Shown: piece by piece, positions 1-64,000 of the stretch | How positions within the stretch are numbered: the stretch's first letter is position 1 | Layout: the number at the start of each line of letters is the position of its first letter | Source of the DNA: an uncultured Gammaproteobacteria bacterium | GTDB lineage: Bacteria; Patescibacteriota; Microgenomatia; Levybacterales; UBA12049 | Length of the DNA stretch: 64,000 nt | Direction of reading: 5' to 3' | NCBI GenBank assembly: GCA_964525395.1 | Contig: CAZGGU010000002.1 | Location: 30,263-94,262, forward strand | Program-made: the position numbers and the translations under genes | The notes under the pieces: model-generated | Database searches by the model: none | Seen by the model: the letters and a program-made list of their open reading frames with translations, nothing else | What the model was told of the DNA's origin: nothing

Positions 1-2
1 AG

Positions 3-656
3 AAGCTTAGACGCGATGGCATTTTACCTGCAAACGTCTATGGAAAAGATATCAAGTCACAGTCGCTTCAGCTTCCCCAAGAAGAATTTAATAAAGTTTT
101 CGCAGAAGCAGGAGAAACTGGAGTAATTGATCTTACATACGATAAAACTACTATCCCTGTTTTAGTTCACAATATCCATAAAGACTGGAGAAATCAGGTA
201 ATTCATGCAGATTTCTTTAAGGTTAACCTTAAAGAAAAAGTTACAGCTATGATTCCTGTTGAAGTCATTGGTGAACCTAAGGCTGTTACTGAGCAAATTG
301 GTATTCTCATGAACATCACAAATGAAGTTGAAGTTGAAGCACTACCTACTGAACTGCCTGAAAAGATTGAAGTAAATGTAGAAAATATGGCTACAATTGA
401 CGATCAAATCGCAGTTTCTGACTTAAAAGCGCCTGAGGAAGTTGAAATTCTCACAGATCCAAATCTAGTTGTAGTTAAAATTGGAGAATTAGTTACTAAA
501 GAAGCGCTCGAGGAAGCAGCTGCTGAAGAAGCTGCGGCCGAGGCTGCAGCAACAGAAGGCTCTGAAGGCGAAGGCGGAGAAACTCCAGCTGAAGGCGAAG
601 CAACTGAAGGACAAAGTGAAGGCGGATCAGAAGAAAAACCAGCTGAAGAAGCTTAA
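3..656 (+). CDS. rplY: 50S ribosomal protein L25/general stress protein Ctc (5'-partial), with Glu/Ala-rich acidic C-terminal tail
   Basis: Frame 3 from nt 3 translates KLRRDGILPANVYGKDIKSQSLQLPQEEF...VLVHNIHKDWRNQVIHADFFKV, the L25/Ctc signature; continues without stop into the listed 249..656 ORF; C-term EEAAAEEAAAEAAATEGSEGEG low-complexity tail. Confidence 0.8.
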   Translation, partial: KLRRDGILPANVYGKDIKSQSLQLPQEEFNKVFAEAGETGVIDLTYDKTTIPVLVHNIHKDWRNQVIHADFFKVNLKEKVTAMIPVEVIGEPKAVTEQIGILMNITNEVEVEALPTELPEKIEVNVENMATIDDQIAVSDLKAPEEVEILTDPNLVVVKIGELVTKEALEEAAAEEAAAEAAATEGSEGEGGETPAEGEATEGQSEGGSEEKPAEEA

Positions 657-1075
657 TTACCTAAAAATTCCTCAAAGTCTTTCCCCTCTTTAAAATTCGG
701 GTCTAAACTCAAAGATTTATCCAGATTTTCTTGCGCCTCATCAAAGTTTTTTATCTTGTAATTAATAAGTGCGAGACTAAAATATGCATCTCTATAGTCT
801 GGTCGCTCTTTGATTTGATATTCCCAAAAAGCTTTATCAGAAAGAGTTTTTATCTTCTCAGCTGTTAAGCGCTTTTCCTCATTAAAATTACGATATAAAT
901 CTACACTAACGACCAAAATCGCGGCCAAAATGCAGAATATACCTGTAAAACAGATCAGCTCGTCACGATCAATATTTTCGGGAATAAATCGGGAATTACT
1001 CGGTAATTGTTTTAATTTCTGAGGCTTAGCTTTTTTATAGACTTTTTTAGTTTTAGAAGTATTTTTAAATTTCAT
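653..1075 (-). CDS. small membrane-anchored protein with TPR-like repeat
   Basis: Lys-rich N-term, one hydrophobic helix (ICFTGIFCILAAILVVSV), C-terminal AYFSLALINYKIKNFDEAQENLDKSLSLDP resembles a TPR unit. Confidence 0.35.
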   Translation of the reverse strand: MKFKNTSKTKKVYKKAKPQKLKQLPSNSRFIPENIDRDELICFTGIFCILAAILVVSVDLYRNFNEEKRLTAEKIKTLSDKAFWEYQIKERPDYRDAYFSLALINYKIKNFDEAQENLDKSLSLDPNFKEGKDFEEFLGN

Positions 1076-1095
1076 TACTTAGCTTCATTGACTCC

Positions 1096-3207
1096 CTACC
1101 TCACGGTCGGCCATTTTTCCGTAATTAATAACCGAGTATTTCCCGATAATTTACCGAATATTTCCTCTGTTATAAAAGGCATGAAAGGATGAAGGAGCTT
1201 TAATTGAATTATGAATAATGAATTAAGAATCAAGAATGAGTCAGAATCTATTCTCGATTTAACATTCTCAACATATCTATCTGCAAACTCGTGCCAAGTA
1301 AATTCATATATTCTCTCGGCAGCCAAGTTCAGTTCATATTTGACTATATGCTTATCTACTTTTCCAATTAAATCACCTAGACTTTTAACAAATTCTTTAT
1401 CAACTTCATTCTTTGCGAGATCTGAGAGATTTTCCAAATCAATATGCTTTAATTCAAACTCGCCCTTATTCATCTCAATAAACCTTCCAATATTCCAAAG
1501 CTTATTTGTAAAGTTCCTCTGCCCTCTTATCTTGTCTTCTGCTAGAGATAAATCATTTCCTGCAGCTGATCCGAAGATTAACGCCATGCGTACGGCATCT
1601 GCAGAATATTTTCCTACCATCTCAAGAGGATTAACCACATTTCCTTTACTCTTACTCATCTTCTGACCCTTACCGTCCCGAACAAGACCATGGAAATATA
1701 CTGTTTCGAATGGAATCTCATCAGTTGCATATAAACCAAGCATGATCATACGACAAACCCACCATGGTAAAATATCATATGCCGTTTCCATCACAGATGT
1801 TGGATAAAACTTTTCAAAATCTCCAGGTTGAGTAGACTTGAGCGTCGCAAATGGCCATTGACCTGAAGAAAACCATGTATCAAAGGTGTCAATATCTTGA
1901 GTTAGTTTTACCGATTTACACTTAGCGCATGATTTTGGCGCATCCCCTTCTGTAACCATCCACTCCCCACAATCATCACATTTCCAAGCAGGAATTCTCA
2001 TTCCCCAAACTATTTGACGGGAGATATTCCAATCATGAAATCCTTCCAGCCACTGCTCCATTACCTTTTTAAATCGAGGAGGAACTATTTGAATCTCTTT
2101 CTTTAGAGACTTAATAGCCCTATCAGCAAGTGGCCTAACCTTAATAAACCATTGCTCCATAGGCAATGGTTCAAGCACTCTTCCACATTTATAACAGGTG
2201 GCGACGTTATGAACATATTTTTCATCAATGTGATCCATTAGATTTTTTTCAACTAAATCTGCCACAACTTTTTCTCTCGCATCCTTAATTTTAAGTCCAG
2301 CATATTTTCCTGCAGCATCTGTTAACTTACCATCAAAACCGATTACTTGCTTCATGGGCAAATCGTGCCTTTTACCTATTTCAAAGTCTGTAAAATCATG
2401 AGCAGGAGTGATTTTTACAACTCCAGTACCAAACTCAGGGTCCACCGCCTCATCCCCAACCACTTGCAATTTAACTGGACCAATAAGAGAGTCTATTTCA
2501 ATTTCTTGTCCAATATATTTCTTATATCTTTTATCATTTGGGTGAACTGCCACTGCAGTATCTCCAAATTTGGTTTCTGGACGAACTGTTGCCAAAACAA
2601 AGGGACCATACTTCATATAATACAGTGGGTCGTTTTGCTCTACATATTTCACTTCGAGATCAGAAAAGCCAGTTCCATCCTTAGTGCAGTAATTAACAAG
2701 CTTTAAATCTCTGTACACCAAACCTTCATCAAAAAGTTTTTTAAATGTTCCATATACTACTTTTACTATTTGGGGGTCAAGCGTAAACTTTAACCTACTC
2801 CAGTCAAGAGAAAATCCAAGAGCCTTTAATTGCGCTTCCATAGTTCCGCGATTATTTTGCACAAAGTCCCAAATCATTTTGTAAAGAGTTTCGCGGTCAA
2901 AATCAAACCTAGATTTACCTTCTTTTTGAAGATGCTTCTCAAATACGAACTGTGTCTCAAAGCCTGCATGATCTGCTCCAGGAAGCCACAATGCTGCATC
3001 TCCGAGCATTCTGTGATATCGAGTTAAGATATCCTCCACAACATACATGGCGTGCCCAAAGTGAAGAGGTGCATTAGCATTAGGCGGTGGCAGAATAATA
3101 GTGAAGGGCTTACCGTTAGGATTTACCTCAGGCGCAAAAGAGTTTGACTCTTCCCATTTTTTATAAATATGTGGCTCGACTTCTTGATGATTATAGACTT
3201 TATCCAT
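1096..3207 (-). CDS. valS: valyl-tRNA synthetase (class Ia aaRS), short form
   Basis: HIGH motif PPPNANAPLHFGHA, KMSKSKGN motif, WNISRQ(IVWG) and ITPAHDFTDFEIGKRHDLP motifs typical of ValRS; 703 aa, so lacks the long C-terminal coiled-coil. Confidence 0.75.
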   Translation of the reverse strand: MDKVYNHQEVEPHIYKKWEESNSFAPEVNPNGKPFTIILPPPNANAPLHFGHAMYVVEDILTRYHRMLGDAALWLPGADHAGFETQFVFEKHLQKEGKSRFDFDRETLYKMIWDFVQNNRGTMEAQLKALGFSLDWSRLKFTLDPQIVKVVYGTFKKLFDEGLVYRDLKLVNYCTKDGTGFSDLEVKYVEQNDPLYYMKYGPFVLATVRPETKFGDTAVAVHPNDKRYKKYIGQEIEIDSLIGPVKLQVVGDEAVDPEFGTGVVKITPAHDFTDFEIGKRHDLPMKQVIGFDGKLTDAAGKYAGLKIKDAREKVVADLVEKNLMDHIDEKYVHNVATCYKCGRVLEPLPMEQWFIKVRPLADRAIKSLKKEIQIVPPRFKKVMEQWLEGFHDWNISRQIVWGMRIPAWKCDDCGEWMVTEGDAPKSCAKCKSVKLTQDIDTFDTWFSSGQWPFATLKSTQPGDFEKFYPTSVMETAYDILPWWVCRMIMLGLYATDEIPFETVYFHGLVRDGKGQKMSKSKGNVVNPLEMVGKYSADAVRMALIFGSAAGNDLSLAEDKIRGQRNFTNKLWNIGRFIEMNKGEFELKHIDLENLSDLAKNEVDKEFVKSLGDLIGKVDKHIVKYELNLAAERIYEFTWHEFADRYVENVKSRIDSDSFLILNSLFIIQLKLLHPFMPFITEEIFGKLSGNTRLLITEKWPTVR

Positions 3208-4166
3208 TACTTTTTCTTTACAGCTAGTGAGACGTCCTCCTGCATCTTTTTTAGATCAACGTGGGACTTCCAGAAAAAGTAACCTACTACAGCGAACGTA
3301 ATAATTGGTGAAACATAGCTAGGAATTTCTACATGGAATCCATGAAGAATCATGATCAGACCCAAGAAGAAAATAGAATACATTGCTCCATTTTTAAGAA
3401 ATTTATACTTAACTATTCGATCAATATTGCTGATCGTTAGCTTTCTAAGTATTAATGCACCAAGTCCATTACCTATTAAAATCAAAGGCACAGAAAATGT
3501 AAACGCAAAGGCTCCTATCACACCATCGATAGAAAAAGTTGTATCTAATACCTCAAGATATGCAATTTTTGAAACATCAGACATATTATTTTTCTTATCA
3601 AGAAGCTTTGCCTCCTGCTGCTCAGCATACTGTCTAAAGCCATGAATAATAAAAAATGCGGTAGAACCAACCACTGCTGCAAAAGCAAGCATGTTATCAA
3701 TTCTCATAGCAAACCAAACGATAAAGAGCAGTATCATAGATACCACAGCGAAAAACCAAGCGCCTTGGCTTTGAAAAAATTTCTCTCCTCGCAAGCCAAA
3801 ATTTTTCGGCTCAAGAAACAACCAATTAAAGAATAAGAAGACCAAAAAAACTCCTCCACCAAGAAGCAATAGTGGGGCTGCATGCTGGATAGCGTCCTTT
3901 ACAACCTCGGAACTACCAAAGGAAACTCCTAATACTTCAATGGGACCAAGACTTGGAGTAGCAGCCCAAATAATCAGAAAAGGCAAAAGCCCACGAACCA
4001 CAAATACTGCAAAGAAAAATCCGTAAGTTAAAAACCATCTTCTGGCTTTCTTGCCCATCCCTGCTAGCACCTCTGCATTAATCACGGCATTATCAATTGA
4101 GGTGATAATTTCAAAAATTGTGAGACCTAAAACGGTTAATATGATTGCTAAATATTCCATAATCAA
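3207..4166 (-). CDS. polytopic integral membrane protein, TerC/DUF475-like
   Basis: ~8 hydrophobic segments; N-terminal TSIDNAVINAEVLAGMG motif resembles TerC/DUF475 family; 1-nt stop/start overlap with valS. Confidence 0.35.
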   Translation of the reverse strand: MIMEYLAIILTVLGLTIFEIITSIDNAVINAEVLAGMGKKARRWFLTYGFFFAVFVVRGLLPFLIIWAATPSLGPIEVLGVSFGSSEVVKDAIQHAAPLLLLGGGVFLVFLFFNWLFLEPKNFGLRGEKFFQSQGAWFFAVVSMILLFIVWFAMRIDNMLAFAAVVGSTAFFIIHGFRQYAEQQEAKLLDKKNNMSDVSKIAYLEVLDTTFSIDGVIGAFAFTFSVPLILIGNGLGALILRKLTISNIDRIVKYKFLKNGAMYSIFFLGLIMILHGFHVEIPSYVSPIITFAVVGYFFWKSHVDLKKMQEDVSLAVKKK

Positions 4167-4199
4167 GCTTGATTTTAGCAGATTTGAGGCAAAAATGCT

Positions 4200-6818
4200 C
4201 TACTTCTGGCTAATAATATATTTTAACTCAATATCAGATTTAATCTGACCCGCATAAGCACCTTTTCCGACAATCTGGTAACCATCAGGTAAAGAAAAGT
4301 TCAAATTAAAAGGCAAGTATTCCGTTCCAGGCTGCTTAAAAAGCTTAAGAGAATATATTGCTGATTTATTTGTTGTGTTGAAAGAGTAAGGCAAGTCGTA
4401 ATTTATTAAAATGTTTTTGGAGCTAGATTTAGGAATATTAATAAACATTCCATAATAATTTTTACCAAGTACTTCTCCGGAATCAACTTCAAGTCCCACT
4501 GGTTTTTTAAAATTAATAGATTCATAAACCCTGAAATCTGTCTGCATTTGAGAGATTTCAAATTGCTTCTTGTCGATTAAGATTGAGGTTATCTGGCTTC
4601 CTGCCGGTAAAACTATCTTCATGTAATTAGAATAATTTAACTCAGATGATGAATTTTTATAACTAACTGAGACTGATGATTTAATCTTTCCAGAGGGATT
4701 AAAGCTTACCTTCTTAACAACACTTCTTGAAATGCTTGTGTTCACTTTATTCTTGCCCACATTAGTTTCAGAGATGGCTAAGTAGTCGTTTATTTGCTCC
4801 TCACCACGGTTGTCCCAAATAGCTGATGACCAACCGTTCGCTGTAAAAACATTCTGGAGACTGGGATTTTGCATTGCGAAAATAATATGTTTTTCCTTGA
4901 TAAGTCTCCCAATCTCTTCTGCGGTTTTTGTCATTGAGCGGTTTTCATTACTATCAATATTTGTTTTAATTCCATCAGCTACTTCTCCAAAATACCCTTC
5001 CCTATTTCCAGCTTCAAAATTTTCTGCACCGATTGTTTTAGAATCCACCATCACACCGCCACTAAGTTCTAACAAAGATTTTAAAAAATCACTATCCACT
5101 CCAATCACCCCATCTACCTCACTACCACTAGACTTTCCGTACATTCCCGAGGCGCTTATTGCGCTTTTTACAAAATCTGGGCTATTCAAACTGTCTTTGA
5201 TCAAGATATTCTTCTCTCCCATAAATCTTCTGTATTCAAAAGGTGGAAATGTATCTTGCTTAATTTTTTGATCAACTTCAGCTGGAGTTAAAACCTTAAA
5301 CTGCGTTATCTTTGCGTTTTTAACTTTTAAATCTACGAAAGAATTTATCTCTCCTCCACCTGGTCTAGCACTAGCATTATCAAACAAAATAACTAAATAG
5401 TTTTTTTCACCGTCAAATCCTAAAATCTCAGGTAAAATATCTGAAGAGTTAATAAAAAGATCAGTAAAAGGCTCAAGATTTTCCAACTTATCTCTATATT
5501 CTTTTGGCAAGTTTCCTTCAGCGTTTAATTTAGATGTCGTAGCCAGTGCAGATTTAAAATTATTGGAAGCAATTTGAAAATCTTCCTTAGGATTCGCACT
5601 TGACCCTTTATAAACTTTTTGGAGCGTCTCAAATCCTTCAAGCATACTAATGGTGGCGTCCGCTAGATCCTGTCCATTCCCAACGGAATCATGAATTTTT
5701 TCTGCTTCTCTTTTAAGACCAATGACTTCAGCTTCAGCGATTAATGGCTCTGACGTTTTTTCAGCAAAAGAAAAAAACGTCTTTGAATTATTCGCTTGCT
5801 TTATAGCTTTTTCAAAATCTCCTTTACCCGAGGACTTTACGGCGCTTCTAATCTCCCACTCCCCTAGTTTGGTGTACGCAACAGTGGAGAAAAATGGAAG
5901 AAGGGCTAGAAAAAGACATGCCAAAAGAAAAAATAAAACAGGCCTAAATATTCTATTCTTCACCCTTCTGTCTTTATTAATAACCTTCACTTCCCTATCT
6001 TCTTTTTCTTGTAGATCTAATTCTTTTATCTTCTTTTCCAAGTCATATTTTGAAATCGCATGTACTGCATTTTTAGGATAATAAATCCTTCTCTCCTTCT
6101 TTTCTTTTCCAAAATCGATTTTTAGATCTGGGTCAACTTTTTGAAAGACATTAGCTAGAGAAATATCAGTGATGGGATGTGGGTAAAAAAGTAAGATTAC
6201 TTTTTGGATAATATTTAATGTAGTCGCTTTGATGATTAACTTAATCGTATCCTCAAAGCTTACTGGAAAACTTAAAGACAAACCACTTCCTGGAACTTCG
6301 ATTTTTCCGAGCTTTCTTGCCTCTATTATATATCTTGAAACTGATGCATCTTTATCAAAAAATACTTTCTTATCAAAGATATCACCAAAGATTAATACCT
6401 TGGAATTGGCATATTCTGCAGCGATAGAATCGGCATGATCAATATCTGTATTGCGCAAACTCCCAATGAAAAACAAAGGAGCATCATGCTGCCTGGCCAG
6501 TTTTATAAATGAAAAGGCAGACTCCCTCGTTACGCTTCCCCCATCATCTATTAAAAATATCTTTTTATATTTGGCTTGTGGCACTAATGGAATCTTCTTT
6601 TTAAATTTAATTGGAATAATATTCTTTTCTTTTTTAATTTCAGCTGCAGAAAGAATAACGACTAAATAATCCTTGGCAAATTCTTTAGCAAGTGCCTCAC
6701 CTATTATCCCTACCTTATCGACAATGAGAATTACGTGATAGCTTGCCTGTGGTTCGGTGGTCAAAGTGGCAGATTTCATGAGTATATTAATTTTATGCGG
6801 AAGGAAGCATGTTATCAA
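4200..6818 (-). CDS. large (872 aa) membrane protein of unknown function (N-terminal Rossmann-like region, one TM, large extracytoplasmic domain, possibly DUF4012-like)
   Basis: Long ORF; central TM FRPVLFFLLACLFLALLPFF; N-term VILIVDKVGIIGEALAKEF resembles nucleotide-binding fold; no recognisable catalytic motif. Confidence 0.3.
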   Translation of the reverse strand: MITCFLPHKINILMKSATLTTEPQASYHVILIVDKVGIIGEALAKEFAKDYLVVILSAAEIKKEKNIIPIKFKKKIPLVPQAKYKKIFLIDDGGSVTRESAFSFIKLARQHDAPLFFIGSLRNTDIDHADSIAAEYANSKVLIFGDIFDKKVFFDKDASVSRYIIEARKLGKIEVPGSGLSLSFPVSFEDTIKLIIKATTLNIIQKVILLFYPHPITDISLANVFQKVDPDLKIDFGKEKKERRIYYPKNAVHAISKYDLEKKIKELDLQEKEDREVKVINKDRRVKNRIFRPVLFFLLACLFLALLPFFSTVAYTKLGEWEIRSAVKSSGKGDFEKAIKQANNSKTFFSFAEKTSEPLIAEAEVIGLKREAEKIHDSVGNGQDLADATISMLEGFETLQKVYKGSSANPKEDFQIASNNFKSALATTSKLNAEGNLPKEYRDKLENLEPFTDLFINSSDILPEILGFDGEKNYLVILFDNASARPGGGEINSFVDLKVKNAKITQFKVLTPAEVDQKIKQDTFPPFEYRRFMGEKNILIKDSLNSPDFVKSAISASGMYGKSSGSEVDGVIGVDSDFLKSLLELSGGVMVDSKTIGAENFEAGNREGYFGEVADGIKTNIDSNENRSMTKTAEEIGRLIKEKHIIFAMQNPSLQNVFTANGWSSAIWDNRGEEQINDYLAISETNVGKNKVNTSISRSVVKKVSFNPSGKIKSSVSVSYKNSSSELNYSNYMKIVLPAGSQITSILIDKKQFEISQMQTDFRVYESINFKKPVGLEVDSGEVLGKNYYGMFINIPKSSSKNILINYDLPYSFNTTNKSAIYSLKLFKQPGTEYLPFNLNFSLPDGYQIVGKGAYAGQIKSDIELKYIISQK

Positions 6819-7233
6819 GTGCGAGGTTCACCATACGGTCAGCTTTGGTATTCTGCTCACGATAAACATGCTCATAAGAAATTGGGAGCCCAATTTCTAA
6901 TTCTTTTTGCTTGGCGTTAATTAAAAGTGCTTTTAATGAAGGACTTTTTACTTTATACATTCCAGTTATCTGCATAACTGCCAGCTTAGAATCCATAAAG
7001 AAATTAATTTTTTCTAGATTTGGCATCTCCCCCCTATTCTCTATTACCCAAGAGAGTGCTTCAATAATCGCTGAGTATTCAGCGAAGTTGTTGGTTTGAA
7101 TTCCTAGAACTTTTCCAATATCTTTTACAGTCTCCCCTGCGCTGTCTTCAATATGCACACCAAGAGCAGAAGGTCCCGGGTTTCCTCTAGAACCACCATC
7201 TGTAAAAATCTTAATTAGCTTCAAATCATGCAT
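6793..7233 (-). CDS. rnhA: ribonuclease HI
   Basis: TDGGSRGNPGPSA...NNFAEYSAIIEAL...DSKLAVMQ motifs characteristic of RNase H type 1. Confidence 0.8.
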   Translation of the reverse strand: MHDLKLIKIFTDGGSRGNPGPSALGVHIEDSAGETVKDIGKVLGIQTNNFAEYSAIIEALSWVIENRGEMPNLEKINFFMDSKLAVMQITGMYKVKSPSLKALLINAKQKELEIGLPISYEHVYREQNTKADRMVNLALDNMLPSA

Positions 7234-7432
7234 GTTCGTTCTCCGTTTCTAGTAATATTCAATGGTTTAGCGATTTGAAGACAAATCGTTCGATAATTTT
7301 TTAAATTTGTCCTAGTTTAACAGTCAAATCGTTAGACTATATTTCTGAAAACGGCCTACAAAACCTATTCTAGCAGATAATTGGAGTTACTATTCGAGGA
7401 TTGTTCATGAAACGGAACACGAACATAAACTC

Positions 7433-7441
7433 TGCTATAAT
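7433..7441 (+). promoter_or_regulatory. extended -10 promoter element (TGcTATAAT) upstream of HD-domain gene
   Basis: tgctataat 7 nt before ATG at 7448; in 214-nt intergenic gap. Confidence 0.4.
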
Positions 7442-7447
7442 CGCTTT

Positions 7448-7936
7448 ATGAATAATTTCGATAATGAATTTGAGGACGCAATTAGATTTTTAACAAATAA
7501 CATGCCGGCAGCGGAAGACTTAGAAAAGCCAACACTTTTTCATTCTTTAAGAGTCGGTGTTTATCTTTATACAAATAACTACAGCAGGGAAATATGCATT
7601 GCTGGTTTATTGCATGATTTAATTGAAGATTCTGAAGTAGATGAAAAAGAGATAGAAGAAGATTTCGGAAGAGAAGCTGCTCTACTTGTTCAGGCAAACT
7701 CCAAAAATAAAGAGCTAGAAAATGTATACGAAGATCTGATAAGTAGGTGCATTAAAACGGGGGAGAGTGCTTTAATTGTAAAAGCTGCAGACATATTGGA
7801 TAACTACAACTACTACATAAGAATTAATAACGCTGGAGGACTAGATTATGTAAAGATGATTTCATCCATATTGCTTAAAGAAAAACCTGATGAATTTAAA
7901 GACCCGATCTTTGAAGAATTAAAGTTAATAAAATAG
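7448..7936 (+). CDS. HD-domain phosphohydrolase
   Basis: HSLRVG...LLHDLIED...KAADILDN = H..HD..D metal-binding pattern of HD superfamily. Confidence 0.6.
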   Translation: MNNFDNEFEDAIRFLTNNMPAAEDLEKPTLFHSLRVGVYLYTNNYSREICIAGLLHDLIEDSEVDEKEIEEDFGREAALLVQANSKNKELENVYEDLISRCIKTGESALIVKAADILDNYNYYIRINNAGGLDYVKMISSILLKEKPDEFKDPIFEELKLIK

Positions 7937-7943
7937 GGGATTA

Positions 7944-8414
7944 TTAGCGAGGCCTTACTACGAGGGTTCTTTCTTTTCCTTCTCCGACTGATTCTGAGAT
8001 TACTTGATCATCTTCTTGAAATCTTAAATGGACAATTCTTCTTTCCCAAGGCTTAAGGTTTGGGAGAAAAATTTCTCTATTTTCTGAAAGAGCTCTTTCT
8101 TTTGTTTGAGCTGCTAAATTATCTAGATAATCTGAGCGGTTCTTTTTATAATCTCCAACCTCTACTGAAACTCTTTTATATTCACCATTATTCTTAGCAA
8201 GCATTAGAGAAATAACTAGCTGAAGTGCATCTAGAGTATCTCCATGATGACCAATTATTAGTCCTGGATCTTCTGATGAAATTACCACATCAAGCATTTC
8301 TTCGTTTTCTGTTACTTCAAATGAATCGGTAATGCCGACTGCTTCAAAGAGGTCTTTTATTATCTGTTCGTTAGTTTTTTCGCCTTTAGCCATAAGTCTT
8401 CCATTCCTCCCCAT
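7944..8414 (-). CDS. khpB: Jag/KhpB RNA-binding protein (KH + R3H domains)
   Basis: Position downstream of yidC in the conserved rnpA-yidD-yidC-jag cluster; C-terminal R3H-like ...ERRIVHLRFQEDDQVISESVGEGKERTLVV; true start likely the internal Met (~8393) to reduce overlap with yidC. Confidence 0.65.
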   Translation of the reverse strand: MGRNGRLMAKGEKTNEQIIKDLFEAVGITDSFEVTENEEMLDVVISSEDPGLIIGHHGDTLDALQLVISLMLAKNNGEYKRVSVEVGDYKKNRSDYLDNLAAQTKERALSENREIFLPNLKPWERRIVHLRFQEDDQVISESVGEGKERTLVVRPR

Positions 8415-9211
8415 CCGGAGATTTTATATTGCTGTATGATACCAAAAATCGAGAAAGTATTCCAGTAGAGAGATAAACCGAAAGGCAAAGTAAAGGAAAA
8501 GATGCCAATCATGACAGGGAAGATGTATGCTGACTGTTTTTGGAATACTGTAGCGAAATCATCCTGGCCTTTTTTATTGGCAGGGAGTTTAAGCTTAGGA
8601 TCTTCTGGTGGAGTAGAGAACATCATCTTAGACTGCACAAACTGGAAAAGACCTGTAATTAGTGGTATTGCAAGACCAATAATGATAAGCATTAACATTC
8701 CCTCTTTGCTACCTTCGGTAAAAAGCTGTTGTGGACTTTTACCCAAAGGGATACCAAAAAAATAAGGGTCCCATTTATCCTTTAATGCAAGCGGGGGAAT
8801 CACAATGCTATTTATATAAGAAACAACCTCATTTGGACTTTTATGCACAACTGAATTTAAAACATTGTATAAGCCAAAAATAATTGGGAGCTGAATAAGA
8901 GTAGGGAGACATCCTGCGAGGGGATTGATGCCATGCTCTTTATAAAGCTTTTGGGTTTCTTCTTGAATTCTTTTTGAGTCGCCTTTGTGCTTAGACTTAA
9001 TGTGTGAAATGTGGGGCGCAATCGCCTGCATTTTCTTCGATGTTTTCATTTGCGCATTGATAAAGGGGTAGAGGATTAAACGAATTATCATGGTTAAACC
9101 AATAATGGCAAATCCAAGCGCATAAGGAACATGAAGAGCAAATAGGACCTGATAAATAGCAACTAAAACATTAATGATGGGGTGAATTATTATAGTATTA
9201 AATATTTCCAT
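8360..9211 (-). CDS. yidC: membrane protein insertase YidC (short Gram-positive/Oxa1 type)
   Basis: Multi-TM; conserved INPLAGCLPTLIQLPIIFGLYNVL region of YidC/Oxa1 family; synteny with rnpA/yidD. Confidence 0.8.
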   Translation of the reverse strand: MEIFNTIIIHPIINVLVAIYQVLFALHVPYALGFAIIGLTMIIRLILYPFINAQMKTSKKMQAIAPHISHIKSKHKGDSKRIQEETQKLYKEHGINPLAGCLPTLIQLPIIFGLYNVLNSVVHKSPNEVVSYINSIVIPPLALKDKWDPYFFGIPLGKSPQQLFTEGSKEGMLMLIIIGLAIPLITGLFQFVQSKMMFSTPPEDPKLKLPANKKGQDDFATVFQKQSAYIFPVMIGIFSFTLPFGLSLYWNTFSIFGIIQQYKISGWGGMEDLWLKAKKLTNR

Positions 9212-9213
9212 TA

Positions 9214-9420
9214 TTATGAACTAAAGGGCTGGCATTTAAGAATTCTCGCGAATCCTAAGGCTGAACCCTGAATGACACCTTTCTCAAGAATCATTCTTTT
9301 AGTGTATCTTGAACAGGTCTCTTCAAATCTACATCCAAAACCTGGTCCAAGAATGTTTATTATAGCTGTTGAGATGAAAATTTGGTAGAAGGAAATAATT
9401 TTTACTGCAATATGTCTCAT
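9214..9420 (-). CDS. yidD: membrane protein insertion efficiency factor YidD
   Basis: 68 aa, GCRFEETCSRYTKRMILEKGVIQGSALGFARILKCQPF matches the YidD Cys motif. Confidence 0.75.
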   Translation of the reverse strand: MRHIAVKIISFYQIFISTAIINILGPGFGCRFEETCSRYTKRMILEKGVIQGSALGFARILKCQPFSS

Positions 9421-9743
9421 TTTAGTAATTTTTCTTGTTTTAAAACTTCAATTAATATTTTTTCAGTATCCACTCGATCAACTTCTACTATTTCTTTTTT
9501 AAGATAAAACGCTAAATCAAAGCCTTTTTCAATATTCTCTAGCTTTTCCTCGATTATACTCCTAACTTTTCTTTTTGCGGAATTTCTAACCACAGCAGAT
9601 GAAGAAACTTTTTTTGAAACGATGAAACCAAATCTAGAGCATTCTGAATTATTTTGACTTATTTTCAGATTAAATAGGGGAGTAGCAATGTTTTTGGAAC
9701 CAGACAAACTAAAACTAGTCAGCCTGTTTTCTTTTTTGAGCAT
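9417..9743 (-). CDS. rnpA: RNase P protein component
   Basis: 108 aa basic protein between rpmH and yidD; RFGFIVSKKVSSSAVVRNSAKRKVR motif. Confidence 0.75.
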   Translation of the reverse strand: MLKKENRLTSFSLSGSKNIATPLFNLKISQNNSECSRFGFIVSKKVSSSAVVRNSAKRKVRSIIEEKLENIEKGFDLAFYLKKEIVEVDRVDTEKILIEVLKQEKLLK

Positions 9744-9877
9744 TAAACAGTAAGCCTTGTTCTACCTGATTGCCTTCTTCTTTTAAGAACTTTTCTACCA
9801 CCATTGTCGCTCATTCTTGCCAGGAATCCGTGTTTTCTAGCTCTTTTAATTTTCTTGAGTTTTCTGAACTTCTCCAT
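9743..9877 (-). CDS. rpmH: 50S ribosomal protein L34
   Basis: [44 protein letters not shown] = L34; the listed 66-aa ORF (to 9943) is an upstream extension; Met at 9877 gives the canonical 44-aa protein. Confidence 0.85.
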
Positions 9878-9935
9878 AGGCATAAAGTATATCAAATTAG
9901 CCTCTTTTTTAAAAGTGGTAAAAAAAGAGCTGGTT

Positions 9936-9944
9936 TTATCCACT
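9936..9944 (+). promoter_or_regulatory. DnaA box (TTATCCACT, 8/9)
   Basis: ttatccact in rpmH-dnaA intergenic region. Confidence 0.5.
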
Positions 9945-9952
9945 TAAGCTTA

Positions 9953-9984
9953 TTGACAGCAGGGCGCCCTGATTTGATAAACTG
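9953..9984 (+). promoter_or_regulatory. putative dnaA promoter (TTGACA -35, 17-nt spacer containing GGGCGCCC palindrome, TGATAAACT extended -10-like)
   Basis: ttgaca at 9953-9958; ttTGaTAAAcT 17 nt downstream. Confidence 0.35.
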
Positions 9985-9996
9985 CAAAAACTAGCT

Positions 9997-11349
9997 ATGT
10001 TATCCACAATTGATCAACTTTGGGAAAAAGTACTTGCCGAAATACAAACTGAAGTTTCAGGTGCCAACTTTTTAACACTCTTCAAAAACACCACACTTTT
10101 GTCCCTGGAGGATAAAGTTGCCACTATTTCCGCTCCTAGCCCTATGATAATTGATTTACTTAATAAGCGTTTTTATGAAATTACCAAGAAAGTAATCGAC
10201 AAACACACAGGGGAGGATGTAAAGATTATTTTTGTTCCTAAAGCCATACAAAAACCCAACACTAATCCAGCTGACCATGGCCCGCTTTTTTCTGCCTTAC
10301 AACCAGTAGAAAAACCTATTGGCCACCTGCCAAGAGTGCGCCCTGATTTTATTTTTCAAAATTTCGCTGTTTCGGGATCCAACCAGCTGGCTTTCGTTTC
10401 TGCGAATACTGTGGCTAAAAAATTAGGAACCACATATAATCCTCTGTTTATTTATGGTCCCGTAGGGGTGGGCAAAACCCACTTAATGCATGCTGTGGCC
10501 AACGAAGCATATGCAGATGATCCTAATAGAAAGATTATGTATATAACTAGTGAGGAGTTTACCAATGAGGTAGTTGAGGCAATTAGAACCAACGACACAG
10601 CAAGAATGAAGCGTAGATTTAGGAACTTAGACCTTATCATGATTGATGATATTCAGTTCGTAGCCGGCAAGGAAAGAGTACAAGAAGAACTTTTCCACAC
10701 CTTCAATATCTTGGTGGATAACCAGGCCCAGATTATCCTAACCTCAGACCGCCCACCCTCAGAACTCCGCAAGGTAGAAAAAAGATTAGTATCTCGTTTT
10801 TCTGGAGGGCTCACGGTCGATATTGATTCTCCTGATTATGAGCTGCGTTGCGCCATCCTGCTTACAAAGGCTAAAAAATTTAACTTTGATTTAGATATAG
10901 AGACCGCCAAGATAATTGCATCTAAAACGGAAGATACGAGAGAACTTGAAGGACTGCTTCTTCGAGTTATGTCAGAAGCATCAAGCGAGGAGGGAAACCT
11001 TAGTCCGGATATGGCTAAAAAGGCGCTTTCAGCTAAAAGAGAAACTCCTCGTACTATGTTTCCTGAAGAGGTAATTAAAATCCTTTGCGAGTTCTACGGC
11101 GTAAAGCCTACGGCTCTCAAAGGCGACAAAAGAGACGCCAAACTAGTGCGCGCTAGGCAAACTTGCATGTTTGTTCTTAAAAAAGAGGGGGGACTTACTT
11201 ATGCTGAGATTGGAAACCTTCTGGGAGGCAGGGACCACACTACAGTAATGCATGGAGTGGAAAAGATTGAACTACTTTTGGCTAACGAAAAATATACAGA
11301 AGAAGCCTTGGGAATAAAAGAAGTCCACACTAGGGCTGTGGAAAACTAA
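9997..11349 (+). CDS. dnaA: chromosomal replication initiator protein DnaA
   Basis: Walker A GPVGVGKTHLMHAVANE, Walker B LIMIDDIQF, C-terminal DNA-binding helix-turn-helix; position next to dnaN and rpmH. Confidence 0.95.
   Translation: MLSTIDQLWEKVLAEIQTEVSGANFLTLFKNTTLLSLEDKVATISAPSPMIIDLLNKRFYEITKKVIDKHTGEDVKIIFVPKAIQKPNTNPADHGPLFSALQPVEKPIGHLPRVRPDFIFQNFAVSGSNQLAFVSANTVAKKLGTTYNPLFIYGPVGVGKTHLMHAVANEAYADDPNRKIMYITSEEFTNEVVEAIRTNDTARMKRRFRNLDLIMIDDIQFVAGKERVQEELFHTFNILVDNQAQIILTSDRPPSELRKVEKRLVSRFSGGLTVDIDSPDYELRCAILLTKAKKFNFDLDIETAKIIASKTEDTRELEGLLLRVMSEASSEEGNLSPDMAKKALSAKRETPRTMFPEEVIKILCEFYGVKPTALKGDKRDAKLVRARQTCMFVLKKEGGLTYAEIGNLLGGRDHTTVMHGVEKIELLLANEKYTEEALGIKEVHTRAVEN
10000..10008 (+). 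promoter_or_regulatory. perfect DnaA box TTATCCACA embedded in codons 2-4 of dnaA
   Basis: atgTTATCCACAattgat; exact 9-mer consensus. Confidence 0.55.
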
Positions 11350-11495
11350 AATTATTATGCACAATCTGACTCACTCAAATCTAGGCACATTCCATCCACA
11401 TTACTTTTCCACCAGTTATCCACATAAATCTAGCCACACTTCGTTGCTTTTTTCCACTTTTCCTGGTAACCTACTACAACTACAAATTTATATAT
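11350..11495. other. putative oriC: DnaA-box cluster and AT-rich unwinding stretch between dnaA and dnaN
   Basis: Perfect TTATCCACA at 11416-11424; CCATCCACA at 11392-11400; TTTTCCACT at 11451-11459; tagCCACAc at 11431-11439; AT-rich aaatttatatatatg immediately before dnaN. Confidence 0.6.
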
Positions 11496-12614
11496 ATGTT
11501 TGAAATCACAATTCTCTCTGATAAGTTAAAGTCTGGATTGTCATTTGCTAACCATGCAATTTCTTCTAGATCTCAATTGCCAATTCTCTTGAATTTTCTC
11601 TTACAAACTAAAGACGGAAAACTGGAGATCCATGCAACAGACTTGGAAATAGGAATTATTTATAAGACTCCTGTAAAAATTGATGGAGAAGGGGGAGTAA
11701 CGGTTTCAGCTAAAACATTTCTCGATCTAGTATCTAGCGTAAACAAAGACAAGATATCTCTTAAGAAAGATGTAGATACGCTTTTCTTAACAGCAGAGAA
11801 ATTGAAAACTTCATTTCCAACCATCTCCGCTGCTGATTTCCCCAAACTATATTCTGAGCTAGGTGAAAAAAGAGCAGAGTTTGATAAAGATGCGCTCGAG
11901 AAAGAGTTGTCTAAGATCGTGTTTGCTGCTGCTATGGACGCAGCAAGACCAGAGCTATTAGGAGTTCTTATTAAACAGGAAAAGGGGAGTAAGGGTTTGA
12001 CTTTGGTAGCTACCGATGGATTTAGATTATCACTTAAAAAAGGTTTTGGTGGTGGATCAGTGGCTAGCGAGGAAGCCAGCTTCCTAATACCCGCAAGAGT
12101 TATCAAGGAAGCACTCAGTCTTAAGGATGATAAGCAAAAAATTGAAATTTACACCCCAGAATCTAGTAACCAAGTTATTTTTGATACACCCGAAGCTACA
12201 ATTGTTGGACGCCTGATTGAGGGGACATACCCTAATTACGAGAATATCATCCCTGAAGATTTTGCCACCAAAGTCGAATTTGATCGCGAAGAAGTTTTAA
12301 ACGCAGTAAGGCAATGTTCAATCTTTGCTCGTGAAGCTGCCAATATTATAAAAATGTCCATAATGAGCGATAAGGTCGTTTTTAGTGCATCGGCTTCAGC
12401 GGTTGGGGATAATGAAGTAGAGGTGGAGGCTAAAGTAGATGGGGAAGAAAATCAAATAGCTTTTAATTCTAAGTACCTTATCGATTTTTTAAATAGCATC
12501 ACTGATGAGAGAATTATTTTTCAAATGAATGGACCATTAACCTCTGGCGTATTTAAAATAGTGGGGGATGAATCGTTTTTGCATCTAATAATGCCTATTC
12601 AGATAAAAGATTAA
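11496..12614 (+). CDS. dnaN: DNA polymerase III beta sliding clamp
   Basis: 372 aa, three-domain length; N-terminus MFEITILSDKLKSGLSFANHAISSRSQLPILLNF typical of DnaN; follows dnaA. Confidence 0.9.
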   Translation: MFEITILSDKLKSGLSFANHAISSRSQLPILLNFLLQTKDGKLEIHATDLEIGIIYKTPVKIDGEGGVTVSAKTFLDLVSSVNKDKISLKKDVDTLFLTAEKLKTSFPTISAADFPKLYSELGEKRAEFDKDALEKELSKIVFAAAMDAARPELLGVLIKQEKGSKGLTLVATDGFRLSLKKGFGGGSVASEEASFLIPARVIKEALSLKDDKQKIEIYTPESSNQVIFDTPEATIVGRLIEGTYPNYENIIPEDFATKVEFDREEVLNAVRQCSIFAREAANIIKMSIMSDKVVFSASASAVGDNEVEVEAKVDGEENQIAFNSKYLIDFLNSITDERIIFQMNGPLTSGVFKIVGDESFLHLIMPIQIKD

Positions 12615-13237
12615 TTTGCTTCAGCCGAAGGAGTAGTCGAGAGATTTAGCTCTGGTGCAATATTAACCATAAAACTCTGTTGATTTTGAGGAGCGAAATA
12701 TAATATTTCTCCGACATCTTTTCCATCACTTTTTATACCGACACCTTTAGTTAAGAAAATATCCCAAGGATAACCGTCGTTTAATTCAAATAGAGTCATG
12801 TTCGGTTTTCCATATTCTGACTTGAACTCAGAAACTGTCTTTCTATAATTCCCATAAACATTTTCAGTTGAATAAACAACTAGATTGTTTTTAACAAGAA
12901 TTACATTCTGGTGGGATTCAACTGGTGTTTTATAAAACAGGTAGGTTTTATCTGTAGTTCTTTTTATTTCATTTGCTTTGCCATTTATTTTTTGCGCCTC
13001 AGCAAAATTAGTTTTACCTGGGGTTATTTTATTAATTTGTGAGTATTCTGTTTCAAGCGCCTCTGTAGTAGAAGAATTTAGAGCTGGGGAAGGGGAGGGT
13101 GAATTATTCCCTCCTGGAACAAATGAAGTGCCGCTGACGATTGAAATTACCAATAGAATAAAGGCAATAATTGAGAATATGCCAATTAAAAACATTGTAA
13201 TTATTATTTTTTTGTCTGGTAAATCAAATCCATCCAT
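12611..13237 (-). CDS. membrane-anchored extracytoplasmic protein, last gene of T4SS-like operon
   Basis: N-terminal TM IITMFLIGIFSIIAFILLVISIV followed by SPSPSP linker; stop codon overlaps dnaN stop (convergent, 4 nt). Confidence 0.4.
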   Translation of the reverse strand: MDGFDLPDKKIIITMFLIGIFSIIAFILLVISIVSGTSFVPGGNNSPSPSPALNSSTTEALETEYSQINKITPGKTNFAEAQKINGKANEIKRTTDKTYLFYKTPVESHQNVILVKNNLVVYSTENVYGNYRKTVSEFKSEYGKPNMTLFELNDGYPWDIFLTKGVGIKSDGKDVGEILYFAPQNQQSFMVNIAPELNLSTTPSAEAN

Positions 13238-13953
13238 TATTTAAAAGAATATCCTCCAAATATATTATTTTTCACCCAATTTTCTCCGATAGGGCAGCTT
13301 CTGCTCCCCTGAGAAACAATTTGATCTGCCATAAATTCAGCCATACTCTCATTTGAGCCGCTTATATTTCTACCCAAGCTTCTTGCATAGGATGTGTCAT
13401 ATGTGTAGAAAAAATAAGGCGGAAACAATCCAGAAGCAAAAGTGTAGCAGTTTTTGTCCTTGTTGTATGCTTGAGATTCAAATTGTTGAAAAAGCCTCAT
13501 GTGGCCATTTCTAATAATGTGACCAGATTCATGAACTAGTCTTGCTTTTCTCTCGCTATTGCTTGCACAGCTTAAGCTATAACTTCTCAATGTTAGCGTA
13601 CTTGTTCCATCACCGTTGGATTGAACAGTTGCGGGGCATCCTCCTTCGCCAGTTGATATAAATTCAAGTCTGGTTGGGCCTGAACTCCTCAATAATTGTT
13701 TATATTTGGGAGCAGCTGATGCTTCAAGATATATTTTATAGACATCCTGAAGATATGCTTTAGGAGGATTCCCTTGTACTATTATGTTGAAGTCATCTCT
13801 TAAGCATTTAGCGGGATTGTCTAAGCAGGCTTGTGTGGGTTTTACTCCACTTCCAACAATAAGCCTTAAGACTGACTGATCAGCTGCGCGAGCGCTTGAA
13901 GAACTTATCAATAAAAGAAAAATTGGTAAGAAAATTATTAAGATTTTTTTCAT
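13237..13953 (-). CDS. secreted Cys-rich protein with zinc-metallopeptidase-like HExxH...H motif
   Basis: Signal peptide MKKILIIFLPIFLLLISSSSARA; LVHESGHIIRNGH motif; 4-nt overlaps with both flanking genes. Confidence 0.4.
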   Translation of the reverse strand: MKKILIIFLPIFLLLISSSSARAADQSVLRLIVGSGVKPTQACLDNPAKCLRDDFNIIVQGNPPKAYLQDVYKIYLEASAAPKYKQLLRSSGPTRLEFISTGEGGCPATVQSNGDGTSTLTLRSYSLSCASNSERKARLVHESGHIIRNGHMRLFQQFESQAYNKDKNCYTFASGLFPPYFFYTYDTSYARSLGRNISGSNESMAEFMADQIVSQGSRSCPIGENWVKNNIFGGYSFK

Positions 13954-15950
13954 GATTTACCCTCCTGTGCAGTACAAGCGCTACAAGATCCACTCGGAGA
14001 TCTTACTTCACCTCGTCTTATTATATCCTTGCATGCGCTAGTATTTTTAAATTTATCATAGTAACAAAGACATCTGGCGGTTCCCCAATAGCTAAAGTTT
14101 TTTCCATCCCTGGCCAAGGAGTTGTTATATGACACAGCGTTTTCTACCTGTTTTTGCCAAGTCACGTCTCCGCGGTCATCAGCCTGAGTCCAAATCTTGA
14201 ATGGGTTAGGGAAGCTTCTTCTCATCTGGAACTTTCCCCATGATCCCCCCGCGCCGTTTCGCCCATAACCGTTTGGCGTATTGGTCTCACATTTGGCAAT
14301 CGATTTCCACATGTTTTGATTAGCCACGTTTGCCTCTGTTTGCTCAATTACTCTGTTTAATTTAGCTTCTGAATATGTGCATAACGGATCACCGAAATTG
14401 GTTGCAGAGGACTGGGGAAAATCTTTTTTAAGAGTAGTCATAATTTCCCGATATTTACCGTTGCAGGTGTTATTGCTTGGCCTAGCTGTAGCGCCTTCAA
14501 ACAGTCCGCCATTTTCTCCGGAGGTGCCTCCATCATTGGTAAGTGTCACGCCACTCATGGTCAGAATCATGCTCGTGGCGCCTGTATCAGTTTGCAGGGT
14601 CCCGCTAACTGTAAATTCATAGTGTCTTTTGGTTCCACCTGTGTTTGGCAGGCTCCACTGATAGATAAAATAGGTAGTATCTACGGGAACGCTAATTATT
14701 TTAGGTTTAGGATTGTCTGGTGTTTCAATGTTTGCGAAAAATCTATTACTGATTTGAACATTGGCCTTTAAGTTGCTTGGGTTAGTATCGAGCTTAGCGG
14801 TGTCAACATCGATGATTACTTTTACTGAAACCTTATCGCCTTTACTTCCTGCTGGGCAGTTTACTCTGCAGCCATCTGCTGTAGCAAGATAAGCCTCGCC
14901 CCCCACAAAAGTGACAGAGGTGGGTTTTTCCTGTGGACCCGGTGGCGGCTGTGTGACTTGATCAGGGTTATTGCCACAATAGTTTGCTCCGAAAAAGTCT
15001 CCAATCGGATTATTCACTACGCTACAGCCCAGTATTAGTATAATTATTACTAGTAGAAAAATTGCAAATATTACTCCCACCACAGGTCCCCATATCTCGA
15101 TTGTGGAAAGTAGTGTTCTGGCTACTGCTTTTTTGCCTTGAGACTTCAAAGTCTTTCCTAAAGCTTTTTTGGTTATTCTACCCCTTTTTCTCAGAGCTCT
15201 TCCGGCCGGCCTTGCTTTTGATGGAGCAGTGGACACTTGAGGTGTTGATTGCGGTTCTGGGAGCGGTTCTGGTATGGGTTCAGACCTTCCCCAGTCATCG
15301 AAATTGCTTGGGATGATTTCGGGATCAGGATAGTAGCCAATTTCAGATATAGACGGGGTGGTAGCGCTTGGGGTGGTGGTTGCGTTTTGTTTGGTAGCTT
15401 CTTGCGCACTGTTTTCTTGCTGAGGATTCAAGGAGACTGAAGGAACGCTTGATTCAATTTCGCCCCATTCAGATTTAAGTTGAGCTAAATCCTGCGGAGT
15501 AGTTTCAGAAATTTTTTCCCCAGCTTTTTGCATTTGGTCAAAGCGCGTCTTGGGTTGGGTGGGAGCATTTTCGATCGAAGTATTATTTGGTTTATCTTTT
15601 TTCTCTTCTGCTTCTGGTTTTTTAGGCTCAGGTTTTGGCTTTGGGGCAAAAGGCGCGTCCCATCCCGAAAGCGCATTGCTAAATACATTTCCCCCTGGAG
15701 TTTCTTTAGGCATTTCCTTAATCTCAGGTTTTTCTGGTTCAGGGGCTTGAATTCTTGATGCTAGCCAATCTTGTCGGGCAAGAAGTGTGCCCGGAATGTC
15801 TCTTATTCCTTTAGAGCGTAAAACTGCCTCAAGGTCTACCTGGGAACCACTCAGTGCAATTTCTTTTTCTTGCGGGGTAAGTAGGCTATAAACAAGCTCA
15901 AAACGCCTAGAGTTTCTTAGTCTTTTCTCAGCTGTAGGATCGTTTGCCAT
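13950..15950 (-). CDS. bitopic membrane protein with C-terminal Rpf/transglycosylase-like (lysozyme-like) domain; candidate T4SS cell-wall hydrolase (VirB1/PrgK/TcpG analog)
   Basis: Central TM VVGVIFAIFLLVIIILILG; Pro/Lys-rich linker; C-terminal KCETNTPNGYGRNGAGGSWGKFQM...W...SYWGTARCL resembles Rpf transglycosylase-like domain (CESGGNW..NGYYGGLQF...W...C). Confidence 0.5.
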   Translation of the reverse strand: MANDPTAEKRLRNSRRFELVYSLLTPQEKEIALSGSQVDLEAVLRSKGIRDIPGTLLARQDWLASRIQAPEPEKPEIKEMPKETPGGNVFSNALSGWDAPFAPKPKPEPKKPEAEEKKDKPNNTSIENAPTQPKTRFDQMQKAGEKISETTPQDLAQLKSEWGEIESSVPSVSLNPQQENSAQEATKQNATTTPSATTPSISEIGYYPDPEIIPSNFDDWGRSEPIPEPLPEPQSTPQVSTAPSKARPAGRALRKRGRITKKALGKTLKSQGKKAVARTLLSTIEIWGPVVGVIFAIFLLVIIILILGCSVVNNPIGDFFGANYCGNNPDQVTQPPPGPQEKPTSVTFVGGEAYLATADGCRVNCPAGSKGDKVSVKVIIDVDTAKLDTNPSNLKANVQISNRFFANIETPDNPKPKIISVPVDTTYFIYQWSLPNTGGTKRHYEFTVSGTLQTDTGATSMILTMSGVTLTNDGGTSGENGGLFEGATARPSNNTCNGKYREIMTTLKKDFPQSSATNFGDPLCTYSEAKLNRVIEQTEANVANQNMWKSIAKCETNTPNGYGRNGAGGSWGKFQMRRSFPNPFKIWTQADDRGDVTWQKQVENAVSYNNSLARDGKNFSYWGTARCLCYYDKFKNTSACKDIIRRGEVRSPSGSCSACTAQEGKS

Positions 15951-15953
15951 ATG

Positions 15954-17987
15954 TTAGAAAGTTTTAGTTGCATCATTAATGTTTTGACTAGGTAGAGGTG
16001 ATTCTGGCGCTGATTGAAAGCCAAAATCAACCGGAGCTGATGGTTGATGGGATGCAGGCGGAATGGGTGCAGGTTGGGTTGGGCTTGCAGCCTCAATATT
16101 CAGATTAGGGTTGGTTGTTATTTCTACTTTTTCTTCTTGGGGATGAGATTCGATGGCTGAGCCAAATTGTGATTCCAGTGTATTGTCAGGGCGCTGCTCT
16201 TGTTCTTTAAGTGCTTTTAGTTTGAGAACTTCTTCGGGATTGGAAGTAATAAGTTCATGTTCAAATGGCGCAGCCAAAACCTTCATGGCCACATGACTTT
16301 GGCCAGCGAAGAATAATCCTTCACCGATGTTGGCAGAGAGCAAGAGTTGTTTTTCTTGTTCGGAAAGATAGAAAATATTTGATACCAAATCAATCTGCGT
16401 TGGGCTTTGTTTCAGCAGCATTTGAATAGATGAGTTTGAAAGTACAGCCTTGCCGTAATCATTGGACAAAAAGTCCTGAACATCCTGTGTTGCAGTAGTT
16501 AGAGCAAGGTAATATTTACGAGCTCGCTTAGCAATTCCGTGTACAAAAGAAGCTGAATCTTGATACTTCATTAAATACCATGCCTCATCTAAGACTAGTA
16601 GGCGTTTTTTAAGATCTTTTCTTACCTTGGTCCAAATAAAATCAAGAATGATATGCATTGCCACAGGACGTAGTTGATCTTCAAGTCCTTGCGTTGAGAA
16701 AATAGTCAAAGGATTTTTAATATCAAAGTTAGACTGCTGATTAAATATTCCAGCCATGCTGCCTTTAATAAATTTCTCAAGCCTGAGAGCCAAGTCTCTA
16801 GCAATAGGATCTTCTGTGCCAAGCAAGACCTTGTATAAATCTTCCATAAGGGGTGGTTCTTTAGTTTGCGTTGAAGGATCAGGGGTAATTCCTTTTTGAC
16901 GATAGGTTTCCACTAGCGCGCGGTCAAGAATGGCGTCATGTTGTGCGTCAATGTCTCCCAAAACAATCCTGAGTAGGGCGTGCAGAGACAGGATTTTTAG
17001 TCCTAGTTCGTTTTCCCCCTCTTCGTATCTTCCTGAAAGATCAAAAGGATTAATCTTAATAGGTGAGGCTGGGGTAAACTCTACATATTCTCCTCCCATA
17101 GCTCGCGTAAGCTCTCCATACTCGCCTTCAGGGTCAATAACGATAACCTCTGTACCAAACATAAACTGCCTCATGATTTCTAGCTTGATCAAATAAGATT
17201 TTCCAGATCCTGACTTTCCGAATACTACCTCATTGCCGTTCTCAAGAGAATATCGATCAAAGACTATTAATGAGCCATTGAGTTGATTAATGCCATACAT
17301 GACGCCCTTATCTTGAGTAAGTGTGGCTGATGTGAAGGGAAAGGTGGATGCAAGACTGGTAGTGTCCATATTGCGCGTGAGAAGAAGCTCATCTCGCGCT
17401 AAAGGCACAGTGGATTTAAATCCCTCCTCCATCTGTAATGTTGAAGGTTTAGCGGTCAAGAGAATTGAAGCAAGAAGGGTCTTGAGTCTTTTTCCTGCTT
17501 CTTTTAGTTCTTCTAAATCATCAGCAACGAGTGTTACATAGAGGCTAAATTGGAAAAATCTCTCAATACCTTTGGCAAGCTCCTCTTGAACGGCAAGCGC
17601 ATCTTCGAGAGAGGCTTGAACTGTGGGATCCAAAACTTTTCCATCTTCTTCTTGCTTGGAAAGCGTAGCTTCCATTTCAGCGATTTTTCTTCTTAAGTCT
17701 CCCAAAATATCTCCAGATGACTGAGGATAGCAAAACATGGAGATGTTTAGTGATTGATCAAAATCAATTAAAGGCTCTAGCCAATTCGGCGAAACGTATC
17801 TTGGATATCCAACCACGAAAAATGTTTTAAAATATTTTTCTCCGACGCGAATGTGTCCGAAATCGACCTCTACGGATGGGGGAGCGATAATGTCAGTCAC
17901 ACTGTTCATTCCACGCTCGAAATGCTCAAGTGGTTTATTCGTTTTGGTTGGCATTGGAACAACAGGAGCTTTTTTTCGTCCAAACAT
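15954..17987 (-). CDS. virB4: type IV secretion ATPase VirB4/TrbE/PrgJ family (main body)
   Basis: Walker A FGKSGSGKSYLIK, Walker B LLVLDEAWYL, conserved VirB4 N-domain segment HIRVGEKYFKTFFVVGYPRYVSPNWLEPL. Confidence 0.8.
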   Translation of the reverse strand: MFGRKKAPVVPMPTKTNKPLEHFERGMNSVTDIIAPPSVEVDFGHIRVGEKYFKTFFVVGYPRYVSPNWLEPLIDFDQSLNISMFCYPQSSGDILGDLRRKIAEMEATLSKQEEDGKVLDPTVQASLEDALAVQEELAKGIERFFQFSLYVTLVADDLEELKEAGKRLKTLLASILLTAKPSTLQMEEGFKSTVPLARDELLLTRNMDTTSLASTFPFTSATLTQDKGVMYGINQLNGSLIVFDRYSLENGNEVVFGKSGSGKSYLIKLEIMRQFMFGTEVIVIDPEGEYGELTRAMGGEYVEFTPASPIKINPFDLSGRYEEGENELGLKILSLHALLRIVLGDIDAQHDAILDRALVETYRQKGITPDPSTQTKEPPLMEDLYKVLLGTEDPIARDLALRLEKFIKGSMAGIFNQQSNFDIKNPLTIFSTQGLEDQLRPVAMHIILDFIWTKVRKDLKKRLLVLDEAWYLMKYQDSASFVHGIAKRARKYYLALTTATQDVQDFLSNDYGKAVLSNSSIQMLLKQSPTQIDLVSNIFYLSEQEKQLLLSANIGEGLFFAGQSHVAMKVLAAPFEHELITSNPEEVLKLKALKEQEQRPDNTLESQFGSAIESHPQEEKVEITTNPNLNIEAASPTQPAPIPPASHQPSAPVDFGFQSAPESPLPSQNINDATKTF

Positions 17988-18649
17988 TATTTATTTCCTC
18001 CCTTCACAGTTTTTGCTGATACGTATGGATTATGAATTCCGTCGGTAAGGTTAGAGCGTCCAGCTTCTTCATTGAACGATTCATAGTAAAGCTCAATTAG
18101 CTCCTCTTTCTCTAGAACTTTTGACTTAAGGCCAACGCGCTGAAGTTCTTGCATAAGAGAACGTGCTTTTGAGACAAGCATAGGCTTGGCTTCTTTAGCA
18201 AAATCTTCTTTATTTCTAATATTGGTCACTGCTCCTGCGCCCTTTTCCAGAAAAGAATAGGTAAAAACAAGATAAAATTTCTTATCAAGGACTGTTTCTT
18301 TTTGGATAAGGTTGGCTACAAAATCCTTATAGAGAAGGATGTGTTTGGAAAGTAGGGGATTGTTCGTTTTCTTTGACTCTGCGTCTAGAAGATGAACGTA
18401 GGAGCTAATATCAAGCTTTCTGGAAACAATCAGAATCTGAATTGGGTAAGAAAGTGAATTTAGGAAAGAAGCATACGAGAGAATTTTAACTTGCTGCTCC
18501 TCAGGCGACTGCAAAGCGAAGTTGGTAGCGGTAATTTCTAGAACCATGCATGCCTGATTGCCGGGTAAAACCACTACGCTCTCGAATATGTCCTGAATTT
18601 CAATAAAGCGTTGAGTGGTTGTATTTATTTTTTGGGCAGATTTGCTCAT
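17987..18649 (-). CDS. separately encoded VirB4 N-terminal segment (split virB4), translationally coupled
   Basis: VVVLPGNQACMVLEITATNFALQSPEEQQVKILSYASFLNSL matches the first conserved block of the CagE/TrbE/VirB4 N-domain; stop overlaps next start as TAATG at 17985-17989. Confidence 0.5.
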   Translation of the reverse strand: MSKSAQKINTTTQRFIEIQDIFESVVVLPGNQACMVLEITATNFALQSPEEQQVKILSYASFLNSLSYPIQILIVSRKLDISSYVHLLDAESKKTNNPLLSKHILLYKDFVANLIQKETVLDKKFYLVFTYSFLEKGAGAVTNIRNKEDFAKEAKPMLVSKARSLMQELQRVGLKSKVLEKEELIELYYESFNEEAGRSNLTDGIHNPYVSAKTVKGGNK

Positions 18650-19885
18650 TTAGTTAAAAAGCTCCCTCCTAAGCTCTTCCCTTTTATCCACCGAAGTTAC
18701 TTCAATTGGCATAATTGGATGACCGGTTGCTTCGATTTGAACAATGTCGAATTTATTTTCTTCTTTAGGGTCTTCAAAGCTCAGGAAATATTTGCCATTT
18801 GAAACAGAGGTGGCTGAAGCAAATTGACCAAGGCCATTGGTTTTAAATGCTCTGACAGGATTATCTTCTTCGTCTTTTACTTCAACTAATACGTTCTGAA
18901 GTGGATTTCCTCTCGGGTCTTTTACAATTCCAGTGATAAGATTGGGCGCTTCAGGCATGCTAAGAACTCCTGCAGCCTTGGTTTGATTTGGCGCCACTTG
19001 CTTTACTCTTGGTTCCTGAGTTGCTTGAGGTGCTGGAGGGTTGGGCTGGCTCGTTGGCTGAGCAGGAATCACTGGAGGAGTTGAATGATCCTCAAGCTTA
19101 GAGTTGATCTTAAGAACCTCTCGCTCTAGTTCTTCTTTTTGACGAGTTGCTTCAGCAAGCATTTTTTCTAACTCTGCGATTTTTTGATCAGCAGCATCTT
19201 GATTTACGGCTGGAGCGGTTTGCTCAAGTGTTTTGCTTGCCTCAATTTGTTTTTCAAGAATCGCAGTTTCTGCATCTATTTTTTTCTCTGCAGCTTCCAC
19301 TTTTGCCTTTTGCTCTTGGTCTAGTTGATCTTGTTGAGCTTTTTCTTGAGCGGCTCTAGCAAGCTCGTCTGCGCTTGGTTGATTAGGAGTAGGAGCTACT
19401 TGTGCTGGCGCTGGGACTGGAGCTTGAATTGGTTGGATTTGTTGAACAGGTTGAGCTGAGATTTGATTTAATTCAATAGTTTGCATAACGGGAATATTTG
19501 GTGCTTGAACTGGCACGTGTGGCGCAGGCAAGGGGATGACTTGGGGTATCTGCTTCTCGGAAACTGTTTGCTTCTGGGTTTTAGTGATATCTCCACCATC
19601 TTTTCCATAAATATATTTCGTGGGGGAAAGCATGGCTCTGAAAAGATTGATAAACATAGTGTCCATTGGGCGTCCGTCCACGGGAACGAAGGTAAAGATT
19701 ATTCCTATAGTTACAATCACAATTGAGATTGGCCAAGAAATGATGTGAGGAATTGGCAACAGGAAAGAGATAAACCAGCCAATCAAAACGACAACTGCCA
19801 AATACACAAACTGCCTAACGGTCATAGAACCGATAAGCTTAAATTGAAAGCCTGTAATGTCTTGGGGAATTGGGTGATTCTCCAT
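18650..19885 (-). CDS. PrgI/VirB3-like two-TM protein fused to long Pro/Gln-rich coiled-coil and C-terminal globular domain
   Basis: N-term IPQDITGFQFKLIGSMTVRQFVYLAVVVLIGWFISFLL followed by second TM matches PrgI-family topology/motif (P.D...K....T.RQ); central coiled-coil EQKAKVEAAEKKIDAETAILEKQIE. Confidence 0.45.
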   Translation of the reverse strand: MENHPIPQDITGFQFKLIGSMTVRQFVYLAVVVLIGWFISFLLPIPHIISWPISIVIVTIGIIFTFVPVDGRPMDTMFINLFRAMLSPTKYIYGKDGGDITKTQKQTVSEKQIPQVIPLPAPHVPVQAPNIPVMQTIELNQISAQPVQQIQPIQAPVPAPAQVAPTPNQPSADELARAAQEKAQQDQLDQEQKAKVEAAEKKIDAETAILEKQIEASKTLEQTAPAVNQDAADQKIAELEKMLAEATRQKEELEREVLKINSKLEDHSTPPVIPAQPTSQPNPPAPQATQEPRVKQVAPNQTKAAGVLSMPEAPNLITGIVKDPRGNPLQNVLVEVKDEEDNPVRAFKTNGLGQFASATSVSNGKYFLSFEDPKEENKFDIVQIEATGHPIMPIEVTSVDKREELRRELFN

Positions 19886-20013
19886 CTATTCTCTTTCCCT
19901 GCCTAATATTAACAATAGAATAATATGTGAAAAATCCCATTTCAAGGCTATCGAAATAGATCAGGTTTAGAAGAAATTGGCCTTAAATGTGAAAAGCCAT
20001 TTCTGACTAGAAG

Positions 20014-20388
20014 TTATTGAGTGCCCCTGCCTGCTCTAAGGTTAGTCGCGTTGGTAGTTGCATTGCATGATGTAAAGCCAAATTTAGTAATGCAGCCAAC
20101 TCCTGTTATGCCAGCAATAATATTTAAAACAGCGAAGGACATAAGTATAACTATGAGACCGATTAGAGCCCAAGTGATAGTTTTTTTAGCCCCATCTGCT
20201 GCCTTAGGGTCTCCTCCAGAGGTGATATATTTTATTCCGCCAAGAATTACTAAGAAAAGTGCAATTATTCCTGCGAAGGTTAGAGCCCAAAAAATAAGGT
20301 TTTGAAATAGTACAGTTGCACAGTCTAAGGTAAGTATCTCCCCATACTTACTATCAAACGCACAAGCATTACCAGCTAATTTAAACAT
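20014..20388 (-). CDS. VirB2/TrbC-like pilin paralog 3
   Basis: Two hydrophobic helices flanking ILGGIKYITSGGDPKAADGAKKTITWALIGL; shared motif with the two upstream paralogs. Confidence 0.55.
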   Translation of the reverse strand: MFKLAGNACAFDSKYGEILTLDCATVLFQNLIFWALTFAGIIALFLVILGGIKYITSGGDPKAADGAKKTITWALIGLIVILMSFAVLNIIAGITGVGCITKFGFTSCNATTNATNLRAGRGTQ

Positions 20389-20431
20389 AAATTTAGCGTA
20401 ACAAAGAGGGGATTAAATCTCAAGCGGAAGT

Positions 20432-20851
20432 TTAACTGTTGGTGTAATTGGTAAGTGTGGGAAGAGTTAAATTGGTTAAGTTAATTCCGAAAAAGCCAAG
20501 TAAAATGTTCAAGATAAAGAATGACAAGAACATGATTGCGAGACCGATAAGAGCTGCTACAATCATTTGTCTTGATGCATCAACCTTCTTGGAGTCTCCG
20601 CCTGACATTATCCACTGAATTCCTCCAAAAATAAGGAAGCCGAGAGCAATAATTACGCCGATTACGAAAACTACTTGGATAAGGGTAGCCACTATTCCGC
20701 TGAAATCAGAGAGAGTTAATTTACAAAGTCCGCCAAATCCTCCACCAGGGCATACGCTAATTTTTTGTTGAGCATGTGCTTGAGGAGCGAGTGTTAAGAA
20801 TGGTACCGCTGAAAGTGAAATGGCAGTTATCTTTTTCATGTATATAAACAT
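20432..20851 (-). CDS. VirB2/TrbC-like pilin paralog 2 (with cleavable signal peptide)
   Basis: Signal peptide ...LTLAPQAHAQQ; FLIFGGIQWIMSGGDSKKVDASRQMIVAALIGLAIMFLSFFILN. Confidence 0.55.
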   Translation of the reverse strand: MFIYMKKITAISLSAVPFLTLAPQAHAQQKISVCPGGGFGGLCKLTLSDFSGIVATLIQVVFVIGVIIALGFLIFGGIQWIMSGGDSKKVDASRQMIVAALIGLAIMFLSFFILNILLGFFGINLTNLTLPTLTNYTNS

Positions 20852-20887
20852 CGTAGAAATATTTTAAATTCTTGTCAAGGGGTCAAT

Positions 20888-21223
20888 TTATGTGAGCTTT
20901 AAAAGATTGAGTCCGAAGAATCTGCCGACTACATTAATTATGAAAAATGCTAAGAAGGTGATGATAAGGCCAATCGCTGCGAAAGTAATTTTCTTTCTGG
21001 CCCCATCTACAGCTTTCGCATCTCCACCTGATGAAATCCACTGAATCCCGCCCCACATGATGAAAAATAAGGCTGCTAAGACTGCAGCAATAAACATGTA
21101 TGTAATTCCCAAGCGAATTACACCTTGAAGAGTGGGGAGACCAGACTCAGGCATGCCACCAATGGGTTTTAAATCAATTTGTTTGCCGTCACTGGGAACT
21201 TTAAGTGCTATTTCTCTAATCAT
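20888..21223 (-). CDS. VirB2/TrbC-like pilin paralog 1
   Basis: FFIMWGGIQWISSGGDAKAVDGARKKITFAAIGLIITFLAFFIIN; two TM hairpin. Confidence 0.55.
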   Translation of the reverse strand: MIREIALKVPSDGKQIDLKPIGGMPESGLPTLQGVIRLGITYMFIAAVLAALFFIMWGGIQWISSGGDAKAVDGARKKITFAAIGLIITFLAFFIINVVGRFFGLNLLKLT

Positions 21224-21225
21224 AT

Positions 21226-22470
21226 TTAACTAAATCCTGGAAGACCAAGGATATCAACTGTAATTAATCTAAGAATTGAGAGAGAAAAGATGATGAGTAA
21301 AAGTCCTGCAACGGCTGCTATTATGGCTTCTCTTGCTTCTGCTATTTTTTTAGGGTCCCCCTGTGAGGTCATTAGTTTAAATCCATTAGCGATAAAAAGA
21401 ATAATAAGAATTCCACCGGAAAGACTGAGGACGAGAATCAGCACGCTTCTAGCAAAGCCTTCAGGATTAATCCCAATCTTACCTATAGCTGTGTTGCAGG
21501 AGTTTGGAATTGCTTCGCCGGATTTAGGCTGACAGGGATTAGAAACTTTATTGCCCGGGTAGTCATAGCAGCCCAACTTTCCATCTGTGCCTGTGGTGCA
21601 GTATTTGCCACCGCATTCGGAATCATTATTGCAGCCTGAATGACCACCGTTTTGATCCACCGTGAAAGAGTCTGAGCAGTTTGTGTTATATTTGCCATCG
21701 ATCTGGACTTTATATGAGTTTTCTCCTATTAAATCATTTCCTACCGATACTCCCGCCGCTGCCTCGAGTTCACTTCTAGTTGGTGTAAATCTTTTTATCT
21801 CTGATCCATTTTCAGTTCCATTTATTTGAATAATTCTGACAAGCATTTTATCTTCAGGTTTTTCTGTAAACTCCTTTTTAAATGCAGCTTTTATTTTAAC
21901 TTCAGTTCCAGGCTTAAAATCAGTGTTTAGATATGTAATCGTGCAAAACTTATTGTCAACGCTAGTTTTTTGAATTTCCAAAGAGGCGCTTCCTAGGCTG
22001 CAGAGTAGAAAATCTCTGTTTTGACCCTGCTCTCCTTGGTGTCCGGTGGTTCTTAAATTGAATTCATATTTGCCAGGGTTGAAATCTGATGCATGATCCC
22101 CCTTTGTGTTTCCATTTCGATCAAATGGGGTATTAACAGTTGCGAGAGTATCTTCTTCGAATCGTTCCAGCGTCACTTTCGCAGGTACATTTGATTTATA
22201 AAATAAATCTCCAGTATCTTCTCCAATCGTACGAATGTCTCCTCCTTGTGGATTTATTGTCATTTCAATATTTGACGTAAGTGGAATTTGTTGACCCTTT
22301 ATTTTTAAGGTGATGCTATTTATTATATGGTCATCATCTCCTGCAGACTGTTTTTCTGAAATCTTCTGGATAGAACATTCACTTTTAGAATTTTGAGCAT
22401 AAGTAGGCTGAGTGTAAGTTGAAACAATCAGTATTAAAAAGAGTAGGACAGCAAAGATAATTCTTTTCAC
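21226..22470 (-). CDS. secreted Cys-rich extracellular domain fused to C-terminal pilin-like module (candidate minor pilin/tip adhesin)
   Basis: Signal peptide MKRIIFAVLLFLILIVSTYTQPTYA; Cys-rich GCNNDSECGGKYCTTGTDGKLGCYDYPGNKVSNPCQPK; C-terminal ILFIANGFKLMTSQGDPKKIAEAREAIIAAVAGLLLIIF shares the pilin paralog motif. Confidence 0.5.
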   Translation of the reverse strand: MKRIIFAVLLFLILIVSTYTQPTYAQNSKSECSIQKISEKQSAGDDDHIINSITLKIKGQQIPLTSNIEMTINPQGGDIRTIGEDTGDLFYKSNVPAKVTLERFEEDTLATVNTPFDRNGNTKGDHASDFNPGKYEFNLRTTGHQGEQGQNRDFLLCSLGSASLEIQKTSVDNKFCTITYLNTDFKPGTEVKIKAAFKKEFTEKPEDKMLVRIIQINGTENGSEIKRFTPTRSELEAAAGVSVGNDLIGENSYKVQIDGKYNTNCSDSFTVDQNGGHSGCNNDSECGGKYCTTGTDGKLGCYDYPGNKVSNPCQPKSGEAIPNSCNTAIGKIGINPEGFARSVLILVLSLSGGILIILFIANGFKLMTSQGDPKKIAEAREAIIAAVAGLLLIIFSLSILRLITVDILGLPGFS

Positions 22471-22506
22471 AATTTTATCGTAGAAGAAAATGAGATTTTT
22501 GGCAAG

Positions 22507-23814
22507 TTAAGGTGTGAATTTAAAGCCGCGTCCTTTTACAGTTTGCAGATGAAGCGGTGAATTAGGGTTTTCTTCAATTTTTTTCCTAACCCTAAAAATA
22601 AGTTGATCAAGCGCTTGCTCTGAGACCCCAACTGTAGTGCCTAAATCTCCCCAAACTGCAGAGATGATTTCCTCTCTTTCGATTATCTTGTCAGGATTCA
22701 TTAGCAGATAAGCAAGAAGCTTAAATTCAGCAGATGTTAAAGATTCTGAAATAATAATTTTTCCTTTTTTAATTTCTTTAGACTCTTTATTAAAACTAAT
22801 CTTTTGAGTATCTGTCTCATTTTGTTTTTTTGCATAAGACATGAGTAGCGGAAGAGCAAATTTATTATCCCTAACTAATCCTACTGCCACGAGATGTGAA
22901 GAATCGTGAGCTTTGTTTTCCTCGATGAGGTTTTGCTCAAATGGAGTAAAATATTTCCAAATTTCTTCCAAAACTGCCTTGATTCTGCTGTTTGAAAATA
23001 AAGATTTTTCTAAATTTTCTTGTTCACCGTTTTCTAGACAAGCCTCAGCTGCTACTCTGGTTAGTTTTCCTACGCCTCCAGTTAAATTCGTGACTGTCTC
23101 GAGTGTTTGCTCTGAAAGTTTTTTATTCGCTTGTTTTTGAATATAATTTAACCTGAAATCTAAAACTGCCTTATTCATCAGCGGCAAATATACTATATTT
23201 CCTACTACGAATTCGTAATAATCAGCAATTAAATCATTTTCTACTATTTCTTCGAGTGGGCGAGAGAGAGGAAAGATAGCAGAGAAGCGATATTTAGCTC
23301 TGTCTCTAAGAACCCTAAGATTGCTAAAAAATTGTGGCGTAAGCATTGGGAGATATTCCTCAAAGCGATCGAAGAGAAAAACAACTGTATATTCTTTTTC
23401 AAGTGACAGATAATCAATAGATTTTCGCAGTCCTTGAAACAGAACTAGTTCATCGTTGGTTTTGAGGCTTTGTTCGAAAAGTCCACGAATATATTTAGAT
23501 TCTTCTTCCAGATGGCGTTCTTCAAAAGAATCAAGTAGCTCAAGAAACATATACTTGGTAGCCTCAGTTAATGGTCGTTTTTTAATTTCAGAGAAATTCA
23601 TCATGACGAAGTGAAACCATTTTTCGTTTTCCTTGAGGTGAAGAGTTCTGGCTTCGCGATTGTAGGAAAGAAGTCCCATGATGTTGGATCTTCCTACGCC
23701 TGGAAGAGAAACGATTTGCGCAGAATTTCCAGATTTTATATATGAGAGGACTTTATCAATTTCATCAAACCATGAATCTGGGGGATATAGAGATTCGAAA
23801 TGTTTAGGATCCAT
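22507..23814 (-). CDS. transcriptional regulator: N-terminal P-loop/STAND-like NTPase domain + C-terminal OmpR/PhoB-type winged-helix DNA-binding domain
   Basis: C-term LTSAEFKLLAYLLMNPDKIIEREEIISAVWGDLGTTVGVSEQALDQLIFRVRKKIEENPNSPLHLQTVKGRGFKF = trans_reg_C wHTH; N-term SLPGVGRSNIMG (degenerate Walker A) and VVFLFDRFEE (Walker B-like). Confidence 0.55.
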   Translation of the reverse strand: MDPKHFESLYPPDSWFDEIDKVLSYIKSGNSAQIVSLPGVGRSNIMGLLSYNREARTLHLKENEKWFHFVMMNFSEIKKRPLTEATKYMFLELLDSFEERHLEEESKYIRGLFEQSLKTNDELVLFQGLRKSIDYLSLEKEYTVVFLFDRFEEYLPMLTPQFFSNLRVLRDRAKYRFSAIFPLSRPLEEIVENDLIADYYEFVVGNIVYLPLMNKAVLDFRLNYIQKQANKKLSEQTLETVTNLTGGVGKLTRVAAEACLENGEQENLEKSLFSNSRIKAVLEEIWKYFTPFEQNLIEENKAHDSSHLVAVGLVRDNKFALPLLMSYAKKQNETDTQKISFNKESKEIKKGKIIISESLTSAEFKLLAYLLMNPDKIIEREEIISAVWGDLGTTVGVSEQALDQLIFRVRKKIEENPNSPLHLQTVKGRGFKFTP

Positions 23815-23914
23815 TAAAACATTGTAATCTAACTAGCCTCAAAACGTCAATTTTATAAGGCTTTTGTAATGTAGATATCAAGTCTATAGTTTGATTTTTC
23901 CTTAAACTACGCAC

Positions 23915-26900
23915 ATGGAAAGAGAAGCTTTCACGCCAGAAGAATTGACAGGACAAGGCCAAAACGCCTATTCTAGAAGTATGCCAGAAACACCTGATAA
24001 TCCTATTAAAGGTCCTGAACAAATACCGCCTCAAAGAGTAAAAAGACCACATTCAGAAGTTAACCCATCGTCAATTGAAGAAAGAATTCAGCAAATGGCG
24101 GAGGAATATCGAGGAAAAGGAATTCCTGTAGATTTTGGCACTCTCCAAGCTTTTAGAGCTCTTGCAGAAAGAGGAATTATGCCAATGGGTGGAGGCGCAG
24201 ACGATCCCGATGGGGGACCTGCGGGGGGAAGAAGACGAAGAAGAGCGGGAGCAGATGGAGTGCCGCCAATTCCACTAGATGAACAAATTAATGCATTTGC
24301 AGAAGCGAATGGGCTTAGTCCTGAAACCGACCGTGCTTATATTCTTAACGCGTTGGACCGTCAAAGAGCAGATGATGAGAGAAGAGCTGCTAGAGCTCAA
24401 GGGGCAGAGGGGTGGAGAACTATGTATCTTAAGGATCAGGACATGGAAATTTTGAACAGAAATCCCATGGAGTGGATCGAGGAAAAGTTTAATGAAATAA
24501 ATGCTCTTGCTAAGAAAGGAGCAGAACTTGATTCTCCTGCGCTTCAGCGTATTCAAACACTTTTCGGAGAAGCGCATGAGTACGTAGCTAATTTTAAGAA
24601 AAATGATCCTGAGCTAGTTCAGCAATTTACTGATGTATTTTTAGGAAGACTTAACTTAATGTTTATGGCTTCCACTATTGAGCTACGAGATTTAGAGTCT
24701 GCAGGGAAAATGGCAAGAAGAACAAAAGCTTCTACTCTATTTAGTGCGATGGAATATGAAGATGGAAAAGTAGGAATGCTCTATAACAGAATGCAAACTA
24801 TGTATGAAGATTACAGATTGGCTATCGGAGGAGTAGATAGAAAAATATTACCCGAGTTTGAATCTCGATTCCAGCAATTTATTATAGACGGAGAAATGAA
24901 GATGGCGAAGAGAGGGGTAGGTGAATATGCGGCCAAATATGCAGAAATAACGGCTATTGTTAATGGGCAAGGATTGTCAGAAAGACAAAGAGTAATACTT
25001 GGGAAGATGGGAATAAATCCCGATGATCCTATTCAGGCTACCCCAGAAAAGCTAGAAGAAGCAAGACAAGCTGAGATAAATGACAGAATTGAGCTAGATA
25101 TTAGAAGAGCAATGGGACCTGCTTGGGATATTTTCCGTATAACCCAGCGTCATGCGGTTATTAATGCTAGAGCGCATAAAACAAATTCTAGAGATGTTAA
25201 GAAATTGGCTGGAGGTTGGAAGGAGTTTTTAGGTCAGAATGGTGCTGCTTTTGCTTCATTTAACGCGGAAAATATGCTCTGGGAGGAATATGGCCTCTAT
25301 ACTGGTCATGATTGGGCTTTTGTAAGAGAAATTAAGCGTGATCTGGCAACTTCAGAGATAGCAGATAGGCTCAAAAATATTAAGAAAAAAAGAGCTAAAT
25401 TAAATGCTGGTGAAGATCCAGATAAAGATGATCATCATGTAAGCGATGAGGATGAAGGAGAAGAGGATCATCATGTTCTTCATGATGAACATCCAGAAAC
25501 ACCTGAACAAAGAAATGTTAGATTTGCGGAAATACGTAGACAGCTTCAAATTGAAGAGAATATTTTACGCAACATGACACAAGCAGATGTGGATGAGTTT
25601 GGAAAGACGCTCTTTAGAGATATGTATGCAGCTGCTGATTTTTACTCCTCTGGGTGGAGAATGAACGGTATCTTAGATCAGCTTGACAAGTATGGAAATT
25701 ATTTAAATTCTCAGGATGGGGTGGATCCACATCATCCAGTATTTGATTCCAAAAATTTCGGAATGTTTGTTCGATTAAGGGCAGATGCAGGTGGTAGAAG
25801 AGATACCTGGGAAAGAATTGCCACATTTCGACAGGAGGAAATATTAAGGCTTTACAGAGATAAAATTCTGACAGAGCCTAGCCCACAGTACGATAGCCAT
25901 GGTCATAAAATTAAGGCAAAAAAGCCAGCGCCAGATTATATGAAGCCGTCGCTTGATTTATTCTTCGGTAAGCTTAGAGAAATGGGAATAACTACTGACG
26001 ATTTACCTGCAGAATTAAAAGATGCTCAAACAACTGAATACGATGTATTTAAATTAAGGTATGGAGCAGCGATTCAAACTATTCGCCAGCAGGAGATGGA
26101 GGCTAGGGGAAATGGAGTACCGCGTCAAATAGACTTTTCTGCAATTGAGGTAGGATCAGATGACTATGTAAGATTTAAAGAAATAATTGATAATTCAGTG
26201 GGAAAGGAAGGAGCAATTGATGATGTCATAAGAGTTTACAAGGAAATGAATAGATTCATTGGACGTAGGGATGCTATTGGTTTTGAACCCAAGGTGATTG
26301 ATAGGCTTATTTATGATCCCAAGTTTGCGGATATTTACACGAGAGTGATAACAGCAGATGATATCCTTTCAACAAAGATTGAAGGACCCTCATCGCCTAT
26401 AACTTCTCTTACTCAAAGTGTTTCCGTAGATCAGGCAACTGACGCACTTGTTAGAAATTTTAATGATTTAGGCCATGCGGGAAATGCAATGGGTGGACTT
26501 TTGACGTTCGTTAAAGAAGAGCACGAAGAACCTAGATTAAAGGCAGCGCTTGAATTCGCTGAAGAAGCAAGCATGTATGGAGGGCAGGATGCTAGAGCTA
26601 AGAATGTAAGATTTACTTTTGGAACTTATCTTAATCTAGCGAAGAAAGATTGGCTTTGGGACACAATGGATTTTGAGTCAGGGCCTGCAAGAAAAGCGAT
26701 TTCAAATGCACAGAAAATATATGGGCCACAGTTGAAGGCTAAATCAAGAGCAGAATTAAGACATGAATTAGATGAAATTAGATATAAGCTCGAGGGCGCC
26801 TTTGGAGGACACCTCGGTGATAAATATTATAGAGAGCTTGAGCATATGCTTGAGGTAACTAGTGGAGATTCTAATAAGATGAGATTTATGTCATTCATGA

Positions 26901-27028
26901 TTGTTTTAATTGCAGCAGCTCTTGTAACACCAGTTGGAGTTTCTAAAGATAGCTTTAATGATGTTGGAGGACTTCTCGCAGGTGGTGGGGGCGGCGGCGG
27001 TGGTGGTGGGGGCGGAGGCCATCATTAA
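23915..27028 (+). CDS. 1037-aa hydrophilic, charged/coiled-coil protein, tail-anchored (single C-terminal TM) with C-terminal poly-Gly-HH tail; unknown function
   Basis: No signal peptide; only hydrophobic segment FMSFMIVLIAAALVTPVGV near C-terminus followed by GGGGGGGGGGGGGHH; locally GC-rich 5' region encoding GGGADDPDGGPAGGRRRRRAGADG. Confidence 0.5.
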   Translation: MEREAFTPEELTGQGQNAYSRSMPETPDNPIKGPEQIPPQRVKRPHSEVNPSSIEERIQQMAEEYRGKGIPVDFGTLQAFRALAERGIMPMGGGADDPDGGPAGGRRRRRAGADGVPPIPLDEQINAFAEANGLSPETDRAYILNALDRQRADDERRAARAQGAEGWRTMYLKDQDMEILNRNPMEWIEEKFNEINALAKKGAELDSPALQRIQTLFGEAHEYVANFKKNDPELVQQFTDVFLGRLNLMFMASTIELRDLESAGKMARRTKASTLFSAMEYEDGKVGMLYNRMQTMYEDYRLAIGGVDRKILPEFESRFQQFIIDGEMKMAKRGVGEYAAKYAEITAIVNGQGLSERQRVILGKMGINPDDPIQATPEKLEEARQAEINDRIELDIRRAMGPAWDIFRITQRHAVINARAHKTNSRDVKKLAGGWKEFLGQNGAAFASFNAENMLWEEYGLYTGHDWAFVREIKRDLATSEIADRLKNIKKKRAKLNAGEDPDKDDHHVSDEDEGEEDHHVLHDEHPETPEQRNVRFAEIRRQLQIEENILRNMTQADVDEFGKTLFRDMYAAADFYSSGWRMNGILDQLDKYGNYLNSQDGVDPHHPVFDSKNFGMFVRLRADAGGRRDTWERIATFRQEEILRLYRDKILTEPSPQYDSHGHKIKAKKPAPDYMKPSLDLFFGKLREMGITTDDLPAELKDAQTTEYDVFKLRYGAAIQTIRQQEMEARGNGVPRQIDFSAIEVGSDDYVRFKEIIDNSVGKEGAIDDVIRVYKEMNRFIGRRDAIGFEPKVIDRLIYDPKFADIYTRVITADDILSTKIEGPSSPITSLTQSVSVDQATDALVRNFNDLGHAGNAMGGLLTFVKEEHEEPRLKAALEFAEEASMYGGQDARAKNVRFTFGTYLNLAKKDWLWDTMDFESGPARKAISNAQKIYGPQLKAKSRAELRHELDEIRYKLEGAFGGHLGDKYYRELEHMLEVTSGDSNKMRFMSFMIVLIAAALVTPVGVSKDSFNDVGGLLAGGGGGGGGGGGGGHH

Positions 27029-27053
27029 TTGACATAGGTATTAAACTTTAATC

Positions 27054-28625
27054 TTAATGGCCACTACCGTACGGTTTCGTAAATCCTGAATATATCATTG
27101 CCTTCGCAAGAATATTAGTTCCTTTTCCACCTCCATGTTGAGCATGTACGTTCCTTGCCCATGTGTCAGCTGCAGTCTTTGGAATTCCTAAGTATTTTCC
27201 GCCAACTCCGAGTGGTCCCATAATATTTCCAAAATTAACACCTGGAGCTTTGAACGCATCTTTAGTGGTGGTTAAGACATTTGGTAGCATTAAAATAAAT
27301 CCAAGACCAACTATTGCCCCGATTGCTTCGGTATTCGTTCCGCCAACCAGTGGGGGAACGAATCTCGTTACAGAGTCGCCATTAAAGGATTCAATGAAGT
27401 AGGAGGCAAGTAGGAAAAAAGCTACAGCTACTGGATAAACGGCTAAATTGGCTAAAAGATCTTTAATCCATACTCCTATCCCAGCTTTGGAGCCTGGCAT
27501 AACTCCAGCGATAATCCAAAATGGAGCAAAAATAATATCAAGAATTAAGTTTACATAGGCAACAACGAGTACGACCCAAACCCTAAATAAACAGACAACT
27601 ACCGCAATGGCAATAATTAAAAATGCTAGGATGTTTACAATCACACCAACTACGCCACCAATTATATTTCCCACAATATCTCCATTGCCGAAGTTAGAAG
27701 ATGGACCAGTAAAGACTGATTTGATAACTTCAGCAAAAGCAGATGATACTTGTCCTGCGATTCCCAGTATTCCGCCATTTTCACTAAAAGCGGCATTAGC
27801 TGCATTAAAAGGATTAGAGGCTCCCACGACTGCATTAGCAGCTTCAGGAGACACTACAGTTGAGGTAGCGCTTTGGATGACAAAAGCAAAAAGGTAGGTA
27901 GCTACGAACATGATATCAATGAGTAATCCGGCGATTGCAAATGAGAAGGTAACTGCAATTATTCCCATAATTATTTTGGGTAATTGATTTTGAATGGTCA
28001 TCACGTCATGTGCGTCAATATGGACCCTAAGCATTATTCCAAGACCGACAACGACGAAGGCGAGAATTAGAATTAAGTAGACAATATTTCTCATAGCCAC
28101 CCACAGTGGAAGAACGGGCTGGAGGCCGCAAAAGCCAACTCCTCTAGAAAGATTTTTACATGGATCAGTATTTTCTTGAGCATAAACTTTATCTCCTACG
28201 CCGAAATTACCTTTAAGATATGCAGTATATTGAGTAAAAGAGGCGGGCGGGGTAAAAGTCATATCAATTGCCTTTCCCATAACGGCGATTAAACCTCCCC
28301 CATTTTCTACATAACCGATTTTACCTGTTTCTGGATTTACACCTAGACACTGTGTGCCTGGTCTGGTTGGGTCCACTCCTGTGAGTTGGCAAGCCATAGC
28401 CGACATGGTTTCGATAAGTAGTATCTGAACTCCATTATGCATGTTCATTTCTACATTCGCTTCAGCATCTAAATTTTCTGTTTGTATATCAGCTTGAGGA
28501 GTAGTGGCCTCAATTTCATCAAGTGTTCCTGGAGTTTGCGCATAGGTTTTATGTGAAATTCCAGCGAAAAGAGCGAGGAATAAAAAGAAAGCAAGAAAAA
28601 ATAATTTCTGGGCAGAAATTCTCAT
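27054..28625 (-). CDS. VirB6/TrbL-like polytopic membrane protein
   Basis: Signal peptide then large periplasmic-type domain, then >=7 hydrophobic helices and Gly-rich C-tail; architecture of VirB6/TrbL/PrgH family; adjacent to T4SS genes. Confidence 0.5.
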   Translation of the reverse strand: MRISAQKLFFLAFFLFLALFAGISHKTYAQTPGTLDEIEATTPQADIQTENLDAEANVEMNMHNGVQILLIETMSAMACQLTGVDPTRPGTQCLGVNPETGKIGYVENGGGLIAVMGKAIDMTFTPPASFTQYTAYLKGNFGVGDKVYAQENTDPCKNLSRGVGFCGLQPVLPLWVAMRNIVYLILILAFVVVGLGIMLRVHIDAHDVMTIQNQLPKIIMGIIAVTFSFAIAGLLIDIMFVATYLFAFVIQSATSTVVSPEAANAVVGASNPFNAANAAFSENGGILGIAGQVSSAFAEVIKSVFTGPSSNFGNGDIVGNIIGGVVGVIVNILAFLIIAIAVVVCLFRVWVVLVVAYVNLILDIIFAPFWIIAGVMPGSKAGIGVWIKDLLANLAVYPVAVAFFLLASYFIESFNGDSVTRFVPPLVGGTNTEAIGAIVGLGFILMLPNVLTTTKDAFKAPGVNFGNIMGPLGVGGKYLGIPKTAADTWARNVHAQHGGGKGTNILAKAMIYSGFTKPYGSGH

Positions 28626-28667
28626 TAATTTCAGTTTGATTTATTTGAGGAAATAAGTCAATAGAAA

Positions 28668-28676
28668 TGATATAAT
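28668..28676 (+). promoter_or_regulatory. extended -10 element TGATATAAT upstream of tRNA-Ser
   Basis: tgatataat 18 nt upstream of tRNA 5' end. Confidence 0.45.
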
Positions 28677-28694
28677 ATTGAGGCTAAAATTTTA

Positions 28695-28781
28695 GGAGAG
28701 GTCGCATAGTGGTCTAGTGCGGATGTCTTGAAAACATCTGTGGGTGCAAGCCTACCGCGAGTTCGAATCTCGCTCTCTCCG
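28695..28781 (+). tRNA. tRNA-Ser (anticodon UGA), type II long variable arm
   Basis: Acceptor GGAGAGG/TCTCTCC, D-arm GCA-TAGTGGTCTAG-TGC, anticodon stem GATGT/ACATC with loop CTTGAAA, T-arm GCGAG-TTCGAAT-CTCGC. Confidence 0.85.
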
Positions 28782-28815
28782 CATATAGCGAGATGAGAAG
28801 TTTATGGTGAGCTTG

Positions 28816-28843
28816 TCGAATCCAAATCTCGCTCTCTCCGCAC
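28816..28843 (+). repeat. direct repeat of the tRNA-Ser 3' end (tcgaatc..atctcgctctctccgca), att-like remnant
   Basis: 17-nt perfect repeat of 28767-28783 at 28827-28843 plus upstream tcgaatc; also hairpin atctcgct/agcgagat at 28767-28790. Confidence 0.6.
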
Positions 28844-28878
28844 TAGAATAAAATTCCTCCTAATGATAAACTAAATTT

Positions 28879-29391
28879 ATGGAGTCTGCTCAGCCTCTTC
28901 ATCATGAAACTAAAACCCTGCTTTCTTGGAGCGCGTATGGTAGGCCTTATGTAAGGCGAGGAAAACAGTTTTATTTAACCGCCACACTTCTAGCGATTTT
29001 AATTTGTATTATTCTTTTTCTTTTTCATCAATACTTATTTATATTTTTAGTTGGTTCGTTTCTTTTTGTAGCTTTTGCTTTTGCATACACGCCTCCGAAA
29101 AATTATCATTATAAAATTTCGAGTGAAGGCATACTTATTGAAAAGAAGTTTTATCTCTGGGAAGAGCTTTATGACTTTTATTTTATGAAGAAGAATGGGG
29201 AGGAAATATTGTATGTTAGGACTGAATCATTTTATCCAGGAGCTTTAGTAATTCCACTTGGAGAACTGCCCAAAGACCAGGTAAAGCAGGCAATTATCAA
29301 TTATCTTCCCTATAGAGAATATGTAGAGCCTACGTTTATGGATAAATCAGGAGATTGGCTGGTAAAAAATTTTCCTCTTGAGAAAAATTAG
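28879..29391 (+). CDS. membrane protein, two TM + C-terminal bacterial PH-like domain
   Basis: Two hydrophobic helices LLAILICIILFLF / IFLVGSFLFVAFAFA; C-term resembles YdbS/YdbT-type bPH fold (weak). Confidence 0.35.
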   Translation: MESAQPLHHETKTLLSWSAYGRPYVRRGKQFYLTATLLAILICIILFLFHQYLFIFLVGSFLFVAFAFAYTPPKNYHYKISSEGILIEKKFYLWEELYDFYFMKKNGEEILYVRTESFYPGALVIPLGELPKDQVKQAIINYLPYREYVEPTFMDKSGDWLVKNFPLEKN

Positions 29392-29476
29392 CGGAGGGTA
29401 CAGGATTTGAACCTGTGAAGAGCTTTCACCCTCGGGTTTTCGAAACCCGTGCAATTGGCCACTATGCGAACCCTCC
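29392..29476 (-). tRNA. tRNA-Ser (anticodon CGA), type II
   Basis: Reverse complement GGAGGGT-TC-GCA-TAGTGGCCAAT-TGC-A-CGGGT-TTCGAAA-ACCCG-long V arm-ACAGG-TTCAAAT-CCTGT-ACCCTCC-G. Confidence 0.8.
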
Positions 29477-29493
29477 TCAAGTTATATATTTTG

Positions 29494-29567
29494 TACCCTC
29501 GAATGGAGTCGAACCATCGGCCTTAGCGTCCGCAACGCTACGCTCTATCCAGCTGAGCTACGAGGGC
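29494..29567 (-). tRNA. tRNA-Arg (anticodon GCG by my folding)
   Basis: Reverse complement GCCCTCG-TA-GCTC-AGCTGGATA-GAGC-G-TAGCG-TTGCGGA-CGCTA-AGGCC-GATGG-TTCGACT-CCATT-CGAGGGT-A; D-arm identical to canonical tRNA-Arg. Confidence 0.7.
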
Positions 29568-29684
29568 ATGTTTATATTATATCAATAAATAAGCTTATAA
29601 GATAATTTTTGTAATCTTTTTATAAAGTTAATATCAAGCCTCATTAATCTTTAAGAGCTAAACTACGCTTAGAAAGGAGAAGAT

Positions 29685-29903
29685 ATGTATCCCAAAGAAG
29701 GACAAATAAAAATTCAGGAAGCATTAGCAGAAGCAGAGCAGATTGTGTTTGAAGAGCAATATACAGCTGCTCAGGAAGAAGCAGAAGAAGCTGAGCTTGA
29801 GCAAAGACTTATGGAAGTAGAATTAGCAGCAGCAGCGCAGGAAGAAGCAGAGAGACAAGCTGAGATTACTCAAGAAAAAATTGCAGAAGTTGTAGGAGTG
29901 TAA
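29685..29903 (+). CDS. small highly acidic coiled-coil protein (72 aa)
   Basis: ORF with RBS-like aggagaag upstream; E/A/Q-rich. Confidence 0.3.
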   Translation: MYPKEGQIKIQEALAEAEQIVFEEQYTAAQEEAEEAELEQRLMEVELAAAAQEEAERQAEITQEKIAEVVGV

Positions 29904-29904
29904 C

Positions 29905-30237
29905 ATGAAAGAATTAAAAGACTTAATGAAAGATGTCGAGCGAGATCTTTTAATAGGAATAGTGATCTCAGTAAAACATAAACGATTGACTCTAAAAGAG
30001 TCAGAGAAAATTGCGAAAGAGTTTATAGAGGAAAAAACGGAAGATTATGAAAAACTTTTCAAAAAACTCTTTGAAATGGGTAAGAAATATAAAATAGTCA
30101 GAAAAATTTATGTTAAATATGCGCCGGAATATGAATATATGAAAAAAGAAAGGGACTTAAAAATTATGAGAAATTACATAGAAGAAAAAGATTATGAATC
30201 TGCCATTGAATTCGTGAAAGGAAACTATGGATACTAA
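29905..30237 (+). CDS. small K/E-rich hypothetical protein (110 aa)
   Basis: ORF immediately following previous (2-nt gap). Confidence 0.3.
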   Translation: MKELKDLMKDVERDLLIGIVISVKHKRLTLKESEKIAKEFIEEKTEDYEKLFKKLFEMGKKYKIVRKIYVKYAPEYEYMKKERDLKIMRNYIEEKDYESAIEFVKGNYGY

Positions 30238-30745
30238 TTTTGAGTCAACAACTCAAACTATTTCATCTCAGCCACCAGTTATCGAGCCCATTGAGGCTGG
30301 GGATTTAGACCTCCCAGTGATTGATAAGAAGGGAGACTCTCTGAGAATTACCTCTCAAGCACTTGAAGATTTTGAAGCCGAAGGGGAATCAATTATGAGT
30401 ATTCCGGGCTCACCTCATGAAAAACTTGCAGCATTAGCAGGAGGGAATATAATGCTCGAAGAGTTAAGAAAGGGAGGGAGTAAAAAAGAAAATAAAACAG
30501 ACAAAGCTCAAGAACTCAGCTTAGAGGAAAGAGTGTTAAAACTCCAAGAGGAGTTATTAAAATTGATGATTGCCAGAATGAAAGCAGAGAAAAAAGATCC
30601 TAAGAAAGAAGACGAAATTTATAAAAAACTGAAAAAACTTCTAGAGGAGGCAGAAGGGGAAGGTAAGGCTAATATTCTTCAGTCGCTCATGAATATCACA
30701 TTTATGCTTTATATGATTTCGAATGAAAATTCTTCAAGAGCTTAA
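30227..30745 (+). CDS. hypothetical protein (172 aa), acidic N-half, K/E coiled-coil, hydrophobic C-terminus
   Basis: ORF overlapping previous by 11 nt; C-term ILQSLMNITFMLYMIS. Confidence 0.3.
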   Translation: MDTNFESTTQTISSQPPVIEPIEAGDLDLPVIDKKGDSLRITSQALEDFEAEGESIMSIPGSPHEKLAALAGGNIMLEELRKGGSKKENKTDKAQELSLEERVLKLQEELLKLMIARMKAEKKDPKKEDEIYKKLKKLLEEAEGEGKANILQSLMNITFMLYMISNENSSRA

Positions 30746-30753
30746 ATATTTTC

Positions 30754-30762
30754 TGGTATAAT
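30754..30762 (+). promoter_or_regulatory. extended -10 element TGGTATAAT upstream of tRNA-Ser(GGA)
   Basis: tggtataat 18 nt upstream of tRNA 5' end. Confidence 0.45.
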
Positions 30763-30780
30763 ACGCACACACTAAGAACT

Positions 30781-30867
30781 GGAGAGTTCGCATAGTGGTC
30801 TAGTGCGTTCGCTTGGAAAGCGGATGTGGTCGTAAGGCTACCGGGAGTTCGAATCTCCCACTCTCCG
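30781..30867 (+). tRNA. tRNA-Ser (anticodon GGA), type II
   Basis: GGAGAGT-TC-GCA..TGC-G-TTCGC-TTGGAAA-GCGGA-long V arm-GGGAG-TTCGAAT-CTCCC-ACTCTCC-G. Confidence 0.85.
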
Positions 30868-30881
30868 CAGTTAAAGTCTTA

Positions 30882-31322
30882 TTATCCTTGAGGGATCAAT
30901 TGTTTGGCTTCTTTCCACACTCTTTTATCAGAAGGGTAAGTTAGTCGTTTTTCTACTTCTTCCGCTGGAATCCATTCAACATTTTCCATTTCTTCATCGT
31001 GAATTGCTGTGTCTCCACCAGTAGCTCTCATCAAGAAATAATAAACGGTTTTTTTAATTTCTTCTTTTTCATTTTCTCCATTCCAAAAATATGTATACCA
31101 AATAGGTGACAGGGGTCGCTCAATTATAGCCTCTATTCCTGTTTCTTCTTTAACTTCGCGAACAGCTGTTTCTTCTTTTTCTTCGTGGGCTATATCCTCA
31201 CGGTCGCCAATAAGTCCTTTCGGGAAAACCCAGCCATGATGATAGGAGTGTTGGCAAACAAGGATCATGAGATTGGGATCAAATTTATAAACTACGCCAC
31301 CCGCAGAAGATTCTTCAGTCAT
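30882..31322 (-). CDS. NUDIX hydrolase
   Basis: Nudix box GWVFPKGLIGDREDIAHEEKEETAVREVKEETGI (G.5E.7REV.EE.GI). Confidence 0.8.
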   Translation of the reverse strand: MTEESSAGGVVYKFDPNLMILVCQHSYHHGWVFPKGLIGDREDIAHEEKEETAVREVKEETGIEAIIERPLSPIWYTYFWNGENEKEEIKKTVYYFLMRATGGDTAIHDEEMENVEWIPAEEVEKRLTYPSDKRVWKEAKQLIPQG

Positions 31323-31339
31323 GGAGAGATTATATCAGA

Positions 31340-32425
31340 TTAAAAGGTAATTCTTTCACAAGAGAGATGTGGGATAAGAACAATCATGTGGAAGAATCTC
31401 ACAGGAGTGTAGTTTAATTGGCATCTAAAGATTGGTCCATGAACTATTACTTTTGGAGTAGGTGTAGGAATTCCAGGGGTTGGGGAAAGTGTAACTGTAG
31501 GAGTCATGGTTGGTGAAGTAGTAGGCGTGGAAGTTGGACTTACGCTTGGCATGTTGGTAGGGGAAACAGTCGGAGAATTACTTGGCATAGGGCTCATGGT
31601 TGGAGAAGCAGATGGCTCGTTTGATGGGGTTGGAGAAGCAGTAGCTGAAGGATTTACGCTAGGAGTCATGGTTGGTGATGCGCTTGGAGTAATAGTGGGC
31701 ATTGGGGTGGCAGTAGCTCCACCGGGAGTTTCAGTTCCTGATGCTTTATTCTGAGACTGTGTAAGAACTCTAACTACGAAATCATTAATGTTATTTTCTG
31801 TGTCTTCGCCATTTCCATTAGCTTCATCAGGTCCCCCAAAAGCCATAGTTGAAGTAGTAGAGCTTGCATTAGCTTTTCTTTCTACGCTTTGTCCTGGTTC
31901 AGGGTTGGTGAGAGGATTTCCCTCGCCAAGAGTATTAATGACAGTTCCAAAGGTTACTGCATCTACGAGTGCGCCAGTATCGATTGCCCCATCTCTTAGG
32001 CCGATACTGTTATTGTCTGCAATTGTTGCGCTTGTAGCCCTGTCGCAGGAAAGAGTAGCAACGAGATCATTATTGCACCAAAGAAAATATCCGTTGGCTG
32101 GTATTACATCACCGTCATTAAAAGCAACTATGCTGTCGTCAGCATCTCCAGTAGAAGACCTTTTTACTAGTCGATATTCTTTGAGGTCAACGTCTGAAGC
32201 GGTAGGATTATAAAGTTCTATGAAGTCATGGGTTGATGCGCCATCTTCTCCTGTTTGAACTTCTGAAATTACTACATGATTAGCAGTAGCAGCAGAAGCG
32301 AAATGGGATTTTTGAAAGAAAAGAAAACCTACGAAGAGAATTATGAAGATTCCTAGAAAAGCTGGCAGTAGTCTTTTCATTACTTTATGTATAATCCTAT
32401 TTTTCAGCTCTGTCAACTGAGTCAA
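31340..32425 (-). CDS. secreted/anchored protein with lamin-tail domain (LTD) and long Pro/Thr/Ser-rich repeat linker
   Basis: N-term TM; [38 protein letters not shown] matches LTD signature; 31440-31760 encodes SPT(M/V)xPS-type repeats. Confidence 0.55.
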
Positions 32426-32440
32426 AAGAGGTCAAATGCT

Positions 32441-32533
32441 TGGCGGAGGAGATGGGATTTGAACCCATGTGAGCGTTATTCACACTCAGGAATTTAGCAA
32501 ACTCCCGCAATGGACCAACTATGCGACTCCTCC
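32441..32533 (-). tRNA. tRNA-Ser (anticodon GCU), type II, CCA encoded
   Basis: Reverse complement GGAGGAG-TC-GCA..TGC-G-GGAGT-TTGCTAA-ATTCC-long V arm-ATGGG-TTCAAAT-CCCAT-CTCCTCC-G-CCA. Confidence 0.8.
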
Positions 32534-32673
32534 TCGTCAAAGCATGACCTTTTGTCTTCATTAAGCTAAAGCTTAATTTCGACTTGAGGGGCATCTTTTC
32601 CTCTTAAAATTCTTTCAGAATTTTATAGAACCCGAGACTAGTGGTTATTATATCATTTGAAGGCTAGAAAAAC

Positions 32674-33048
32674 TTGCAATTTCTCCACAAACAATCAATA
32701 CTAATATATAGTATGCCGCTTGAAGAAAGTGAAAAATTGGAGTTGGAAAAAAGAATGGTGGATTTGATGCTAGATCAAATGGCGGAAGGAAAGCTAACAG
32801 ACAACCAAGCACAATCTATTTCCAGATATTGCGAAGAAAGCTTGAAAAACGTGAAGAATAAACAGCATCTCTCAGAATTCCTCTCAGTTTTAGTCAGTAA
32901 ATATCCTTTTTTCCAAAGCATTCAAGCTTCAGAGCAAGGTAAAGTGGACGAAGCGGTAGATAAAGAGGTTCATGAGGGAGCCTTAGTACTCGCTCAGCAC
33001 GGAAAGATCGAGGAGGCGATCAAGCTGACCCAAACAGCTACCAATTAG
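32674..33048 (+). CDS. hypothetical acidic protein (124 aa)
   Basis: ORF directly upstream (2-nt gap) of the 598-aa tail-anchored protein. Confidence 0.35.
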   Translation: MQFLHKQSILIYSMPLEESEKLELEKRMVDLMLDQMAEGKLTDNQAQSISRYCEESLKNVKNKQHLSEFLSVLVSKYPFFQSIQASEQGKVDEAVDKEVHEGALVLAQHGKIEEAIKLTQTATN

Positions 33049-33049
33049 T

Positions 33050-34846
33050 ATGCCAGACGAGCAGATATTAGCCCAAGCTACACTTGAGAAAAACCCTATT
33101 CCTTCAGGAGGAGTGTTATCTCCTGATCAGCAGCGTGCAAAAGATATTAGAATAAAAATGGGAGAAGGTAAGGGGCTATCTGCTTTTGATGCTGCAATAA
33201 GCTCCTCACAAAGAGTTGAGGTTGGAGCAAGAACGAAAACGCTAGATGCGAATTTTGGAATTGATCGCGATCCCACAACTGGTGCTAAAAAGAGAGACGC
33301 TGCAGCTGAGCCTGGCTCTCAAGATAGATATGATCGTGCCCAAAAAGCCCTTCAACAAGCTGAAGAAATACTTAGTGTTGGTTTAACCACAGACAGAGAT
33401 GCTTTGCTTGCAAATTTGGAAAGCGCTATGTCTGTTTTGCCAGGATATAGTGATTACTTGTCTACAATTTCTGATCCTAATATTCGAAAAGCTATGGTCG
33501 AAGATCTTCTAAGAAACCCAAAATTAATGGAAAAGATCCGAGCTGGGCATGATCGAGTGACTGCTGAATCAGCGAGATTAAAAGATGAAGTAACAGAAGC
33601 CAAGAAAAAAGCAGACGAGGCAGAAGCAGCTAGGGTTAAGAAGCAGGGAGAAAGAGATGCTGTTAGCGGGAAAGGCGGTACCCTTGATTCAGCTAGGACA
33701 GCAGAGCTGAGTTTTGCTGACACTAGTACGGCAGGAGCAAAGGGAACAGAATTAGAAGTTCTTCAGAAAGATTCTACAGGAGCTCCAAGAGATCTGGAGG
33801 CAGAAGAAAGAGATGCCTTGAATGCTAGAAATCGTGCAAAGACGCTATTCGATGCTAGAAATAAGAGATTTGCAGATGTGCAAGTGGCAGGAAAAGTTCC
33901 AGGCAATAAAGAATATGACGAAGCTGAAGGATTATTGAATGTTGCTCAAAGAGATTTAAGCAATTCTGAAAATAGTTATTCGAGAGCAAGAAAAGATAAA
34001 GCAAGAAGAACAGAGCTTGAGAAAGAGAAGGCAGAGCTTCCTGGAAAAATAAGACAGCTTGAGGCTGATGAAATTAGATTGATCGGTGAATATTCTGATG
34101 CTGAAAAAGCAGCTTTAATAGCTAGGGCAGACTTAAACTCTAAACAAGTAGATCGAGCTGCAGCTGAAGAGGCATACGCTTCGAATGCTGAAAGAGTAGT
34201 ACCCGATGCTCTCAGAGATCACTTAAGAGAGCAGATGCATGCAGCAGATGAGGCGAATAGAGCGCTTCTGGATAAAATGGAAACAGATGCTAGAACAGCG
34301 GGAGAAAAAAATATAGTTAAGCAAATTAAGGAAAGATATTTAACGAAAAAAAGAAATTTACGTGGTAACGAAGAATTAGCTTTTGATAAAAATAAAGCTA
34401 AGGAAGATGTTGCCTTCTTTATGAACGGTGGAACTCCGGACAAAATGGTACAAGCGGCTTTAGAGGCGACTTATGGTGCCGGAAGTCCAAAGGTTGCTGA
34501 GTTTATGGCAAAGCCAGACTTCGTTTCTACGTATGGAAATGAGATAGTAAAGCAGGCTTTTATGAGATATGTGGCTGATGGTGGTAAGATATCTGCTGCA
34601 CAACAAGCATATATCGAGGCTCAGCCATGGGGTCAAGGCTTAATCGAATCTGCTTTATCTGCCCCAAGCGTTAAAGCTAAAGAAAAAGAACTTAAAGAAA
34701 AAGGATTACTGCCTTCAGGTGGTTTCGTGGAGTTAGTAAAAAATAATAAAGGTAAAATTGGATTAGGTATATTGCTTATGATCGCGATGGGGCTATTGGC
34801 TCCTACTGCCATTCCTATGATCGCTGGTGCGGTGGGTGCGGTATAA
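33050..34846 (+). CDS. 598-aa charged coiled-coil protein with C-terminal hydrophobic anchor (tail-anchored), unknown function
   Basis: No signal peptide; extensive K/E/A/R coiled-coil; C-terminus IGLGILLMIAMGLLAPTAIPMIAGAVGAV. Confidence 0.45.
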   Translation: MPDEQILAQATLEKNPIPSGGVLSPDQQRAKDIRIKMGEGKGLSAFDAAISSSQRVEVGARTKTLDANFGIDRDPTTGAKKRDAAAEPGSQDRYDRAQKALQQAEEILSVGLTTDRDALLANLESAMSVLPGYSDYLSTISDPNIRKAMVEDLLRNPKLMEKIRAGHDRVTAESARLKDEVTEAKKKADEAEAARVKKQGERDAVSGKGGTLDSARTAELSFADTSTAGAKGTELEVLQKDSTGAPRDLEAEERDALNARNRAKTLFDARNKRFADVQVAGKVPGNKEYDEAEGLLNVAQRDLSNSENSYSRARKDKARRTELEKEKAELPGKIRQLEADEIRLIGEYSDAEKAALIARADLNSKQVDRAAAEEAYASNAERVVPDALRDHLREQMHAADEANRALLDKMETDARTAGEKNIVKQIKERYLTKKRNLRGNEELAFDKNKAKEDVAFFMNGGTPDKMVQAALEATYGAGSPKVAEFMAKPDFVSTYGNEIVKQAFMRYVADGGKISAAQQAYIEAQPWGQGLIESALSAPSVKAKEKELKEKGLLPSGGFVELVKNNKGKIGLGILLMIAMGLLAPTAIPMIAGAVGAV

Positions 34847-34854
34847 ATAAAAAA

Positions 34855-35412
34855 TTAAGCTTCGTAAGAGTAAATTTTTCCTGGAGTATGTTCGAATGAG
34901 CACATTTGCTCATCGCTCATTTTCTCGAAGTATTTTCTAATTGGACGTAGGGAATTTCCGCACGCGCAGATAAAAATTACATCATTTTGCCAAATGTTTA
35001 AGATTATTTCGTCGATAAATCCCTTAACGCGCTCATCTACCTGCTTAAGACTTTCCCCATTGGGTGGGGCAGCGTCATATGAGCGGTGCCACTTTTCAAA
35101 GTCTTTGGGATAAAGATGCTGGATGTTTGCCTTACTTTTTCCTGTAAGATCACCATAATCTCGCTCTAGCAGTCTAGGATCAGCCACCATTTCAAATTCC
35201 TTATGACCTTTAAGTGCTATTTCTAGAGTGGATTTGGTTCTAGTATTTGGAGCGCAGTAGGCCTTAGTGACCTTTTGATCTTTAAGAAAAACTCTTATTT
35301 CTTCAGCTTCTTTTTCACCCTCTTCGGTGAGCTTGGGATCTCGTCTGCCTGAAAAAACACCTGCTTTATTATCTTCAGTCTGTGCATGACGGAATAAAAA
35401 TATTTTTGCCAT
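34855..35412 (-). CDS. histidine phosphatase family protein (phosphoglycerate mutase-like)
   Basis: N-terminal LFRHAQTEDN (RHG catalytic motif), 185 aa. Confidence 0.65.
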   Translation of the reverse strand: MAKIFLFRHAQTEDNKAGVFSGRRDPKLTEEGEKEAEEIRVFLKDQKVTKAYCAPNTRTKSTLEIALKGHKEFEMVADPRLLERDYGDLTGKSKANIQHLYPKDFEKWHRSYDAAPPNGESLKQVDERVKGFIDEIILNIWQNDVIFICACGNSLRPIRKYFEKMSDEQMCSFEHTPGKIYSYEA

Positions 35413-35436
35413 AATACTATTATAGCAGGAGAAAAA

Positions 35437-36135
35437 GTGCCAAGTATTTTAGATATTTTATTTCCGAAATACTGCGTGAATTGCCGGAAGTCTGGAGATT
35501 TTTTGTGCCCTAATTGTTTTTCTAAACTTAGTTATGATGTAAATAATATCTGCTTAGCTTGTACCAAGCCTAGCTATAATTCACTTACTCATCCGAATTG
35601 TCGAAATAAAAATAGGATTGAAGGAGCATTTGCCTGTTTGGTTTTCGATTCTATTACCAAGAAACTAGTTCACCAATTTAAATATGAGCCGTATTTATCT
35701 AGCCTTGCTCCTTTTATAACGGACTTAATGTTTGAGTCTCTCATCCAGAATGAAGAGTTTGTCAAACTGCAAAAACAGGAAATAATTTTGGTTCCAATAC
35801 CACTTAGTAAAAAGAAATATAGAAGTAGGGGATATAACCAGTCGGAGCTTGTTTCCAAAGAGCTATCTAAAAAGCTTCATTGGAAAACTCTGAATGCCTT
35901 AATTCGCGTGAAAGATACGAAGACTCAGGTAGGGTTAACCAAAGAAGAGAGAAGGGATAATATTCACGACGCTTTTAAAATTAATCCAAAATTTGTAAAA
36001 GAAATTGCCAATAAGAATATTTTATTAATAGATGATGTGGTGACGACAGGCGCGACATTTAATGAGGCAACTCGAATACTGAAGCTAGAAAAAGTGGGTA
36101 ATGTTTGGGGAATTGCTTTTGCGAAGGAGGATTAA
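35437..36135 (+). CDS. comFC: ComF family protein (ComFC-like phosphoribosyltransferase with double zinc ribbon)
   Basis: CVNCRKSGDFLCPNC...CLACTKP...HPNCR zinc-ribbon pair; C-terminal PRTase motif ILLIDDVVTTGATF. Confidence 0.7.
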   Translation: MPSILDILFPKYCVNCRKSGDFLCPNCFSKLSYDVNNICLACTKPSYNSLTHPNCRNKNRIEGAFACLVFDSITKKLVHQFKYEPYLSSLAPFITDLMFESLIQNEEFVKLQKQEIILVPIPLSKKKYRSRGYNQSELVSKELSKKLHWKTLNALIRVKDTKTQVGLTKEERRDNIHDAFKINPKFVKEIANKNILLIDDVVTTGATFNEATRILKLEKVGNVWGIAFAKED

Positions 36136-36140
36136 AACCT

Positions 36141-36170
36141 AAAAATCCGCAGTTACGCGGATTTTATTTG
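36141..36170. terminator. bidirectional rho-independent terminator (serves comFC on + and putative tmRNA on -)
   Basis: aaaaatccgcagttacgcggatttttatttg: 6-bp GC stem atccgc/gcggat, 6-nt loop, flanked by A-run and T-run. Confidence 0.6.
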
Positions 36171-36578
36171 TGGAGATGTCGAGGAGTGACCTCGAGTGCA
36201 AGAAGTTTATTTTTAAACGTCTACAAGCTTAGCTAAATGTTTTTTTGATCACTCTATTCTTTGAAATTTAGCATCCATAAATAGAGTCAAGGTTATAAAT
36301 ACAATAAGGACCTAACCGGCTTCCTTACAGTTTTTCTCAGCTGTTTTTATGCTCAAATTGCCTCACTGAGAAAAGGACAAAGCGAACATCCTAAATCTTA
36401 AACAACAGCAAAAGCTGGTGCTCCGAATTGAGGAACAGAAAGGTTAGGGATTAACCCCTTTACCTTAGCTGTTAAAATGCCTTTATTAGCATTTATTTTT
36501 TGATTATGTTTAACGACTACTATCAAAGTCGGCTTGCAATTTATTAATGTACTAACTTGTCGATGCAATGCATCCCCA
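36171..36578 (-). ncRNA. ssrA: candidate tmRNA (ssrA) downstream of smpB
   Basis: Minus-strand 5' end GGGGAUGCAUUGCAUCGAC..UGCAAGCCGAC resembles tmRNA 5' consensus GGGGnUG..GGAUUCGAC..GCnnGCCGAG; 3' end CGACAUCUCCA can pair with the 5' GGGGAUG as an acceptor stem; internal frame ..PNLSVPQFGAPAFAVV-UAA could be the tag ORF; 480-nt gene-free gap. Confidence 0.4.
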
Positions 36579-36617
36579 AGGCCTATATATTAACACTCTT
36601 GAGGCTAAAAGTCAAGT

Positions 36618-37052
36618 TTATAAGGCTAATTCACGGTCTAAATCACGCTGTAGGTCTTTGCGTTTTTTAGCATCTTTTTTATCAAATTGCTTTTTTCCGC
36701 GACCAATTCCTACCTCAAGTTTTATTAGCCCATGTTTGAGATAAAAGGCGATGGGTACTAAGGCTGATCCAGCTCCATCAGTTTTACCTTTGAGGCTAAT
36801 TATTTCCCTTTTATGAAGAAGAAGTTTTCGAGATCTAGTTTCATCATAATTTTCTGGCCTAGCGTATTCATAAGGAAAAATCTTGGCATTAATTAGATAT
36901 GCTTCTGAGCCTATTATTCTTACGTGGCTGCCTGATAAATCGGCATGCCCTAGTTTTACTGCCTTAACTTCAGCTCCGATAAGATTTATCCCAGCTTCTA
37001 TTTTTTCACCTATTTGATAGTCATAAAATGCACGTTTATTAGTTATTTTCAT
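36618..37052 (-). CDS. smpB: SsrA-binding protein SmpB
   Basis: 144 aa; KITNKRAFYDYQIGEKIEAGINLIGAEVKAV...LLLHKREI motifs of SmpB; basic C-tail. Confidence 0.85.
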   Translation of the reverse strand: MKITNKRAFYDYQIGEKIEAGINLIGAEVKAVKLGHADLSGSHVRIIGSEAYLINAKIFPYEYARPENYDETRSRKLLLHKREIISLKGKTDGAGSALVPIAFYLKHGLIKLEVGIGRGKKQFDKKDAKKRKDLQRDLDRELAL

Positions 37053-37183
37053 CCTTCGACAGGCTCAGGACAAGTAGGTGGAGTCTGCATTGCTATGATA
37101 CTAGAGAAGAAGGGAATTGTAAATTTATTCACGCACCTCTGACAAGTGATGGCTTTTTGATTGGAATAAAAAAGGTGTAGAAT

Positions 37184-39274
37184 TTACTTTAGCACGATTT
37201 TGTAGATTTTGTCTCCAGAAAGAATAAAAAGATTCTTTGCAGATTCATTTACGTCCAGTCCCTTGGCATTTTTAATTATATCTGCACTATATTCGCTTAG
37301 GAATTTACCATCTTTGTCCATGATTACTACACGCGAGTTGCCGTTGTCTAAGATATAAAGGTTATCTGTGTTTTCATTGGTGTAGATCTTAGTCGGATTT
37401 GAAAGTGCACGAGAAAGGCCAGAGACTTCAAATGCGTCTTCTTTTCCTCTAGTATATTTTTTAATCGAACCATCTTTATTAAGCACATATACTGAGCCGT
37501 CTATTGCCATGTCTACGCTGTTTGAAAAGTCTGGAGCAGTACTGAAATAATCAGATTTGGTAAAATCTGAACCTGAAGGAGCGAACTTTAAGACATTGTC
37601 GGATTTGTCGAGTACATAAACATTTGAGCCGAAGGTCCCGATGCCTCCTGCGTTTTTCCAATCTTTATCAATGATCGATTCAGACTTATCGTTGCCTTTA
37701 TCGATTTTAGTAACACCTTTGCTGTCGATGTAGTAAATAAAGTCATCGTTTTGAGAAAAAGCCGTACCAGAGTTGTCGATCTCCGCAGCTAAGAGCTTGG
37801 AATCGGATTTACTGGCCTCTGTTGCTTGATTTCCACCACCTGTTGATCCGCCTGAAGATTCACCCAGTTCTGCATTTACTTTAGAAAGTAGATCCTCAAT
37901 CTGATTATCCTCATCCGAGCCTTCTTTAAAAGTATCTTTATTTGTATTCAGCAGATTTTGTGCATCTTGGAAACTCTCCTGTGCAAGGGGAGCATTAAGG
38001 TCTTTTAAACTAATTCCTTCGTTGTATTTATCATTTGCCTCAGAATAAACTGCGTCAAATTTGGCTTGATCGTCCTTGCTGCCTTTGGTTATTACAGCGA
38101 AAACAATAGCAATAATAATGATTAAAACTAGTAGGCCGGCTACAATTGCAATAATTTTTCTTGATTTACTTAAACCTCTAGCGCCTTTTAGACTTGAAAG
38201 TTTGAATCCCATACCTAGTTTTCTTCTAGATCTTGGAATATCAGTCAGGAATGGAGATTCTTGAATTTCTTCTTTTGTATCTTCCTTGGCTGTGAATTCT
38301 GGATTGGAAAAATGTGGGGGTGGCTGGTTTTCAAATGGACGAATATTCTCAGGATTTGTGTTGCTCATGCTTTGATTAATCTGAGAAAAAGCAGGCTCTT
38401 TAGGCACACTAAGATTTCGGAATTCATCCCCCATATTGGTTGGAGTCGGCTCTGGTGTTTTTTCTTCATTGAGGGGTTCCGCTGTTATTGTTTCAACTGT
38501 TTCAACTGAGTGGGGTTGTAGAGGATCTATTTCCTCCACAGTTTCATTTGTTTCGATTAGTGTGGGCGTATCTAGGGGGGGTGTACTTTGTTCCTCAATT
38601 GCTTCTCCTAAGCTTTCATCTTCTGGTTTTTCTTCTTCAGTTGTAGCTACCACTGCTGCTACAGGAACATCTTCAAATGCCCCAATTTTATAAACAAGTA
38701 TTACTGCAGCTGCTCCGCCTTCGATTCTTTCGTGGATGTGTGGCGCCAATTCTTCTGAGATTTCATCTGGAGTTGATTTGTCCATAGAGGATGCTAAGGT
38801 AGAGGTGGAGATAATTTTCTGGAATTGAGAAGTCTGGAGAACTATGGAATCTCCGTCTTGAACGTAACCTGATGCTGATTTTACATTTCCAGAAGTATCA
38901 CCTTCTAAAACAGTGCCAATTTTTTCTCCTCTTTTAAGCACCGCTTTTCCACCACCGATTGCATAAAGATATAAAACGTTGTCACTTAAGTAACAGACGA
39001 TAAATGAAGGCTTTACGTTTTCGCCAACTCTAGCAATGGTGGTTTCCACTGCTCCTTTAATAGATTCCAGGTCTTTGGCCTCGATTGTGAAAAACTCGCT
39101 TTCTAGGGTTGAGATAATATCTTTGCCAATTTTTGCTAAATCATCTGTGGGTTCTGCAGCGGTGGACTCAAGAGAAAGCGCAGCAAAGAGTTTACCAGCG
39201 CTGTAAGCTTGTGACCAAGCGTTTGGAGTAGGGTTCGCGACTACTTTAGAAAATGCTAAATTATTATCTGCCAT
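37184..39274 (-). CDS. membrane protein with N-terminal cytoplasmic domain, acidic linker, TM and C-terminal NHL/beta-propeller-like repeats
   Basis: TM KIIAIVAGLLVLIIIIAIVFAVI; C-terminal repeated YVLDKSDN / YVLNKDGS / YILDNGNSRVVIMDKDGK motifs typical of NHL-type propeller blades. Confidence 0.4.
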   Translation of the reverse strand: MADNNLAFSKVVANPTPNAWSQAYSAGKLFAALSLESTAAEPTDDLAKIGKDIISTLESEFFTIEAKDLESIKGAVETTIARVGENVKPSFIVCYLSDNVLYLYAIGGGKAVLKRGEKIGTVLEGDTSGNVKSASGYVQDGDSIVLQTSQFQKIISTSTLASSMDKSTPDEISEELAPHIHERIEGGAAAVILVYKIGAFEDVPVAAVVATTEEEKPEDESLGEAIEEQSTPPLDTPTLIETNETVEEIDPLQPHSVETVETITAEPLNEEKTPEPTPTNMGDEFRNLSVPKEPAFSQINQSMSNTNPENIRPFENQPPPHFSNPEFTAKEDTKEEIQESPFLTDIPRSRRKLGMGFKLSSLKGARGLSKSRKIIAIVAGLLVLIIIIAIVFAVITKGSKDDQAKFDAVYSEANDKYNEGISLKDLNAPLAQESFQDAQNLLNTNKDTFKEGSDEDNQIEDLLSKVNAELGESSGGSTGGGNQATEASKSDSKLLAAEIDNSGTAFSQNDDFIYYIDSKGVTKIDKGNDKSESIIDKDWKNAGGIGTFGSNVYVLDKSDNVLKFAPSGSDFTKSDYFSTAPDFSNSVDMAIDGSVYVLNKDGSIKKYTRGKEDAFEVSGLSRALSNPTKIYTNENTDNLYILDNGNSRVVIMDKDGKFLSEYSADIIKNAKGLDVNESAKNLFILSGDKIYKIVLK

Positions 39275-39385
39275 CTCGTCGGGTCAAGGCCTTTATTCTT
39301 CATCCTCGCTTTCGCTTGGACTTTCTTTATCGGCCTGCCCCTCCTCTTCAAAATACTTCGTATTTTGATATTGAATTGTTAGGGC

Positions 39386-39625
39386 TTAGAGTATAACAAG
39401 GGCAGCAACAAAAATCAAAATTCCAATTAGTATATTAACTAATGCAAAGTAATTAATCAAGCTAGAAGCTCCCTTATCATTTACCACGCGGCTCATTGCT
39501 CTAGCTTGTTGGAGAATTATCAATAAAAAAATGATATAGATTCCGCTTAATATTAAGAATCCAATTTTCAGTAAATAGTTTTGAAGAAAAAATATTATTG
39601 TTTCAAGCATGGCCACTCTTTCCAA
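39386..39625 (-). CDS. small two-TM membrane protein (79 aa)
   Basis: Two hydrophobic helices; 23-nt overlap with upstream bPH gene. Confidence 0.3.
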   Translation of the reverse strand: MERVAMLETIIFFLQNYLLKIGFLILSGIYIIFLLIILQQARAMSRVVNDKGASSLINYFALVNILIGILIFVAALVIL

Positions 39626-40349
39626 TTAAATTATTAATTATTTTTATAACACGTTCTGGATGAGGAACAGCGAGGAATTCGAAATTAGAGGCAGTGCCTG
39701 CAGTCTGCAGATGAACATCACCATAATCGAAAATTGATCTAATAAGGCCAACTTGGACATAGCTTACATCTTCAACTTGCGAGAGTTTAGTGGCGGAAAC
39801 ATGTTCAACGATTATGTTTGAATAGTCCACATCCATCACTCTAACATTGGTAACAATTGAGATGTTATAAAACCAAGTAAGGTAGTTAACAAACATATAC
39901 CCACTGATTATGACGAAATAGTAAAAAGAATAAATAATTAATTTTGCCTCGGGTGTGAAGAAGGTAAGGGAAATAAATCCAGAATAAATTAAAAGTTCTA
40001 TTCCAATTGGAATTAGAGAGAAGAGAATTGCTTTAATTATCCAGGGTAGGTTAGTAATAAAGTGGCGTCGTAGCATAAGAAGAAGGATTTCTTGTTCTTG
40101 CTGATCCCCAAAAACTACAGATTTAGGATTATCGCAGTATCCTGTAAAAAGATGAAGATGTCTATGCGATTTATCTTGACTTGCGTGTGATTCGTGCGGC
40201 TTAGTGGTTGACTCTGGACGGAAATTACTGGTTGATGTATTTACGTTTATTATTGGTGAATCGGTCGTAGCTGGTGTAGTGCTCGGTTGAGCTTCAGGTT
40301 GATGTTGGCTTGGCACTGGATTAGTATCGTCAATAAAAATGTCAGGCAT
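39603..40349 (-). CDS. membrane protein with bacterial PH (bPH_2, YdbS/YdbT-like) domain
   Basis: Two TM helices followed by ...VRVMDVDYSNIIVEHVSATKLSQVEDVSYVQVGLIRSIFDYGDVHLQTAG pattern of bPH_2. Confidence 0.45.
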   Translation of the reverse strand: MPDIFIDDTNPVPSQHQPEAQPSTTPATTDSPIINVNTSTSNFRPESTTKPHESHASQDKSHRHLHLFTGYCDNPKSVVFGDQQEQEILLLMLRRHFITNLPWIIKAILFSLIPIGIELLIYSGFISLTFFTPEAKLIIYSFYYFVIISGYMFVNYLTWFYNISIVTNVRVMDVDYSNIIVEHVSATKLSQVEDVSYVQVGLIRSIFDYGDVHLQTAGTASNFEFLAVPHPERVIKIINNLIGKSGHA

Positions 40350-40391
40350 AATATTAGAGATAAGTATGCCTAATTATAGCAAGTTTTGCAA

Positions 40392-42029
40392 TTATTTTTT
40401 CTCTACGTTAAAGAAGGCAAATCCTGATTGAGGAATTGAGAGTCTTCCGGGAGCGCGAAGGTTAAACGCTCTTTTAAAATCATCGCCTGAGATGTTTACT
40501 CCGTTAACAGTAACAGAGTTAGTTGTTCCATTTCCTTGAGAAACAGAAACGCTTGTCGCAGATCCGATTGACCCAGGAGTGACAGATCTTAACTCATCCA
40601 TGGAATAAGGATTTCCACCCCAGCAGGAAGTAGTAACAGGGGTAATGCGGGATGTATCCACGCCGCCGCTTCTGAGAGCGATGGCAGCATTAACTATGTC
40701 AGCCATTTCTTCAGGACTCAGCCACGGATTATCTCTCCCGCATTTATCTGAAGATGTAGAATATCCCTGCGTATACCAAGCTTTATAAAGCCAAGGAGAG
40801 CCACCAACTTTTTCCCATGCTTTATCGATAAAATTACCTCCACCTGATCCGTCAGTGGTGTCCCACCCTCGTGTGGAAGTAAAACCTCCATGAGTTGAAG
40901 CATAGTAGGTTACTACATCTTCTAATACTTGTCCGCGAGTTGCTTCAACTGCGGCTCGCCAGGCATCTGGAGGACTGCTAGCTTTGCCATCGTTATAGAC
41001 CTGGCATGCTTCTGTCGTGCAGATTTCTGTTCCCTGAGATTTATACCTATAAGCATAAGTTCTAGCAGCAATTGCCTGCGCTTTAAGAGCCTCTGGATGC
41101 CAGCTGGAGGGCATTTCTGCAATTCCCATCATATATCGTCCTTCGAAATCCATGGCTCCGAAACCGGCAACGTTAATAGTTCCTCCAGTATCTTTGGCTA
41201 CTGGATCTTTGCCGTAGTAAGCGTTAAGAATTTGTGCTGCGGTTTGCCCATTTTGTGCTCTTCCTCTGGCACCATATTGACTCATGCCTTTTCTGTGAGT
41301 ATGCGCTCCGAAAGAAAATACTGCAAAATATCCAGCAGGGGCTGATTCGCGAAATCCTTTGATAGAAGCTTTGTAGTCATCTGCCAAATCACTGTCTCCT
41401 ACGTTGGCGTTAAATCCACCAGATCTGGCATTAATAATCGATTGTTGTTTGGCTGAAAGATCAGCAATTTTACCTGATAATTCTGTTTGATACTTTTGTG
41501 CATCTCCAATTACTTTATCTAAGTTGATTTTAAGTTCGGCTAGTCGAATTTTTTCACTTTCCAAATCTTTTTTCTTTTTTTCTAAGCCTTGAAGAGTAAG
41601 AGCGATATTAGTTATTTTTTCTTTGTCTTGGTCAGCAGCAGCTTTATGATATGCAAGAAGTCTGGTTACCTCAGATGCGCTTGTCCCTGAAATAAAGGTG
41701 AGAAGAGGAGAATTATAATAGCTTTTAATATAGAAATCACGAATCGCGATATTCAACTCGTCCGTTTGTTTTTCTAGCTGCTTGTAGCCATCGTCAATTT
41801 CTTTTTGTTTTTGTGCAGTATCATACTCGATATAAGCTACTCTTTTTTTAATTCCATCCACCTGAGCTATTAATGGACTAGTAGCAGCTTTTGATTGATT
41901 TAAAGCGCTAGTTAAATCATTTATTTGTTTTCCTAAATCATCTAACTCATCACCTCTGGCTGTTTGAGTACCAAGAAATAAGGAGCTGGTTAAAAGTAGC
42001 AAAAATGTAAGTGTAAAAAGTTTGGGCAT
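40392..42029 (-). CDS. SpoIID/LytB-domain protein (cell-wall amidase enhancer/lytic transglycosylase family) with N-terminal coiled-coil
   Basis: Signal peptide; conserved SpoIID motifs GMSQYGA and EALKAQAIAARTYA; N-terminal 200 aa coiled-coil. Confidence 0.6.
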   Translation of the reverse strand: MPKLFTLTFLLLLTSSLFLGTQTARGDELDDLGKQINDLTSALNQSKAATSPLIAQVDGIKKRVAYIEYDTAQKQKEIDDGYKQLEKQTDELNIAIRDFYIKSYYNSPLLTFISGTSASEVTRLLAYHKAAADQDKEKITNIALTLQGLEKKKKDLESEKIRLAELKINLDKVIGDAQKYQTELSGKIADLSAKQQSIINARSGGFNANVGDSDLADDYKASIKGFRESAPAGYFAVFSFGAHTHRKGMSQYGARGRAQNGQTAAQILNAYYGKDPVAKDTGGTINVAGFGAMDFEGRYMMGIAEMPSSWHPEALKAQAIAARTYAYRYKSQGTEICTTEACQVYNDGKASSPPDAWRAAVEATRGQVLEDVVTYYASTHGGFTSTRGWDTTDGSGGGNFIDKAWEKVGGSPWLYKAWYTQGYSTSSDKCGRDNPWLSPEEMADIVNAAIALRSGGVDTSRITPVTTSCWGGNPYSMDELRSVTPGSIGSATSVSVSQGNGTTNSVTVNGVNISGDDFKRAFNLRAPGRLSIPQSGFAFFNVEKK

Positions 42030-42109
42030 CTAGATATTATATCATCCCAATAAAACTATATCTAATTTGAATTCAGTTTGATTTAGCGATCTATATTAGG
42101 GTTAAAATG

Positions 42110-42137
42110 TTGACAATATTTTTCGGTGTGATATAGT
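42110..42137 (+). promoter_or_regulatory. sigma70-type promoter TTGACA-16 nt-TATAGT
   Basis: ttgacaatatttttcggtgtgatatagt, 12 nt upstream of ATG at 42149. Confidence 0.5.
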
Positions 42138-42148
42138 AACCGAGCCAA

Positions 42149-42739
42149 ATGGAAGAAATATCTTATAACACAACACCAACTCGCACTAAGAGGAAAGTGC
42201 CAAAAAGACTTATAATTTTTATTGTTTTCTTTATTATCATTTTGGCACTCATTGGTGGTTTAATCTTCTTTGTAACACGCGATTCTTCAGACAATTCTAA
42301 TGCAGAGCAAACAATTACTCTTCCTGAAGAAACACAAACTGAAGAACAGCCTGTGGTTACGGAAACTGAAACTCCAACTCCTGAGGAAACAGAGGCTCCA
42401 ACGAAAGCCACTACTCCCACAAAAGGACCAACTCCGACAGGATCAAGTTCTAGCAACACTAATTCATCTGTAAAAGTAGCTATTCAAAATGGAAGTGGCG
42501 AATCAGGGGTAGCTGGAACAGCAAGTAACTTAGTAAAAGAAGCTGGTTTTACAATAGCTTCTACTGGAAATGCTGATAATTTTGATTACGAAGATGTTAC
42601 GATTAAGATAAAAGCTTCCAAAAAAAGCTTCCTTTCAGCTCTCGAGGATTCACTCTCAGGTGACTATACTATTGGGACAACTTCTTCAGATCTTCCTGAG
42701 TCCACCACTTACGATGCTCTTGTAATCATTGGAAAATAA
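42149..42739 (+). CDS. membrane-anchored LytR C-terminal (LytR_C) domain protein
   Basis: N-terminal TM, PT-rich linker, C-terminal SVKVAIQNGSGESGVAGTASNLVKEAGFTIASTGNADNFDYEDVTI pattern of LytR_C. Confidence 0.5.
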   Translation: MEEISYNTTPTRTKRKVPKRLIIFIVFFIIILALIGGLIFFVTRDSSDNSNAEQTITLPEETQTEEQPVVTETETPTPEETEAPTKATTPTKGPTPTGSSSSNTNSSVKVAIQNGSGESGVAGTASNLVKEAGFTIASTGNADNFDYEDVTIKIKASKKSFLSALEDSLSGDYTIGTTSSDLPESTTYDALVIIGK

Positions 42740-42754
42740 TCATAGACTTATTCC

Positions 42755-43384
42755 ATGGGAATAGCTCCTTCAATTCTGGAAAATAATTGGGAAGATATCG
42801 AAAAAAAACTCAAGATTTGCCAAGGATTTGCTCGCACGATTCACGTTGATTTTATCGATGGTAAATTTGCTCCAAACACAACGTTTTTAGACTTTGCTCC
42901 ATTTAAAGAATATTCAGAATATTTCGTTCTTGAAGCGCATTTAATGGTGGAGAATCCAATCCAGTATTTAGATCCACTTTTTTCTGCAGGATTTAAAAAA
43001 GTAATTGCTCAGGTAGAGAAACTTCCTGACCAAGTAGAATTTGTCGCAAAGGCACAGCTCTTGGGAAGCGTTGGTTTGGCTCTTGATCTAGATACTTCGA
43101 TTTCTGCCATTACTGTTAATAAAGATGATTTAGATCAAATACTTTTAATGAGCGTTAAGGCAGGCGCAGCACATCAAGAGTTTGATTCATCAGTTTTGGA
43201 GAAATTAAGAAATTTAAAAGAAGAATATTTAGGAGAAATTGAAATAGACGGAGGAGTAAACGTAAAAAACATTAAAACTCTTTTTGACGAAGGGGCTATG
43301 AGTTTTTCTGTAAATAGTTTTATTTTCAGCGCAGAGAATTCAGAAGCACAGTTTAGGCTACTCGAATCCAAGATTGATTATTAA
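42755..43384 (+). CDS. rpe: ribulose-phosphate 3-epimerase
   Basis: IAPSIL...HVDFIDGKFAPNTTF...HLMVENP motifs, 209 aa. Confidence 0.7.
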   Translation: MGIAPSILENNWEDIEKKLKICQGFARTIHVDFIDGKFAPNTTFLDFAPFKEYSEYFVLEAHLMVENPIQYLDPLFSAGFKKVIAQVEKLPDQVEFVAKAQLLGSVGLALDLDTSISAITVNKDDLDQILLMSVKAGAAHQEFDSSVLEKLRNLKEEYLGEIEIDGGVNVKNIKTLFDEGAMSFSVNSFIFSAENSEAQFRLLESKIDY

Positions 43385-46167
43385 GGCTGAGGTTTTGGAC
43401 TGTTTTCATTTAGAACCAGAGGCCTGCAGAAATCTCTTCCTTCACTTCCTCTAACGAAGTATTCATTTTTACCCCCGCAAGACTTAGTGACTATATTTAC
43501 AGGAACTTCATATACCTCATCGCTTGGCTTGTCGCCGGCAAGCATGTTTTTCATAATTTTATTCCAAATTGGAGCTGCGCCAGTAATACCTGAAGCTAGG
43601 ATTGGATTCATTGGGGTATTATCATTATTTCCTACCCAGACAGCTACTAAATTACCTGGCGTGTAGCCTATGGTCCAGTTGTCTCTTTTGTTATCTGTCG
43701 TACCTGTTTTAACTGAAACAGTGTGCCCCGGGATGACTAAAGGTGAGTTAAGGCCAAACTCCATTGCGCGCGCTTGGTTGTCAGCTAAAATATTGGAAAT
43801 AATGTAAGCTACTTCAGCTGGAAGAACTTGTTTTTCTTTAACGTTTTTCTTTTCTTCAAGAACAGCTCCTTGATAGGTGGTTACTTTAAGAAGTGGGTTC
43901 AAATCTACTCTTTTACCACTGTTTGAAAGAGTCCCATAAACGGTAGCCATATCTGTCATTTTAGCTTCAGCCGCGCCTAAAGTTACGGCCAAGCCATATT
44001 GATCTGGATTTCCCCAAGATGATACACCCATATTTTCTGCGAGCCCAACCATATTAGCAATTCCTACTTGGTTAAGGGTTTTAACAGCTGGGATATTTAT
44101 TGAATTTCCAAGAGCGTAGCGAAGGCTTATGTTGCCTCTAAATCTTCCGTCATAATTTACTGGTGAGTAAGGTGGTGCTCCAGGAGAAGCGAATGAGACA
44201 GGGGTGTCAGGGATATTAGTCGCTGCAGTGTAGCCGTTCATTAATGCTGCGGAGTATGTAATGACTTTTACGGTGGAGCCTGGTTGACGAAGGGCAGTGG
44301 TTACATTGTAATTAGAATCAAAATAATCTTTTCCTCCAACCATAGCTAGGATATCTCCATTTTTAGGATTGGTTATTAACGCTCCTGCATTAGTGAAGTT
44401 AAGATACTTGCCGTTTTCAACCTCAGCACTAATAATATCCTGCGCCATCTCCTGCTTGTTAACATCAAGCGATGTGATAACGGTTAATCCGCCGCGCTCG
44501 ACCATATTAATTCCATATTTTTGAATAAGGAGATCTTTTACATACATGACGAAATGTGGTGCCTTAATAGCTTCCTGAGGAGGTTTGAAAGTTAGCTTTT
44601 CCTTATATGCTTTATCAGCCTCTTTCTGAGAAATATATTTAGCATTAACCATCTGGTCAAGAACTTGTTTTTGTCTATTTTTCCAAAGATTGTCATTTTG
44701 GTGAGGTGAATAAACACTTGGTGCTTGAGGCAAGCCTGCTAAGAAAGCTGACTCAGCTAGATCAATTTCAGATACACTTTTGCCAAAATATGTCTGTGCG
44801 GCTGCTTCTGCGCCCCAAGCAGTTCCACCGTAAGGAACTTGATTCAAATACATTTCTAAGATTTCGTCTTTCGTATAAATCCTGTTTGCCCAAACTGCTA
44901 AAACAATTTCTTTGACCTTGCGTTCAATTGAGCGCTCAGGTGTTAAGAGTCTTGCTTTAATAAGTTGCTGGGTAATAGTGGAGCCTCCCTGAAGCGGTTT
45001 TCCAGTAACGTCAGCATATGCGCTTCTGGCAATTCCTGTTACATCAAATCCAGGAGTTGTGTAAAAGTTTTTATCTTCAATCGCGATAGTCGCATTTTTT
45101 AAATTGTTGGGAACCTTGGAAAGAGGAACATTGGTTCTATTTTGATTTGCATAAATTTGATAAAGAAGAACTTTGTTTCTGTCATAAATTTTCGTTGTTT
45201 GGGAAACTTCTTGATTAGCTAGAGTATGTGGGTTTGGTAAGCTTTGGACAAATAAAAAGCCTGCCATTGGTAAAAAGAAAAAGAAAAATGAGAATGTTAC
45301 TCCAACAAAAAGATATTTAAATCTGGTGCCAAAAGGCACGCGAATAGGATTGATTCTTTTTCTACCGCGTTTGCCATGTCTTAGATGGGGAAGGGAGAGG
45401 CTTGGTAGCGAAGGCTTTGGAAGTTTTGGTTTTGGCAAAGAGATGCTTGGTAGAGCAATTTTAGGTAACGATATATTTGGCAAATTAACTTCTGGCATGG
45501 AGACAGACGGTTTTGAAATTGAAACACTTGGTAAGGCTGGTTTTGAAATTGTTGGTTTGGGAACGGAAATCGAAGGCAGTTCTGGTTTGGAGACTTTTGG
45601 TAAAGTTATTTGTGGCTTGTTGATTTTGGGCAAGCTAAACTTAGGTAAAGCTATTTTAGGAAAAGTGAATGTTGGGATTACAATCGTTGGCCGTTTTATA
45701 TTCGGTCGTTCGATCTTAGGAACGGGAATTCGAAGTTTATAGCTAGATTTTTCAATACTAAATTCAGGAACAATAAGTTTAAATTTAGGCTTAATCTTTT
45801 TAAGATTTATATTAAAACTAAGCTGAGGAATTTTAAGTTCTGGAGCTTTAACTCTAGGAAAATCAATAGAGAACTCAGGTTTTCTGAAGCTAATATTTGG
45901 TTTTTGGATATTGGGCTTGGAGAACTTTAATTTGTCGCTTAATTTATCAGACGAATATATTTCCGTTTCGACAACTTTTTCACTTTTTAGTATGTTGATA
46001 TTTTTTAGCCTATAAAAATCAGGAGTCTTAATGCTCGCTCTGTTTTTTGAAAATGAAATAACCCCCCTAAAAATTTTCGCGAAAAAGCCGAAGATGAGAA
46101 GAACTACATCTCCGATAAAAATCAATATTTTAGCTACGAAAACAACATAAAGTTGAAAGTATTTCAT
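43381..46167 (-). CDS. class A penicillin-binding protein (PBP1A: transglycosylase + transpeptidase) with long N-terminal cytoplasmic Pro/Lys/Ser repeat region
   Basis: GT51 motifs ...LQGGSTITQQL; transpeptidase SxxK GSTVKVI; N-terminal ~260 aa of (I/S)LPK(x)-type degenerate repeats encoded 45330-45760. Confidence 0.8.
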   Translation of the reverse strand: MKYFQLYVVFVAKILIFIGDVVLLIFGFFAKIFRGVISFSKNRASIKTPDFYRLKNINILKSEKVVETEIYSSDKLSDKLKFSKPNIQKPNISFRKPEFSIDFPRVKAPELKIPQLSFNINLKKIKPKFKLIVPEFSIEKSSYKLRIPVPKIERPNIKRPTIVIPTFTFPKIALPKFSLPKINKPQITLPKVSKPELPSISVPKPTISKPALPSVSISKPSVSMPEVNLPNISLPKIALPSISLPKPKLPKPSLPSLSLPHLRHGKRGRKRINPIRVPFGTRFKYLFVGVTFSFFFFFLPMAGFLFVQSLPNPHTLANQEVSQTTKIYDRNKVLLYQIYANQNRTNVPLSKVPNNLKNATIAIEDKNFYTTPGFDVTGIARSAYADVTGKPLQGGSTITQQLIKARLLTPERSIERKVKEIVLAVWANRIYTKDEILEMYLNQVPYGGTAWGAEAAAQTYFGKSVSEIDLAESAFLAGLPQAPSVYSPHQNDNLWKNRQKQVLDQMVNAKYISQKEADKAYKEKLTFKPPQEAIKAPHFVMYVKDLLIQKYGINMVERGGLTVITSLDVNKQEMAQDIISAEVENGKYLNFTNAGALITNPKNGDILAMVGGKDYFDSNYNVTTALRQPGSTVKVITYSAALMNGYTAATNIPDTPVSFASPGAPPYSPVNYDGRFRGNISLRYALGNSINIPAVKTLNQVGIANMVGLAENMGVSSWGNPDQYGLAVTLGAAEAKMTDMATVYGTLSNSGKRVDLNPLLKVTTYQGAVLEEKKNVKEKQVLPAEVAYIISNILADNQARAMEFGLNSPLVIPGHTVSVKTGTTDNKRDNWTIGYTPGNLVAVWVGNNDNTPMNPILASGITGAAPIWNKIMKNMLAGDKPSDEVYEVPVNIVTKSCGGKNEYFVRGSEGRDFCRPLVLNENSPKPQP

Positions 46168-46244
46168 ATTTTTAATGAGCAGGGGAAGATTACACGGAGA
46201 TTATACAAGATTGCGATTTTTTTGGGAAGAGGGGAGTTTAAAAT

Positions 46245-48410
46245 TTATTGTCCTGGAGTAGGTGAAGGAGTTGTGCTTGGATGAGGACAGTCTACGCAAT
46301 AACGGTCTCCTGTATCATCCGTCACGACATATTGTTCTTTAGCCTCTATATTATCGGTTTGGCCTGGTTTTGCAAGATCTTGGGTTGATTTGTCAATCCA
46401 AACGCTGGTTTTGCCTGGATCACGACGCTTTGGAAATTTATCTTTGATGAAATAATCTGAAGTAGTTTCGCATTGTGCGCCTGGAGCAGGAAATAATCCT
46501 GATTGTTTACAAACGCTAAGTTTTAGTACATTTTTAGGCTGAGTATAGGGCGTTGTTTTTTTACCGTCCAGCACAAAAGTCATAATATTATGCCAAATCG
46601 GAGAAGCTCCTGCGACACCGGAGGATACGCCAGACATCGGAGTATTATCATTATTTCCTACCCAGGATGCTACTAAATAATTTGGTGTGTATCCAAAAGT
46701 CCAGTTATCTTTATAGTCATTAGTAGTTCCAGTTTTAACTGAAACAGTTTGATCTCTAATTACTAAATCTGAATTTGCACCAAACCCTAGAAGTCTAGCT
46801 CGATTATCGGCAAGCATATCTGAAACGATAAATGCTACTTCTTCAGGTAGAATTTTTTTGCCAAAAATAGGTGATTTAACGTCTTTTTTCTCCAGGACTT
46901 TGCCTTTAGAATCTTTAACTTCTAAAATTGGATTAAGATCCACCCTATATCCTTTATTAGCAAACACGCCAAATGCTGTAGCCATATCTACCATTCTGAT
47001 CTCTCCTCCCCCTAGGGTTAGTGAGAGTCCATATCTTTCTGGATCGGTCAGAGTAGTGAGTCCCATTGCTGAAGCTGTAGCCATCATGTTTTCTATACCA
47101 TTTAATTTAAGCATTTTTACTGCTGGAATATTAAGAGAGGAGCCTAAAGAATCTCTCATAGAGACTACGCCATGAAATTTTCCATCATAATTTCTAGGAC
47201 AATAGCCTTTTCCTCCACCCTGAGGAAAGCAGATTTCTTTATCCACGAAAGTAGTGGCAGGACTGTAGCCATTTTGAATACCCACAGCATAATTAATTGG
47301 TTTGATTGATGAGCCCGGTTGGCGATGGGCTAGGGTGATATTTACGTTGCCATCAATTGAGTTATCGAAGTAATCTTTACTTCCTACCATGGCTAAAATA
47401 TCACCATTGGAGGGATTGGTAACTAGCGCAGCGCCATTGGAAACTCTCGCGAATTTTAACTTAGCTACTTCGGTAGCTACAGCTAGTTCTGCGAATTCTT
47501 GGATAGGCAAATCAAGTGTGGTTTTTACTTTAAATCCGCCTTCTTCCGTAAATTTTTTACCATATTTTTCAGTAAGCAGATCGCGAACATATAAAACGAA
47601 ATGTGGAGCCTTAATATTGTTAGAAATATTTTTGTATTTTAGTTTTTCAGCTTTAGCTTTTTTCTCCTGATCTGCGGTGATAAAGCCCTGTTCACGCATA
47701 GCTTTTAGCACTTGCTCTTGTCTCTCTTTGGCATATTCTGGATGAGATCCAAACGGAGAATAAAGAGATGGGCTCTGAGGAAGACCAGCCAGAAGAGCCG
47801 ATTCAGCTAGATCAAGTTCTTTGGCACTTTTTCCGAAATAAGTCTGTGCTGCAGCTTCAATTCCATAAGCAGTTCCGCCATAAGGAATTTGATTAAGATA
47901 AAGCTCAAGTATTTTATCTTTGGAGTACAAAGTTTCTGTGGCAAAAGCGAGAATGATTTCTTTCACTTTTCTTTTATATGTTTGCTCTGGGGTTAAAAGA
48001 CTACTTTTAATAAGCTGTTGCGTTAAAGTTGAACCCCCTTGAGTTGCTTTTCCGGTAACATTACCCACCAGAGCCCTCCCAATTCCCCTAAAGTCTATTG
48101 GCCCATGGTGATAAAAATCTTTATCTTCAATTGCGATAGTCGCATTTTGCACGTTTTTAGGAATATCCTTTAGAGGAATTTGAACTCTGTTTTTTTCTGA
48201 GTAAACATTATAAAGAAGCTTTCCGTTTCGATCATAAATTTGACTAGACTCAGGAATGTTGGTTGGATTATTAAGTCTAGTAGGTGAGGGAAGATCTTTA
48301 AGAATGAAAAGGTACATTGCGATGATGGCAACAATCATCAGCGCGATTAAGACAAAACCCAAATACTTTTTGCCACGAGTACTTTTCCACACTTTTTTAA
48401 CCTTTTTCAT
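46245..48410 (-). CDS. class A penicillin-binding protein (second paralog, no repeat extension)
   Basis: GT51 ...TQGGSTLTQQLIK; SxxK GSSIKPINYA. Confidence 0.8.
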   Translation of the reverse strand: MKKVKKVWKSTRGKKYLGFVLIALMIVAIIAMYLFILKDLPSPTRLNNPTNIPESSQIYDRNGKLLYNVYSEKNRVQIPLKDIPKNVQNATIAIEDKDFYHHGPIDFRGIGRALVGNVTGKATQGGSTLTQQLIKSSLLTPEQTYKRKVKEIILAFATETLYSKDKILELYLNQIPYGGTAYGIEAAAQTYFGKSAKELDLAESALLAGLPQSPSLYSPFGSHPEYAKERQEQVLKAMREQGFITADQEKKAKAEKLKYKNISNNIKAPHFVLYVRDLLTEKYGKKFTEEGGFKVKTTLDLPIQEFAELAVATEVAKLKFARVSNGAALVTNPSNGDILAMVGSKDYFDNSIDGNVNITLAHRQPGSSIKPINYAVGIQNGYSPATTFVDKEICFPQGGGKGYCPRNYDGKFHGVVSMRDSLGSSLNIPAVKMLKLNGIENMMATASAMGLTTLTDPERYGLSLTLGGGEIRMVDMATAFGVFANKGYRVDLNPILEVKDSKGKVLEKKDVKSPIFGKKILPEEVAFIVSDMLADNRARLLGFGANSDLVIRDQTVSVKTGTTNDYKDNWTFGYTPNYLVASWVGNNDNTPMSGVSSGVAGASPIWHNIMTFVLDGKKTTPYTQPKNVLKLSVCKQSGLFPAPGAQCETTSDYFIKDKFPKRRDPGKTSVWIDKSTQDLAKPGQTDNIEAKEQYVVTDDTGDRYCVDCPHPSTTPSPTPGQ

Positions 48411-48477
48411 CTAATTTTGATTATAACACCGTCTGAGTTTAGAAGACAAAACTATAACTATTATATATAATGAAGGA

Positions 48478-49503
48478 ATGTTTGAGCAGATTCCGCAGTT
48501 TTTCCAATTCTTAACTATTCCCTTTCAATATGTTAATTTTATCGACGTTGTAATAATTTTTGTCGTTCTTATTTTCGTGATCGAGGGTTATGCGCTAGGA
48601 TTTATTCGCGGAATTTTAGATTTTTTGAGTTTTGTTTTATCTTTTGCTTTTGCCTTGGCTTTTTATGATCTTTTTGGACAACTTTTAGTTAATGTTTTTT
48701 CTGCACCTAAAGGAATAGCAAATGCAATTGGATTCTTCTTGGCTGCAATTATCTGCGAAATTGTGGTGACTTTTGCTATTAGATATTTTCTTTTACCATT
48801 TATTCTAGATAGAACAGAGAATATAGATTACCCAAGAAATGCCGAGAAATGGCTAGGAGTAATTCCAGGCATTTTGTCTGCATTTGTTCTTCTGGCTTTT
48901 CTTTTAACATTATTAGTAGCTTTTCCATTTTCTCCATTCTTATCTACATCGATTGCTTCTTCACGTTTAGGAAATCCTTTAGTCTCCAATATTCAAGGCC
49001 TTGATAAAAATTTGAACAATGTGTTTGGGGGAGCAGTAAACGATGCGCTCACTTTTTTAACGGTTGAGCCAAAAAGCGAAGATTTACTTAAGCTTAATTT
49101 TTCAACTACCAACATCAAACCTAATCCAGAAGCAGAGGCTGAGATGTTTAATTTGCTTAATATTGAGCGAGAGAAGGCAGGGTTAGATAAGCTTGATATT
49201 AATGCTGCAGAGCTAGAAGTAGCGAGAAAACATTGTTCAGACATGTTCGTCCGCGGATATTTTTCTCACTATACGCCTGAAGGAAAATCTCCCTTTGATC
49301 GAATGGCAGAGGGAAATGTGAAGTTTACATATGCAGGTGAAAACCTAGCTTTAGCTCCGAATGCAAAGCTCGCCATGCAAGGACTTATGAATAGTCCAGG
49401 ACATAAAGCAAATATTCTATCGGAGAAGTTTGGAGAAGTTGGGATTGGCGTAATTGACGGTGGAGTTTACGGACAAATGTTTTGCCAGGAATTTAAAGAC
49501 TAA
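48478..49503 (+). CDS. CvpA-family membrane domain fused to C-terminal CAP (SCP/PR-1, YkwD-like) domain
   Basis: N-terminal 4 TM resembling CvpA; C-term YFSHYTPEGKSPFDRMAEG...SPGHKANIL...VGIGV CAP motifs. Confidence 0.5.
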   Translation: MFEQIPQFFQFLTIPFQYVNFIDVVIIFVVLIFVIEGYALGFIRGILDFLSFVLSFAFALAFYDLFGQLLVNVFSAPKGIANAIGFFLAAIICEIVVTFAIRYFLLPFILDRTENIDYPRNAEKWLGVIPGILSAFVLLAFLLTLLVAFPFSPFLSTSIASSRLGNPLVSNIQGLDKNLNNVFGGAVNDALTFLTVEPKSEDLLKLNFSTTNIKPNPEAEAEMFNLLNIEREKAGLDKLDINAAELEVARKHCSDMFVRGYFSHYTPEGKSPFDRMAEGNVKFTYAGENLALAPNAKLAMQGLMNSPGHKANILSEKFGEVGIGVIDGGVYGQMFCQEFKD

Positions 49504-49505
49504 TT

Positions 49506-50546
49506 ATGAATCCCCAGATTAAAAGTATTTCTGATGCTTCGGTTCGAGGAAAGAGAGTATTCGTTCGTTGTGACTTTGATATTTCAGTTGAGTCGGGAAA
49601 GATAATTGATGATTCACGTTTAGTTTCCGCTATTGGAACTATTGAATACCTACTCTCAGAAGGCGCAGAAGTTATAGCGGCTGGACATATGGGGCGCCCT
49701 GATGGATTTGAGTCTAGTTTGAGCTTGGCTCCAGTGGCGCAGTGGTTCGGTAAGCAGTTTGATAAAGAGATTGAGTCCTCTCAGCTTAGAGGTTTTGAAG
49801 GATGGCTTATCAAAGATGGGTTGATAATTCTAGAAAATCTCCGGTTTTATGCAGGTGAAGAGGAGAATGCTTTGGAATTTGCAGAGTCTCTAGCTAGTCT
49901 CGCAGATATTTATGTAAATGAAGCGTTTGGAGTGTGCCACAGAGAAAACTCTTCAATTGTTGGTGTTCCTAAATTACTTCCTCATTTCGCAGGCTTCCAT
50001 TTAATAAAAGAATTAAAAATTCTTTCTCAAATTTTGTACAAGCCCAAAAGACCACTAACCATTATAGTAGGAGGAGCTAAAATTGAGACTAAATTGCCCC
50101 TAATTTCTAAAATGCATCAGTTCGCGGATTTCGTTTTAGTGGGTGGTGAGCTAGCTGAAGAAACTAAAACCCTTGCTCATATGGAGCACGAGAAAATTAG
50201 GAGGAGGAGGGGAAAAATAATAGTTGCTGATTTGATCTCTTCTCAAAAAGATATTACAGATGGTTCGCTTAATGAATTTAAAAAAATAATAAATGAGAGC
50301 GAAATGGTAGTTTGGAACGGTCCGATGGGGGAAATAAATGATGGAAAAAATGGATCAAGTTTGAATTTGGCTGAAATAATTATTAATTCCACAGCATATT
50401 CAGTAGTTGGTGGCGGAGATACAGTAGGATTTTTGAATACTCATGGTTTGGTAGATAAATTTGATTTTGTTTCTGTAGGCGGTGGCGCAATGCTCGAATA
50501 TTTATCTGGAGAAAAATTACCTGGTTTAATTGCCTTGGAAAATTAG
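49506..50546 (+). CDS. pgk: phosphoglycerate kinase (short)
   Basis: KRVFVRCDFD...DDSRL...AAGHMGRPDG and C-terminal VGGGDTVGF..GGGAMLEYL motifs. Confidence 0.75.
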   Translation: MNPQIKSISDASVRGKRVFVRCDFDISVESGKIIDDSRLVSAIGTIEYLLSEGAEVIAAGHMGRPDGFESSLSLAPVAQWFGKQFDKEIESSQLRGFEGWLIKDGLIILENLRFYAGEEENALEFAESLASLADIYVNEAFGVCHRENSSIVGVPKLLPHFAGFHLIKELKILSQILYKPKRPLTIIVGGAKIETKLPLISKMHQFADFVLVGGELAEETKTLAHMEHEKIRRRRGKIIVADLISSQKDITDGSLNEFKKIINESEMVVWNGPMGEINDGKNGSSLNLAEIIINSTAYSVVGGGDTVGFLNTHGLVDKFDFVSVGGGAMLEYLSGEKLPGLIALEN

Positions 50547-50562
50547 GGGTTGATCAATAAAT

Positions 50563-51174
50563 TTGCCGTGTTATACTGTGAAAATGCCTAAGGATTTAGT
50601 TGGAATTAGAAATATTACAATCTCAGGACGTATTGCTACAGGTACCACCACACTCGCTAAAAATCTTGCAGAAAAACTCGACTGGGAACTTCTTGAAGGA
50701 GGAGAATTATTTAGAAAATTTCATGAAGAACAGCTTAACGATAAGACAGAGATAGCAGTAGACAAAAGACCGGATGATATTGATTTAGAATATGAAGAAA
50801 AAGTTAAAAATATTCTAAAAACACAGTCTCATCAGATAATTCAATCACATCTAGCAGGTTTTGATGCACAGGGAATAGATGGTGTTTATAAAATAGTTGT
50901 AATTTGTGAAGATGAAAATGGCACAGATAAAACAGATATAAGAATTGATCGGCTAGTTAACAGGATCGGAAGTAATGTTTCAGAAGCTAAGAGGGAGATT
51001 GCAGAGCGCGAAAAAAACAACTTAGATAAATGGAGGAGGCTTTATGCAGAAAACGACCCAAATTGGGTATACTGGGATCCTAAATATTATGATTTGGTAA
51101 TTAATACTTATTCCCATAATGCTGAGCAAAGCTTAAATTTGGTTATCGAAAAACTTGGAATTACATCTGCTTGA
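50563..51174 (+). CDS. cytidylate-kinase-like P-loop family protein with atypical P-loop (GRIATGTTT, no Lys)
   Basis: ITISGRIATGTTTLAKNLAEKL resembles (d)CMP kinase N-terminus but lacks the GK[ST] lysine. Confidence 0.35.
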   Translation: MPCYTVKMPKDLVGIRNITISGRIATGTTTLAKNLAEKLDWELLEGGELFRKFHEEQLNDKTEIAVDKRPDDIDLEYEEKVKNILKTQSHQIIQSHLAGFDAQGIDGVYKIVVICEDENGTDKTDIRIDRLVNRIGSNVSEAKREIAEREKNNLDKWRRLYAENDPNWVYWDPKYYDLVINTYSHNAEQSLNLVIEKLGITSA

Positions 51175-51776
51175 ATTTATTTTTCCTCGGTGATAGAGTA
51201 GGTAAGATTAATTTTATGAGAAAGACGTTAATATTGTTTATATTTTTCATATTGCTATTTTCAAGGAAAACCTATGCTCAGACCATCACTCTTCCGCTCC
51301 CTTCTCCAGAAATTTCCACTCCCAGCGCTCAGCCCACAGGTAGTAATTATTTCTTGCCTTATCCGGGGATTTTGCCAGGAAACCCTCTTTATAGCCTGAA
51401 GCTTTTTAGAGACAAAATAACAGAATTTACAACTCAAAAAACTCTTGATAAGTCGTATTTCTATCTTCTCCAGTCAGATAAAAGAATAGCTTCTGGTATG
51501 GTTTTGTTTGATTCTGGCGATCAGGTGAAGGGTGAAAATACTATTTCCAAAGGGCAAAATTATTTAGAAAAATCCATAAATAAAATGATCCAAGCAAGAA
51601 GCGAAGGAGATAGTGTTATGGATTTATCCGCAAAAATTAAAGCGTCATCTTTAAAACAAAAAGAAATAATAAAAAAGTTATTGGAGAAATCTAGTGGAGA
51701 AACTAAAGAAAAACTGAAAGAAGATTTAAAAAGAGCTGAAAAACTTCAGAAAAGAGCAGATGCGTTTAAACAGTAG
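51171..51776 (+). CDS. secreted hypothetical protein
   Basis: Signal peptide MRKTLILFIFFILLFSRKTYAQ; K/E-rich C-terminus. Confidence 0.35.
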   Translation: MNLFFLGDRVGKINFMRKTLILFIFFILLFSRKTYAQTITLPLPSPEISTPSAQPTGSNYFLPYPGILPGNPLYSLKLFRDKITEFTTQKTLDKSYFYLLQSDKRIASGMVLFDSGDQVKGENTISKGQNYLEKSINKMIQARSEGDSVMDLSAKIKASSLKQKEIIKKLLEKSSGETKEKLKEDLKRAEKLQKRADAFKQ

Positions 51777-51943
51777 AGCTAGTAATTATTAAGTTTTTGT
51801 ATAAATATTTTATTCGCCCCTTTCTAATTTGACTCAAATTTTTTACCCGATTTTTCACCAGTATTTTTCTAAATTTTGGTCATTGTGGAAAACGAGGCTA
51901 GTTTTTAAGTTGAGGTGATTTGATACAATTGTTAGTAGTTGAC

Positions 51944-51991
51944 ACCCCTGATTTAGTGCCATATGATCATTCATGCCACTAGATTTAGTGG
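51944..51991 (+). promoter_or_regulatory. pair of NrdR-box-like palindromes spaced 32 bp upstream of nrdR-nrdJ
   Basis: ccactaGATTtagtgg at 51976-51991 (6-bp arms cACTA/TAGTg) and related acccctgATTTAGTGc at 51944-51959; consensus acaCwAtATaTwGtgt. Confidence 0.45.
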
Positions 51992-52016
51992 TGAACTTTG
52001 AAAGCCAAATTGACCT

Positions 52017-52466
52017 ATGAAATGTCCATATTGCGGATCTAGAGATACAGAAGTAGTCGAAACTAGAGACTCTGAAGATTTAGAAACTATTAGAAGAAGA
52101 CGAAGCTGTACGAAATGCGAAAAAAGATTTACTACTTATGAAAGAGTAGAGAATGTTAATCTCGTTGTCATTAAAAAAGATGGTAGGCGAGAGCAATTTA
52201 GTCGCGATAAATTAAAGAATGGAATTTTAAGATCCTGCGAAAAAACTACAGTAACAGTTGACGACGTGGAGAGAATAGTAATAGAAGTTGAAAGAGAATT
52301 AAGGGGTGGAGATTCGGTTGAAGTAGAAAGCAAGAAGATTGGTCAGTTGGTGGCAACAAGACTTAAGAAGCTAGACAAAATAGCATATATACGTTTTTCT
52401 AGTGTGTTTAAAAGATTTGTTGATATCGAAGATTTCGAAAAAGAAGTAAAAAAACTTATTAATTAA
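52017..52466 (+). CDS. nrdR: transcriptional repressor NrdR
   Basis: N-terminal zinc ribbon MKCPYCGS...CTKCEKRFTTYE and ATP-cone. Confidence 0.9.
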   Translation: MKCPYCGSRDTEVVETRDSEDLETIRRRRSCTKCEKRFTTYERVENVNLVVIKKDGRREQFSRDKLKNGILRSCEKTTVTVDDVERIVIEVERELRGGDSVEVESKKIGQLVATRLKKLDKIAYIRFSSVFKRFVDIEDFEKEVKKLIN

Positions 52467-52470
52467 AATT

Positions 52471-54867
52471 ATGAAACTTGACGGTGTACGAGAAAAAGTA
52501 TTTTTAGACAGATATTCTTTAAAAGATAAAGAAGGTAATGCCTTAGAAAAAACTCCAGATGAAATGTGGAGAAGAGTGGCTAAGGGTATTGCAAAACAGG
52601 AAAAAAAAGCTAATCAGAAAGTTTGGGAAAAGAAATTTTTCGATGTCATGGATGACTTCAAATTCGTTCCAGGAGGAAGAATTCTCTCAGGTGCTGGCAC
52701 AGAGTTCCAGGTAACTTACTTTAACTGCTTCGTGATTCCATCCCCAAAAGACTCTCGTGAAGGAATAATTGACTCCCTCAAACAGCTTGTTGAGATTCAA
52801 TCTCGCTCAGGCGGGGTCGGATTGAACTTGTCATCTCTTAGGCCACGTGGAGCTAGAGTTAAAAAGGTTAATGGTTTTTCTTCAGGTCCTGTAACTTGGG
52901 CTGGACTCTTTTCATATGCAACTCATGATGTGGTTCAGCAGGGCGGAAGTAGAAGAGGGGCAACAATGCTTATGCTTCATGATTGGCATCCTGACGTTGA
53001 AGAATTTATTACTGTTAAAGAAGATTTGAGCAAGATTAACGGCGCCAATCTTTCAGTTTGCGTATCAGACGCATTTATGGAAGCAGTTAAAGCTGATGCA
53101 GACTGGAATTTGGAATATCCAGATCTTGATGACCCGCACTATGATAAGGATTGGGATGGAGATCTTATTGGATGGAAAAAAGCAGGAAGAAAAACTAAAG
53201 TTTATAAAACAGTTAAAGCTAAAGAGCTTTGGGATCTTATCTGTACTGCAGCTTGGAGATCAGCTGAGCCAGGTCTTCATTTCTTAGAAAGATCAAATAA
53301 AAGAAGTAACACATGGTATTTTGAAAAGCTTATCGCGACTAATCCTTGCGGAGAGCAGCCACTTGGAGCATGGGCGGTTTGTAACTTAGGTGCTATGAAT
53401 TTAGCAGCTTACGTTAAAAATGAGAAGTTTGATTATGATAATTTCGCAAAAGACGTAAAAGTTGCCATGAGATTCTTAGATAACGTAATTGATGATACTT
53501 ATTATTTCTTCAAAGAAAATGAAGAGGTAGCTAAGGACATAAGACGCACTGGTCTTGGAATTCTAGGGCTAGCTGATGCACTTATTAAGATGAAATTAAG
53601 ATACGGTGCACCTGAATCAGAGGAGACAATAAAAAAAATCTTTGAGACTCTTAGAAACAGCGCATATGATGCTTCAGCAGATATTGCGAAAGAAAAAGGC
53701 GCATTCCCTAAGTTTAAGAAAGAGAAATATTTGAAAGGCTATCACATTGAGAGACTTCCTAAGGAAATTAGAGCAAAGATTGCTAAGAATGGAATCAGAA
53801 ATGCAGTACTTTTGACAATCGCTCCAACAGGAACAACATCGCTTATATCAGGTGTTTCTTCTGGAGTAGAGCCAGTTTATGAGTTTGAATTTATCCGCCG
53901 AGATAGACTTGGAGAGCACAAGATGTTCCATCCATTGTTCGAAGAGTGGCAGAAAGAAAATCCAGGAGCAGAAAAGCCACACTATTTCGCTTCTGCTAAT
54001 GATTTAACTCCAGAAGAGCATGTAAAGGTTCAAGCAATTGCTCAGGAATATATCGATTCTTCTATTTCTAAGACCGTTAATGCGCCTAATGCTCACACAG
54101 TTGAAGATGTAAAAAATCTTTATATGATGGCATATGACCAAGGCCTCAAGGGCGTTACTTATATGAGAGACGGGTCTCGTGAAGGAGTGCTTTCAAGAGT
54201 GGAAGAAAAGAAGTCTGAGACAGTAGTTGTTCCTCAAGTTCATGCTCCTGCAGAATATGTACGTGCGCCTCGCCCAATGATGGTAGAAGGTGTTACATAT
54301 AAAACTCAAACCCCAGTAGGAGACACTTATATTACGCTTAATCATGATCAGAATGGCGAGCCGTTTGAAGTATTTATTACGATTGGAAAACCAGGTACAG
54401 ACATCGCAGCTATGGCAGATGCTCTCGGCAGAATGGTGTCTTTGAATCTTCGTCTCGCAGGCAACCTGCCGCCGCGCGAGCGCATCAGGCAGGTTATTTC
54501 CCAGCTCTCAGGTATTGGGGGGGCAAGAAGTGTAGGATTTGGAGAAAATAGAGTTAGATCTCTTCCTGATGCAATCGCTATAGTTCTGGCTAAGCAGTAT
54601 GCATTTAAAGTAAACGGAGTAGTAGAGGATAAGCTCGCACCTAACACAACTCCAGTAGTTCCCGTCGCTGACGCACCTGCAGCAGCAACAGAATCTGTCC
54701 CTGAAAATATTACTGTACTTCAGCAGCTCCCACTCCAGGAGGGAATTACTATGGCGCCTCATGTTAAAACCAACAACTTCGATATTTGTCCTGAATGCGG
54801 AACTTCAGCTTTCGTATTCGAAGAAGGATGCGGCAAATGTTATGCCTGCGGTCACTCCGAATGCTAA
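52471..54867 (+). CDS. nrdJ: adenosylcobalamin-dependent ribonucleotide reductase (class II, NrdJ)
   Basis: ATNPCGEQPL active-site motif, RNR alpha fold length, C-terminal CPECG...CGKCYACGHSEC zinc ribbon; 4 nt after nrdR. Confidence 0.85.
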   Translation: MKLDGVREKVFLDRYSLKDKEGNALEKTPDEMWRRVAKGIAKQEKKANQKVWEKKFFDVMDDFKFVPGGRILSGAGTEFQVTYFNCFVIPSPKDSREGIIDSLKQLVEIQSRSGGVGLNLSSLRPRGARVKKVNGFSSGPVTWAGLFSYATHDVVQQGGSRRGATMLMLHDWHPDVEEFITVKEDLSKINGANLSVCVSDAFMEAVKADADWNLEYPDLDDPHYDKDWDGDLIGWKKAGRKTKVYKTVKAKELWDLICTAAWRSAEPGLHFLERSNKRSNTWYFEKLIATNPCGEQPLGAWAVCNLGAMNLAAYVKNEKFDYDNFAKDVKVAMRFLDNVIDDTYYFFKENEEVAKDIRRTGLGILGLADALIKMKLRYGAPESEETIKKIFETLRNSAYDASADIAKEKGAFPKFKKEKYLKGYHIERLPKEIRAKIAKNGIRNAVLLTIAPTGTTSLISGVSSGVEPVYEFEFIRRDRLGEHKMFHPLFEEWQKENPGAEKPHYFASANDLTPEEHVKVQAIAQEYIDSSISKTVNAPNAHTVEDVKNLYMMAYDQGLKGVTYMRDGSREGVLSRVEEKKSETVVVPQVHAPAEYVRAPRPMMVEGVTYKTQTPVGDTYITLNHDQNGEPFEVFITIGKPGTDIAAMADALGRMVSLNLRLAGNLPPRERIRQVISQLSGIGGARSVGFGENRVRSLPDAIAIVLAKQYAFKVNGVVEDKLAPNTTPVVPVADAPAAATESVPENITVLQQLPLQEGITMAPHVKTNNFDICPECGTSAFVFEEGCGKCYACGHSEC

Positions 54868-54904
54868 TTGCCTCTAGCGTTTAGGTTGGATTTCAATTAT
54901 ATTA

Positions 54905-55040
54905 ATCATCCAGTAAGGAATTGGGTAAGTGAGGCGTAAATCCTCCGCAGTGCCGCTACCGTAAAGTCGGAAAACCACCTTATGTAGTTCTCGAGCAAGA
55001 TTGTCGTCACACAAACTTCTCGTCTAGAGGAGTTTTTTTT
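54905..55040 (+). ncRNA. candidate cobalamin (B12) riboswitch
   Basis: AGUAAGGAAUUGGGUAAGUGAGGCGUAAAUCCUCCGCAGUGCCGCUACCGUAAAGUCGGAAAACCACC resembles the core AAGGGAA..GGUGAAAAUCC..GCCACUGUAA..B12-box; followed by run of 8 T and AGGAG SD; located between nrdJ and PduO-type ATR. Confidence 0.45.
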
Positions 55041-55081
55041 ATGGATTCGACAAGCTCACCATAATATTGAGTAGGGTCGAA

Positions 55082-55642
55082 ATGATTATGAGCAAAATTT
55101 ATACAAGAACAGGAGATACGGGTCAAACTTCACTTTTTGATGGCAAAAGAGTTCTCAAGTCAGACCCCAAGGTGGAAACTTATGGCACGATTGATGAATT
55201 AAATTCTACGATTGGTTTTGCCTCTACTTTTATTAAAGACAAACTTATCCTTAAAGAACTTGAAGAAATTCAGAATGATCTTTTGGAGGTTGGCTCCTCA
55301 CTTGCTGTTACCGACACGCTACCTTTAGATCAGTTAGAGCCTCGACCCGAGGAATTTGAAAAGCTGATTGATGAGTTAACTGTTAAGATGCCTCTTCTCA
55401 CGCAGTTTATTTTACCTAGTGGGGGAAAGGGTGGAGCAGCACTGCATGTAGCTAGAACTGTGGCTAGAAGAGCTGAAAGAAAGGTGATTGATCTTGCTCA
55501 ATCAGAAGAAGTGGACCCAATACTGATTAAATATCTTAATCGTTTGTCAGATTTACTCTTCACTTTTGCCCGCTACGTAAATTATAAAGAGAAATCCCTC
55601 GGCAAGCTCGGGACAAGAGAAAAAGTTTGGAAGAAAAAATGA
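55082..55642 (+). CDS. ATP:cob(I)alamin adenosyltransferase, PduO type
   Basis: MIMSKIYTRTGDTGQTSLFDGKRVLKSDPKVETYGTIDELNS matches PduO/MMAB N-terminal signature; listed ORF starts at TTG 55067, ATG at 55082 more likely. Confidence 0.75.
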   Translation: MIMSKIYTRTGDTGQTSLFDGKRVLKSDPKVETYGTIDELNSTIGFASTFIKDKLILKELEEIQNDLLEVGSSLAVTDTLPLDQLEPRPEEFEKLIDELTVKMPLLTQFILPSGGKGGAALHVARTVARRAERKVIDLAQSEEVDPILIKYLNRLSDLLFTFARYVNYKEKSLGKLGTREKVWKKK

Positions 55643-56757
55643 TAGAAACACAGGCACGAACATATACTCCAGAATTTGATCAAGAAGCATACGCTAGACT
55701 TTGGGCGTTACCAGTCTCAGAAAGAGTAGTCGAAAGAGAAAAACTAGATAAGTTAACCGGAAAAAACTTGGAAACAATGCTGGCTGAGCGCTTTAATGTT
55801 TTAGTCAGCAAATATAATTACGATATGATTGACGGTCAGCTTTGGGGAGAAGGGATGAATGAGCCGGCAATTGATTCATTTCGCCGAGGAGTTGTGTGGA
55901 GAAGAACTCATGGAAACCCTGATGATTGGCCCAGAGAAAAAGCAGAAATAGTAGGCTTTGAAATAATCGAGCAAATGCTTAGAGAAGAAAAGGATGTACT
56001 CTTAATTTCTCCTCCAGGGGGAAGTTATAAGCACAATTTTTATGATATTTTTAAGTGGAAAGATGGAAAAATTGAGGCTAGACGTTATTCATCTGCGCTA
56101 GAGATTGAGGATTACCAGAAATTGTTAGGAGTTGAACATAGTACTGCTGAAGAGTTTTTGGCAAACCCAATTGATATTTCTCAGACATTTATTTCAGCTG
56201 ATGAAGCACATAAATATTTACATAGAGATCACGAAACAACGAGTCTTGAGGTTTATGAGAATTACATTTTACCAGGAACTAGGGAGGCTATGTATGAAGT
56301 TCTTCAGGCATATTATGATGGAGATGAAGAGAGGCAGGAATTTTGGCTTAATGCATATGTAAATGCAGCAGATGAGATAAATGATTGGGCTCAGAATTTA
56401 ATTGATCAAGAGTTTAATGTCCCTGTGACTCCAATTGAATTTAGTGCATTTGATTATGCGAGACTTGCTAGCCAGGAGGTTAGAGAGGTTTCTACTGGTT
56501 GCGGATTGTCTGGCGGATTTAAATTAGGTGGCGATAGGGGTCCAGCGAATCCTTGGACTGTAAGTGAGTTTGGTAAAAAAGCTGAGGCATGCGGAACTTG
56601 TAATCAGTCGACTGAAGATGATCATTATCATTGTCCGGGTTGTGGCGGTTCATACGAGAGTGAAAGAAGCAAGCCTGCAGGTTCTAGGACCAAAGTCTGC
56701 GCTAAGGAGGTTACAGGGGATGTGGGAGGAATTTGTGGCTTCAAATTCGCTTGTTAA
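55627..56757 (+). CDS. hypothetical protein with C-terminal Cys-rich zinc-ribbon-like cluster
   Basis: CGTCNQSTEDDHYHCPGCGG...VCAKEV...ICGFKFAC; no other recognisable motif. Confidence 0.3.
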   Translation: MEEKMIETQARTYTPEFDQEAYARLWALPVSERVVEREKLDKLTGKNLETMLAERFNVLVSKYNYDMIDGQLWGEGMNEPAIDSFRRGVVWRRTHGNPDDWPREKAEIVGFEIIEQMLREEKDVLLISPPGGSYKHNFYDIFKWKDGKIEARRYSSALEIEDYQKLLGVEHSTAEEFLANPIDISQTFISADEAHKYLHRDHETTSLEVYENYILPGTREAMYEVLQAYYDGDEERQEFWLNAYVNAADEINDWAQNLIDQEFNVPVTPIEFSAFDYARLASQEVREVSTGCGLSGGFKLGGDRGPANPWTVSEFGKKAEACGTCNQSTEDDHYHCPGCGGSYESERSKPAGSRTKVCAKEVTGDVGGICGFKFAC

Positions 56758-56819
56758 CTGTAAAGATTTTGTTATCTTAATTTAAACCTAAATTTCGGCC
56801 ATTGTGGTAATATAGTTGT

Positions 56820-57209
56820 ATGGATCCCAACGCAAAACCAGATCAATTAATTCAGCCTGCAACCGTTCACCAAGGTGGGAGGGTAGAGGCTACGCCTATT
56901 GCCCCAAAACAGCATGTGGAATCATCTCATCCTATGCCAGAAATTCCACAAGTAGTTTCTGATGCGGGAGTCGCTGTGGTTGATACCGCTCCAAAGCTCA
57001 GCCACACCATGTTTAATCAAAACCCAGAGCCTAAAGTTGAATTGCCTCAAAATCAATCGCCAGCTTGGCTTGAGCAGCAGATTAAAGTTGATCTAAAAGC
57101 GCTCGATAATAACACTAATGATTCAAAAAGCTGGCTTGGAAGATTAAGAATTGCATTTCTTGAAAAACTCAGAATGAAAAAACTTGATCCGCATCCGACT
57201 GGAGTATAG
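56820..57209 (+). CDS. hypothetical protein (129 aa)
   Basis: ORF ending 2 nt before the T4CP gene. Confidence 0.3.
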   Translation: MDPNAKPDQLIQPATVHQGGRVEATPIAPKQHVESSHPMPEIPQVVSDAGVAVVDTAPKLSHTMFNQNPEPKVELPQNQSPAWLEQQIKVDLKALDNNTNDSKSWLGRLRIAFLEKLRMKKLDPHPTGV

Positions 57210-57211
57210 TT

Positions 57212-59569
57212 ATGGAAATTAATTTTGCATCATTTATTGTAGCTTTTATGGCTGTGCTTTTGGTCATGACAGGTGCTGGCGCACTAGTGGCTGTACTTGG
57301 TTATTATTCTTTTATCGCATATAAATTCCGCAATCGTAAAAAAGAAGCTCTCAAGAGAACACTTTTGCAAGTTGCACTTCCTAGGGACAATGAAGTAAAA
57401 ATTGATGCAGCAGAGCAGTTATTTGCTTCCTTTGGCTCTGTTTATAAAGGTGGTCGAACAGCCTTTCTTAAACCTCAGCCTATTTTTTCTTTTGAAATCG
57501 TAGGAATGCCAGGGGATATTCGGTTTTATGTTTCTGCTCCAAATAAATATCGAGATTTTGTGGAAAAACAGATAAACGGTGCCTATCCCGAGGCTGAAAT
57601 TGAAGAGGTTTCTGAACACCATTCGCCTAAGGAGGGATATGTAATTGGAAATGACTATAATATTTTCTCTGAAACTGGAAAAGTAGCTTTTACCTCACTT
57701 CATCTTAAAAAGCATAGTTATGAGCCTATTAAAACTTATAAAGATTATCCCGTGGACCCACTCTCTTCAATTACTTCTACTTTAGCGAAGATGACAGAAG
57801 GAGAGGGCGCAGCAATTCAGATTTGTATTTCGCCTGCTGATCCTAAATGGAAGAAAATTGGTAAAGCCTGGTTATCTAATACTAAGAAACATGAATCAAA
57901 TCCTGAAACTGCTAAATATTCACATGATGCGAAAGAGCTTGAGGGGGTGGAGACAAAGATCGGTAAACCAGGATTCGATTCGATCATTCGCATAGTAGTT
58001 TCATCTTCAACGCATGATTCAGCCGAAGCGCATCTTTCTAATATTAAAAACGCATTTAGCCAGTATTCGGGTGCTAATTCTTTTAGTAGTTCAAAACATC
58101 ATAACAAAGAATTTATGGATGAATTTATTTACCGTTATATGCCTAAGCATGGGCATATATCGATTCTTAATAATGAAGAGCTAGCTACTCTTTTTCATTT
58201 CCCAAATAAAGGCGTAGCAACACCTCATATTTTTTGGGTTGCTTCAAAGCGTGCTCCAGTGGCAGCCAATGTGCCTACATCAGGATTGTATCTAGGAAAA
58301 AGTTCATATCGTGGTTTGTCTCGAGACGTTTATATCGGAGACGATGATAGAAGAAGGCATATGTATATAATCGGAAAAACAGGTACAGGAAAAACAGAGT
58401 TTCTTAAGCAGATGATTATGCAGGACATTAAGGGTGGGAAGGGCTTAGCAGTAATCGATCCTCACGGAGATTTAATTGAAGATATTCTTACGATGGTTCC
58501 GCCGGAAAGAAGCGAGGATGTAATTCTTTTCGATCCTTCAGATTTGGCTCGTCCAATGGGACTTAATATGCTTGATGCTCATTCAGAAGAAGAAAAGCAC
58601 TACATAGTGTCTTCTGTGATTGGGCTTATGTACAAGCTCTTTGATCCTAATAAAACAGGTATTATCGGTCCTAGATTTGAGCATGCTGTTCGAAACGCGA
58701 TGCTTACAGTTATGTATAAGCCTGGAGCGACTTTTATTGAAGTTGTGCGTATTTTGACCGATGCGAAGTTCGTTCAAGAATTATTGCCCCTCGTTCAGGA
58801 TCCTATTGTTAAGCGTTATTGGACTGATCAAATTGCTCAAACTTCCGACTTTCATAAATCAGAAGTTCTTGACTATATCGTTTCCAAATTCGGTCGTTTC
58901 GTTACGAATAAAATGATCAGAAATATCATTGGTCAGTCTGATTCAGCTTATGATTTTCGAGACGTAATGGATAATGGCAAAATTTTGCTCGTTAATTTGT
59001 CTAAAGGTAAGATTGGAGAAGAGAACTCTAATTTCTTAGGTTTAATCATTGTTCCTAGAATTTTAGTAGCTGCAATGAGTAGACAGAATATTCCGCAGGA
59101 ACAGCGTCGAGACTTCTTCCTTTATGTGGACGAGTTTCAGAATTTCGCAACACCTGATTTTGCCCAGATTCTTTCTGAGGCACGTAAATATCGTTTAAAC
59201 TTGATCGTAGCGAATCAGTTTATCGGGCAGATGGAAGAAGAAGTTAAGAATGCTATTTTTGGAAATGTAGGCACTTTGGCTTCATTCCGCGTGGGCGTGA
59301 CGGATGCTAATTATCTTCAGCATGAATTCCAGCCAACATTTACTGAGGCAGATCTTATAAATATCGACCGTTTTAACTGTTATATGAGAACACTAGTTAA
59401 TGGAGAACCTATCTTGCCATTCTCACTAGACACTACAAAGGATATCGTGAAAGAAAAAGCTATGATGAATCCTAGAGTCGCAGAGCTAATTAAGCAATTA
59501 TCACGACTTAAATATGGGAAAGATGTGAATACAATTGAGCAGGTTATAGGGGAACGCGCAAGGCTTTAA
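57212..59569 (+). CDS. virD4: type IV coupling protein (VirD4/TraG/TcpA-like ATPase)
   Basis: N-terminal TM; Walker A IIGKTGTGKTEFL, Walker B LYVDEFQNF, ANQFIGQ sensor region; 785 aa. Confidence 0.7.
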   Translation: MEINFASFIVAFMAVLLVMTGAGALVAVLGYYSFIAYKFRNRKKEALKRTLLQVALPRDNEVKIDAAEQLFASFGSVYKGGRTAFLKPQPIFSFEIVGMPGDIRFYVSAPNKYRDFVEKQINGAYPEAEIEEVSEHHSPKEGYVIGNDYNIFSETGKVAFTSLHLKKHSYEPIKTYKDYPVDPLSSITSTLAKMTEGEGAAIQICISPADPKWKKIGKAWLSNTKKHESNPETAKYSHDAKELEGVETKIGKPGFDSIIRIVVSSSTHDSAEAHLSNIKNAFSQYSGANSFSSSKHHNKEFMDEFIYRYMPKHGHISILNNEELATLFHFPNKGVATPHIFWVASKRAPVAANVPTSGLYLGKSSYRGLSRDVYIGDDDRRRHMYIIGKTGTGKTEFLKQMIMQDIKGGKGLAVIDPHGDLIEDILTMVPPERSEDVILFDPSDLARPMGLNMLDAHSEEEKHYIVSSVIGLMYKLFDPNKTGIIGPRFEHAVRNAMLTVMYKPGATFIEVVRILTDAKFVQELLPLVQDPIVKRYWTDQIAQTSDFHKSEVLDYIVSKFGRFVTNKMIRNIIGQSDSAYDFRDVMDNGKILLVNLSKGKIGEENSNFLGLIIVPRILVAAMSRQNIPQEQRRDFFLYVDEFQNFATPDFAQILSEARKYRLNLIVANQFIGQMEEEVKNAIFGNVGTLASFRVGVTDANYLQHEFQPTFTEADLINIDRFNCYMRTLVNGEPILPFSLDTTKDIVKEKAMMNPRVAELIKQLSRLKYGKDVNTIEQVIGERARL

Positions 59570-59610
59570 GCTTCAAAATTAACCTCTTTTGGTTTATAAT
59601 ACACTCAACT

Positions 59611-59658
59611 GCTTCTGTAGCTCAGCCCCGATTAAATCGGGGTCAGCGGTTAGAGCGG
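59611..59658 (+). repeat. partial duplicate of tRNA-Ile 5' half interrupted by an 18-nt perfect hairpin (ccccgattaaatcggggt)
   Basis: gcttctgtagctcag + ccccgattaaatcggggt + cagcggttagagcg repeats nt 1-26 of the downstream tRNA (59668-59693), with cag duplicated at the insertion point. Confidence 0.6.
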
Positions 59659-59667
59659 TTAATAAAA

Positions 59668-59740
59668 GCTTCTGTAGCTCAGCGGTTAGAGCGCTATCCT
59701 TATAAGATAGATGTCCTTGGTTCGATCCCAAGCAGAAGCA
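59668..59740 (+). tRNA. tRNA-Ile (anticodon UAU as encoded)
   Basis: GCTTCTG-TA-GCTC-AGCGGTTA-GAGC-G-CTATC-CTTATAA-GATAG-ATGTC-CTTGG-TTCGATC-CCAAG-CAGAAGC-A. Confidence 0.75.
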
Positions 59741-59814
59741 CTTCGATAAACTCAGCGTAAATACTTCTTGCTCTTCAATAGGGGTGACACTTTCAAATAT
59801 TGCATAGGGTTTGA

Positions 59815-60024
59815 CTAAATTAGGAATTTCCATTCCACCAGGAGCATGTTTAATGGTTGGAGGTGTGTATAGGCGGAATAAGGATGATCCCCGAAATTAG
59901 GAGATTCGTATCTCTGAATCTGAATCACTCTTTGACCGTCTTCAACAATCTCCACTACTTTATCAGTAGCTTGATATGGATTTTCAATAAAAAATAATAC
60001 TTCTTTGGCGAGCTCTGTGCTCAC
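59815..60024 (-). CDS. small hypothetical protein (69 aa) between tRNA-Ile and recombinase
   Basis: ORF only; the overlapping 59594..59833 ORF covers the tRNA and is judged spurious. Confidence 0.2.
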   Translation of the reverse strand: MSTELAKEVLFFIENPYQATDKVVEIVEDGQRVIQIQRYESPNFGDHPYSAYTHLQPLNMLLVEWKFLI

Positions 60025-60059
60025 GAGGGAATTTAAGAAAAGTCAACAAAGCAATAGCT

Positions 60060-60920
60060 TTATAATTCTGTGAGGATTTGATTTTCAGGTGCTCTGTCTG
60101 GAACGAATTCTAGGTATCTCTCAGTGGTGGAGATTCTTTTATGTCCAAGGTTCTTAGAAAGTAAAACGATAGATGCGCCATGTTTAAGGTGATGGGCTAC
60201 ATATGTGTGTCTTAAGTCATTAACCTTCGCATTTTTAATCTCAGCGAGCCTGAAGTATCTTTCAACACTAGTTCTAATATTTCTAATTAGGAATGGTTTT
60301 CCTGATTTAGTGATAAACAAATGATCCTCTTCTACTTGTGGGCGAACATCTAGGTATTTTTTAAGTGCTTCTTGAGCCCTTTTGTTTAATGGTACAGTTC
60401 TTTCCTCGTGTTTTTCCATAGCCGGAATGTGGAGGGAATCTTTTTGAATATCTGATAATTTAAGTGCAGTAAGTTCTCCGATTCTGATTCCAGTTTGGAG
60501 TAAAAGTTCGATAATAGCTGACATTCTGGCGTCATTTCTTGCAGCATCTCTTAAAGCTCTATACTCTGTAGGAGTAAGGATTCTGGGAGGTGCGAGCTGA
60601 TATTTAGGGTGAGCTACGAGTAGGGAGGGATCATCTGTAACATATTCGTTAACTTTAAGGAATCTATAGAAAGTTCTAGTAGAGTTAATCTTTCTTGAAA
60701 CCGACTTAGGAGTATAGCCTTCTTCGTTCATTTTTCCAAGAAAAGCTTCGAGGTCAGCCTGAGAAACTTCATGAACATTTTGCTTTTCGAGGCTGTTCAA
60801 AAAGTCTACTAGCTGCTCGATATCTTTACCGTATGCTACAATTGTTGAGGTAGAATGACCCTTGGATTTAAGAAATTCTTTGAACTCCGCACTGGCATCT
60901 ACCAACTGAATCTGATTCAT
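60060..60920 (-). CDS. tyrosine site-specific recombinase (XerC/XerD family / integrase)
   Basis: Catalytic-domain motifs ..RIGELTALK.., HTYVAHHL.., LGHKRISTTERYLEF (R..H..R..Y). Confidence 0.7.
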   Translation of the reverse strand: MNQIQLVDASAEFKEFLKSKGHSTSTIVAYGKDIEQLVDFLNSLEKQNVHEVSQADLEAFLGKMNEEGYTPKSVSRKINSTRTFYRFLKVNEYVTDDPSLLVAHPKYQLAPPRILTPTEYRALRDAARNDARMSAIIELLLQTGIRIGELTALKLSDIQKDSLHIPAMEKHEERTVPLNKRAQEALKKYLDVRPQVEEDHLFITKSGKPFLIRNIRTSVERYFRLAEIKNAKVNDLRHTYVAHHLKHGASIVLLSKNLGHKRISTTERYLEFVPDRAPENQILTEL

Positions 60921-60921
60921 A

Positions 60922-61302
60922 ATGGCCTATAATATCACAAAATCGAACCAAGCGTCAACAGCTAAAACGATTTTATTTGTTATTGCAGTAATAATTAGCC
61001 TCATAATAATTAATATTTTAGTGCGTTCAATTTATGATACTTGGCGAAAAAAAGACTTAGTTGTTAAAGCCAAAACTAATTTAGCCCAGCAAAAAGAAGA
61101 AAATAGGAGGTTAAAAATGCAACTTTCTATGGTAAATGACCCAAATTTTGTCGAAAGAGAAGCTCGGGATAAGCTTTTCTTGGTAAAGCCTGGGGAGTCA
61201 AGCGTAATCGTGCCTCAGGATTTGGTAGATAAAAAAGAGAATAAAGAAATTATAATCGTGCCTAATTATCTACAGTGGATTAATTTGATATTGGGAAGAT
61301 AG
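60922..61302 (+). CDS. septum formation initiator family protein (FtsB/DivIC-like)
   Basis: Single TM + coiled-coil (RRLKMQL) + EREARDKLFLVKPGE motif. Confidence 0.6.
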   Translation: MAYNITKSNQASTAKTILFVIAVIISLIIINILVRSIYDTWRKKDLVVKAKTNLAQQKEENRRLKMQLSMVNDPNFVEREARDKLFLVKPGESSVIVPQDLVDKKENKEIIIVPNYLQWINLILGR

Positions 61303-61377
61303 TTGGTGGCGAGGTTTTCGTGCTTGAAGGCACATATGGAAGCTTACGCCTCTTATTTCTCGCCACCGTTTGCGAAG

Positions 61378-62415
61378 CTAATTCTCTACTTCTTTAGAGT
61401 AAGGAGCAGATCTTGTCAGAGAAGGATTGTTTGGCAGATTGATGAATGGACAGATCCGATTCTTCTGCGCCATAACGAACTGACCGGCAAGAATGATTGC
61501 GGGGGTGCCGTGTTCAATCTTGGAAGCCGGAAGACTGCTCTGTGTCTGGTATCGTTTGCGCAAAATGCGCGAGTGGTTCCAATCCTTGATCCTATCAAAA
61601 AAGAATATCGTCAAAACAATTAGGAAACTAATTCCAAAAACAAAAGCTACAACTGCTGTCAGGATAAGAATCCAACTCAGCGTACGTTCGACTCCTACTA
61701 GAAAGAAGGAGAAAACGATTGTGCCTGCTGCAGCCACGCTCCAAGGATAGATCACCTTAAATCGACCTTGAAACCAAAACCAACCTACGATATTTCGACC
61801 GTATCTTAGGTTTGTCCATTCGTTGAATTTGAAAATAGGCCAGCAAGGAGCCAAAAACAGAACGGCTAGCAGGTAAAACAATTTGTCAAAGAATGAAATT
61901 ACTGTTCTTACCCAACGCTTGTGCTTATTGTTTTCCATATATGAAATTAGTAGAAAGGATGAAATTGCTATCATGCCGATTGTGGTAAAGAATATCACCA
62001 TGAAAATTGTAAAAAAGAACTTATCAGGAGCGATCAGATAAACGACCATACTACTCAGGGTGATGATGACAGAGAGTGCGATCATCCAGAGTCGGACTGC
62101 TCTATAAAGACGAGCTTTGAAAAACCAAAAAATTGGTGCCCAAATCAGTACAACACGCATGTAGTGGCAGAGATTTTCTGCATAGCCTTGTCGGACTCTA
62201 CCGCCTTGGTTCATCCACCAGAGATAGACGCGATAGTGCCAGGAATTCTGGTTTACCGACATTGACTTGCGGTGTCGATCCACAGGATTTCCCGTGAATG
62301 ACATGTTTTTCGCACTCCTTTCTCTGTAGATATAGATTACTTCGCAAAATTTAAACGTGCATATAACCTCCAGTAGTTGGCCGCATTTGGCCAGGCTGTG
62401 ATTAAGTTTGAGCAT
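61378..62415 (-). CDS. polytopic membrane protein of unknown function (start probably internal)
   Basis: >=7 hydrophobic segments; overlapping + strand ORF 61303..61623 judged spurious. Confidence 0.35.
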   Translation of the reverse strand: MLKLNHSLAKCGQLLEVICTFKFCEVIYIYRERSAKNMSFTGNPVDRHRKSMSVNQNSWHYRVYLWWMNQGGRVRQGYAENLCHYMRVVLIWAPIFWFFKARLYRAVRLWMIALSVIITLSSMVVYLIAPDKFFFTIFMVIFFTTIGMIAISSFLLISYMENNKHKRWVRTVISFFDKLFYLLAVLFLAPCWPIFKFNEWTNLRYGRNIVGWFWFQGRFKVIYPWSVAAAGTIVFSFFLVGVERTLSWILILTAVVAFVFGISFLIVLTIFFFDRIKDWNHSRILRKRYQTQSSLPASKIEHGTPAIILAGQFVMAQKNRICPFINLPNNPSLTRSAPYSKEVEN

Positions 62416-62485
62416 TCTATCAAACTATAAGTCAGAAAACAATTAAAGCATTGAAATGTTGGCTTCATAAGATTATATTTCCCAC

Positions 62486-63115
62486 ATGAGCGAATTTAAT
62501 GAGCGCGATGTAGTATTTTTGAAGCAGGCTGGTGAAGCAGTGGTTGATCCAATATATCCAGGTCTTCTAGAAGGTATTTTAAGGCTAAAGCAAGAAGGTG
62601 TAGGGAGGTCTATTGTGATGGATAGAGCGAATGAAGTGGGGAAAACGGTACGAAGAGATGTGGGATATATTCTTCCATTAAAGCCTGATCAATCTCAGCA
62701 TTTGGTAATTTTCGTTAATGGTGGAATTTGCATAACTGAACCAAGTGATCCGAAAGAGAAAGCAGTTTACAAAGCAAAGATGCAACCAAACAATAGATCT
62801 CTCTCTGTAAATTTAGATGTCTCTATGGAAGATTTAATTCGTTTATGGATGGATGGTAGTACTTTTTTGAAATCAAAAGTAATAGTAGCAAATGAGAATG
62901 AAGAATCAGTCCCAGTGATTAATAAAGCAATTCAAGATGCGATTTTAATAGCTTTTGAGCTCAGAGACCAGAGAAGAGAAGCGCATCAGTCAAGTATTTC
63001 TCAGACCGCAGCAGAGCTTGTAAGAGTGCTTGATATTACATTTGATACACACTTATCAGACTCAGAAATAGAGGGTCTTGAAGTTTCTCCAGACCAAGAT
63101 GAGGAAATTGCTTAA
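62486..63115 (+). CDS. hypothetical protein (209 aa)
   Basis: ORF with acidic C-terminus; no motif recognised. Confidence 0.3.
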   Translation: MSEFNERDVVFLKQAGEAVVDPIYPGLLEGILRLKQEGVGRSIVMDRANEVGKTVRRDVGYILPLKPDQSQHLVIFVNGGICITEPSDPKEKAVYKAKMQPNNRSLSVNLDVSMEDLIRLWMDGSTFLKSKVIVANENEESVPVINKAIQDAILIAFELRDQRREAHQSSISQTAAELVRVLDITFDTHLSDSEIEGLEVSPDQDEEIA

Positions 63116-63257
63116 TTTGTTGCGGGGCTAGGAGTTGCGCCTAGCCTGTGAGATTATGAGCCTCACGTGCACTGTACACTACCCCGCGCGTAATGAGTAT
63201 TATAGCACTTGATTAGCCTCGGGTCAAACCTATAAAGTTTAATTTAGCCTTGATTTC

Positions 63258-63266
63258 TGTTATAAT
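63258..63266 (+). promoter_or_regulatory. extended -10 element TGTTATAAT upstream of tRNA
   Basis: tgttataat 11 nt before tRNA 5' end. Confidence 0.45.
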
Positions 63267-63277
63267 TATCGAGACTT

Positions 63278-63352
63278 GGCTGCGTAGCTCAGTGGTAGAG
63301 CGGTGTCTTCATAAGGCAATGGTCGCAGGTTCGAACCCCGCCGCAGCCACCA
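63278..63352 (+). tRNA. tRNA with CAU anticodon (Met or lysidine-Ile), CCA encoded
   Basis: GGCTGCG-TA-GCTC-AGTGGTA-GAGC-G-GTGTC-TTCATAA-GGCAA-TGGTC-GCAGG-TTCGAAC-CCCGC-CGCAGCC-A-CCA; one mismatch each in anticodon and T stems. Confidence 0.55.
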
Positions 63353-63365
63353 AATCACCCCAACT

Positions 63366-64000
63366 ATGAATATTGATCAACTAAAAAATAAAAAAATTGC
63401 AGTAATTGGTGAAGGAGTAGAGGGAAAATCTTCTTTTGAATATCTTAAATCACAAGGCGCAGATGCAGAAGTCTTAGATCAAGCGCAGGGTGAAGATTAC
63501 TTAAATGATCTTGATCGTTTTGATTTGATTGTTCGTTCGCCAGGCGTTAAGGCTTTAGACCTCCAAAAATTAGTAGATCCTAAAAAAATAACTTCTCAGA
63601 CTAAATTATTTTTTGAACTTGCTCCAACTAAAAATATTATTGGAGTAACAGGTACGAAAGGAAAGGGAACTACTTCTACTCTTATTTATGAAATGTTAAA
63701 AGCAGCTGGATTTGATGTCTATCTAGGGGGAAATATTGGTGTTCCACCTTTTAATTTCATGGATAAATTGACACCTGAATCATGGGTAGTTTTGGAAATG
63801 TCGTCATTTCAGCTTCAGGATCTTCAAAAAAGCCCGCATATTGCAGTCATGCTTATGGTGACATCGGAACATCTTGATTACCACAGCGATATCGAGGAGT
63901 ATATTGAGGCGAAGAGGAATATTCTATCCCACCAGACCACAGATGATATCGCAATAGTAAATAGAGATTATCCAGCCTCGAATGAATCCGATATATATAC
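63366..64000 (+). CDS. murD: UDP-N-acetylmuramoylalanine--D-glutamate ligase (3'-partial, runs off window)
   Basis: KKIAVIGEGVEGKSSFEYL...DLIVRSPGV...IGVTGTKGKGTTSTLI Mur ligase N-domain and P-loop; no stop before window end. Confidence 0.75.
   Translation, partial: MNIDQLKNKKIAVIGEGVEGKSSFEYLKSQGADAEVLDQAQGEDYLNDLDRFDLIVRSPGVKALDLQKLVDPKKITSQTKLFFELAPTKNIIGVTGTKGKGTTSTLIYEMLKAAGFDVYLGGNIGVPPFNFMDKLTPESWVVLEMSSFQLQDLQKSPHIAVMLMVTSEHLDYHSDIEEYIEAKRNILSHQTTDDIAIVNRDYPASNESDIY

What the first reader, a model, noticed from the sequence alone, without database searches (positions are those of the whole stretch)
20014..22470. Tandem array of three VirB2-like pilin paralogs plus a Cys-rich extracellular protein carrying the same pilin module
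Three adjacent small genes share the motif GGIxWIxSGGDxKxVDxARxxIxxAxIGLxIxFLxFFIxN, embedded in a two-helix hairpin. One has a clear cleavable signal peptide.

A fourth, 414-aa gene directly upstream has a signal peptide, then a ~300-aa Cys-rich domain with more than 14 Cys, and ends with the same pilin module. This suggests a minor pilin or tip adhesin built on the major-pilin scaffold.

The paralog multiplicity, and the fusion of an adhesin-like domain to a VirB2 fold, is not a described feature of classical T4SS.
Basis: partly seen in the sequence, partly recalled or inferred. Interest (0 to 1): 0.65.

Follow-up and report, generated by a model that had tools for sequence, protein, structure and literature searches.

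The report
Patescibacterial T4SS pilin gene array

Summary
Window 20014-22470 (minus strand) holds four consecutive genes (414, 111, 139 and 124 aa) that share a two-helix hairpin module with an S-x-G-D-x-K loop. All four hit Pfam PF18895 (T4SS_pilin). Two score above the curated cut-off and two fall just below it.

They sit in a chromosomal, oriC-proximal T4SS locus: AAA-wHTH regulator, pilins, PrgI/VirB3, TrsD, VirB4, then dnaN and dnaA. This locus is syntenic in about 25 Candidatus Levybacteria-type (Microgenomatia) genomes.

Tandem VirB2-like arrays of 2-11 genes near virB4 and dnaA in Patescibacteria were published in 2025 (PMC12102498), and one such array is essential in Southlakia (PMC10633639). 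The claim that paralog multiplicity is undescribed is therefore wrong. The 414-aa protein has 10 Cys, not more than 14.

What I add:
- The long pilin is a conserved first gene of the array and belongs to a large family (1,606 representatives at E<=1e-30).
- Its ectodomain is hypervariable (18% identity, tandem beta-sandwiches plus a Cys knot) on a conserved module (53% identity) that ends in PGF.
- The four genes are ancient, slot-specific orthologous groups, not interchangeable copies.

The most likely function is a heteromeric T4SS pilus or conduit with a modular, host-facing subunit. This is inferred, not shown.

The parts
21226..22470 (-). Long modular pilin (414 aa, GTG start). It is the first gene of the pilin array.
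   Evidence: ORF. PF18895 scores 34.0 bits at residues 339-402. The same sequence is in the NCBI-derived collection (P0001). Long pilin-module proteins occupy the first position of the array in 26 related loci with arrays of at least four genes.
22396..22470 (-). Signal peptide of the long pilin (residues 1-25, cleavage predicted at TYA|QN).
   Evidence: Hydrophobic segment 1-23. AF2 predicts helix 2-18. The feature is aligned and conserved in homologues. The cleavage site is read by eye and was not predicted with a dedicated tool.
21973..22383 (-). Ectodomain beta-sandwich 1 (residues 30-166).
   Evidence: AF2 predicts strands 31-166 with pLDDT about 50-75. Foldseek against PDB matches tandem Ig/FN3-type proteins at E about 1e-4.
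21679..21945 (-). Ectodomain beta-sandwich 2 (residues 176-264).
   Evidence: AF2 predicts strands with pLDDT 80-94. Foldseek gives tandem Ig/FN3 matches.
21466..21678 (-). Cysteine-rich knob or linker (residues 265-335), with 7 Cys at 265, 280, 286, 291, 301, 313 and 325, followed by the conserved TAIG motif.
   Evidence: Cys positions. C265 and C313 are invariant, and C291 and C301 are conserved in at least 90% of 16 homologues.
21229..21465 (-). Pilin module of the long protein (residues 336-414): helix 336-368, loop SQGDPKK, helix 373-407, C-terminal LGLPGFS.
   Evidence: AF2 model. PF18895 hit. P411, G412 and F413 are invariant in homologues, and most long pilins in other loci end in (L/I)PGF.
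20888..21223 (-). Short pilin, slot 2 (111 aa). It has no Cys and no signal peptide, and starts 2 nt after the stop of the long pilin.
   Evidence: PF18895 scores 26.1 bits, E 9e-6. AF2 gives pLDDT 80 with a hairpin H29-64/H69-103. Slot-2 orthologues share the Cys-free N-part of about 32 aa.
20432..20851 (-). Short pilin, slot 3 (139 aa as the longest ORF; probably 135 aa from Met5 at 20839). It has a Sec signal peptide ending AHA|QQ and a Cys pair (C34, C43) in the mature N-terminal part.
   Evidence: PF18895 scores 22.5 bits, E 1.3e-4. 28 of 35 slot-3 orthologues have exactly two Cys in the N-part, and about half show a hydrophobic leader. The 139-aa form is not in the protein collection.
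20014..20388 (-). Short pilin, slot 4 (124 aa). It has a Cys pair in the N-part (C9, C23) and a Cys pair in the C-terminal tail (C99, C108; motif C-I-T-K-F-G-F-T-S-C).
   Evidence: PF18895 scores 29.6 bits. NF045849 scores 37.7 bits, below its cut-off of 40. 24 of 26 slot-4 orthologues have two Cys in the N-part, and 18 of 26 have two in the tail.
22477..22505 (-). Promoter-like site TTGCCA-17-TACGAT that ends 6 nt before the GTG of the long pilin (possible leaderless mRNA).
   Evidence: This is a consensus match only.
20850..20878 (-). Promoter-like site TTGACA-17-TACGAT that ends 10 nt before Met5 of the slot-3 pilin.
20395..20423 (-). Promoter-like site TTGAGA-17-TACGCT that ends 6 nt before the ATG of the slot-4 pilin.
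19978..19999 (-). Terminator-like hairpin just downstream of the slot-4 pilin.
   Evidence: Pattern match only.
22507..23814 (-). Context: 435-aa protein with a C-terminal OmpR/PhoB-type winged helix, here called the AAA-wHTH regulator. It lies immediately upstream of the long pilin.
   Evidence: PF00486 at 1.4e-18. A homologue lies next to the long pilin in about 20 related loci.
18650..19885 (-). Context: PrgI/VirB3-like protein (411 aa) with a C-terminal CarboxypepD_reg-like domain.
   Evidence: PF12666 at 3.5e-11. Syntenic in related loci.
17987..18649 (-). Context: TrsD-like protein (a separate N-terminal part of VirB4).
   Evidence: NF045975 residues 97-279 and NF041427 TrsD.
15954..17987 (-). 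Context: VirB4-type ATPase of the monoderm (CD1110) family.
   Evidence: NF045971 scores 388 bits, above its cut-off of 325. PF19044 at 1.7e-28.

Best explanation
**Shown.** These four genes are the pilin array of the chromosomal, oriC-proximal type IV secretion system of a Patescibacteria (CPR) bacterium of the Microgenomatia/Levybacteria type.
- Each product carries a T4SS_pilin (PF18895) module, which is an alpha-helical hairpin with a short polar, positively charged loop.
- The array has four ancient, non-interchangeable slots. The long first subunit carries a signal peptide, two beta-sandwich domains and a Cys-rich knob N-terminal to the hairpin. The three short subunits each have their own conserved N- and C-terminal decorations.

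**Inferred.**
- The hairpins insert into the membrane with both termini outside and the loop in the cytoplasm. Cysteine pairs occur only in the N-parts and tails, and two of the four proteins have cleavable signal peptides.
- The VirB4/TrsD/PrgI machinery extracts the hairpins and stacks them into a heteromeric pilus or wall-spanning conduit, as VirB2/TraA pilins are.
- The three short subunits build or initiate the shaft.
- The long subunit places its fast-evolving, disulfide-stabilised ectodomain on the outside, most plausibly at the tip or as a sparse decoration. There it contacts the host cell surface and helps set host specificity.
- What the system transports is unknown. No relaxase was found in the window, so transport is probably not conjugative DNA transfer.
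For: **Family and context**
- PF18895 hits on all four proteins.
- Neighbouring PrgI, TrsD and a CD1110-type VirB4, with dnaN and dnaA next door.
- No relaxase domain in any scanned ORF of at least 110 aa in the window.
- Relatives lie mostly in Ca. Levybacteria MAGs.

**Fold**
- High-confidence hairpin in p111 (pLDDT 80) and in p414.

**Link to VirB2**
- Family members retrieved by the pilin profile hit both PF18895 and PF04956 TrbC/VirB2, the latter above its cut-off (31.3, 30.6, 29.4 and 29.1 bits against 27.9).
- hhalign against eight annotated VirB2/TrbC proteins gives a topologically congruent 64-column alignment (E 0.002, probability 14%).

**Conserved layout**
- Long pilin first, then 3-5 short pilins, then PrgI-TrsD-VirB4-dnaN-dnaA, in about 25 loci.

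**Slot orthology**
- For 100 of 115 modules, the best hit in another genome is in the same slot.
- For 103 of 115, the best cross-genome hit outscores the best within-genome paralog (median 104 against 57 bits).
- Slot-specific Cys pairs and motifs.

**Long subunit**
- Ectodomain identity is 18% against 53% for the module. There are 4-36 Cys in the ectodomain and none in the module for 33 of 35.
- The ectodomain matches tandem Ig/FN3 folds.
- The family is large (1,606 representatives at E<=1e-30, top hits 250-640 aa).

**Literature**
- Pilin genes are essential in S. epibionticum (PMC10633639).
- Arrays are widespread in Patescibacteria (PMC12102498).
Against: - I found no report that a T4SS pilus has been seen in any Patescibacterium or any monoderm. 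The 2025 review speaks only of a 'potential' to elaborate pili (PMC12857230).
- The window proteins do not hit PF04956 themselves.
- A profile of the family finds no solved pilin by sequence.
- Two of the four Pfam scores are below the gathering cut-off.
- The p414 model is only moderate (pLDDT 68, pTM 0.42). No disulfide geometry could be checked.
- The tip or adhesin role rests on analogy and on the variability pattern only.
Confidence: 0.6

Rival explanations
1. There is no extended pilus. The hairpin proteins stay in the membrane or form only a short wall-spanning stalk of the T4SS channel. The long protein is simply a surface protein held by a C-terminal two-helix anchor next to the machine.
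For: - I found no report of a monoderm T4SS pilus (PMC12857230).
- Related 'pilin-like' proteins (NF045849, Mbov_0395 family) belong to ICEs of wall-less Mycoplasma.
- No VirB5 or VirB1 homologue was detected in the cluster.
- The fold evidence for a pilin is non-discriminating.
Against: - Four conserved paralogous slots with exposed, disulfide-bonded termini are more than a simple anchor needs.
- The family connects by profile to TrbC/VirB2.
- The best low-rmsd structural matches include polymerising conjugative pilins.
Confidence: 0.28
2. The paralogs are interchangeable major pilins kept for antigenic or host-range variation. This has been proposed for Bartonella Trw and Anaplasma VirB2 arrays, and suggested for Patescibacteria.
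For: - The published suggestion in PMC12102498.
- Low identity between paralogs (30-36% over the full alignment).
- Hypervariable ectodomain of the long subunit.
Against: - Each slot is conserved across genomes and is more similar to its positional orthologue than to its neighbours (100/115 and 103/115).
- Each slot has its own fixed signature: signal peptide, Cys pairs, tail motif.
- The pilin genes are reported essential in S. epibionticum.
- Variation is concentrated in one ectodomain, not in the array as a whole.
Confidence: 0.08
3. The small proteins are Sec-secreted effectors or toxin subunits exported by the T4SS. The TM7x array was first read this way, by analogy with the pertussis toxin ptx/ptl locus.
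For: - McLean et al. 2020 described the array as 'small secreted proteins' with signal peptides (PMC7427843).
- Two of the four proteins here have signal peptides.
Against: - Every member has two long hydrophobic helices typical of an integral-membrane hairpin.
- All match a pilin family HMM.
- The similarity to pertussis toxin S1 reported in that paper was 11% identity.
- Later work reinterpreted the array as pilins.
Confidence: 0.03

Closest known systems
VirB2-like pilin arrays of the Patescibacteria T4SS (Quinonero-Coronel et al. 2025, PMC12102498; essential array SEML1_0006-0019 region in Southlakia epibionticum, Wang et al. 2023, PMC10633639)
   Same: - PF18895 proteins in tandem close to virB4, TrsD and PrgI.
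- Chromosomal location next to dnaA and dnaN.
- No relaxase found.
- Especially common in Microgenomatia and Saccharimonadia.
- Paralogs are highly divergent.
- This locus is a member of that kind.
   Different: In what I read, the papers treat the array as a set of variable VirB2 copies. They do not describe a long modular first subunit, the conserved four-slot orthology, or the slot-specific Cys and tail signatures seen here.
TrbC/VirB2 pilins (Pfam PF04956) of Gram-negative MPF-T systems, e.g. Agrobacterium VirB2
   Same: - Small proteins with a leader, then two hydrophobic helices joined by a short loop.
- Encoded next to VirB3 and VirB4 homologues.
- AxA|Q-type cleavage context in two members here and in all eight VirB2/TrbC proteins aligned.
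- Some family relatives score above the PF04956 cut-off.
   Different: - The window proteins do not hit PF04956.
- The profile-profile match is weak.
- The organism is a monoderm with no VirB5, B7, B9 or B10.
- No evidence for cyclisation.
- I know of no VirB2 with a 300-aa N-terminal ectodomain.
VirB2 paralog arrays of Bartonella Trw (TrwL copies) and Anaplasma/Ehrlichia
   Same: Tandem multiplication of the pilin gene in a T4SS used for host interaction rather than conjugation.
   Different: - Those copies are lineage-specific amplifications thought to provide variation.
- Here the copies are ancient, slot-conserved orthologous groups.
- Those systems are diderm and pair the pilins with VirB5 copies.
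Modular type IV pilins of type 4 pili (e.g. Streptococcus sanguinis PilB/PilC; PMC8179133)
   Same: The functional logic is the same: a pilin module used as a scaffold, with a grafted adhesive domain that is displayed by the filament in a monoderm.
   Different: - It is an unrelated pilin fold and machinery.
- Those are class III signal peptide proteins, and no G|F-x-x-x-E prepilin motif is present here.
- The graft is C-terminal in type IV pilins and N-terminal here.
- This is an analogy only, not membership.
VirB5 / TraC-type pilus-tip adhesins of Gram-negative T4SS
   Same: The proposed role is the same: a minor, host-contacting component that initiates or caps the pilus.
   Different: VirB5 is a separate helical-bundle protein with no pilin hairpin. 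No VirB5 homologue was detected here.
Mbov_0395 family pilin-like conjugal transfer proteins of Mycoplasma ICEs (NCBIfam NF045849), and archaeal Ced conjugative pilins (PDB 8dft, 8dfu)

Membership tests
Pfam PF18895 T4SS_pilin | HMM score at or above the gathering cut-off (26.6 bits) | tested here: met
   p414 scores 34.0 bits and p124 scores 29.6 bits. The precomputed annotation also lists PF18895 for P0001 (p414) and P0032 (p111).
Pfam PF18895 T4SS_pilin | The same cut-off applied to the other two short genes | tested here: inconclusive
   p111 scores 26.1 bits and p139 scores 22.5 bits, just below 26.6. However, p111/p139 BLASTP gives 3e-22, and both match p124 at 1e-15 or better. Homology to the members that pass is therefore secure.
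Pfam PF18895 T4SS_pilin | Two long hydrophobic helices joined by a short conserved polar loop (S-x-G-D-x-K) | tested here: met
   AF2 hairpins H29-64/H69-103 in p111 and H336-368/H373-407 in p414. Loop residues are invariant.
Patescibacteria VirB2-like pilin array (as defined in PMC12102498) | Two or more pilin genes in tandem, or separated by one gene | tested here: met
   Four consecutive genes with gaps of 2 to 43 nt.
Patescibacteria VirB2-like pilin array (as defined in PMC12102498) | Located within 20 CDS of virB4, with TrsD and PrgI/VirB3 | tested here: met
   PrgI, TrsD and VirB4 follow directly downstream. The same order is seen in about 25 related loci.
Patescibacteria VirB2-like pilin array (as defined in PMC12102498) | VirB4 of the monoderm MPF-FATA-related clade | tested here: met
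   NF045971 (CD1110 family) scores 388 bits, above its cut-off of 325. Placement in the Patescibacteria-specific clade by phylogeny was not done.
Patescibacteria VirB2-like pilin array (as defined in PMC12102498) | Chromosomal, often next to dnaA and dnaN, with no associated relaxase | tested here: met
   dnaA and dnaN lie at 9997-12614, and the GC-skew minimum is there. No relaxase Pfam domain was found in ORFs of at least 110 aa in the 64-kb window. MOBscan profiles were not available.
TrbC/VirB2 (Pfam PF04956) | HMM match to PF04956 | tested here: not met
   None of the four proteins hits PF04956 at E<=0.1. Only more distant family members do (P0053, P0056, P0061 and P0082 at 29-31 bits against a cut-off of 27.9).
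TrbC/VirB2 (Pfam PF04956) | Profile-profile similarity to bona fide VirB2/TrbC | tested here: inconclusive
   hhalign of the 69-sequence family alignment against eight annotated VirB2/TrbC proteins gives probability 13.6% and E 0.0021 over 64 congruent columns.
TrbC/VirB2 (Pfam PF04956) | Fold match to solved T4SS pilins | tested here: inconclusive
TrbC/VirB2 (Pfam PF04956) | Leader cleavage, with or without cyclisation, and polymerisation into a lipid-containing pilus | not testable with these tools
   Needs mass spectrometry of the mature protein and EM of filaments.
NCBIfam NF045849 (Mbov_0395 pilin-like conjugal transfer protein) | Score at or above the cut-off of 40 bits | tested here: not met
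   Scores are 37.7, 29.7, 19.1 and 15.2 bits.
Type IV (type 4 filament) pilins, including modular pilins | Class III signal peptide with G|F/M-x-x-x-E and a single N-terminal hydrophobic helix | tested here: not met
   The N-termini read directly from the sequences show Sec-type or no signal peptide. The hydrophobic hairpin is C-terminal. No T4P Pfam or NCBIfam pilin family hit was found.

The most novel reading that the evidence does not exclude
The long first-slot protein is a modular VirB2-type pilin, a class not described for any T4SS. It primes or caps a heteromeric, four-component T4SS pilus in a monoderm. Its hypervariable, disulfide-knotted Ig-like ectodomain acts as the host-recognition determinant of the epibiont. 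The invariant C-terminal PGF motif would be an assembly or processing signal.
Probability: 0.3. Interest if true: 0.65.

Novelty: new member of a known kind. Interest (0 to 1): 0.35.

Why it matters
The Patescibacteria T4SS is the first T4SS reported to be essential for growth of its owner, and its function is called 'completely unknown' (PMC11665869). Reviews single out its pilin array as the most surprising feature of a monoderm T4SS (PMC12857230).

Two results from this locus give concrete, testable handles:
- In the Microgenomatia the array is a fixed set of four specialised subunits.
- One subunit carries a large, fast-evolving, cysteine-stabilised surface domain on a conserved pilin stalk.

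The long subunit is the obvious candidate for the part that touches the host. Its ectodomain could be used for binding assays, antibodies or nanobodies, or comparative host-range studies.

For the scan itself, the result is mostly that the finding is a correct recognition of a published system, not a new one.

Tried and rejected
- **Exact-protein contig look-up** for p414 returned nothing, so I could not name the source genome. Taxonomy rests on relatives.
- **Single-sequence homologue search** with p111 found only 4 proteins because of the word prefilter. The alignment-based search was needed.
- **Sequence profile of 42 short pilins against all PDB chains** gave no pilin, only chance hits with E>1.
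- **afdb50 fold library** was unavailable, so I made no survey of predicted structures.
- **hhalign to genuine VirB2/TrbC** was weak. I therefore do not file the genes under PF04956.
- **Promoter scan:** the total count in the region is not above the shuffle expectation (10 against 11.5). Only the position of the sites, right before start codons, is unusual.
- **Pfam and NCBIfam on the ectodomain of p414** gave no family.
- **Chance transmembrane-helix similarity** was considered and rejected (z 6.9-26.6).
- **The pertussis-toxin-like 'secreted array' reading** was considered and rejected.
Full report
**1. What is in the sequence**

Window 20014-22470 carries four consecutive minus-strand ORFs:
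- 21226-22470, 414 aa, GTG start
- 20888-21223, 111 aa
- 20432-20851, 139 aa
- 20014-20388, 124 aa

The gaps between them are 2, 36 and 43 nt.

All four contain two long hydrophobic segments separated by a polar loop. In the four-way alignment, G51, S57, G59, D60, K62, I71, A74, G77 and L78 are invariant.

The similarity is not a by-product of hydrophobic composition:
- Local alignment scores exceed 500 composition-preserving shuffles with z = 6.9 to 26.6 for all six pairs.
- BLASTP E-values among the three short proteins are 3e-22 to 8e-15, and p124/p414 gives 3e-8.

Its cysteine count is not. The 414-aa protein has 10 Cys, at residues 32, 157, 176, 265, 280, 286, 291, 301, 313 and 325. Seven of them cluster in residues 265-325.

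The 139-aa ORF most likely starts at Met5 (MKKITAISL...). The longer form is not in the protein collection, while the other three are.

**2. Family assignment**

- All four hit Pfam PF18895 'T4SS_pilin'. p414 scores 34.0 bits and p124 scores 29.6, both above the 26.6 cut-off. p111 (26.1) and p139 (22.5) fall just below.
- All four align to NCBIfam NF045849 (Mycoplasma ICE Mbov_0395 pilin-like protein), but below its cut-off.
- None hits PF04956 TrbC/VirB2 directly.

The link to VirB2 is indirect:
- A profile of 42 short pilins from this and related loci retrieves family members at E about 1e-20. Several of these score on both PF18895 and PF04956, the latter above its gathering threshold (31.3, 30.6, 29.4 and 29.1 bits against 27.9).
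- I retrieved eight annotated VirB2/TrbC genes from plasmids and compared profiles. hhalign aligned mature N-terminus, helix 1, loop and helix 2 congruently over 64 columns, but only at probability 14% and E 0.002.
- The AlphaFold2 model of p111 is a confident hairpin (pLDDT 80; H29-64, H69-103).
- Foldseek against PDB gave nothing significant.
- A sequence profile search of all PDB chains found no pilin.

Conclusion: the genes are secure members of PF18895. They are 'VirB2-like' by transitive profile evidence and by context, not by a direct test.

**3. Context**

The genes lie in a T4SS cluster on the minus strand:
- a 435-aa protein with a C-terminal OmpR-type winged helix (22507-23814)
- the four pilins
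- a 411-aa PrgI/VirB3-like protein (18650-19885)
- a TrsD-like separate VirB4 N-terminal protein (17987-18649)
- a CD1110-family VirB4 ATPase (15954-17987; 388 bits against a cut-off of 325)
- three unassigned exported or membrane proteins

dnaN, dnaA and yidC follow. The cumulative GC skew has its minimum there.

A VirD4-like coupling protein lies 35 kb away (57212-59569). The rest of the window is housekeeping: LeuRS-type synthetase, PBPs, RNR, PGK, SmpB and others. No relaxase domain was found. This is a chromosomal system, not an ICE or plasmid.

**4. Relatives**

A scan of one genome per species found 46 loci. Most titles that name a lineage are Candidatus Levybacteria/Levyibacteriota. 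Some are Gottesman-, Dojka- and Saccharibacteria. Many other records carry evidently generic 'uncultured Gammaproteobacteria' titles.

I built an HMM of the module and searched the six-frame ORFs:
- Nearly every Levybacteria-type locus has one long module-bearing protein (264-647 aa) first, then three to five short ones (100-200 aa).
- Several Saccharibacteria and Dojkabacteria loci have five to eight short ones.

The order is conserved in about 25 loci: polytopic 523-aa protein, (1037-aa protein), AAA-wHTH, long pilin, short pilins, PrgI, TrsD, VirB4, (exported proteins), dnaN, dnaA.

**5. The paralogs are ancient and slot-specific**

In 26 loci with a long first gene and at least four members:
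- 100 of 115 modules have their best hit in another genome in the same positional class.
- 103 of 115 score higher to another genome than to any paralog in their own genome (median 104 against 57 bits).

Each slot has its own signature:
- **Slot 2 (p111 type):** no Cys and no signal peptide.
- **Slot 3 (p139 type):** a Sec leader ending AxA|Q, and a Cys pair in the mature N-part in 28 of 35.
- **Slot 4 (p124 type):** a Cys pair in the N-part in 24 of 26, and a C-x-x-x-F-G-F-x-x-C tail in 18 of 26.

Cysteines occur in pairs in the parts flanking the hairpin. They are absent from the pilin module in 33 of 35 long proteins. With the cleavable leaders of two members, this argues that both termini are extracytoplasmic and the loop is cytoplasmic. 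From my own knowledge, this is the membrane topology established for VirB2 and TraA.

**6. The long subunit**

The homologue alignment and the AF2 model (pLDDT 68) give this layout:
- signal peptide
- beta-sandwich 1 (residues 30-166)
- beta-sandwich 2 (residues 176-264, pLDDT 80-94)
- Cys-rich knob (residues 265-335; C265 and C313 invariant, C291 and C301 conserved in at least 90%)
- hairpin (336-368 and 373-407)
- an invariant C-terminal P-G-F

Foldseek matches tandem Ig/FN3 proteins such as scFv, EpoR and NCAM at E about 1e-4. No Pfam family covers the ectodomain.

Across 35 long pilins:
- the ectodomain is 185-568 aa
- it holds 4-36 Cys
- its median identity is 18%, against 53% for the module

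A full-length profile finds 17,706 representatives (50% identity clusters) at E<=1e-3 and 1,606 at E<=1e-30. The top 150 are almost all 250-640 aa, and many align end to end. The fusion is therefore a large, conserved family, not a one-off.

**7. Literature**

- Quinonero-Coronel et al. 2025 (PMC12102498) searched 3,035 Patescibacteria genomes with PF18895 and PF04956. They report 441 arrays of 2-11 pilin genes in 383 assemblies, most abundant in Microgenomatia and Saccharimonadia. They also report TrsD, PrgI and VirB4 neighbours, proximity to dnaA and dnaN, and absence of relaxases.
- Wang et al. 2023 (PMC10633639) found the pilin series essential in S. epibionticum.
- A 2025 review calls the array remarkable and the pilus hypothetical (PMC12857230).
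- McLean et al. 2020 first read the array as Sec-secreted proteins analogous to pertussis toxin (PMC7427843).

In the papers I read, including the held supplement of the 2025 survey, I found no description of a long modular pilin or of slot orthology. My search covers open-access text only.

**8. Mechanism**

Shown:
- family membership
- T4SS context
- hairpin fold
- conserved layout
- slot orthology
- variable ectodomain on a conserved module

Inferred:
- N-out/C-out insertion
- extraction and stacking by the VirB4/TrsD/PrgI machine into a heteromeric pilus or conduit
- N-terminal decorations on the outer face (from my own knowledge, by analogy with F- and T-pilus structures, where the loop lines the lumen)
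- the long subunit as a sparse or tip-located host-contact module

The closest functional analogies are modular type IV pilins such as S. sanguinis PilB (PMC8179133) and VirB5 tip proteins. Neither is a relative.

The main rival is that no filament is made, and the hairpins are membrane or stalk parts. The 'interchangeable copies for variation' idea is disfavoured by the slot conservation. The 'secreted toxin' idea is disfavoured by the hairpin.

**9. Verdict**

The system is a regular member of a published kind. The claim of an undescribed paralog multiplicity is wrong.

The modular long pilin and the four-slot organisation are useful refinements with moderate interest. I score interest at 0.35.

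Noticed in passing
window 23821-23850, 22477-22505, 20850-20878, 20395-20423 (minus strand), and five other genes: Promoter-like TTGNNN-N16-18-TANNNT motifs end 4-11 nt before the start codon at 9 of 55 genes, against 1.3% of random positions. Four of these are consecutive genes of the pilin region, three with the unusual -10 box TACGNT. This suggests leaderless or very short-leader mRNAs and separate promoters for three of the four pilin genes.
   Followed up: partly
window 21229-21240 (C-terminus of the 414-aa protein) and long pilins in L001-L034: Most proteins of the long-pilin class end in an invariant (L/I)-P-G-F-(G/S) right after helix 2. The short pilins do not. Its function (processing, sorting or subunit contact) is unexplained.
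   Followed up: partly
window 23915-27028 (+): A 1037-aa protein with no Cys, no family hit, a single C-terminal TM segment and a tail of 14 glycines followed by HH. It is transcribed divergently from the regulator. Homologues are found at the same place in L001, L008, L021 and L024.
   Followed up: partly
window 27054-28625 (-): A 523-aa protein with a signal peptide and at least five hydrophobic segments, and no family hit. It is conserved at the edge of the locus in about 25 related genomes. It is a candidate for the missing VirB6-like channel subunit.
   Followed up: partly
window 18650-19885 (-): The PrgI/VirB3-like protein is 411 aa instead of about 100. After the PrgI domain come a Pro/Gln-rich stretch, a charged coiled-coil-like stretch and a CarboxypepD_reg-like beta-sandwich (30 bits, below its cut-off).
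   Followed up: no
window 15954-18649 (-): VirB4 is split. A 220-aa TrsD-like protein matches the N-terminal part of VirB4 models, and its stop overlaps the start of the 677-aa ATPase at 17987.
   Followed up: no
window 12611-15950 (-): Three genes between VirB4 and dnaN (666, 238 and 208 aa) have no family hit. The 238-aa one has a signal peptide and 6 Cys, the 666-aa one has 12 Cys, and the 208-aa one has one N-terminal TM segment. They are only patchily conserved in related loci.
   Followed up: partly
window 57212-59569 (+): A VirD4/TraD-like coupling-protein homologue (785 aa) is encoded 35 kb from the T4SS cluster. This fits the published observation that T4CP genes are rarely near virB4 in Patescibacteria.
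   Followed up: no
window ~9200-12600: The cumulative GC skew has its minimum at about 10-12 kb, beside yidC, dnaA and dnaN. The replication origin therefore lies next to the T4SS locus.
   Followed up: no
window 31340-32425 (-), 48478-49503 (+): Other predicted surface or secreted proteins in the window are a Lamin-tail-domain protein and a CvpA-CAP (cysteine-rich secretory protein family) fusion.
   Followed up: no

Follow-up and report, generated by a model that had tools for sequence, protein, structure and literature searches.

A conserved candidate regulator and a direct-repeat promoter cassette at a Patescibacteria T4SS-like locus

Introduction

A protein that combines a P-loop NTPase module with a C-terminal OmpR/PhoB-type winged helix-turn-helix (wHTH) is encoded at the T4SS-like cluster of a genome from the Patescibacteria, a group of very small bacteria, in the window analysed here (the whole stretch of 64 kb of DNA), and is by adjacency a conserved accessory component of that cluster. 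The reading towards which we lean, going by sequence comparison, is that this protein (the regulator) is a locus-specific STAND/AAA+ switch transcription factor that would activate the promoters of a giant ORF and of a set of small ORFs and would repress its own. Its likely DNA target is a new cassette of TTGTAA repeats located before the giant gene, not before the pilin genes; the pilin and VirB4 genes are linked to the regulator by position and appear to have strong promoters of their own.

To our knowledge, nothing is known about the regulation of the T4SS-like system of Patescibacteria, or of almost any gene in them. What is supplied here is a conserved candidate regulator, a candidate operator/promoter of 60 nt that occurs twice in the window and two predicted target genes, all of them open to testing, without a culture of the organism, in a heterologous host or in vitro.

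Gene order

The features discussed are collected in Table 1. Near dnaA, the window carries the same set of genes (VirB4, TrsD-like, PrgI/VirB3 and a VirB2-like pilin array) as the Patescibacteria T4SS-like system (Quinonero-Coronel et al., 2025; PMC12102498), in a paper whose text makes no mention of the regulator, the divergent giant ORF or the cassette. The system is found widely among Patescibacteria and, according to the part of PMC12102498 that cites this work, has been reported to be essential for the epibiotic growth of a cultured Saccharimonadia strain.

Among 56 informative related loci, the regulator lies between a fast-evolving ORF of ~1,000 aa and the VirB2-like pilin array in 55; the pilins are downstream on the same strand in 47 loci, the regulator is inverted in eight and one locus is without pilins. 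This place is kept through many insertions and inversions at the related loci, of which L001 and L003 are examples with the regulator beside VirB2-like pilin, PrgI and VirB4 genes. In a search of Rfam, three tRNAs alone reached the threshold.

Table 1. Features of the locus, with positions in the window.
Feature	Position	Strand	Remark
PrgI/VirB3-family gene, TrsD-like gene (VirB4 N-terminal homologue) and VirB4 ATPase	15954..19885	-	Matches and PMC12102498
Four T4SS_pilin (VirB2-like) genes, 414, 111, 139 and 124 aa	20014..22470	-	
Promoter-like site TTGCCA-N17-TACGAT, then 6 nt to GTG 22470	22477..22505	-	Sigma70-like, between regulator stop codon and first pilin gene
Regulator CDS, 435 aa, NTPase and wHTH	22507..23814	-	
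OmpR/PhoB-type wHTH, aa 358-433	22516..22743	-	
AAA+/STAND-ORC-type N-terminal module (nucleotide-binding domain, helical lid, winged helix), aa 1-335	22810..23814	-	
Walker B VVFLFDRFEE	23356..23385	-	Asp149 invariant; NACHT-like D-x-h-[DE]-E pattern
Deviant Walker A SLPGVGRSN	23683..23709	-	Arg42 where the canonical Lys sits
Regulator promoter-like site TTGACG-N18-TACAAT, 6 nt to ATG	23821..23850	-	Leaderless if real
Two direct repeats, 11 bp period (TTATAAGGCTT, TTGTAATGTAG)	23853..23874	+	Candidate operator
Cassette promoter core ATATCAAGT-N19-TAAACT	23875..23908	+	Faces giant ORF; conserved
Giant ORF, 1037 aa from ATG 23915 or 1015 aa from ATG 23981	23915..27028	+	Predicted target gene
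Second, consensus-like promoter TTGACA-N18-TATTCT-N6-ATG(23981)	23945..23983	+	Inside annotated giant-ORF 5' end
Conserved 523-aa protein	27054..28625	-	Convergent with giant ORF; syntenic in most loci
Second cassette TTGTAATCTTT TTATAAAGTTA ATATCAAGC-N19-TAAACT	29609..29664	+	Then leader with AGGAG, ATG 29685
Three small ORFs (72, 110 and 172 aa)	29685..30745	+	Behind second cassette; no Pfam matches

Domain structure of the regulator

The predicted architecture, a P-loop NTPase of the STAND/AAA+ type followed by an OmpR-type wHTH, was borne out by both domain and fold evidence. Residues 358-433 match Trans_reg_C (PF00486; 67.1 bits against a cut-off of 26.2, E = 1.4e-18), a wHTH HMM match at the C-terminus where the original prediction had placed it, and this match is shared by 82 of 84 family representatives. 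The C-terminal winged-helix fold superposes on solved effector domains, and its recognition helix, GVSEQALDQLIFRVRKKIE, is nearly invariant within the clade. The N-terminus folds as a P-loop NTPase, with the three-part module of STAND type (P-loop domain, helical domain and winged helix). At the level of sequence, the N-terminal 342 residues gave no NTPase or other match in Pfam at E ≤ 10, NB-ARC and BTAD had no Pfam match in the regulator, searches of PDB sequences with the single protein and with a profile matched the wHTH only, and a profile of the N-terminal domain found no relative in the PDB.

The claim that the protein lacks a receiver domain and is not a canonical response regulator also stood, as Pfam gave no Response_reg match; NCBIfam response-regulator models aligned to residues ~328-435 only, with scores far below their cut-offs. 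The role of 'sensor' that had been assigned to it is unproven: there was no domain match to sensor repeats (TPR, WD40, LRR or SUPR), and Walker A has arginine in place of its lysine. The wHTH ends the protein, and the AF2 model contains no domain beyond the NTPase module and the wHTH. Overall, the observation behind the original prediction was confirmed and its interpretation held in part.

The sequence SLPGVGRSN does not conform to the canonical Walker A pattern GxxxxGK[ST]. Going by their position and not by a nucleotide-bound structure, we take VVFLFDRFEE and LSRPL to have the STAND roles of Walker B and sensor-1, respectively; R185 in LSRPL is conserved to at least 90%, with the sensor-1 Arg placed after the next strand. 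The family is large, with more than 1,100 clusters at 50% identity, and 84 representatives of the wider family from a profile search matched nSTAND1 (37), AAA_16 (38) and NACHT (10) in Pfam. Lysine occupies the Walker A position in 57 of these 84 representatives; distant members combine nSTAND1/AAA_16 matches with a canonical GKS P-loop, and the deeper T4SS-linked members (L004, L005, L006 and L162) retain the lysine. The near-invariant change from lysine to arginine (GVGRS) is specific to the Levybacteria-type clade, arginine being present in 119 of 120 close homologues and invariant in A1, and the altered module may no longer bind nucleotide. A contig search with wHTH peptide patterns returned mostly unrelated response regulators, the useful matches being L004-L008, L011 and L016.

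Promoters and repeats

The 100 nt divergent region foreseen between the regulator and the giant ORF was found; all promoters named here are consensus matches. The regulator promoter of related loci reads TTGATA-N17-TACAAT-N6-ATG. The cassette, which faces the giant ORF, consists of two or three TTGTAA repeats at 11 bp spacing followed by TATCAAGC, N19 and TAAACT. In the window, a third TTGTAA at 23822-23827 overlaps the regulator -10 on the other strand, and the giant-ORF ATG at 23915 starts 6 nt past the cassette -10. Positions -35 to -30 of the cassette promoter are AAGTCT by direct reading, which is not -35-like, and the gap before TATCAAG is 6 nt; a pattern with a 5 nt gap gave 0 matches. 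Sites of the OmpR/PhoB family are usually hexamer direct repeats at 10-11 bp that abut the -35 region (PhoB, OmpR, CpxR GTAAA-N5-GTAAA, ArcA and KdpE).

Of 76 non-identical loci, 44 have the cassette before the giant ORF; its phasing is fixed, and the repeats, TATCAAGC and TAAACT are high in information content. Where the regulator gene has the opposite orientation, the cassette is still upstream of the giant ORF. The TTGTAA repeats are matched in invariance by the recognition helix and, since both are nearly invariant, helix-repeat covariation is unusable. In 40 of 46 cassette instances the repeats overlap the spacer and -10 of the reverse-strand promoter. As a counter-point to the proposed model, the repeats seen from the opposite strand simply make up the -10 and spacer of a good promoter of sigma70 type in most loci, which alone would be enough for their conservation there; about four inverted loci alone separate an operator reading from a reverse-promoter reading. 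The repeats could also serve a different DNA-binding protein.

A 30 nt cassette pattern has two matches in the 64 kb, against 0.06 expected, and both are at the T4SS-like locus. Loose dyad matches at 46190 and 56759 were rejected, as neither is accompanied by TATCAAGC or TAAACT. Second cassette copies are also present in L120, L153 and L154. In the window, the last small ORF behind the second copy carries a hydrophobic tail at its C-terminus and is weakly similar to proteins of ~340 aa behind the second cassettes of L120 and L153.

The giant ORF is fast-evolving and ends in a C-terminal hydrophobic segment and a Gly13-His2 tail; a word-based homologue search for it gave two matches only. Its second promoter takes the form TTGACA-N17-TAnnCT in other loci, followed by a Shine-Dalgarno leader and ATG, and because this consensus TTGACA promoter lies downstream of the cassette the giant ORF may not need an activator. 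A conserved N-terminal peptide, '..ELT..GDIFM', was set aside as a protein feature and re-read as DNA signals (TTGACA -35, -10, Shine-Dalgarno and second ATG); its Leu-Thr codons are TTG ACA in all loci examined except L124 (TTG ACT). The N-terminal extension is interrupted by a stop or frameshift in two loci; at least 33 of 40 loci have it open and in frame, so that either start may be the real one.

The regulator had been described as the first gene of the pilin/T4SS unit. The tight link to the module stands, but the headship is only partly right, since the regulator faces either way and the pilins have promoter-like sites of their own. Such sites occur at 128 of 173 pilin genes across loci, against 29 in shuffles, and often lie exactly 6 nt before the start codon; in the window, one of them fills the 36 nt gap between the regulator and the first pilin gene. 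The direct repeats sought are present in 23815-23914, whereas none were found upstream of the pilin genes, which also have no upstream copy of the cassette.

Proposed mechanism and alternatives

In the mechanism that we propose, self-association of the NTPase module would gather two or more wHTH domains, which would dock head to tail on the direct repeats. In the window these repeats are at approximately -62 to -41 relative to the predicted start, and a third copy is found further upstream. OmpR and PhoB recruit RNA polymerase to weak promoters, and binding of the regulator would act on the weak cassette promoters in the same fashion. Because the cassette DNA is, on the other strand, the spacer and -10 of the regulator promoter, occupancy of the repeats would also repress synthesis of the regulator. 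The arginine in the P-loop suggests that nucleotide is bound but hydrolysed little or not at all, so that nucleotide state or a partner protein, not an ATPase cycle, would set the activity. A bolder version, which we regard as rather doubtful in its entirety, is that a STAND-derived factor without the catalytic lysine serves as a nucleotide-state (or partner-protein) sensor. Its targets would be two fast-evolving and apparently tail-anchored proteins that flank the T4SS-like pilus locus in Patescibacteria of Microgenomatia type; it would turn them on, and its own gene off, via one shared bidirectional operator. If true, this would be the first time that a regulator, an operator and a regulon were defined for the apparatus with which these uncultured epibionts interact with their hosts.

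It is unlikely that the regulator is instead a dedicated activator of the pilin/T4SS operon that it heads, acting through unrecognised sites at the pilin/T4SS promoters, although it lies on the same strand as the pilins, the 36 nt gap holds no predicted terminator before the first pilin gene, the array is adjacent in 55 of 56 loci and the pilin -10 elements are non-consensus (TACGAT, TAGCAT). No TTGTAA-type dyads were found near the pilin, prgI and virB4 genes of the window and related loci, the regulator is inverted in eight loci, and the TTGACA-type -35 sites of the pilins directly follow the preceding stop codons, so that upstream activator sites could fit only within coding sequence. The cassette might instead be the site of another factor or an ordinary bidirectional promoter, with the targets and signal of the regulator elsewhere and its position historical; the coincidence of the repeats with the reverse spacer and -10 would fit, as would the reverse strand of the second cassette, which faces tRNA-Arg and tRNA-Ser. 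We consider this decidedly unlikely, as the repeats persist where the opposite strand has no gene to drive (L007, L116, L130 and L131), a third in-phase repeat extends past the reverse -10, the 64 kb contain just two copies, each at this locus, and the regulator keeps its position despite many insertions and inversions.

The wider family invites the suggestion that, rather than doing a housekeeping job at the secretion locus, the regulator is a STAND sensor for conflict or defence, comparable to its Chloroflexi relatives: nSTAND1 was defined in counter-invader systems (PMC8195603), some family members bear TIR, kinase or TCAD9 domains, and the distant homologues L011 and L016 are found in operons with GAF-histidine-kinase and REC-TCAD9-SIR2/CHAT genes. 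This is, however, very improbable, since PADLOC gave no relevant match for the regulator or the genes around it, neither effector or sensor domains nor such partner genes were found in the window and about 80 related loci, and the gene has a fixed chromosomal position by dnaA-dnaN-proximal core genes. Hardly credible is an ORC/Cdc6-like DNA-binding ATPase whose role is not in transcription but near oriC, where it would act in DNA handling or replication, or at the T4SS, as a DNA-processing accessory. The best Foldseek matches (Orc4, Cdc6 and ORC1), dnaA and dnaN at 10-12 kb and the absence of a relaxase or coupling protein near the T4SS-like locus (PMC12102498) would agree with such a role, whereas the DNA-binding part of the protein is a typical effector domain of the OmpR/PhoB type, it is the giant ORF and the pilins, not dnaA, that are conserved as neighbours, and the Arg P-loop speaks against a motor or loader.

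Comparison with known systems

MalT and other STAND activators (the LAL family and GutR) carry a LuxR-type HTH, whereas the regulator has an OmpR/PhoB winged helix; MalT-type activators also possess a SUPR/TPR sensor arm, which is lacking in the regulator, a much shorter protein (435 aa) with Arg for Lys in Walker A. The AfsR/SARP STAND regulators of actinomycetes have both a STAND ATPase and a winged helix of OmpR type, as does the regulator; their binding sites are direct repeats ~11 bp apart beside the -35 region. In SARPs, however, the wHTH and BTAD are N-terminal, whereas the wHTH of the regulator is C-terminal and neither BTAD nor a TPR sensor is present. The OmpR/PhoB response regulators (PhoB, OmpR, KdpE, CpxR and VicR) have a receiver with a phospho-acceptor, which the regulator does not; dimerization would be provided by the NTPase module in place of the receiver. 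The archaeal Walker-type ATPases PABY2304 (2qen) and SSO1545 (2fna), of Pfam ATPase_2, are without an OmpR-type domain and have no sequence-level match to the regulator.

The Chloroflexi nSTAND1/AAA_16 and Trans_reg_C proteins (L011 from Ardenticatenaceae and L016 from Caldilineaceae) are full-length homologues at 25-26% identity (tblastn E = 3e-27; profile E of ~1e-28 to 1e-21) and resemble the regulator in size and two-part architecture. They keep the canonical GxxGxGKS P-loop, where the regulator has Arg, and their genes come behind the GAF-HATPase and REC-TCAD9-SIR2/CHAT genes in three-gene operons, whereas the regulator adjoins the T4SS-like locus instead. The regulator thus documents a naturally occurring STAND/AAA+ switch that has an Arg P-loop and is fused to a domain of OmpR type, with an architecture unlike that of MalT or AfsR and with relatives in conflict-system-like Chloroflexi operons.

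Domain architecture and protein family

The open reading frame of the regulator is real, and both motifs named in the original prediction were found in its product, namely SLPGVGRSN (amino acids 36–44) and VVFLFDRFEE (amino acids 144–153). The OmpR/PhoB-type winged helix proposed for the C-terminus was recovered in a Pfam domain search, in which amino acids 358–433 matched Trans_reg_C with an E value of 1.4e-18, far over the curated cut-off. Response-regulator models of NCBIfam and PDB sequences aligned to the C-terminal part only, and no receiver domain was found in the Pfam, NCBIfam or PDB sequence searches; the protein is thus, as predicted, not a canonical two-component response regulator. 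Amino acids 1–342 had no sequence-model match, even at E<=10, and a profile of the N-terminal region found no solved structure. In structure comparisons, the N-terminal domain matched the archaeal Walker-type ATPase PABY2304 (2qen; score 17.4), a plant NLR NB-ARC module (9h2l; 15.4), SSO1545 (2fna; 14.6), CED-4 (14.6), BrxC (14.3), archaeal ORC2 (1w5s; 14.3) and MalT (8bob_D; 11.9), and the top Foldseek ranks were held by Orc4, 2qen, Cdc6 and CED-4. Owing to these structural matches, including the Foldseek ranking, the N-terminal module is assigned to the AAA+ proteins of the STAND/ORC-Cdc6 branch; it consists of a nucleotide-binding domain, a lid of helices and a winged helix.

When the N-terminal domain alone served as the search profile, 1,151 clusters (50% identity) were recovered at E<=1e-3, and 579 remained at E<=1e-10; most members are 430–470 amino acids in length. 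Trans_reg_C was present in 82 of 84 family representatives, with matches to nSTAND1 in 37, AAA_16 in 38 and NACHT in ten. From these counts, the combination of an nSTAND1-like NTPase and a C-terminal OmpR winged helix (wHTH) is a large, uncharacterised family; the public annotation of close relatives is merely 'winged helix-turn-helix domain-containing protein [Candidatus Levybacteria bacterium]'.

Walker A is canonical in the wider family (GxxGxGKSN; Lys in 57/84 representatives), and another subgroup carries Ile at the Lys position. Within the clade of the regulator, Lys is replaced by Arg in 119 of 120 close homologues, and G39, G41, R42, S43, N44 and the Walker B residue D149 are invariant. 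In P-loop proteins, an exchange of Lys for Arg usually eliminates hydrolysis but leaves some nucleotide binding intact, and the strictly conserved pocket suggests that the regulator may still bind something. Since the deeper-branching, pilin-adjacent members L004, L005, L006 and L162 keep Lys, the change postdates the linkage of the family to the T4SS-like locus. Public records label L004, L006 and L007 'uncultured Gammaproteobacteria' and L005 'uncultured Bacteriovorax sp.' despite their Patescibacteria-type locus, probably through binning or labelling errors. A third subfamily (P0188, P0204, P0208 and others) has GMKRVGISNFL and FLLRFDRL, with alterations at the Walker A Lys as well as the Walker B Asp position, a pattern that points to NTPase activity having been lost a second time, independently.

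Features of the window around the regulator and the two cassette copies
Feature	Position	Strand or sense	Details
Split VirB4	17987–18649 and 15954–17987		TrsD-like N-terminal protein and ATPase; stop/start codons overlap
Sigma70-like site, pilin gene			TTGAGA-N17-TACGCT, 6 nt, ATG 20388
Sigma70-like site, pilin gene			TTGACA-N17-TACGAT, 10 nt, ATG 20838
Sigma70-like site, first pilin gene	22470–22505		TTGCCA-N17-TACGAT, 6 nt, GTG 22470
Regulator ORF	22507–23814	minus	ATG start, 435 aa
Cassette, first copy	23853–23908	giant-ORF sense	TTATAAGGCTT; TTGTAATGTAG; ATATCAAGT; N19; TAAACT
Giant ORF	23915–27028	plus	1037 aa; no Pfam match; hydrophobic segment at about aa 989–1007, Gly13-His2 tail
Second promoter-like site, giant ORF	23945		TTGACA, N18, TATTCT, N6, ATG 23981
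tRNA-Ser	28695–28782		3' end duplicated 59 nt downstream (28758–28783 and 28817–28842; 88% identity)
Cassette, second copy	29609–29664		same N19 spacing, same TAAACTACGC
Three small ORFs behind second cassette	29685–30745		first at ATG 29685; no Pfam match
Lamin-tail domain and long Pro/Thr/Ser-rich repeat protein	31340–32425		adjoins conserved NUDIX gene; module edge

Genomic neighbourhood

On the same strand, the regulator is followed by four T4SS_pilin genes, a PrgI-family gene, a TrsD-like gene (a VirB4 N-terminal homologue) and a VirB4 ATPase gene, and the predicted divergent region between it and the giant ORF is exactly 100 nt long. Because dnaN and dnaA lie directly past the T4SS genes, the window is placed on the chromosome, near the replication origin. 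The duplicated tRNA-Ser end looks like the attachment-site scar of a departed integrated element. Two long homologue-encoding contigs, L001 and L003, have the same gene order (an unknown protein of ~540–590 aa, a divergent unknown of ~915–940 aa, the regulator, four pilins and PrgI); in L001 the TrsD-like and VirB4 genes come next, and the locus ends with dnaN-dnaA.

A metagenome scan with N-domain patterns added 80 further loci, and 56 of the 80 distinct regulator genes had enough flank to judge pilin placement. The pilin array lies downstream on the same strand in 47 of these, lies upstream and divergent in eight and is absent from one; in the eight exceptional loci, the regulator gene alone is inverted and still stands between the giant ORF and the pilins. 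The position of the regulator is therefore conserved but its co-orientation with the pilins is not. Insertions were also seen. A DUF6922/AbiEii toxin-antitoxin pair separates the regulator from the first pilin gene in L001 (11333–12219) and L002. A ~120-aa 23S_rRNA_IVP gene (PF05635, bAvd-like), missing from the window, recurs in L001 (9582–9962), L130 (7373–7735), L145 (7331–7702) and about 16 more loci, either between the TTGTAA cassette (see below) and the regulator or right after the regulator, with short tandem repeats behind it (CTAGTTGCTAGT..., TTTTGA...).

The regulator had been proposed as the first gene of the pilin/T4SS transcription unit. It does lie upstream on the same strand, and no terminator was predicted between it and the pilin genes in the window, so that read-through into the pilins could occur. 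However, three pilin genes of the window have sigma70-like sites directly upstream, such sites were found in 128 of 173 pilin upstream regions across loci (29 after shuffling), with the -10 ending exactly 6 nt before the start codon in 47 of the 128, and the regulator is inverted in eight loci. If these predicted sites are real, the pilin genes would be transcribed individually as leaderless or near-leaderless mRNAs, which would make it unnecessary for the regulator to head an operon. A leaderless GTG start would be unusual; the GTG of the first pilin gene lies exactly 6 nt past a -10-like hexamer in the window and also in L003, L094, L100 and L112.

A conserved cassette upstream of the giant ORF

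A striking element is common to the regulator upstream regions of related loci. In the giant-ORF sense, it reads [TTGTAAn-N4] x 2 or 3 (11-bp period), (A/T)TATCAAGC, N19, TAAACT, N4-9 and ATG; it is present in 44 of 76 non-identical loci (<=1 mismatch per repeat), and its information content is high at the repeats, TATCAAGC and TAAACT and low in between. ATG 23915 lies 6 nt past TAAACT in the first copy of the window, which has a third TTGTAA at 23822. The search for direct repeats suggested with the original prediction thus found them in 23815–23914 but not upstream of the pilin genes, and the surroundings of the pilin, prgI and virB4 genes showed neither cassette nor dyad.

On the opposite strand, most loci read TTGATA-N17-TACAAT-N6-ATG, which would make a good promoter for the regulator, the repeats being its spacer and -10; the window has ~40 extra bases and a promoter-like site TTGACG-N18-TACAAT that overlaps the third repeat. 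Where the regulator is inverted (L007, L116, L130, L131 and L145), the cassette remains upstream of the giant ORF, directly past the regulator stop codon, independently of regulator orientation. The repeats persist in four of these five loci although the reverse strand there offers no gene for a promoter to serve, which ties them to the giant ORF promoter and not solely to that of the regulator. If transcription is taken to start at ATG 23915, the two repeats nearest to it span about -62 to -41, and positions -35 to -30 are AAGTCT, which is not -35-like. OmpR/PhoB-family activators classically use tandem half-sites spaced at 10–11 bp that adjoin a poor -35. The regulator's recognition helix (GVTDQALDQLIFRLRKKIE) and the repeats are equally invariant.

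The cassette promoter would yield a longer, leaderless form of the giant ORF. In related loci, the cassette is followed by a consensus promoter (TTGACA-N17-TA[ACG][AG]CT), then by a leader with GGAG and a second ATG. In at least 33 of 40 loci, the two ATGs are connected by an open, in-frame stretch. Its Leu-Thr codons are TTG ACA in all loci examined except L124 (TTG ACT); since they are near-constant while a stop codon (one locus) and a frameshift (one locus) are tolerated, the promoter and leader signals are conserved at the DNA level. Two starts (23915 and 23981), and hence two isoforms, are possible. The giant ORF protein is called fast-evolving because a word-based search found only two homologues; many family members end in a hydrophobic segment.

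The 30-nt cassette pattern has two matches in the 64-kb window (23853 and 29609; 0.06 expected), and TATCAAG-N-TAAAYT occurs at the two cassette copies only. The second copy is followed by a leader with AGGAG and ATG 29685, and its reverse strand faces tRNA-Arg and tRNA-Ser. Second cassettes occupy an equivalent position in L120, L153 and L154; in L120 and L153, the genes behind them lie ~4.8 kb upstream of the regulator and encode Ala/Glu-rich proteins of ~340 aa that end in a hydrophobic tail, to which a 172-aa ORF of the window is weakly similar (E 5e-4). The genes behind the second cassette in the window, L120 and L153 encode acidic, Ala/Glu-rich, coiled-coil-like proteins with such a tail, and both predicted cassette targets therefore look tail-anchored.

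Discussion

The observation underlying the original prediction was confirmed, and its interpretation was supported in part. The regulator is a variant form of STAND-type transcription factor. Its wHTH domains may bind the TTGTAA repeats head to tail, with the NTPase module supplying the dimerisation or oligomerisation for which response regulators use a phosphorylated receiver. Binding would activate the two -35-less cassette promoters and occlude the regulator's own promoter, and activity would be set by nucleotide state or a partner protein rather than by ATP turnover. This proposal is least secure in the direction of regulation and in the signal. The outcome is a regulator-operator-target hypothesis, concrete enough to be tested, for a locus of host interaction in bacteria that so far cannot be cultivated on their own.

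The T4SS-like cluster of the window, including its split VirB4, matches that described for Patescibacteria (Quinonero-Coronel et al., 2025; PMC12102498), with VirB4, TrsD, PrgI/VirB3, VirB2-like pilin arrays and dnaA proximity. The regulator, the giant ORF and the cassette are not mentioned there, and no publication turned up in a literature search that joined Patescibacteria with winged helix and type IV secretion. The definition of nSTAND1 is that of a STAND clade belonging to counter-invader systems (PMC8195603). Chloroflexi homologues with a canonical P-loop are the third gene in L011 (2297–11314) and L016 (2385–11020), behind genes for a 1,600–1,700-aa GAF-HATPase protein and a REC-TCAD9-(SIR2 or CHAT) protein, a layout that resembles a conflict system. 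The regulator falls outside the response regulators, having no receiver, outside the SARPs, whose domain order is reversed relative to its own and whose BTAD it lacks, and outside the canonical STAND proteins, having neither the Walker A Lys nor a sensor arm. In working principle, it would be like both MalT and AfsR.

Follow-up and report, generated by a model that had tools for sequence, protein, structure and literature searches.

A tail-anchored, all-alpha protein family paired with a VirB6/TrbL-like gene as a candidate component of the Levybacteria type IV secretion system

Our analysis of a 64,000-nucleotide stretch of DNA (henceforth, the window) points to a 1037-aa protein that is most likely an undescribed part of Levybacteria's type IV secretion system (T4SS). 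Further, we propose, with about even confidence, that it faces the cytoplasm from a C-terminal tail anchor and belongs, as a subunit, to the inner-membrane complex of the T4SS, where it would be paired with VirB6; its topology, physical partnership with VirB6, role as a platform and existence as two isoforms are what we infer from the data below. The locus is organized as follows:

8360-9211: YidC gene
12611-22470, reverse strand: T4SS operon with four pilin, PrgI/VirB3, TrsD-like, VirB4 and three unknown genes
15954-17987, reverse strand: VirB4 gene
17987-18649, reverse strand: TrsD-like gene
18650-19885, reverse strand: PrgI/VirB3 gene
20014-22470, reverse strand: four T4SS_pilin genes
22507-23814, reverse strand: Trans_reg_C regulator with a winged helix at aa 358-433, a neighbor kept in most loci
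23915-27028, forward strand: open reading frame of the tail-anchored all-alpha protein, with an ATG start
27054-28625, reverse strand: convergent polytopic VirB6/TrbL-like gene (523 aa; signal/TM1 and about 6 further TM segments), its stop codon 25 bp from that of the 1037-aa gene
32674-34846, forward strand: pair of genes for a 124-aa and a tail-anchored 598-aa protein, with counterparts within the T4SS operon in relatives

The ORF call bears out the originally predicted reading frame, as well as its placement: the gene is divergent from the regulator of the T4SS and lies between the operon and the virB6-like gene, on which it converges. The polytopic partner displays about 7 hydrophobic segments and has no Pfam match itself; two of its orthologues (40-43% identity) carry a precomputed match to PF04610 (TrbL). 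This convergent pairing recurs across the family: of the related loci, 31 retain the 3′ flank, and in every one of them a VirB6-like gene comes directly 3′ of the family gene, at a distance of -4 to +32 bp; the pilin array, PrgI, TrsD and VirB4 are found beside the family gene wherever the flank suffices. The suggested tie to a T4SS-like system, including co-occurrence with virB4 and virB6 in related genomes, is thus upheld, and co-location with virB4, virB3, virB6 and the pilins, our operational definition of a T4SS locus component, is seen across divergent genomes. Even in a distant subfamily (15-19% identity), which does not have the regulator next to the gene, the two convergent genes and their PrgI, TraC-like and pilin neighbors are kept. 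Moreover, reverse seeding from the VirB6-like protein P0197 (precomputed PF04610, TrbL) led back to a 1201-aa member of the family as its convergent neighbor. Hence, of the three roles offered by the original prediction (secreted substrate, surface-exposed effector or structural scaffold), this strict single-copy synteny, together with a tail anchor kept family-wide, favors a machine subunit or scaffold.

When the window is compared with the related locus L001, the 1037-aa protein (44% identity) diverges like other machine parts, such as PrgI (44%), the polytopic protein (42%), TrsD (50%) and the pilins (41-64%), with VirB4 at 81%. Against the more distant L003, it is the fastest-evolving protein of the locus (27% versus 32-48% for the others), which a peripheral or host-facing protein might likewise show. 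An alternative is that the protein is itself a substrate of the T4SS, which would be delivered to the host and, through its C-terminal helix, fixed there as a translocated tail-anchored effector or a host-membrane tether. Its variable lengths and frequent lineage-specific insertions are in keeping with this, as is the absence of a signal peptide from a protein that has a membrane helix and whose short C-terminal tail often finishes in Lys or His, for T4SS signals are commonly C-terminal. Further, according to PMC10633639, protein export or another non-conjugative role is presumed for the Patescibacterial T4SS. However, effectors usually vary in number and location, whereas the pairing with the VirB6-like gene is strictly one-to-one and fixed in position across very divergent lineages; the strong hydrophobicity of the helix (KD 2.35) favors its insertion into the producer's own membrane; and no coupling protein that could recruit a substrate is recognizable at the locus. 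We therefore regard the substrate reading as unlikely, if deserving of attention.

A second tail-anchored protein of the same coiled-coil design had been proposed at 33050-34846. Its 598 residues do include one hydrophobic segment near the C-terminus (aa 570-588); a shared design by descent is not supported, as we found no homology between this 598-aa protein and the 1037-aa protein, and homology with a 666-aa protein of the operon was likewise rejected. The 124-aa protein encoded with it shows homology to the smaller member of the operon-embedded pair (E 1e-11), with matches in L003, L005, L012, L018, L019, L022, L023 and L025, while the 598-aa protein weakly matches the large genes of L007 and L019 (E ~1e-6).

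An exhaustive HMMER scan revealed that the 1037-aa protein belongs to a family of about 106 clusters at 50% identity, all devoid of annotation, whose named records come without exception from Candidatus Levybacteria or Patescibacteria-group MAGs. As the family was found in Levybacteria-type genomes only, it cannot belong to the core of Patescibacterial T4SSs in general. Lengths vary within it, and lineage-specific insertions are common. A word-indexed homology search had brought up no more than 2 relatives, also when run with a profile of 60 sequences, probably on account of low-complexity words saturating the candidates; likewise, in the scan of genome contigs, patterns derived from 3 sequences gave nothing and the 60-sequence alignment gave the related loci. 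The exact 1037-aa sequence is missing from the protein collection, in which four neighbors from the same 101-kb NCBI contig do occur.

Searches for known families were negative, and no well-known housekeeping family emerged. The 1037-aa protein found no match in Pfam, NCBIfam or PHROGs; seven long family members had no common Pfam match; and, among 42 members searched at E <=1, no two hit a common Pfam or NCBIfam family. A sequence search of the PDB with the single protein gave no match and one with the 60-sequence profile gave only chance matches to uL29 (E 0.18). Nor did tblastn of the 1037-aa protein against plasmid and phage collections recover anything.

The internal layout of the protein is as follows:

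24173-24268, forward strand: low-complexity Gly/Arg/Asp/Ala/Pro linker, aa 87-118, predicted to be disordered and poorly conserved
24422-26869, forward strand: conserved all-alpha core, aa ~170-985, from the family alignment, with pLDDT mostly >90
25406-25501, forward strand: acidic/His-rich insertion specific to the window protein, aa 498-529 (..DDHHVSDEDEGEEDHHVLHDEHPE..)
26876-26944, forward strand: lone transmembrane helix predicted near the C-terminus, aa ~988-1010, with K/R ahead of it (KD 2.35)
26981-27025, forward strand: Gly13-His2 tail GGGGGGGGGGGGGHH in mixed GGN codons, an 18-nt unit present 1.9 times

An AlphaFold model based on a 60-sequence alignment, used in place of an earlier poor run with 3 sequences (pLDDT 46), attained a pLDDT of 83.7 and a pTM of 0.80. 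It predicts a compact all-alpha body of 43 helices, the longest of 39 residues. The original prediction of a coiled-coil design is not supported by this model, nor is a scaffold in the form of an extended rod with long unbroken helices. A fold search with the model against the PDB and BFVD gave no match, and the modeled body is, on this prediction, a novel and confident fold. The insertion at aa 498-529 is missing in nearly all relatives (column occupancy 0.04-0.09) and has no helix or strand in the model, where the block-mean pLDDT falls to 50-75. Within the core, G563, W581, D816, R847, D851 and G937 are invariant across the family, and there are many near-invariant Arg, Asp, Tyr and Trp residues; Arg, Asp, Trp and Tyr prevail among the conserved positions, as would be expected of interfaces or ligand sites.

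As the invariant and near-invariant residues are nearly all charged or aromatic, they could alternatively constitute an active site, with D815-D816, R847, D851, R582, R412 and R419 as its elements, making the protein a membrane enzyme whose substrate (nucleic acid, lipid or a cell-wall precursor, for instance) would be related to the T4SS. Such an activity might be set beside the uptake of host RNA by parasitism reported in a cultured representative of the lineage, in which the VirB4 T4SS ATPase is presumed to be active in macromolecule transfer (bioRxiv 10.64898/2026.06.21.733656). Nevertheless, the 1037-aa protein lacks a Walker A, an HExxH or any other simple catalytic motif, the profile searches at E <=1 placed no more than one of the 42 members in any given family, and the fold has no relative among enzymes; thus, we deem an enzymatic role improbable.

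The N-terminus is hydrophilic in the Kyte-Doolittle profile; therefore, the protein is without a signal peptide, as had been stated. The same profile (19-residue windows, threshold >1.2) shows a single peak, in windows 986-996 with a maximum of 2.35, which corresponds to the span FMSFMIVLIAAALVTPVGV (aa ~988-1010). That there is one such helix agrees with the earlier description, and its placement 35 aa from the end was approximate, as the span stops 27-28 aa before the C-terminus. Both hallmarks of the tail-anchored class, namely the lack of a signal peptide and a lone TMD near the C-terminus, are thus found. The single C-terminal hydrophobic segment is common to 91 long family members, among which a median of 10 residues remains between the end of the uncharged span and the C-terminus, and many tails end in Lys. 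K or R occurs on the N side of the helix in 79 of these 91, with K+R counts of 2.96 upstream and 1.77 downstream, a modest bias; this charge pattern is suggestive only of an N-in/C-out topology.

The poly-Gly-His-His terminus is as described, and its codons (GGT GGT GGG GGC GGC GGC GGT GGT GGT GGG GGC GGA GGC CAT CAT) exclude a homopolymer sequencing or assembly error because the Gly tract is written in mixed GGN triplets; moreover, tails with a Gly-run and terminal His are seen again in at least 8 further members of the family, in scattered clades. TRF resolves this coding trinucleotide tract into 1.9 copies of an 18-nt unit, and duplication has possibly expanded it. A second compositional peculiarity, the GC-rich 5′ segment in AT-rich surroundings, was also confirmed (GC 0.58 at 24155-24274 against a window mean of 0.387, sd 0.056). 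It is accounted for by Gly, Ala, Arg, Pro and Asp codons in the disordered linker, whose alignment columns show low occupancy and low identity and whose pLDDT is <50 at aa 91-117. By codon position, GC1 is 0.75, GC2 0.72 and GC3 0.28 in the patch, and GC3 is 0.277 in the whole gene and 0.27-0.38 in the neighboring genes. Synonymous sites are hence not deviant, and a foreign source for the patch, for which a windowed GC and codon-usage profile had been proposed as a test, is rejected. A local GC peak and an extreme poly-Gly end are admittedly odd in a 39% GC genome, and might raise the suspicion that the gene is a misassembled artefact or a foreign one unrelated to the T4SS. However, the mixed Gly codons, the recurrent Gly-His tails, a GC3 like that of the neighbors, orthologues with the same neighbors in 31 other loci and the lack of any match in the plasmid and phage collections make this exceedingly improbable.

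The start of the protein is ambiguous, with M1 giving 1037 aa and M23 giving 1015 aa, and in several database entries of family members the gene callers chose the M23-equivalent Met. The following elements flank or overlap these starts:

23850-23845 (TTGACG) and 23826-23821 (TACAAT), reverse strand: promoter-like site of the regulator
23864-23908, forward strand: upstream module TTGTAAT..ATATCAAG-N20-TAAACT, with the same layout in 24 of 24 non-redundant loci
23945-23974, forward strand: putative internal sigma70-like promoter inside the ORF (TTGACA at codons Leu11-Thr12, 18 nt, TATTCT)
23981-23983, forward strand: second in-frame start, M23, 6 nt after the internal -10

The -10-like TAAACT of the upstream module (23903-23908) stands 6 nt ahead of the ATG of M1, which is a leaderless arrangement, and the module may act as the promoter for M1. 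A further copy of this module lies at ~29600-29670 of the window. The internal site is the best promoter-like match of the region, and an in-frame TTGACA with a -10-like hexamer at 17-18 nt is present in 24 of 24 orthologous loci, against a codon background in which TTG makes up 18% of Leu codons and ACA 38% of Thr codons. In most orthologues a GAGG/AGGAG-like SD precedes the M23-equivalent start. In the promoter and terminator scan of the single locus, counts equaled those of shuffled sequences, such that the weight lies wholly with the conservation across loci. Thus, what appears as a conserved N-terminal motif would largely be a DNA-level assemblage of sigma70-like promoter, SD and second in-frame start. 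As these elements largely explain the motif, we rejected its reading as a shared secretion signal; within ~0.5 Mb of related loci, it was found in the 1037-aa family only. The internal promoter and second start suggest that the 1037-aa protein exists as two isoforms.

The divergent layout with a short shared control region and conserved motifs in most loci, together with the repetition of the upstream module, which suggests a small regulon, raises another alternative, wherein the protein is a membrane-tethered partner (a sensor or anti-activator) of the Trans_reg_C regulator that controls T4SS or pilin expression, rather than a part of the machine. Yet in the distant subfamily the gene stands apart from the regulator and always beside the VirB6-like partner, the conserved globular body, at ~815 residues, far exceeds what is usual in an anti-activator, and profile searches of the 1037-aa protein detected no sensor or signaling domain. 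We accordingly consider it a little less probable even than the enzymatic role.

Returning to the proposed T4SS subunit, C-tail-anchored subunits of other secretion machines offer a precedent. TssL of the T6SS and DotU/IcmH of the T4bSS are, like the 1037-aa protein, C-tail-anchored, without a signal peptide and encoded in the secretion locus, with their bulk in the cytoplasm, a placement that we propose here too. TssL and DotU comprise ~200-260 aa; they are far smaller than the 1037-aa protein and belong to diderm systems, and no DotU-family domain was detected by Pfam at E <=1 in 42 members or by the fold search. TssL is inserted by YidC (PMC3426401), a gene for which is also carried by the window. 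In the "extended" VirB6 proteins, large hydrophilic domains are joined to the polytopic channel subunit (reviewed in PMC12857230), which is reminiscent of the large hydrophilic protein invariably encoded against the VirB6/TrbL-like gene; unlike them, the 1037-aa protein is separate, on the opposite strand and endowed with its own C-terminal anchor, and the pairing is known from gene order. It might also resemble the coupling proteins (T4CPs; VirD4/TcpA) in being a membrane-anchored, cytoplasm-facing T4SS component able to receive substrates. Unlike in VirD4/TcpA, however, its anchor is C-terminal rather than N-terminal and its fold is predicted to be all-alpha, and it has neither a Walker A/P-loop nor a T4CP match in Pfam or NCBIfam.

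Levybacteria are ultra-small CPR bacteria whose T4SS machine is poorly understood. As described by Quinonero-Coronel et al. 2025 and Wang et al. 2023, the MPF-FATA-like T4SS of Patescibacteria has the same VirB4, TrsD, PrgI/VirB3 and VirB2-like pilin array as the window, the same chromosomal site by dnaA/dnaN and, again, no relaxase; the 1037-aa family is not among the components named in the portions of those papers that were consulted. PMC12102498 reports for Patescibacteria that virB4 has neither a T4CP nor a relaxase in its vicinity and that VirB8 is nearly absent, along with a VirB6 that is "scarce" in Microgenomatia, which its authors blame on extreme divergence. Structural roles are thereby left unfilled, and the VirB6-like partner in the window is of the very kind described there as scarce. 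In the window's T4SS, too, Pfam and NCBIfam searches recognized no coupling protein, relaxase, VirB8 or VirB10.

We accordingly envisage the following for the T4SS subunit. The protein would be synthesized in the cytoplasm without a signal peptide, and its C-terminal helix would be inserted post-translationally into the producer's own membrane, probably by YidC. An N-in/C-out topology would place the compact ~95-kDa all-alpha body under the membrane and the short Gly-rich tail outside. At the membrane, its partner would be the VirB6/TrbL-like polytopic protein encoded tail-to-tail with it, and it might serve the VirB3-VirB4-TrsD motor and/or cargo as a platform for docking or gating in a system devoid of a recognizable coupling protein, relaxase, VirB8 or VirB10. 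Two nested promoters, the regulator-proximal leaderless one at M1 and the internal sigma70-like one for M23, could furnish long and short isoforms. A more far-reaching version, which is speculative and which we consider rather doubtful, is that this lineage-specific core subunit and the divergent VirB6 form the cytoplasmic gate of a non-conjugative T4SS, in which the subunit would assume the substrate docking of the missing coupling protein, possibly for the movement of host macromolecules, with the ratio of the isoforms from the M1 and M23 starts set by the adjacent regulator.

The Patescibacterial T4SS is essential for epibiotic growth in the sole species tested, Southlakia epibionticum, according to PMC10633639 and the review PMC12857230. 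For the Levybacteria, the divergent VirB6/TrbL-like gene is now pinned down, along with its invariable pairing with a tail-anchored all-alpha protein of ~1000 residues that annotation leaves unnamed. Whether as the cytoplasmic or structural part missing from the T4SS or as its first cargo, this protein is a concrete candidate, for which a confident model and a handful of invariant residues are available. The putative in-frame internal promoter with its second start would, moreover, present a clean case of overlapping coding and regulatory information. If the gate proposal were true, the family would represent a new fold and a new architecture for a monoderm T4SS, and its sigma70-type promoter, lying in frame within a coding sequence, would be a new kind of regulatory layout.

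The window is chromosomal, and dnaA and dnaN lie at its cumulative GC-skew minimum, near 10-11 kb, directly upstream of a T4SS operon; this places the T4SS cluster at the replication origin, a location that has been reported for many Patescibacteria. This minus-strand operon is MPF-FATA-like and includes three unknown genes. Beyond it lies the gene considered here, which, in agreement with the original prediction, is a real open reading frame placed between the operon and a virB6-like gene. It is divergent from the T4SS regulator and convergent on the gene for a polytopic protein, the two stop codons being 25 bp apart:

9997-11349, dnaA
11496-12614, dnaN
15954-17987, minus strand, VirB4 (P-loop_TraG), T4SS operon
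17987-18649, minus strand, TrsD-like protein, T4SS operon
18650-19885, minus strand, PrgI/VirB3, T4SS operon
20014-22470, minus strand, four T4SS_pilin genes, T4SS operon
22507-23814, minus strand, regulator with a Trans_reg_C domain, beyond the pilin genes
23915-27028, plus strand, gene under study, 1037 aa from the first ATG
27054-28625, minus strand, polytopic protein, 523 aa

This layout agrees with that of Patescibacterial T4SS clusters which, in a published account (PMC12102498), are chromosomal, lie near dnaA/dnaN, possess VirB2-like pilin arrays and TrsD, and are described as being without a relaxase or a nearby coupling protein; the same text terms VirB6 'scarce' in Microgenomatia. 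The system at the locus is a Patescibacterial MPF-FATA-like T4SS. Elsewhere the window carries Rfam gathering matches to a tmRNA gene (36168-36577) and an AdoCbl-II riboswitch (54913-54983), and a gene for a Lamin-tail-domain protein that includes a long region rich in Pro, Thr and Ser (31340-32425).

Homology searches with the 1037-aa protein, a check proposed with the original prediction, recovered no known protein family: there were zero matches in Pfam, NCBIfam, PHROGs and PDB sequences, and nothing similar in plasmid and phage collections. A word-indexed search found two relatives, and an exhaustive HMMER scan with a profile built from their alignment retrieved 106 cluster representatives at E <=1e-3 (84 at <=1e-30), most of them 830-1560 aa long. 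Even at E <=1, no Pfam family is shared by any two of 42 members, and no additional known domain was found in the longest ones. Where members and loci carry a name, it is always 'hypothetical protein' from Candidatus Levybacteria/Levyibacteriota or from a 'Patescibacteria group bacterium'. Several related loci (L013, L015, L016, L018, L023, L025, L026 and L027) come from MAG records titled 'uncultured Gammaproteobacteria bacterium' that contain complete Levybacteria-type T4SS loci including this gene; these titles look like placeholder or wrong taxonomy. A 60-sequence alignment defines a conserved core at about aa 170-985 with invariant G563, W581, D816, R847, D851 and G937 and further near-invariant Arg, Asp, Tyr, Trp, Ser and Gly positions; a membrane-bound enzyme is nonetheless a quite unlikely reading of this protein. 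Peculiar to the window protein are the segments at about aa 341-380, 481-545 (acidic, His-rich), 661-700 and the tail. The His-rich insertion, DDHHVSDEDEGEEDHHVLHDEHPE, encoded at 25406-25501, is a possible metal-binding low-complexity segment, and the protein has additional His pairs at aa 606-607 and in its C-terminal end.

The protein has, as had been predicted, a single C-terminal hydrophobic helix: the only Kyte-Doolittle stretch (19-residue windows 986-996, maximum 2.35) is FMSFMIVLIAAALVTPVGV, at about aa 988-1010, the N-terminus is hydrophilic, and there are no cysteines. In 91 long family members, too, a single hydrophobic segment lies at the extreme C-terminus, with a median of 10 residues beyond the uncharged span. 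K or R borders the span on its N side in 79 of these 91, and K+R within 10 residues averages 2.96 upstream versus 1.77 downstream, a pattern that would fit an N-in/C-out tail anchor. The final 15 residues of the window protein, Gly13-His-His, are genuine: their Gly codons are mixed (GGT, GGG, GGC, GGA) and their DNA comprises an 18-nt unit repeated 1.9 times (Tandem Repeats Finder), which rules out an artefact of assembly or of a homopolymer. Gly-run tails with terminal His recur in the family (P0053, P0057, P0061, P0062, P0073, P0078, P0079, P0080), for example as ..SGGGGGH, ..GLDGGGHH, ..GGGGGGGSGHGGGH and ..GSSGGGGGGGPH, while most other members end in terminal Lys. A neighbour-joining tree built from the core places them in scattered clades whose sisters are without them, and P0001, the nearest relative of the window protein, also has none; thus, the Gly13-His2 end is an extreme form of a recurrent tail.

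The GC-rich stretch noted near the 5' end exists (24155-24274, GC 0.58, the window averaging 0.387 with sd 0.056), but its suspected foreign origin does not survive a breakdown by codon position: GC1 is 0.75, GC2 0.72 and GC3 0.28, the last being also the value for the whole gene, with neighbouring genes at 0.27-0.38. It encodes a poorly conserved Gly/Ala/Arg/Pro/Asp low-complexity linker, predicted to be disordered, and is an amino-acid effect. An artefact or foreign DNA as the origin of the gene as a whole is essentially excluded.

The coiled-coil design originally proposed for the protein is not supported by its AlphaFold model, which predicts a compact multi-helical body of 43 helices, each of <=39 residues, with essentially no strand. 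With 60 sequences the model attains a mean pLDDT of 83.7 and a pTM of 0.80, with 644 residues at >=90, versus a pLDDT of 46 with 3 sequences only; aa 1-48, 91-117, the His-rich insertion and aa 1013-1037 are disordered. Foldseek searches with the model returned only matches deemed non-specific, against both the PDB (best E 0.8, TM <=0.11) and BFVD (best E 0.24).

The strongest functional pointer comes from conserved gene neighborhoods in 31 related loci (L001-L031), drawn from exact-protein look-ups and from scanning a single genome for each species. All loci retaining the 3' flank have a convergent orthologue of the 523-aa polytopic protein directly after the gene, with -4 to +32 bp between the stops, and the pilin array, PrgI, TrsD and VirB4 are present wherever upstream sequence is retained; the suggested co-occurrence with virB4 and virB6 is thus seen wherever flanks remain. 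The divergent regulator is present in most of the loci. In the most distant subfamily (15-19% identity) it is not adjacent, and the convergent pair with its PrgI/TraC-like/pilin neighbours is kept; a sensor coupled to the regulator is a very unlikely role for the protein. In the polytopic protein a signal-like segment comes first and about six more hydrophobic segments follow; its identity among loci is 34-43%. The window copy has no Pfam match; in reverse seeding, an orthologue with a precomputed PF04610 (TrbL/VirB6) match proved to have a convergent 1201-aa family member (E 3e-29 to the window protein), and we accept the 523-aa protein as a probable divergent VirB6/TrbL-like protein. The 25-bp gap (27029-27053) contains no terminator-like hairpin, and the transcripts of the two genes must overlap or end inside one another.

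In one MAG (JAUSEW01; L011 and L020) the pair occurs twice, on different contigs, which could be paralogy of the pair or two strains in one bin. Small genes with Pfam 23S_rRNA_IVP are dispersed in the pilin arrays of relatives (L001 4824-5201; L004 6680-7063; L030 15312-15677, 18612-18986 and 20264-20635), one of them also being bAvd, an accessory protein type of diversity-generating retroelements; none was seen in the window's pilin array.

We also uncovered an unusual 5' end. An apparent N-terminal peptide motif, M-K/N-E..ELT..STL/YS..GG-IFM-P/A-E, is restricted to this family within about 0.5 Mb of related loci; we reject it as a shared secretion signal, since it is largely explained by DNA elements (promoter, SD and start). 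A -10-like TAWACT occurs in 24/24 non-redundant loci, 5-7 nt ahead of the first ATG (M1); ATATCAAG, at a distance of 20 nt, and TTGTAA-type elements precede it. The spacing to the ATG has the predicted geometry of a leaderless mRNA. Inside the frame, the Leu-Thr of 'ELT' is always TTG ACA (24/24), followed after 17-18 nt by TACACT, TAGACT or TATTCT, then by 6-37 nt, usually with GAGG, AGGAG or AAGGA and an AT-rich spacer, and by an in-frame ATG, the Met of 'IFM'. Over the window and 23 other loci the internal -10 consensus is TAnnCT/TAnnAT. In the window these putative elements are:

23864-23914, upstream module (TTGTAA.., ATATCAAG, N20, TAWACT), with TAAACT at 23903-23908 and M1 ATG at 23915
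23945-23983, internal promoter, with TTGACA at 23945-23950, TATTCT at 23969-23974 and the second start (M23) ATG at 23981

With TTG making up 18% of Leu and ACA 38% of Thr codons in family genes, TTGACA would be expected from codon choice with a probability of only about 0.067 per independent lineage, yet all 24 loci have it; the lineages are not fully independent, although many share <35% protein identity. M1 and TTGACA are separated by 12 different distances, each divisible by three and with the frame open, so that coding constraint also acts on the segment between M1 and M23. Read most simply, this cross-locus conservation, which extends to synonymous sites and from which we infer promoter function, points to a sigma70-type promoter, an SD and a second start lying in frame within the first 20-50 codons; this would imply long and short isoforms, here of 1037 and 1015 aa. 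A single-locus promoter scan of the window performed no better than on shuffled sequence. Several database entries begin at the second Met, the start chosen by gene callers; the protein collection has no entry identical to the 1037-aa sequence, although it has four neighbours on the same 101-kb NCBI contig. A second copy of the upstream module (~29600-29690, ..TTGTAATCTTTTTATAAAGTTAATATCAAG-N20-TAAACTACGC..AGGAG..ATG 29685) precedes a cluster of small acidic/helical proteins of 72, 110 and 172 aa (29685-30745), and the two copies may mark a common regulon.

A 598-aa protein (33050-34846, plus strand), thought to share the design of the 1037-aa protein, is likewise tail-anchored but shows no homology to it and is unrelated by descent. 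It belongs to a small-plus-large gene pair:

32674-34846, window, 124-aa gene then 598-aa gene, about 4 kb downstream of the VirB6-like gene
Relatives: L003 3233-5549; L005 3673-5933; L007 923-5768; L019 1888-4029; others

Homologues of the 124-aa protein (E about 1e-9 to 1e-14) head such pairs in relatives, and the large genes in L007 and L019 show weak similarity to the 598-aa protein; small members, the window's included, span 103-124 aa and large ones 596-766 aa. Since the pair lies within the T4SS operon in many relatives, where PrgI and the pilins are on either side of it, it is probably another T4SS-associated module, here displaced by about 4 kb.

The original prediction made the 1037-aa protein a secreted substrate, surface-exposed effector or scaffold of the T4SS; the link to the T4SS is upheld by synteny, and among roles we prefer that of a subunit. 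The main rival, a translocated substrate anchoring in the host membrane, is improbable: the rigid synteny and strongly hydrophobic helix speak against it, even if variable insertions and tails, the idea of protein export by this T4SS (PMC10633639), and faster divergence would suit it. Between the window and L001 the protein is 44% identical, as against PrgI 44, the polytopic protein 42, TrsD 50, pilins 41-64 and VirB4, far above it, at 81; against L003 it is the most diverged (27% versus 32-48%). At about even odds, we propose that it belongs to the T4SS inner-membrane complex as a subunit, tail-anchored and facing the cytoplasm, and acts together with the VirB6-like protein, because the VirB6 pairing is invariant across deep divergence, the synteny is single-copy and position-fixed, the tail anchor is conserved, the body is large, well-folded and conserved, and precedents such as TssL, a tail-anchored subunit inserted by YidC (PMC3426401), exist, a YidC gene being present in the window. 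It does not qualify as a T4CP (no P-loop, no profile match) or as TssL/DotU (no profile or fold match) and, unlike the fused 'extended VirB6' (review PMC12857230), it is a separate chain that may be analogous in role; the portions of the literature on these T4SS that were searched do not name the family. We see this as a known machine with a new component, fold-novel and restricted to Levybacteria, which might act as a docking or gating platform in a T4SS with no recognisable coupling protein, VirB8 or VirB10.
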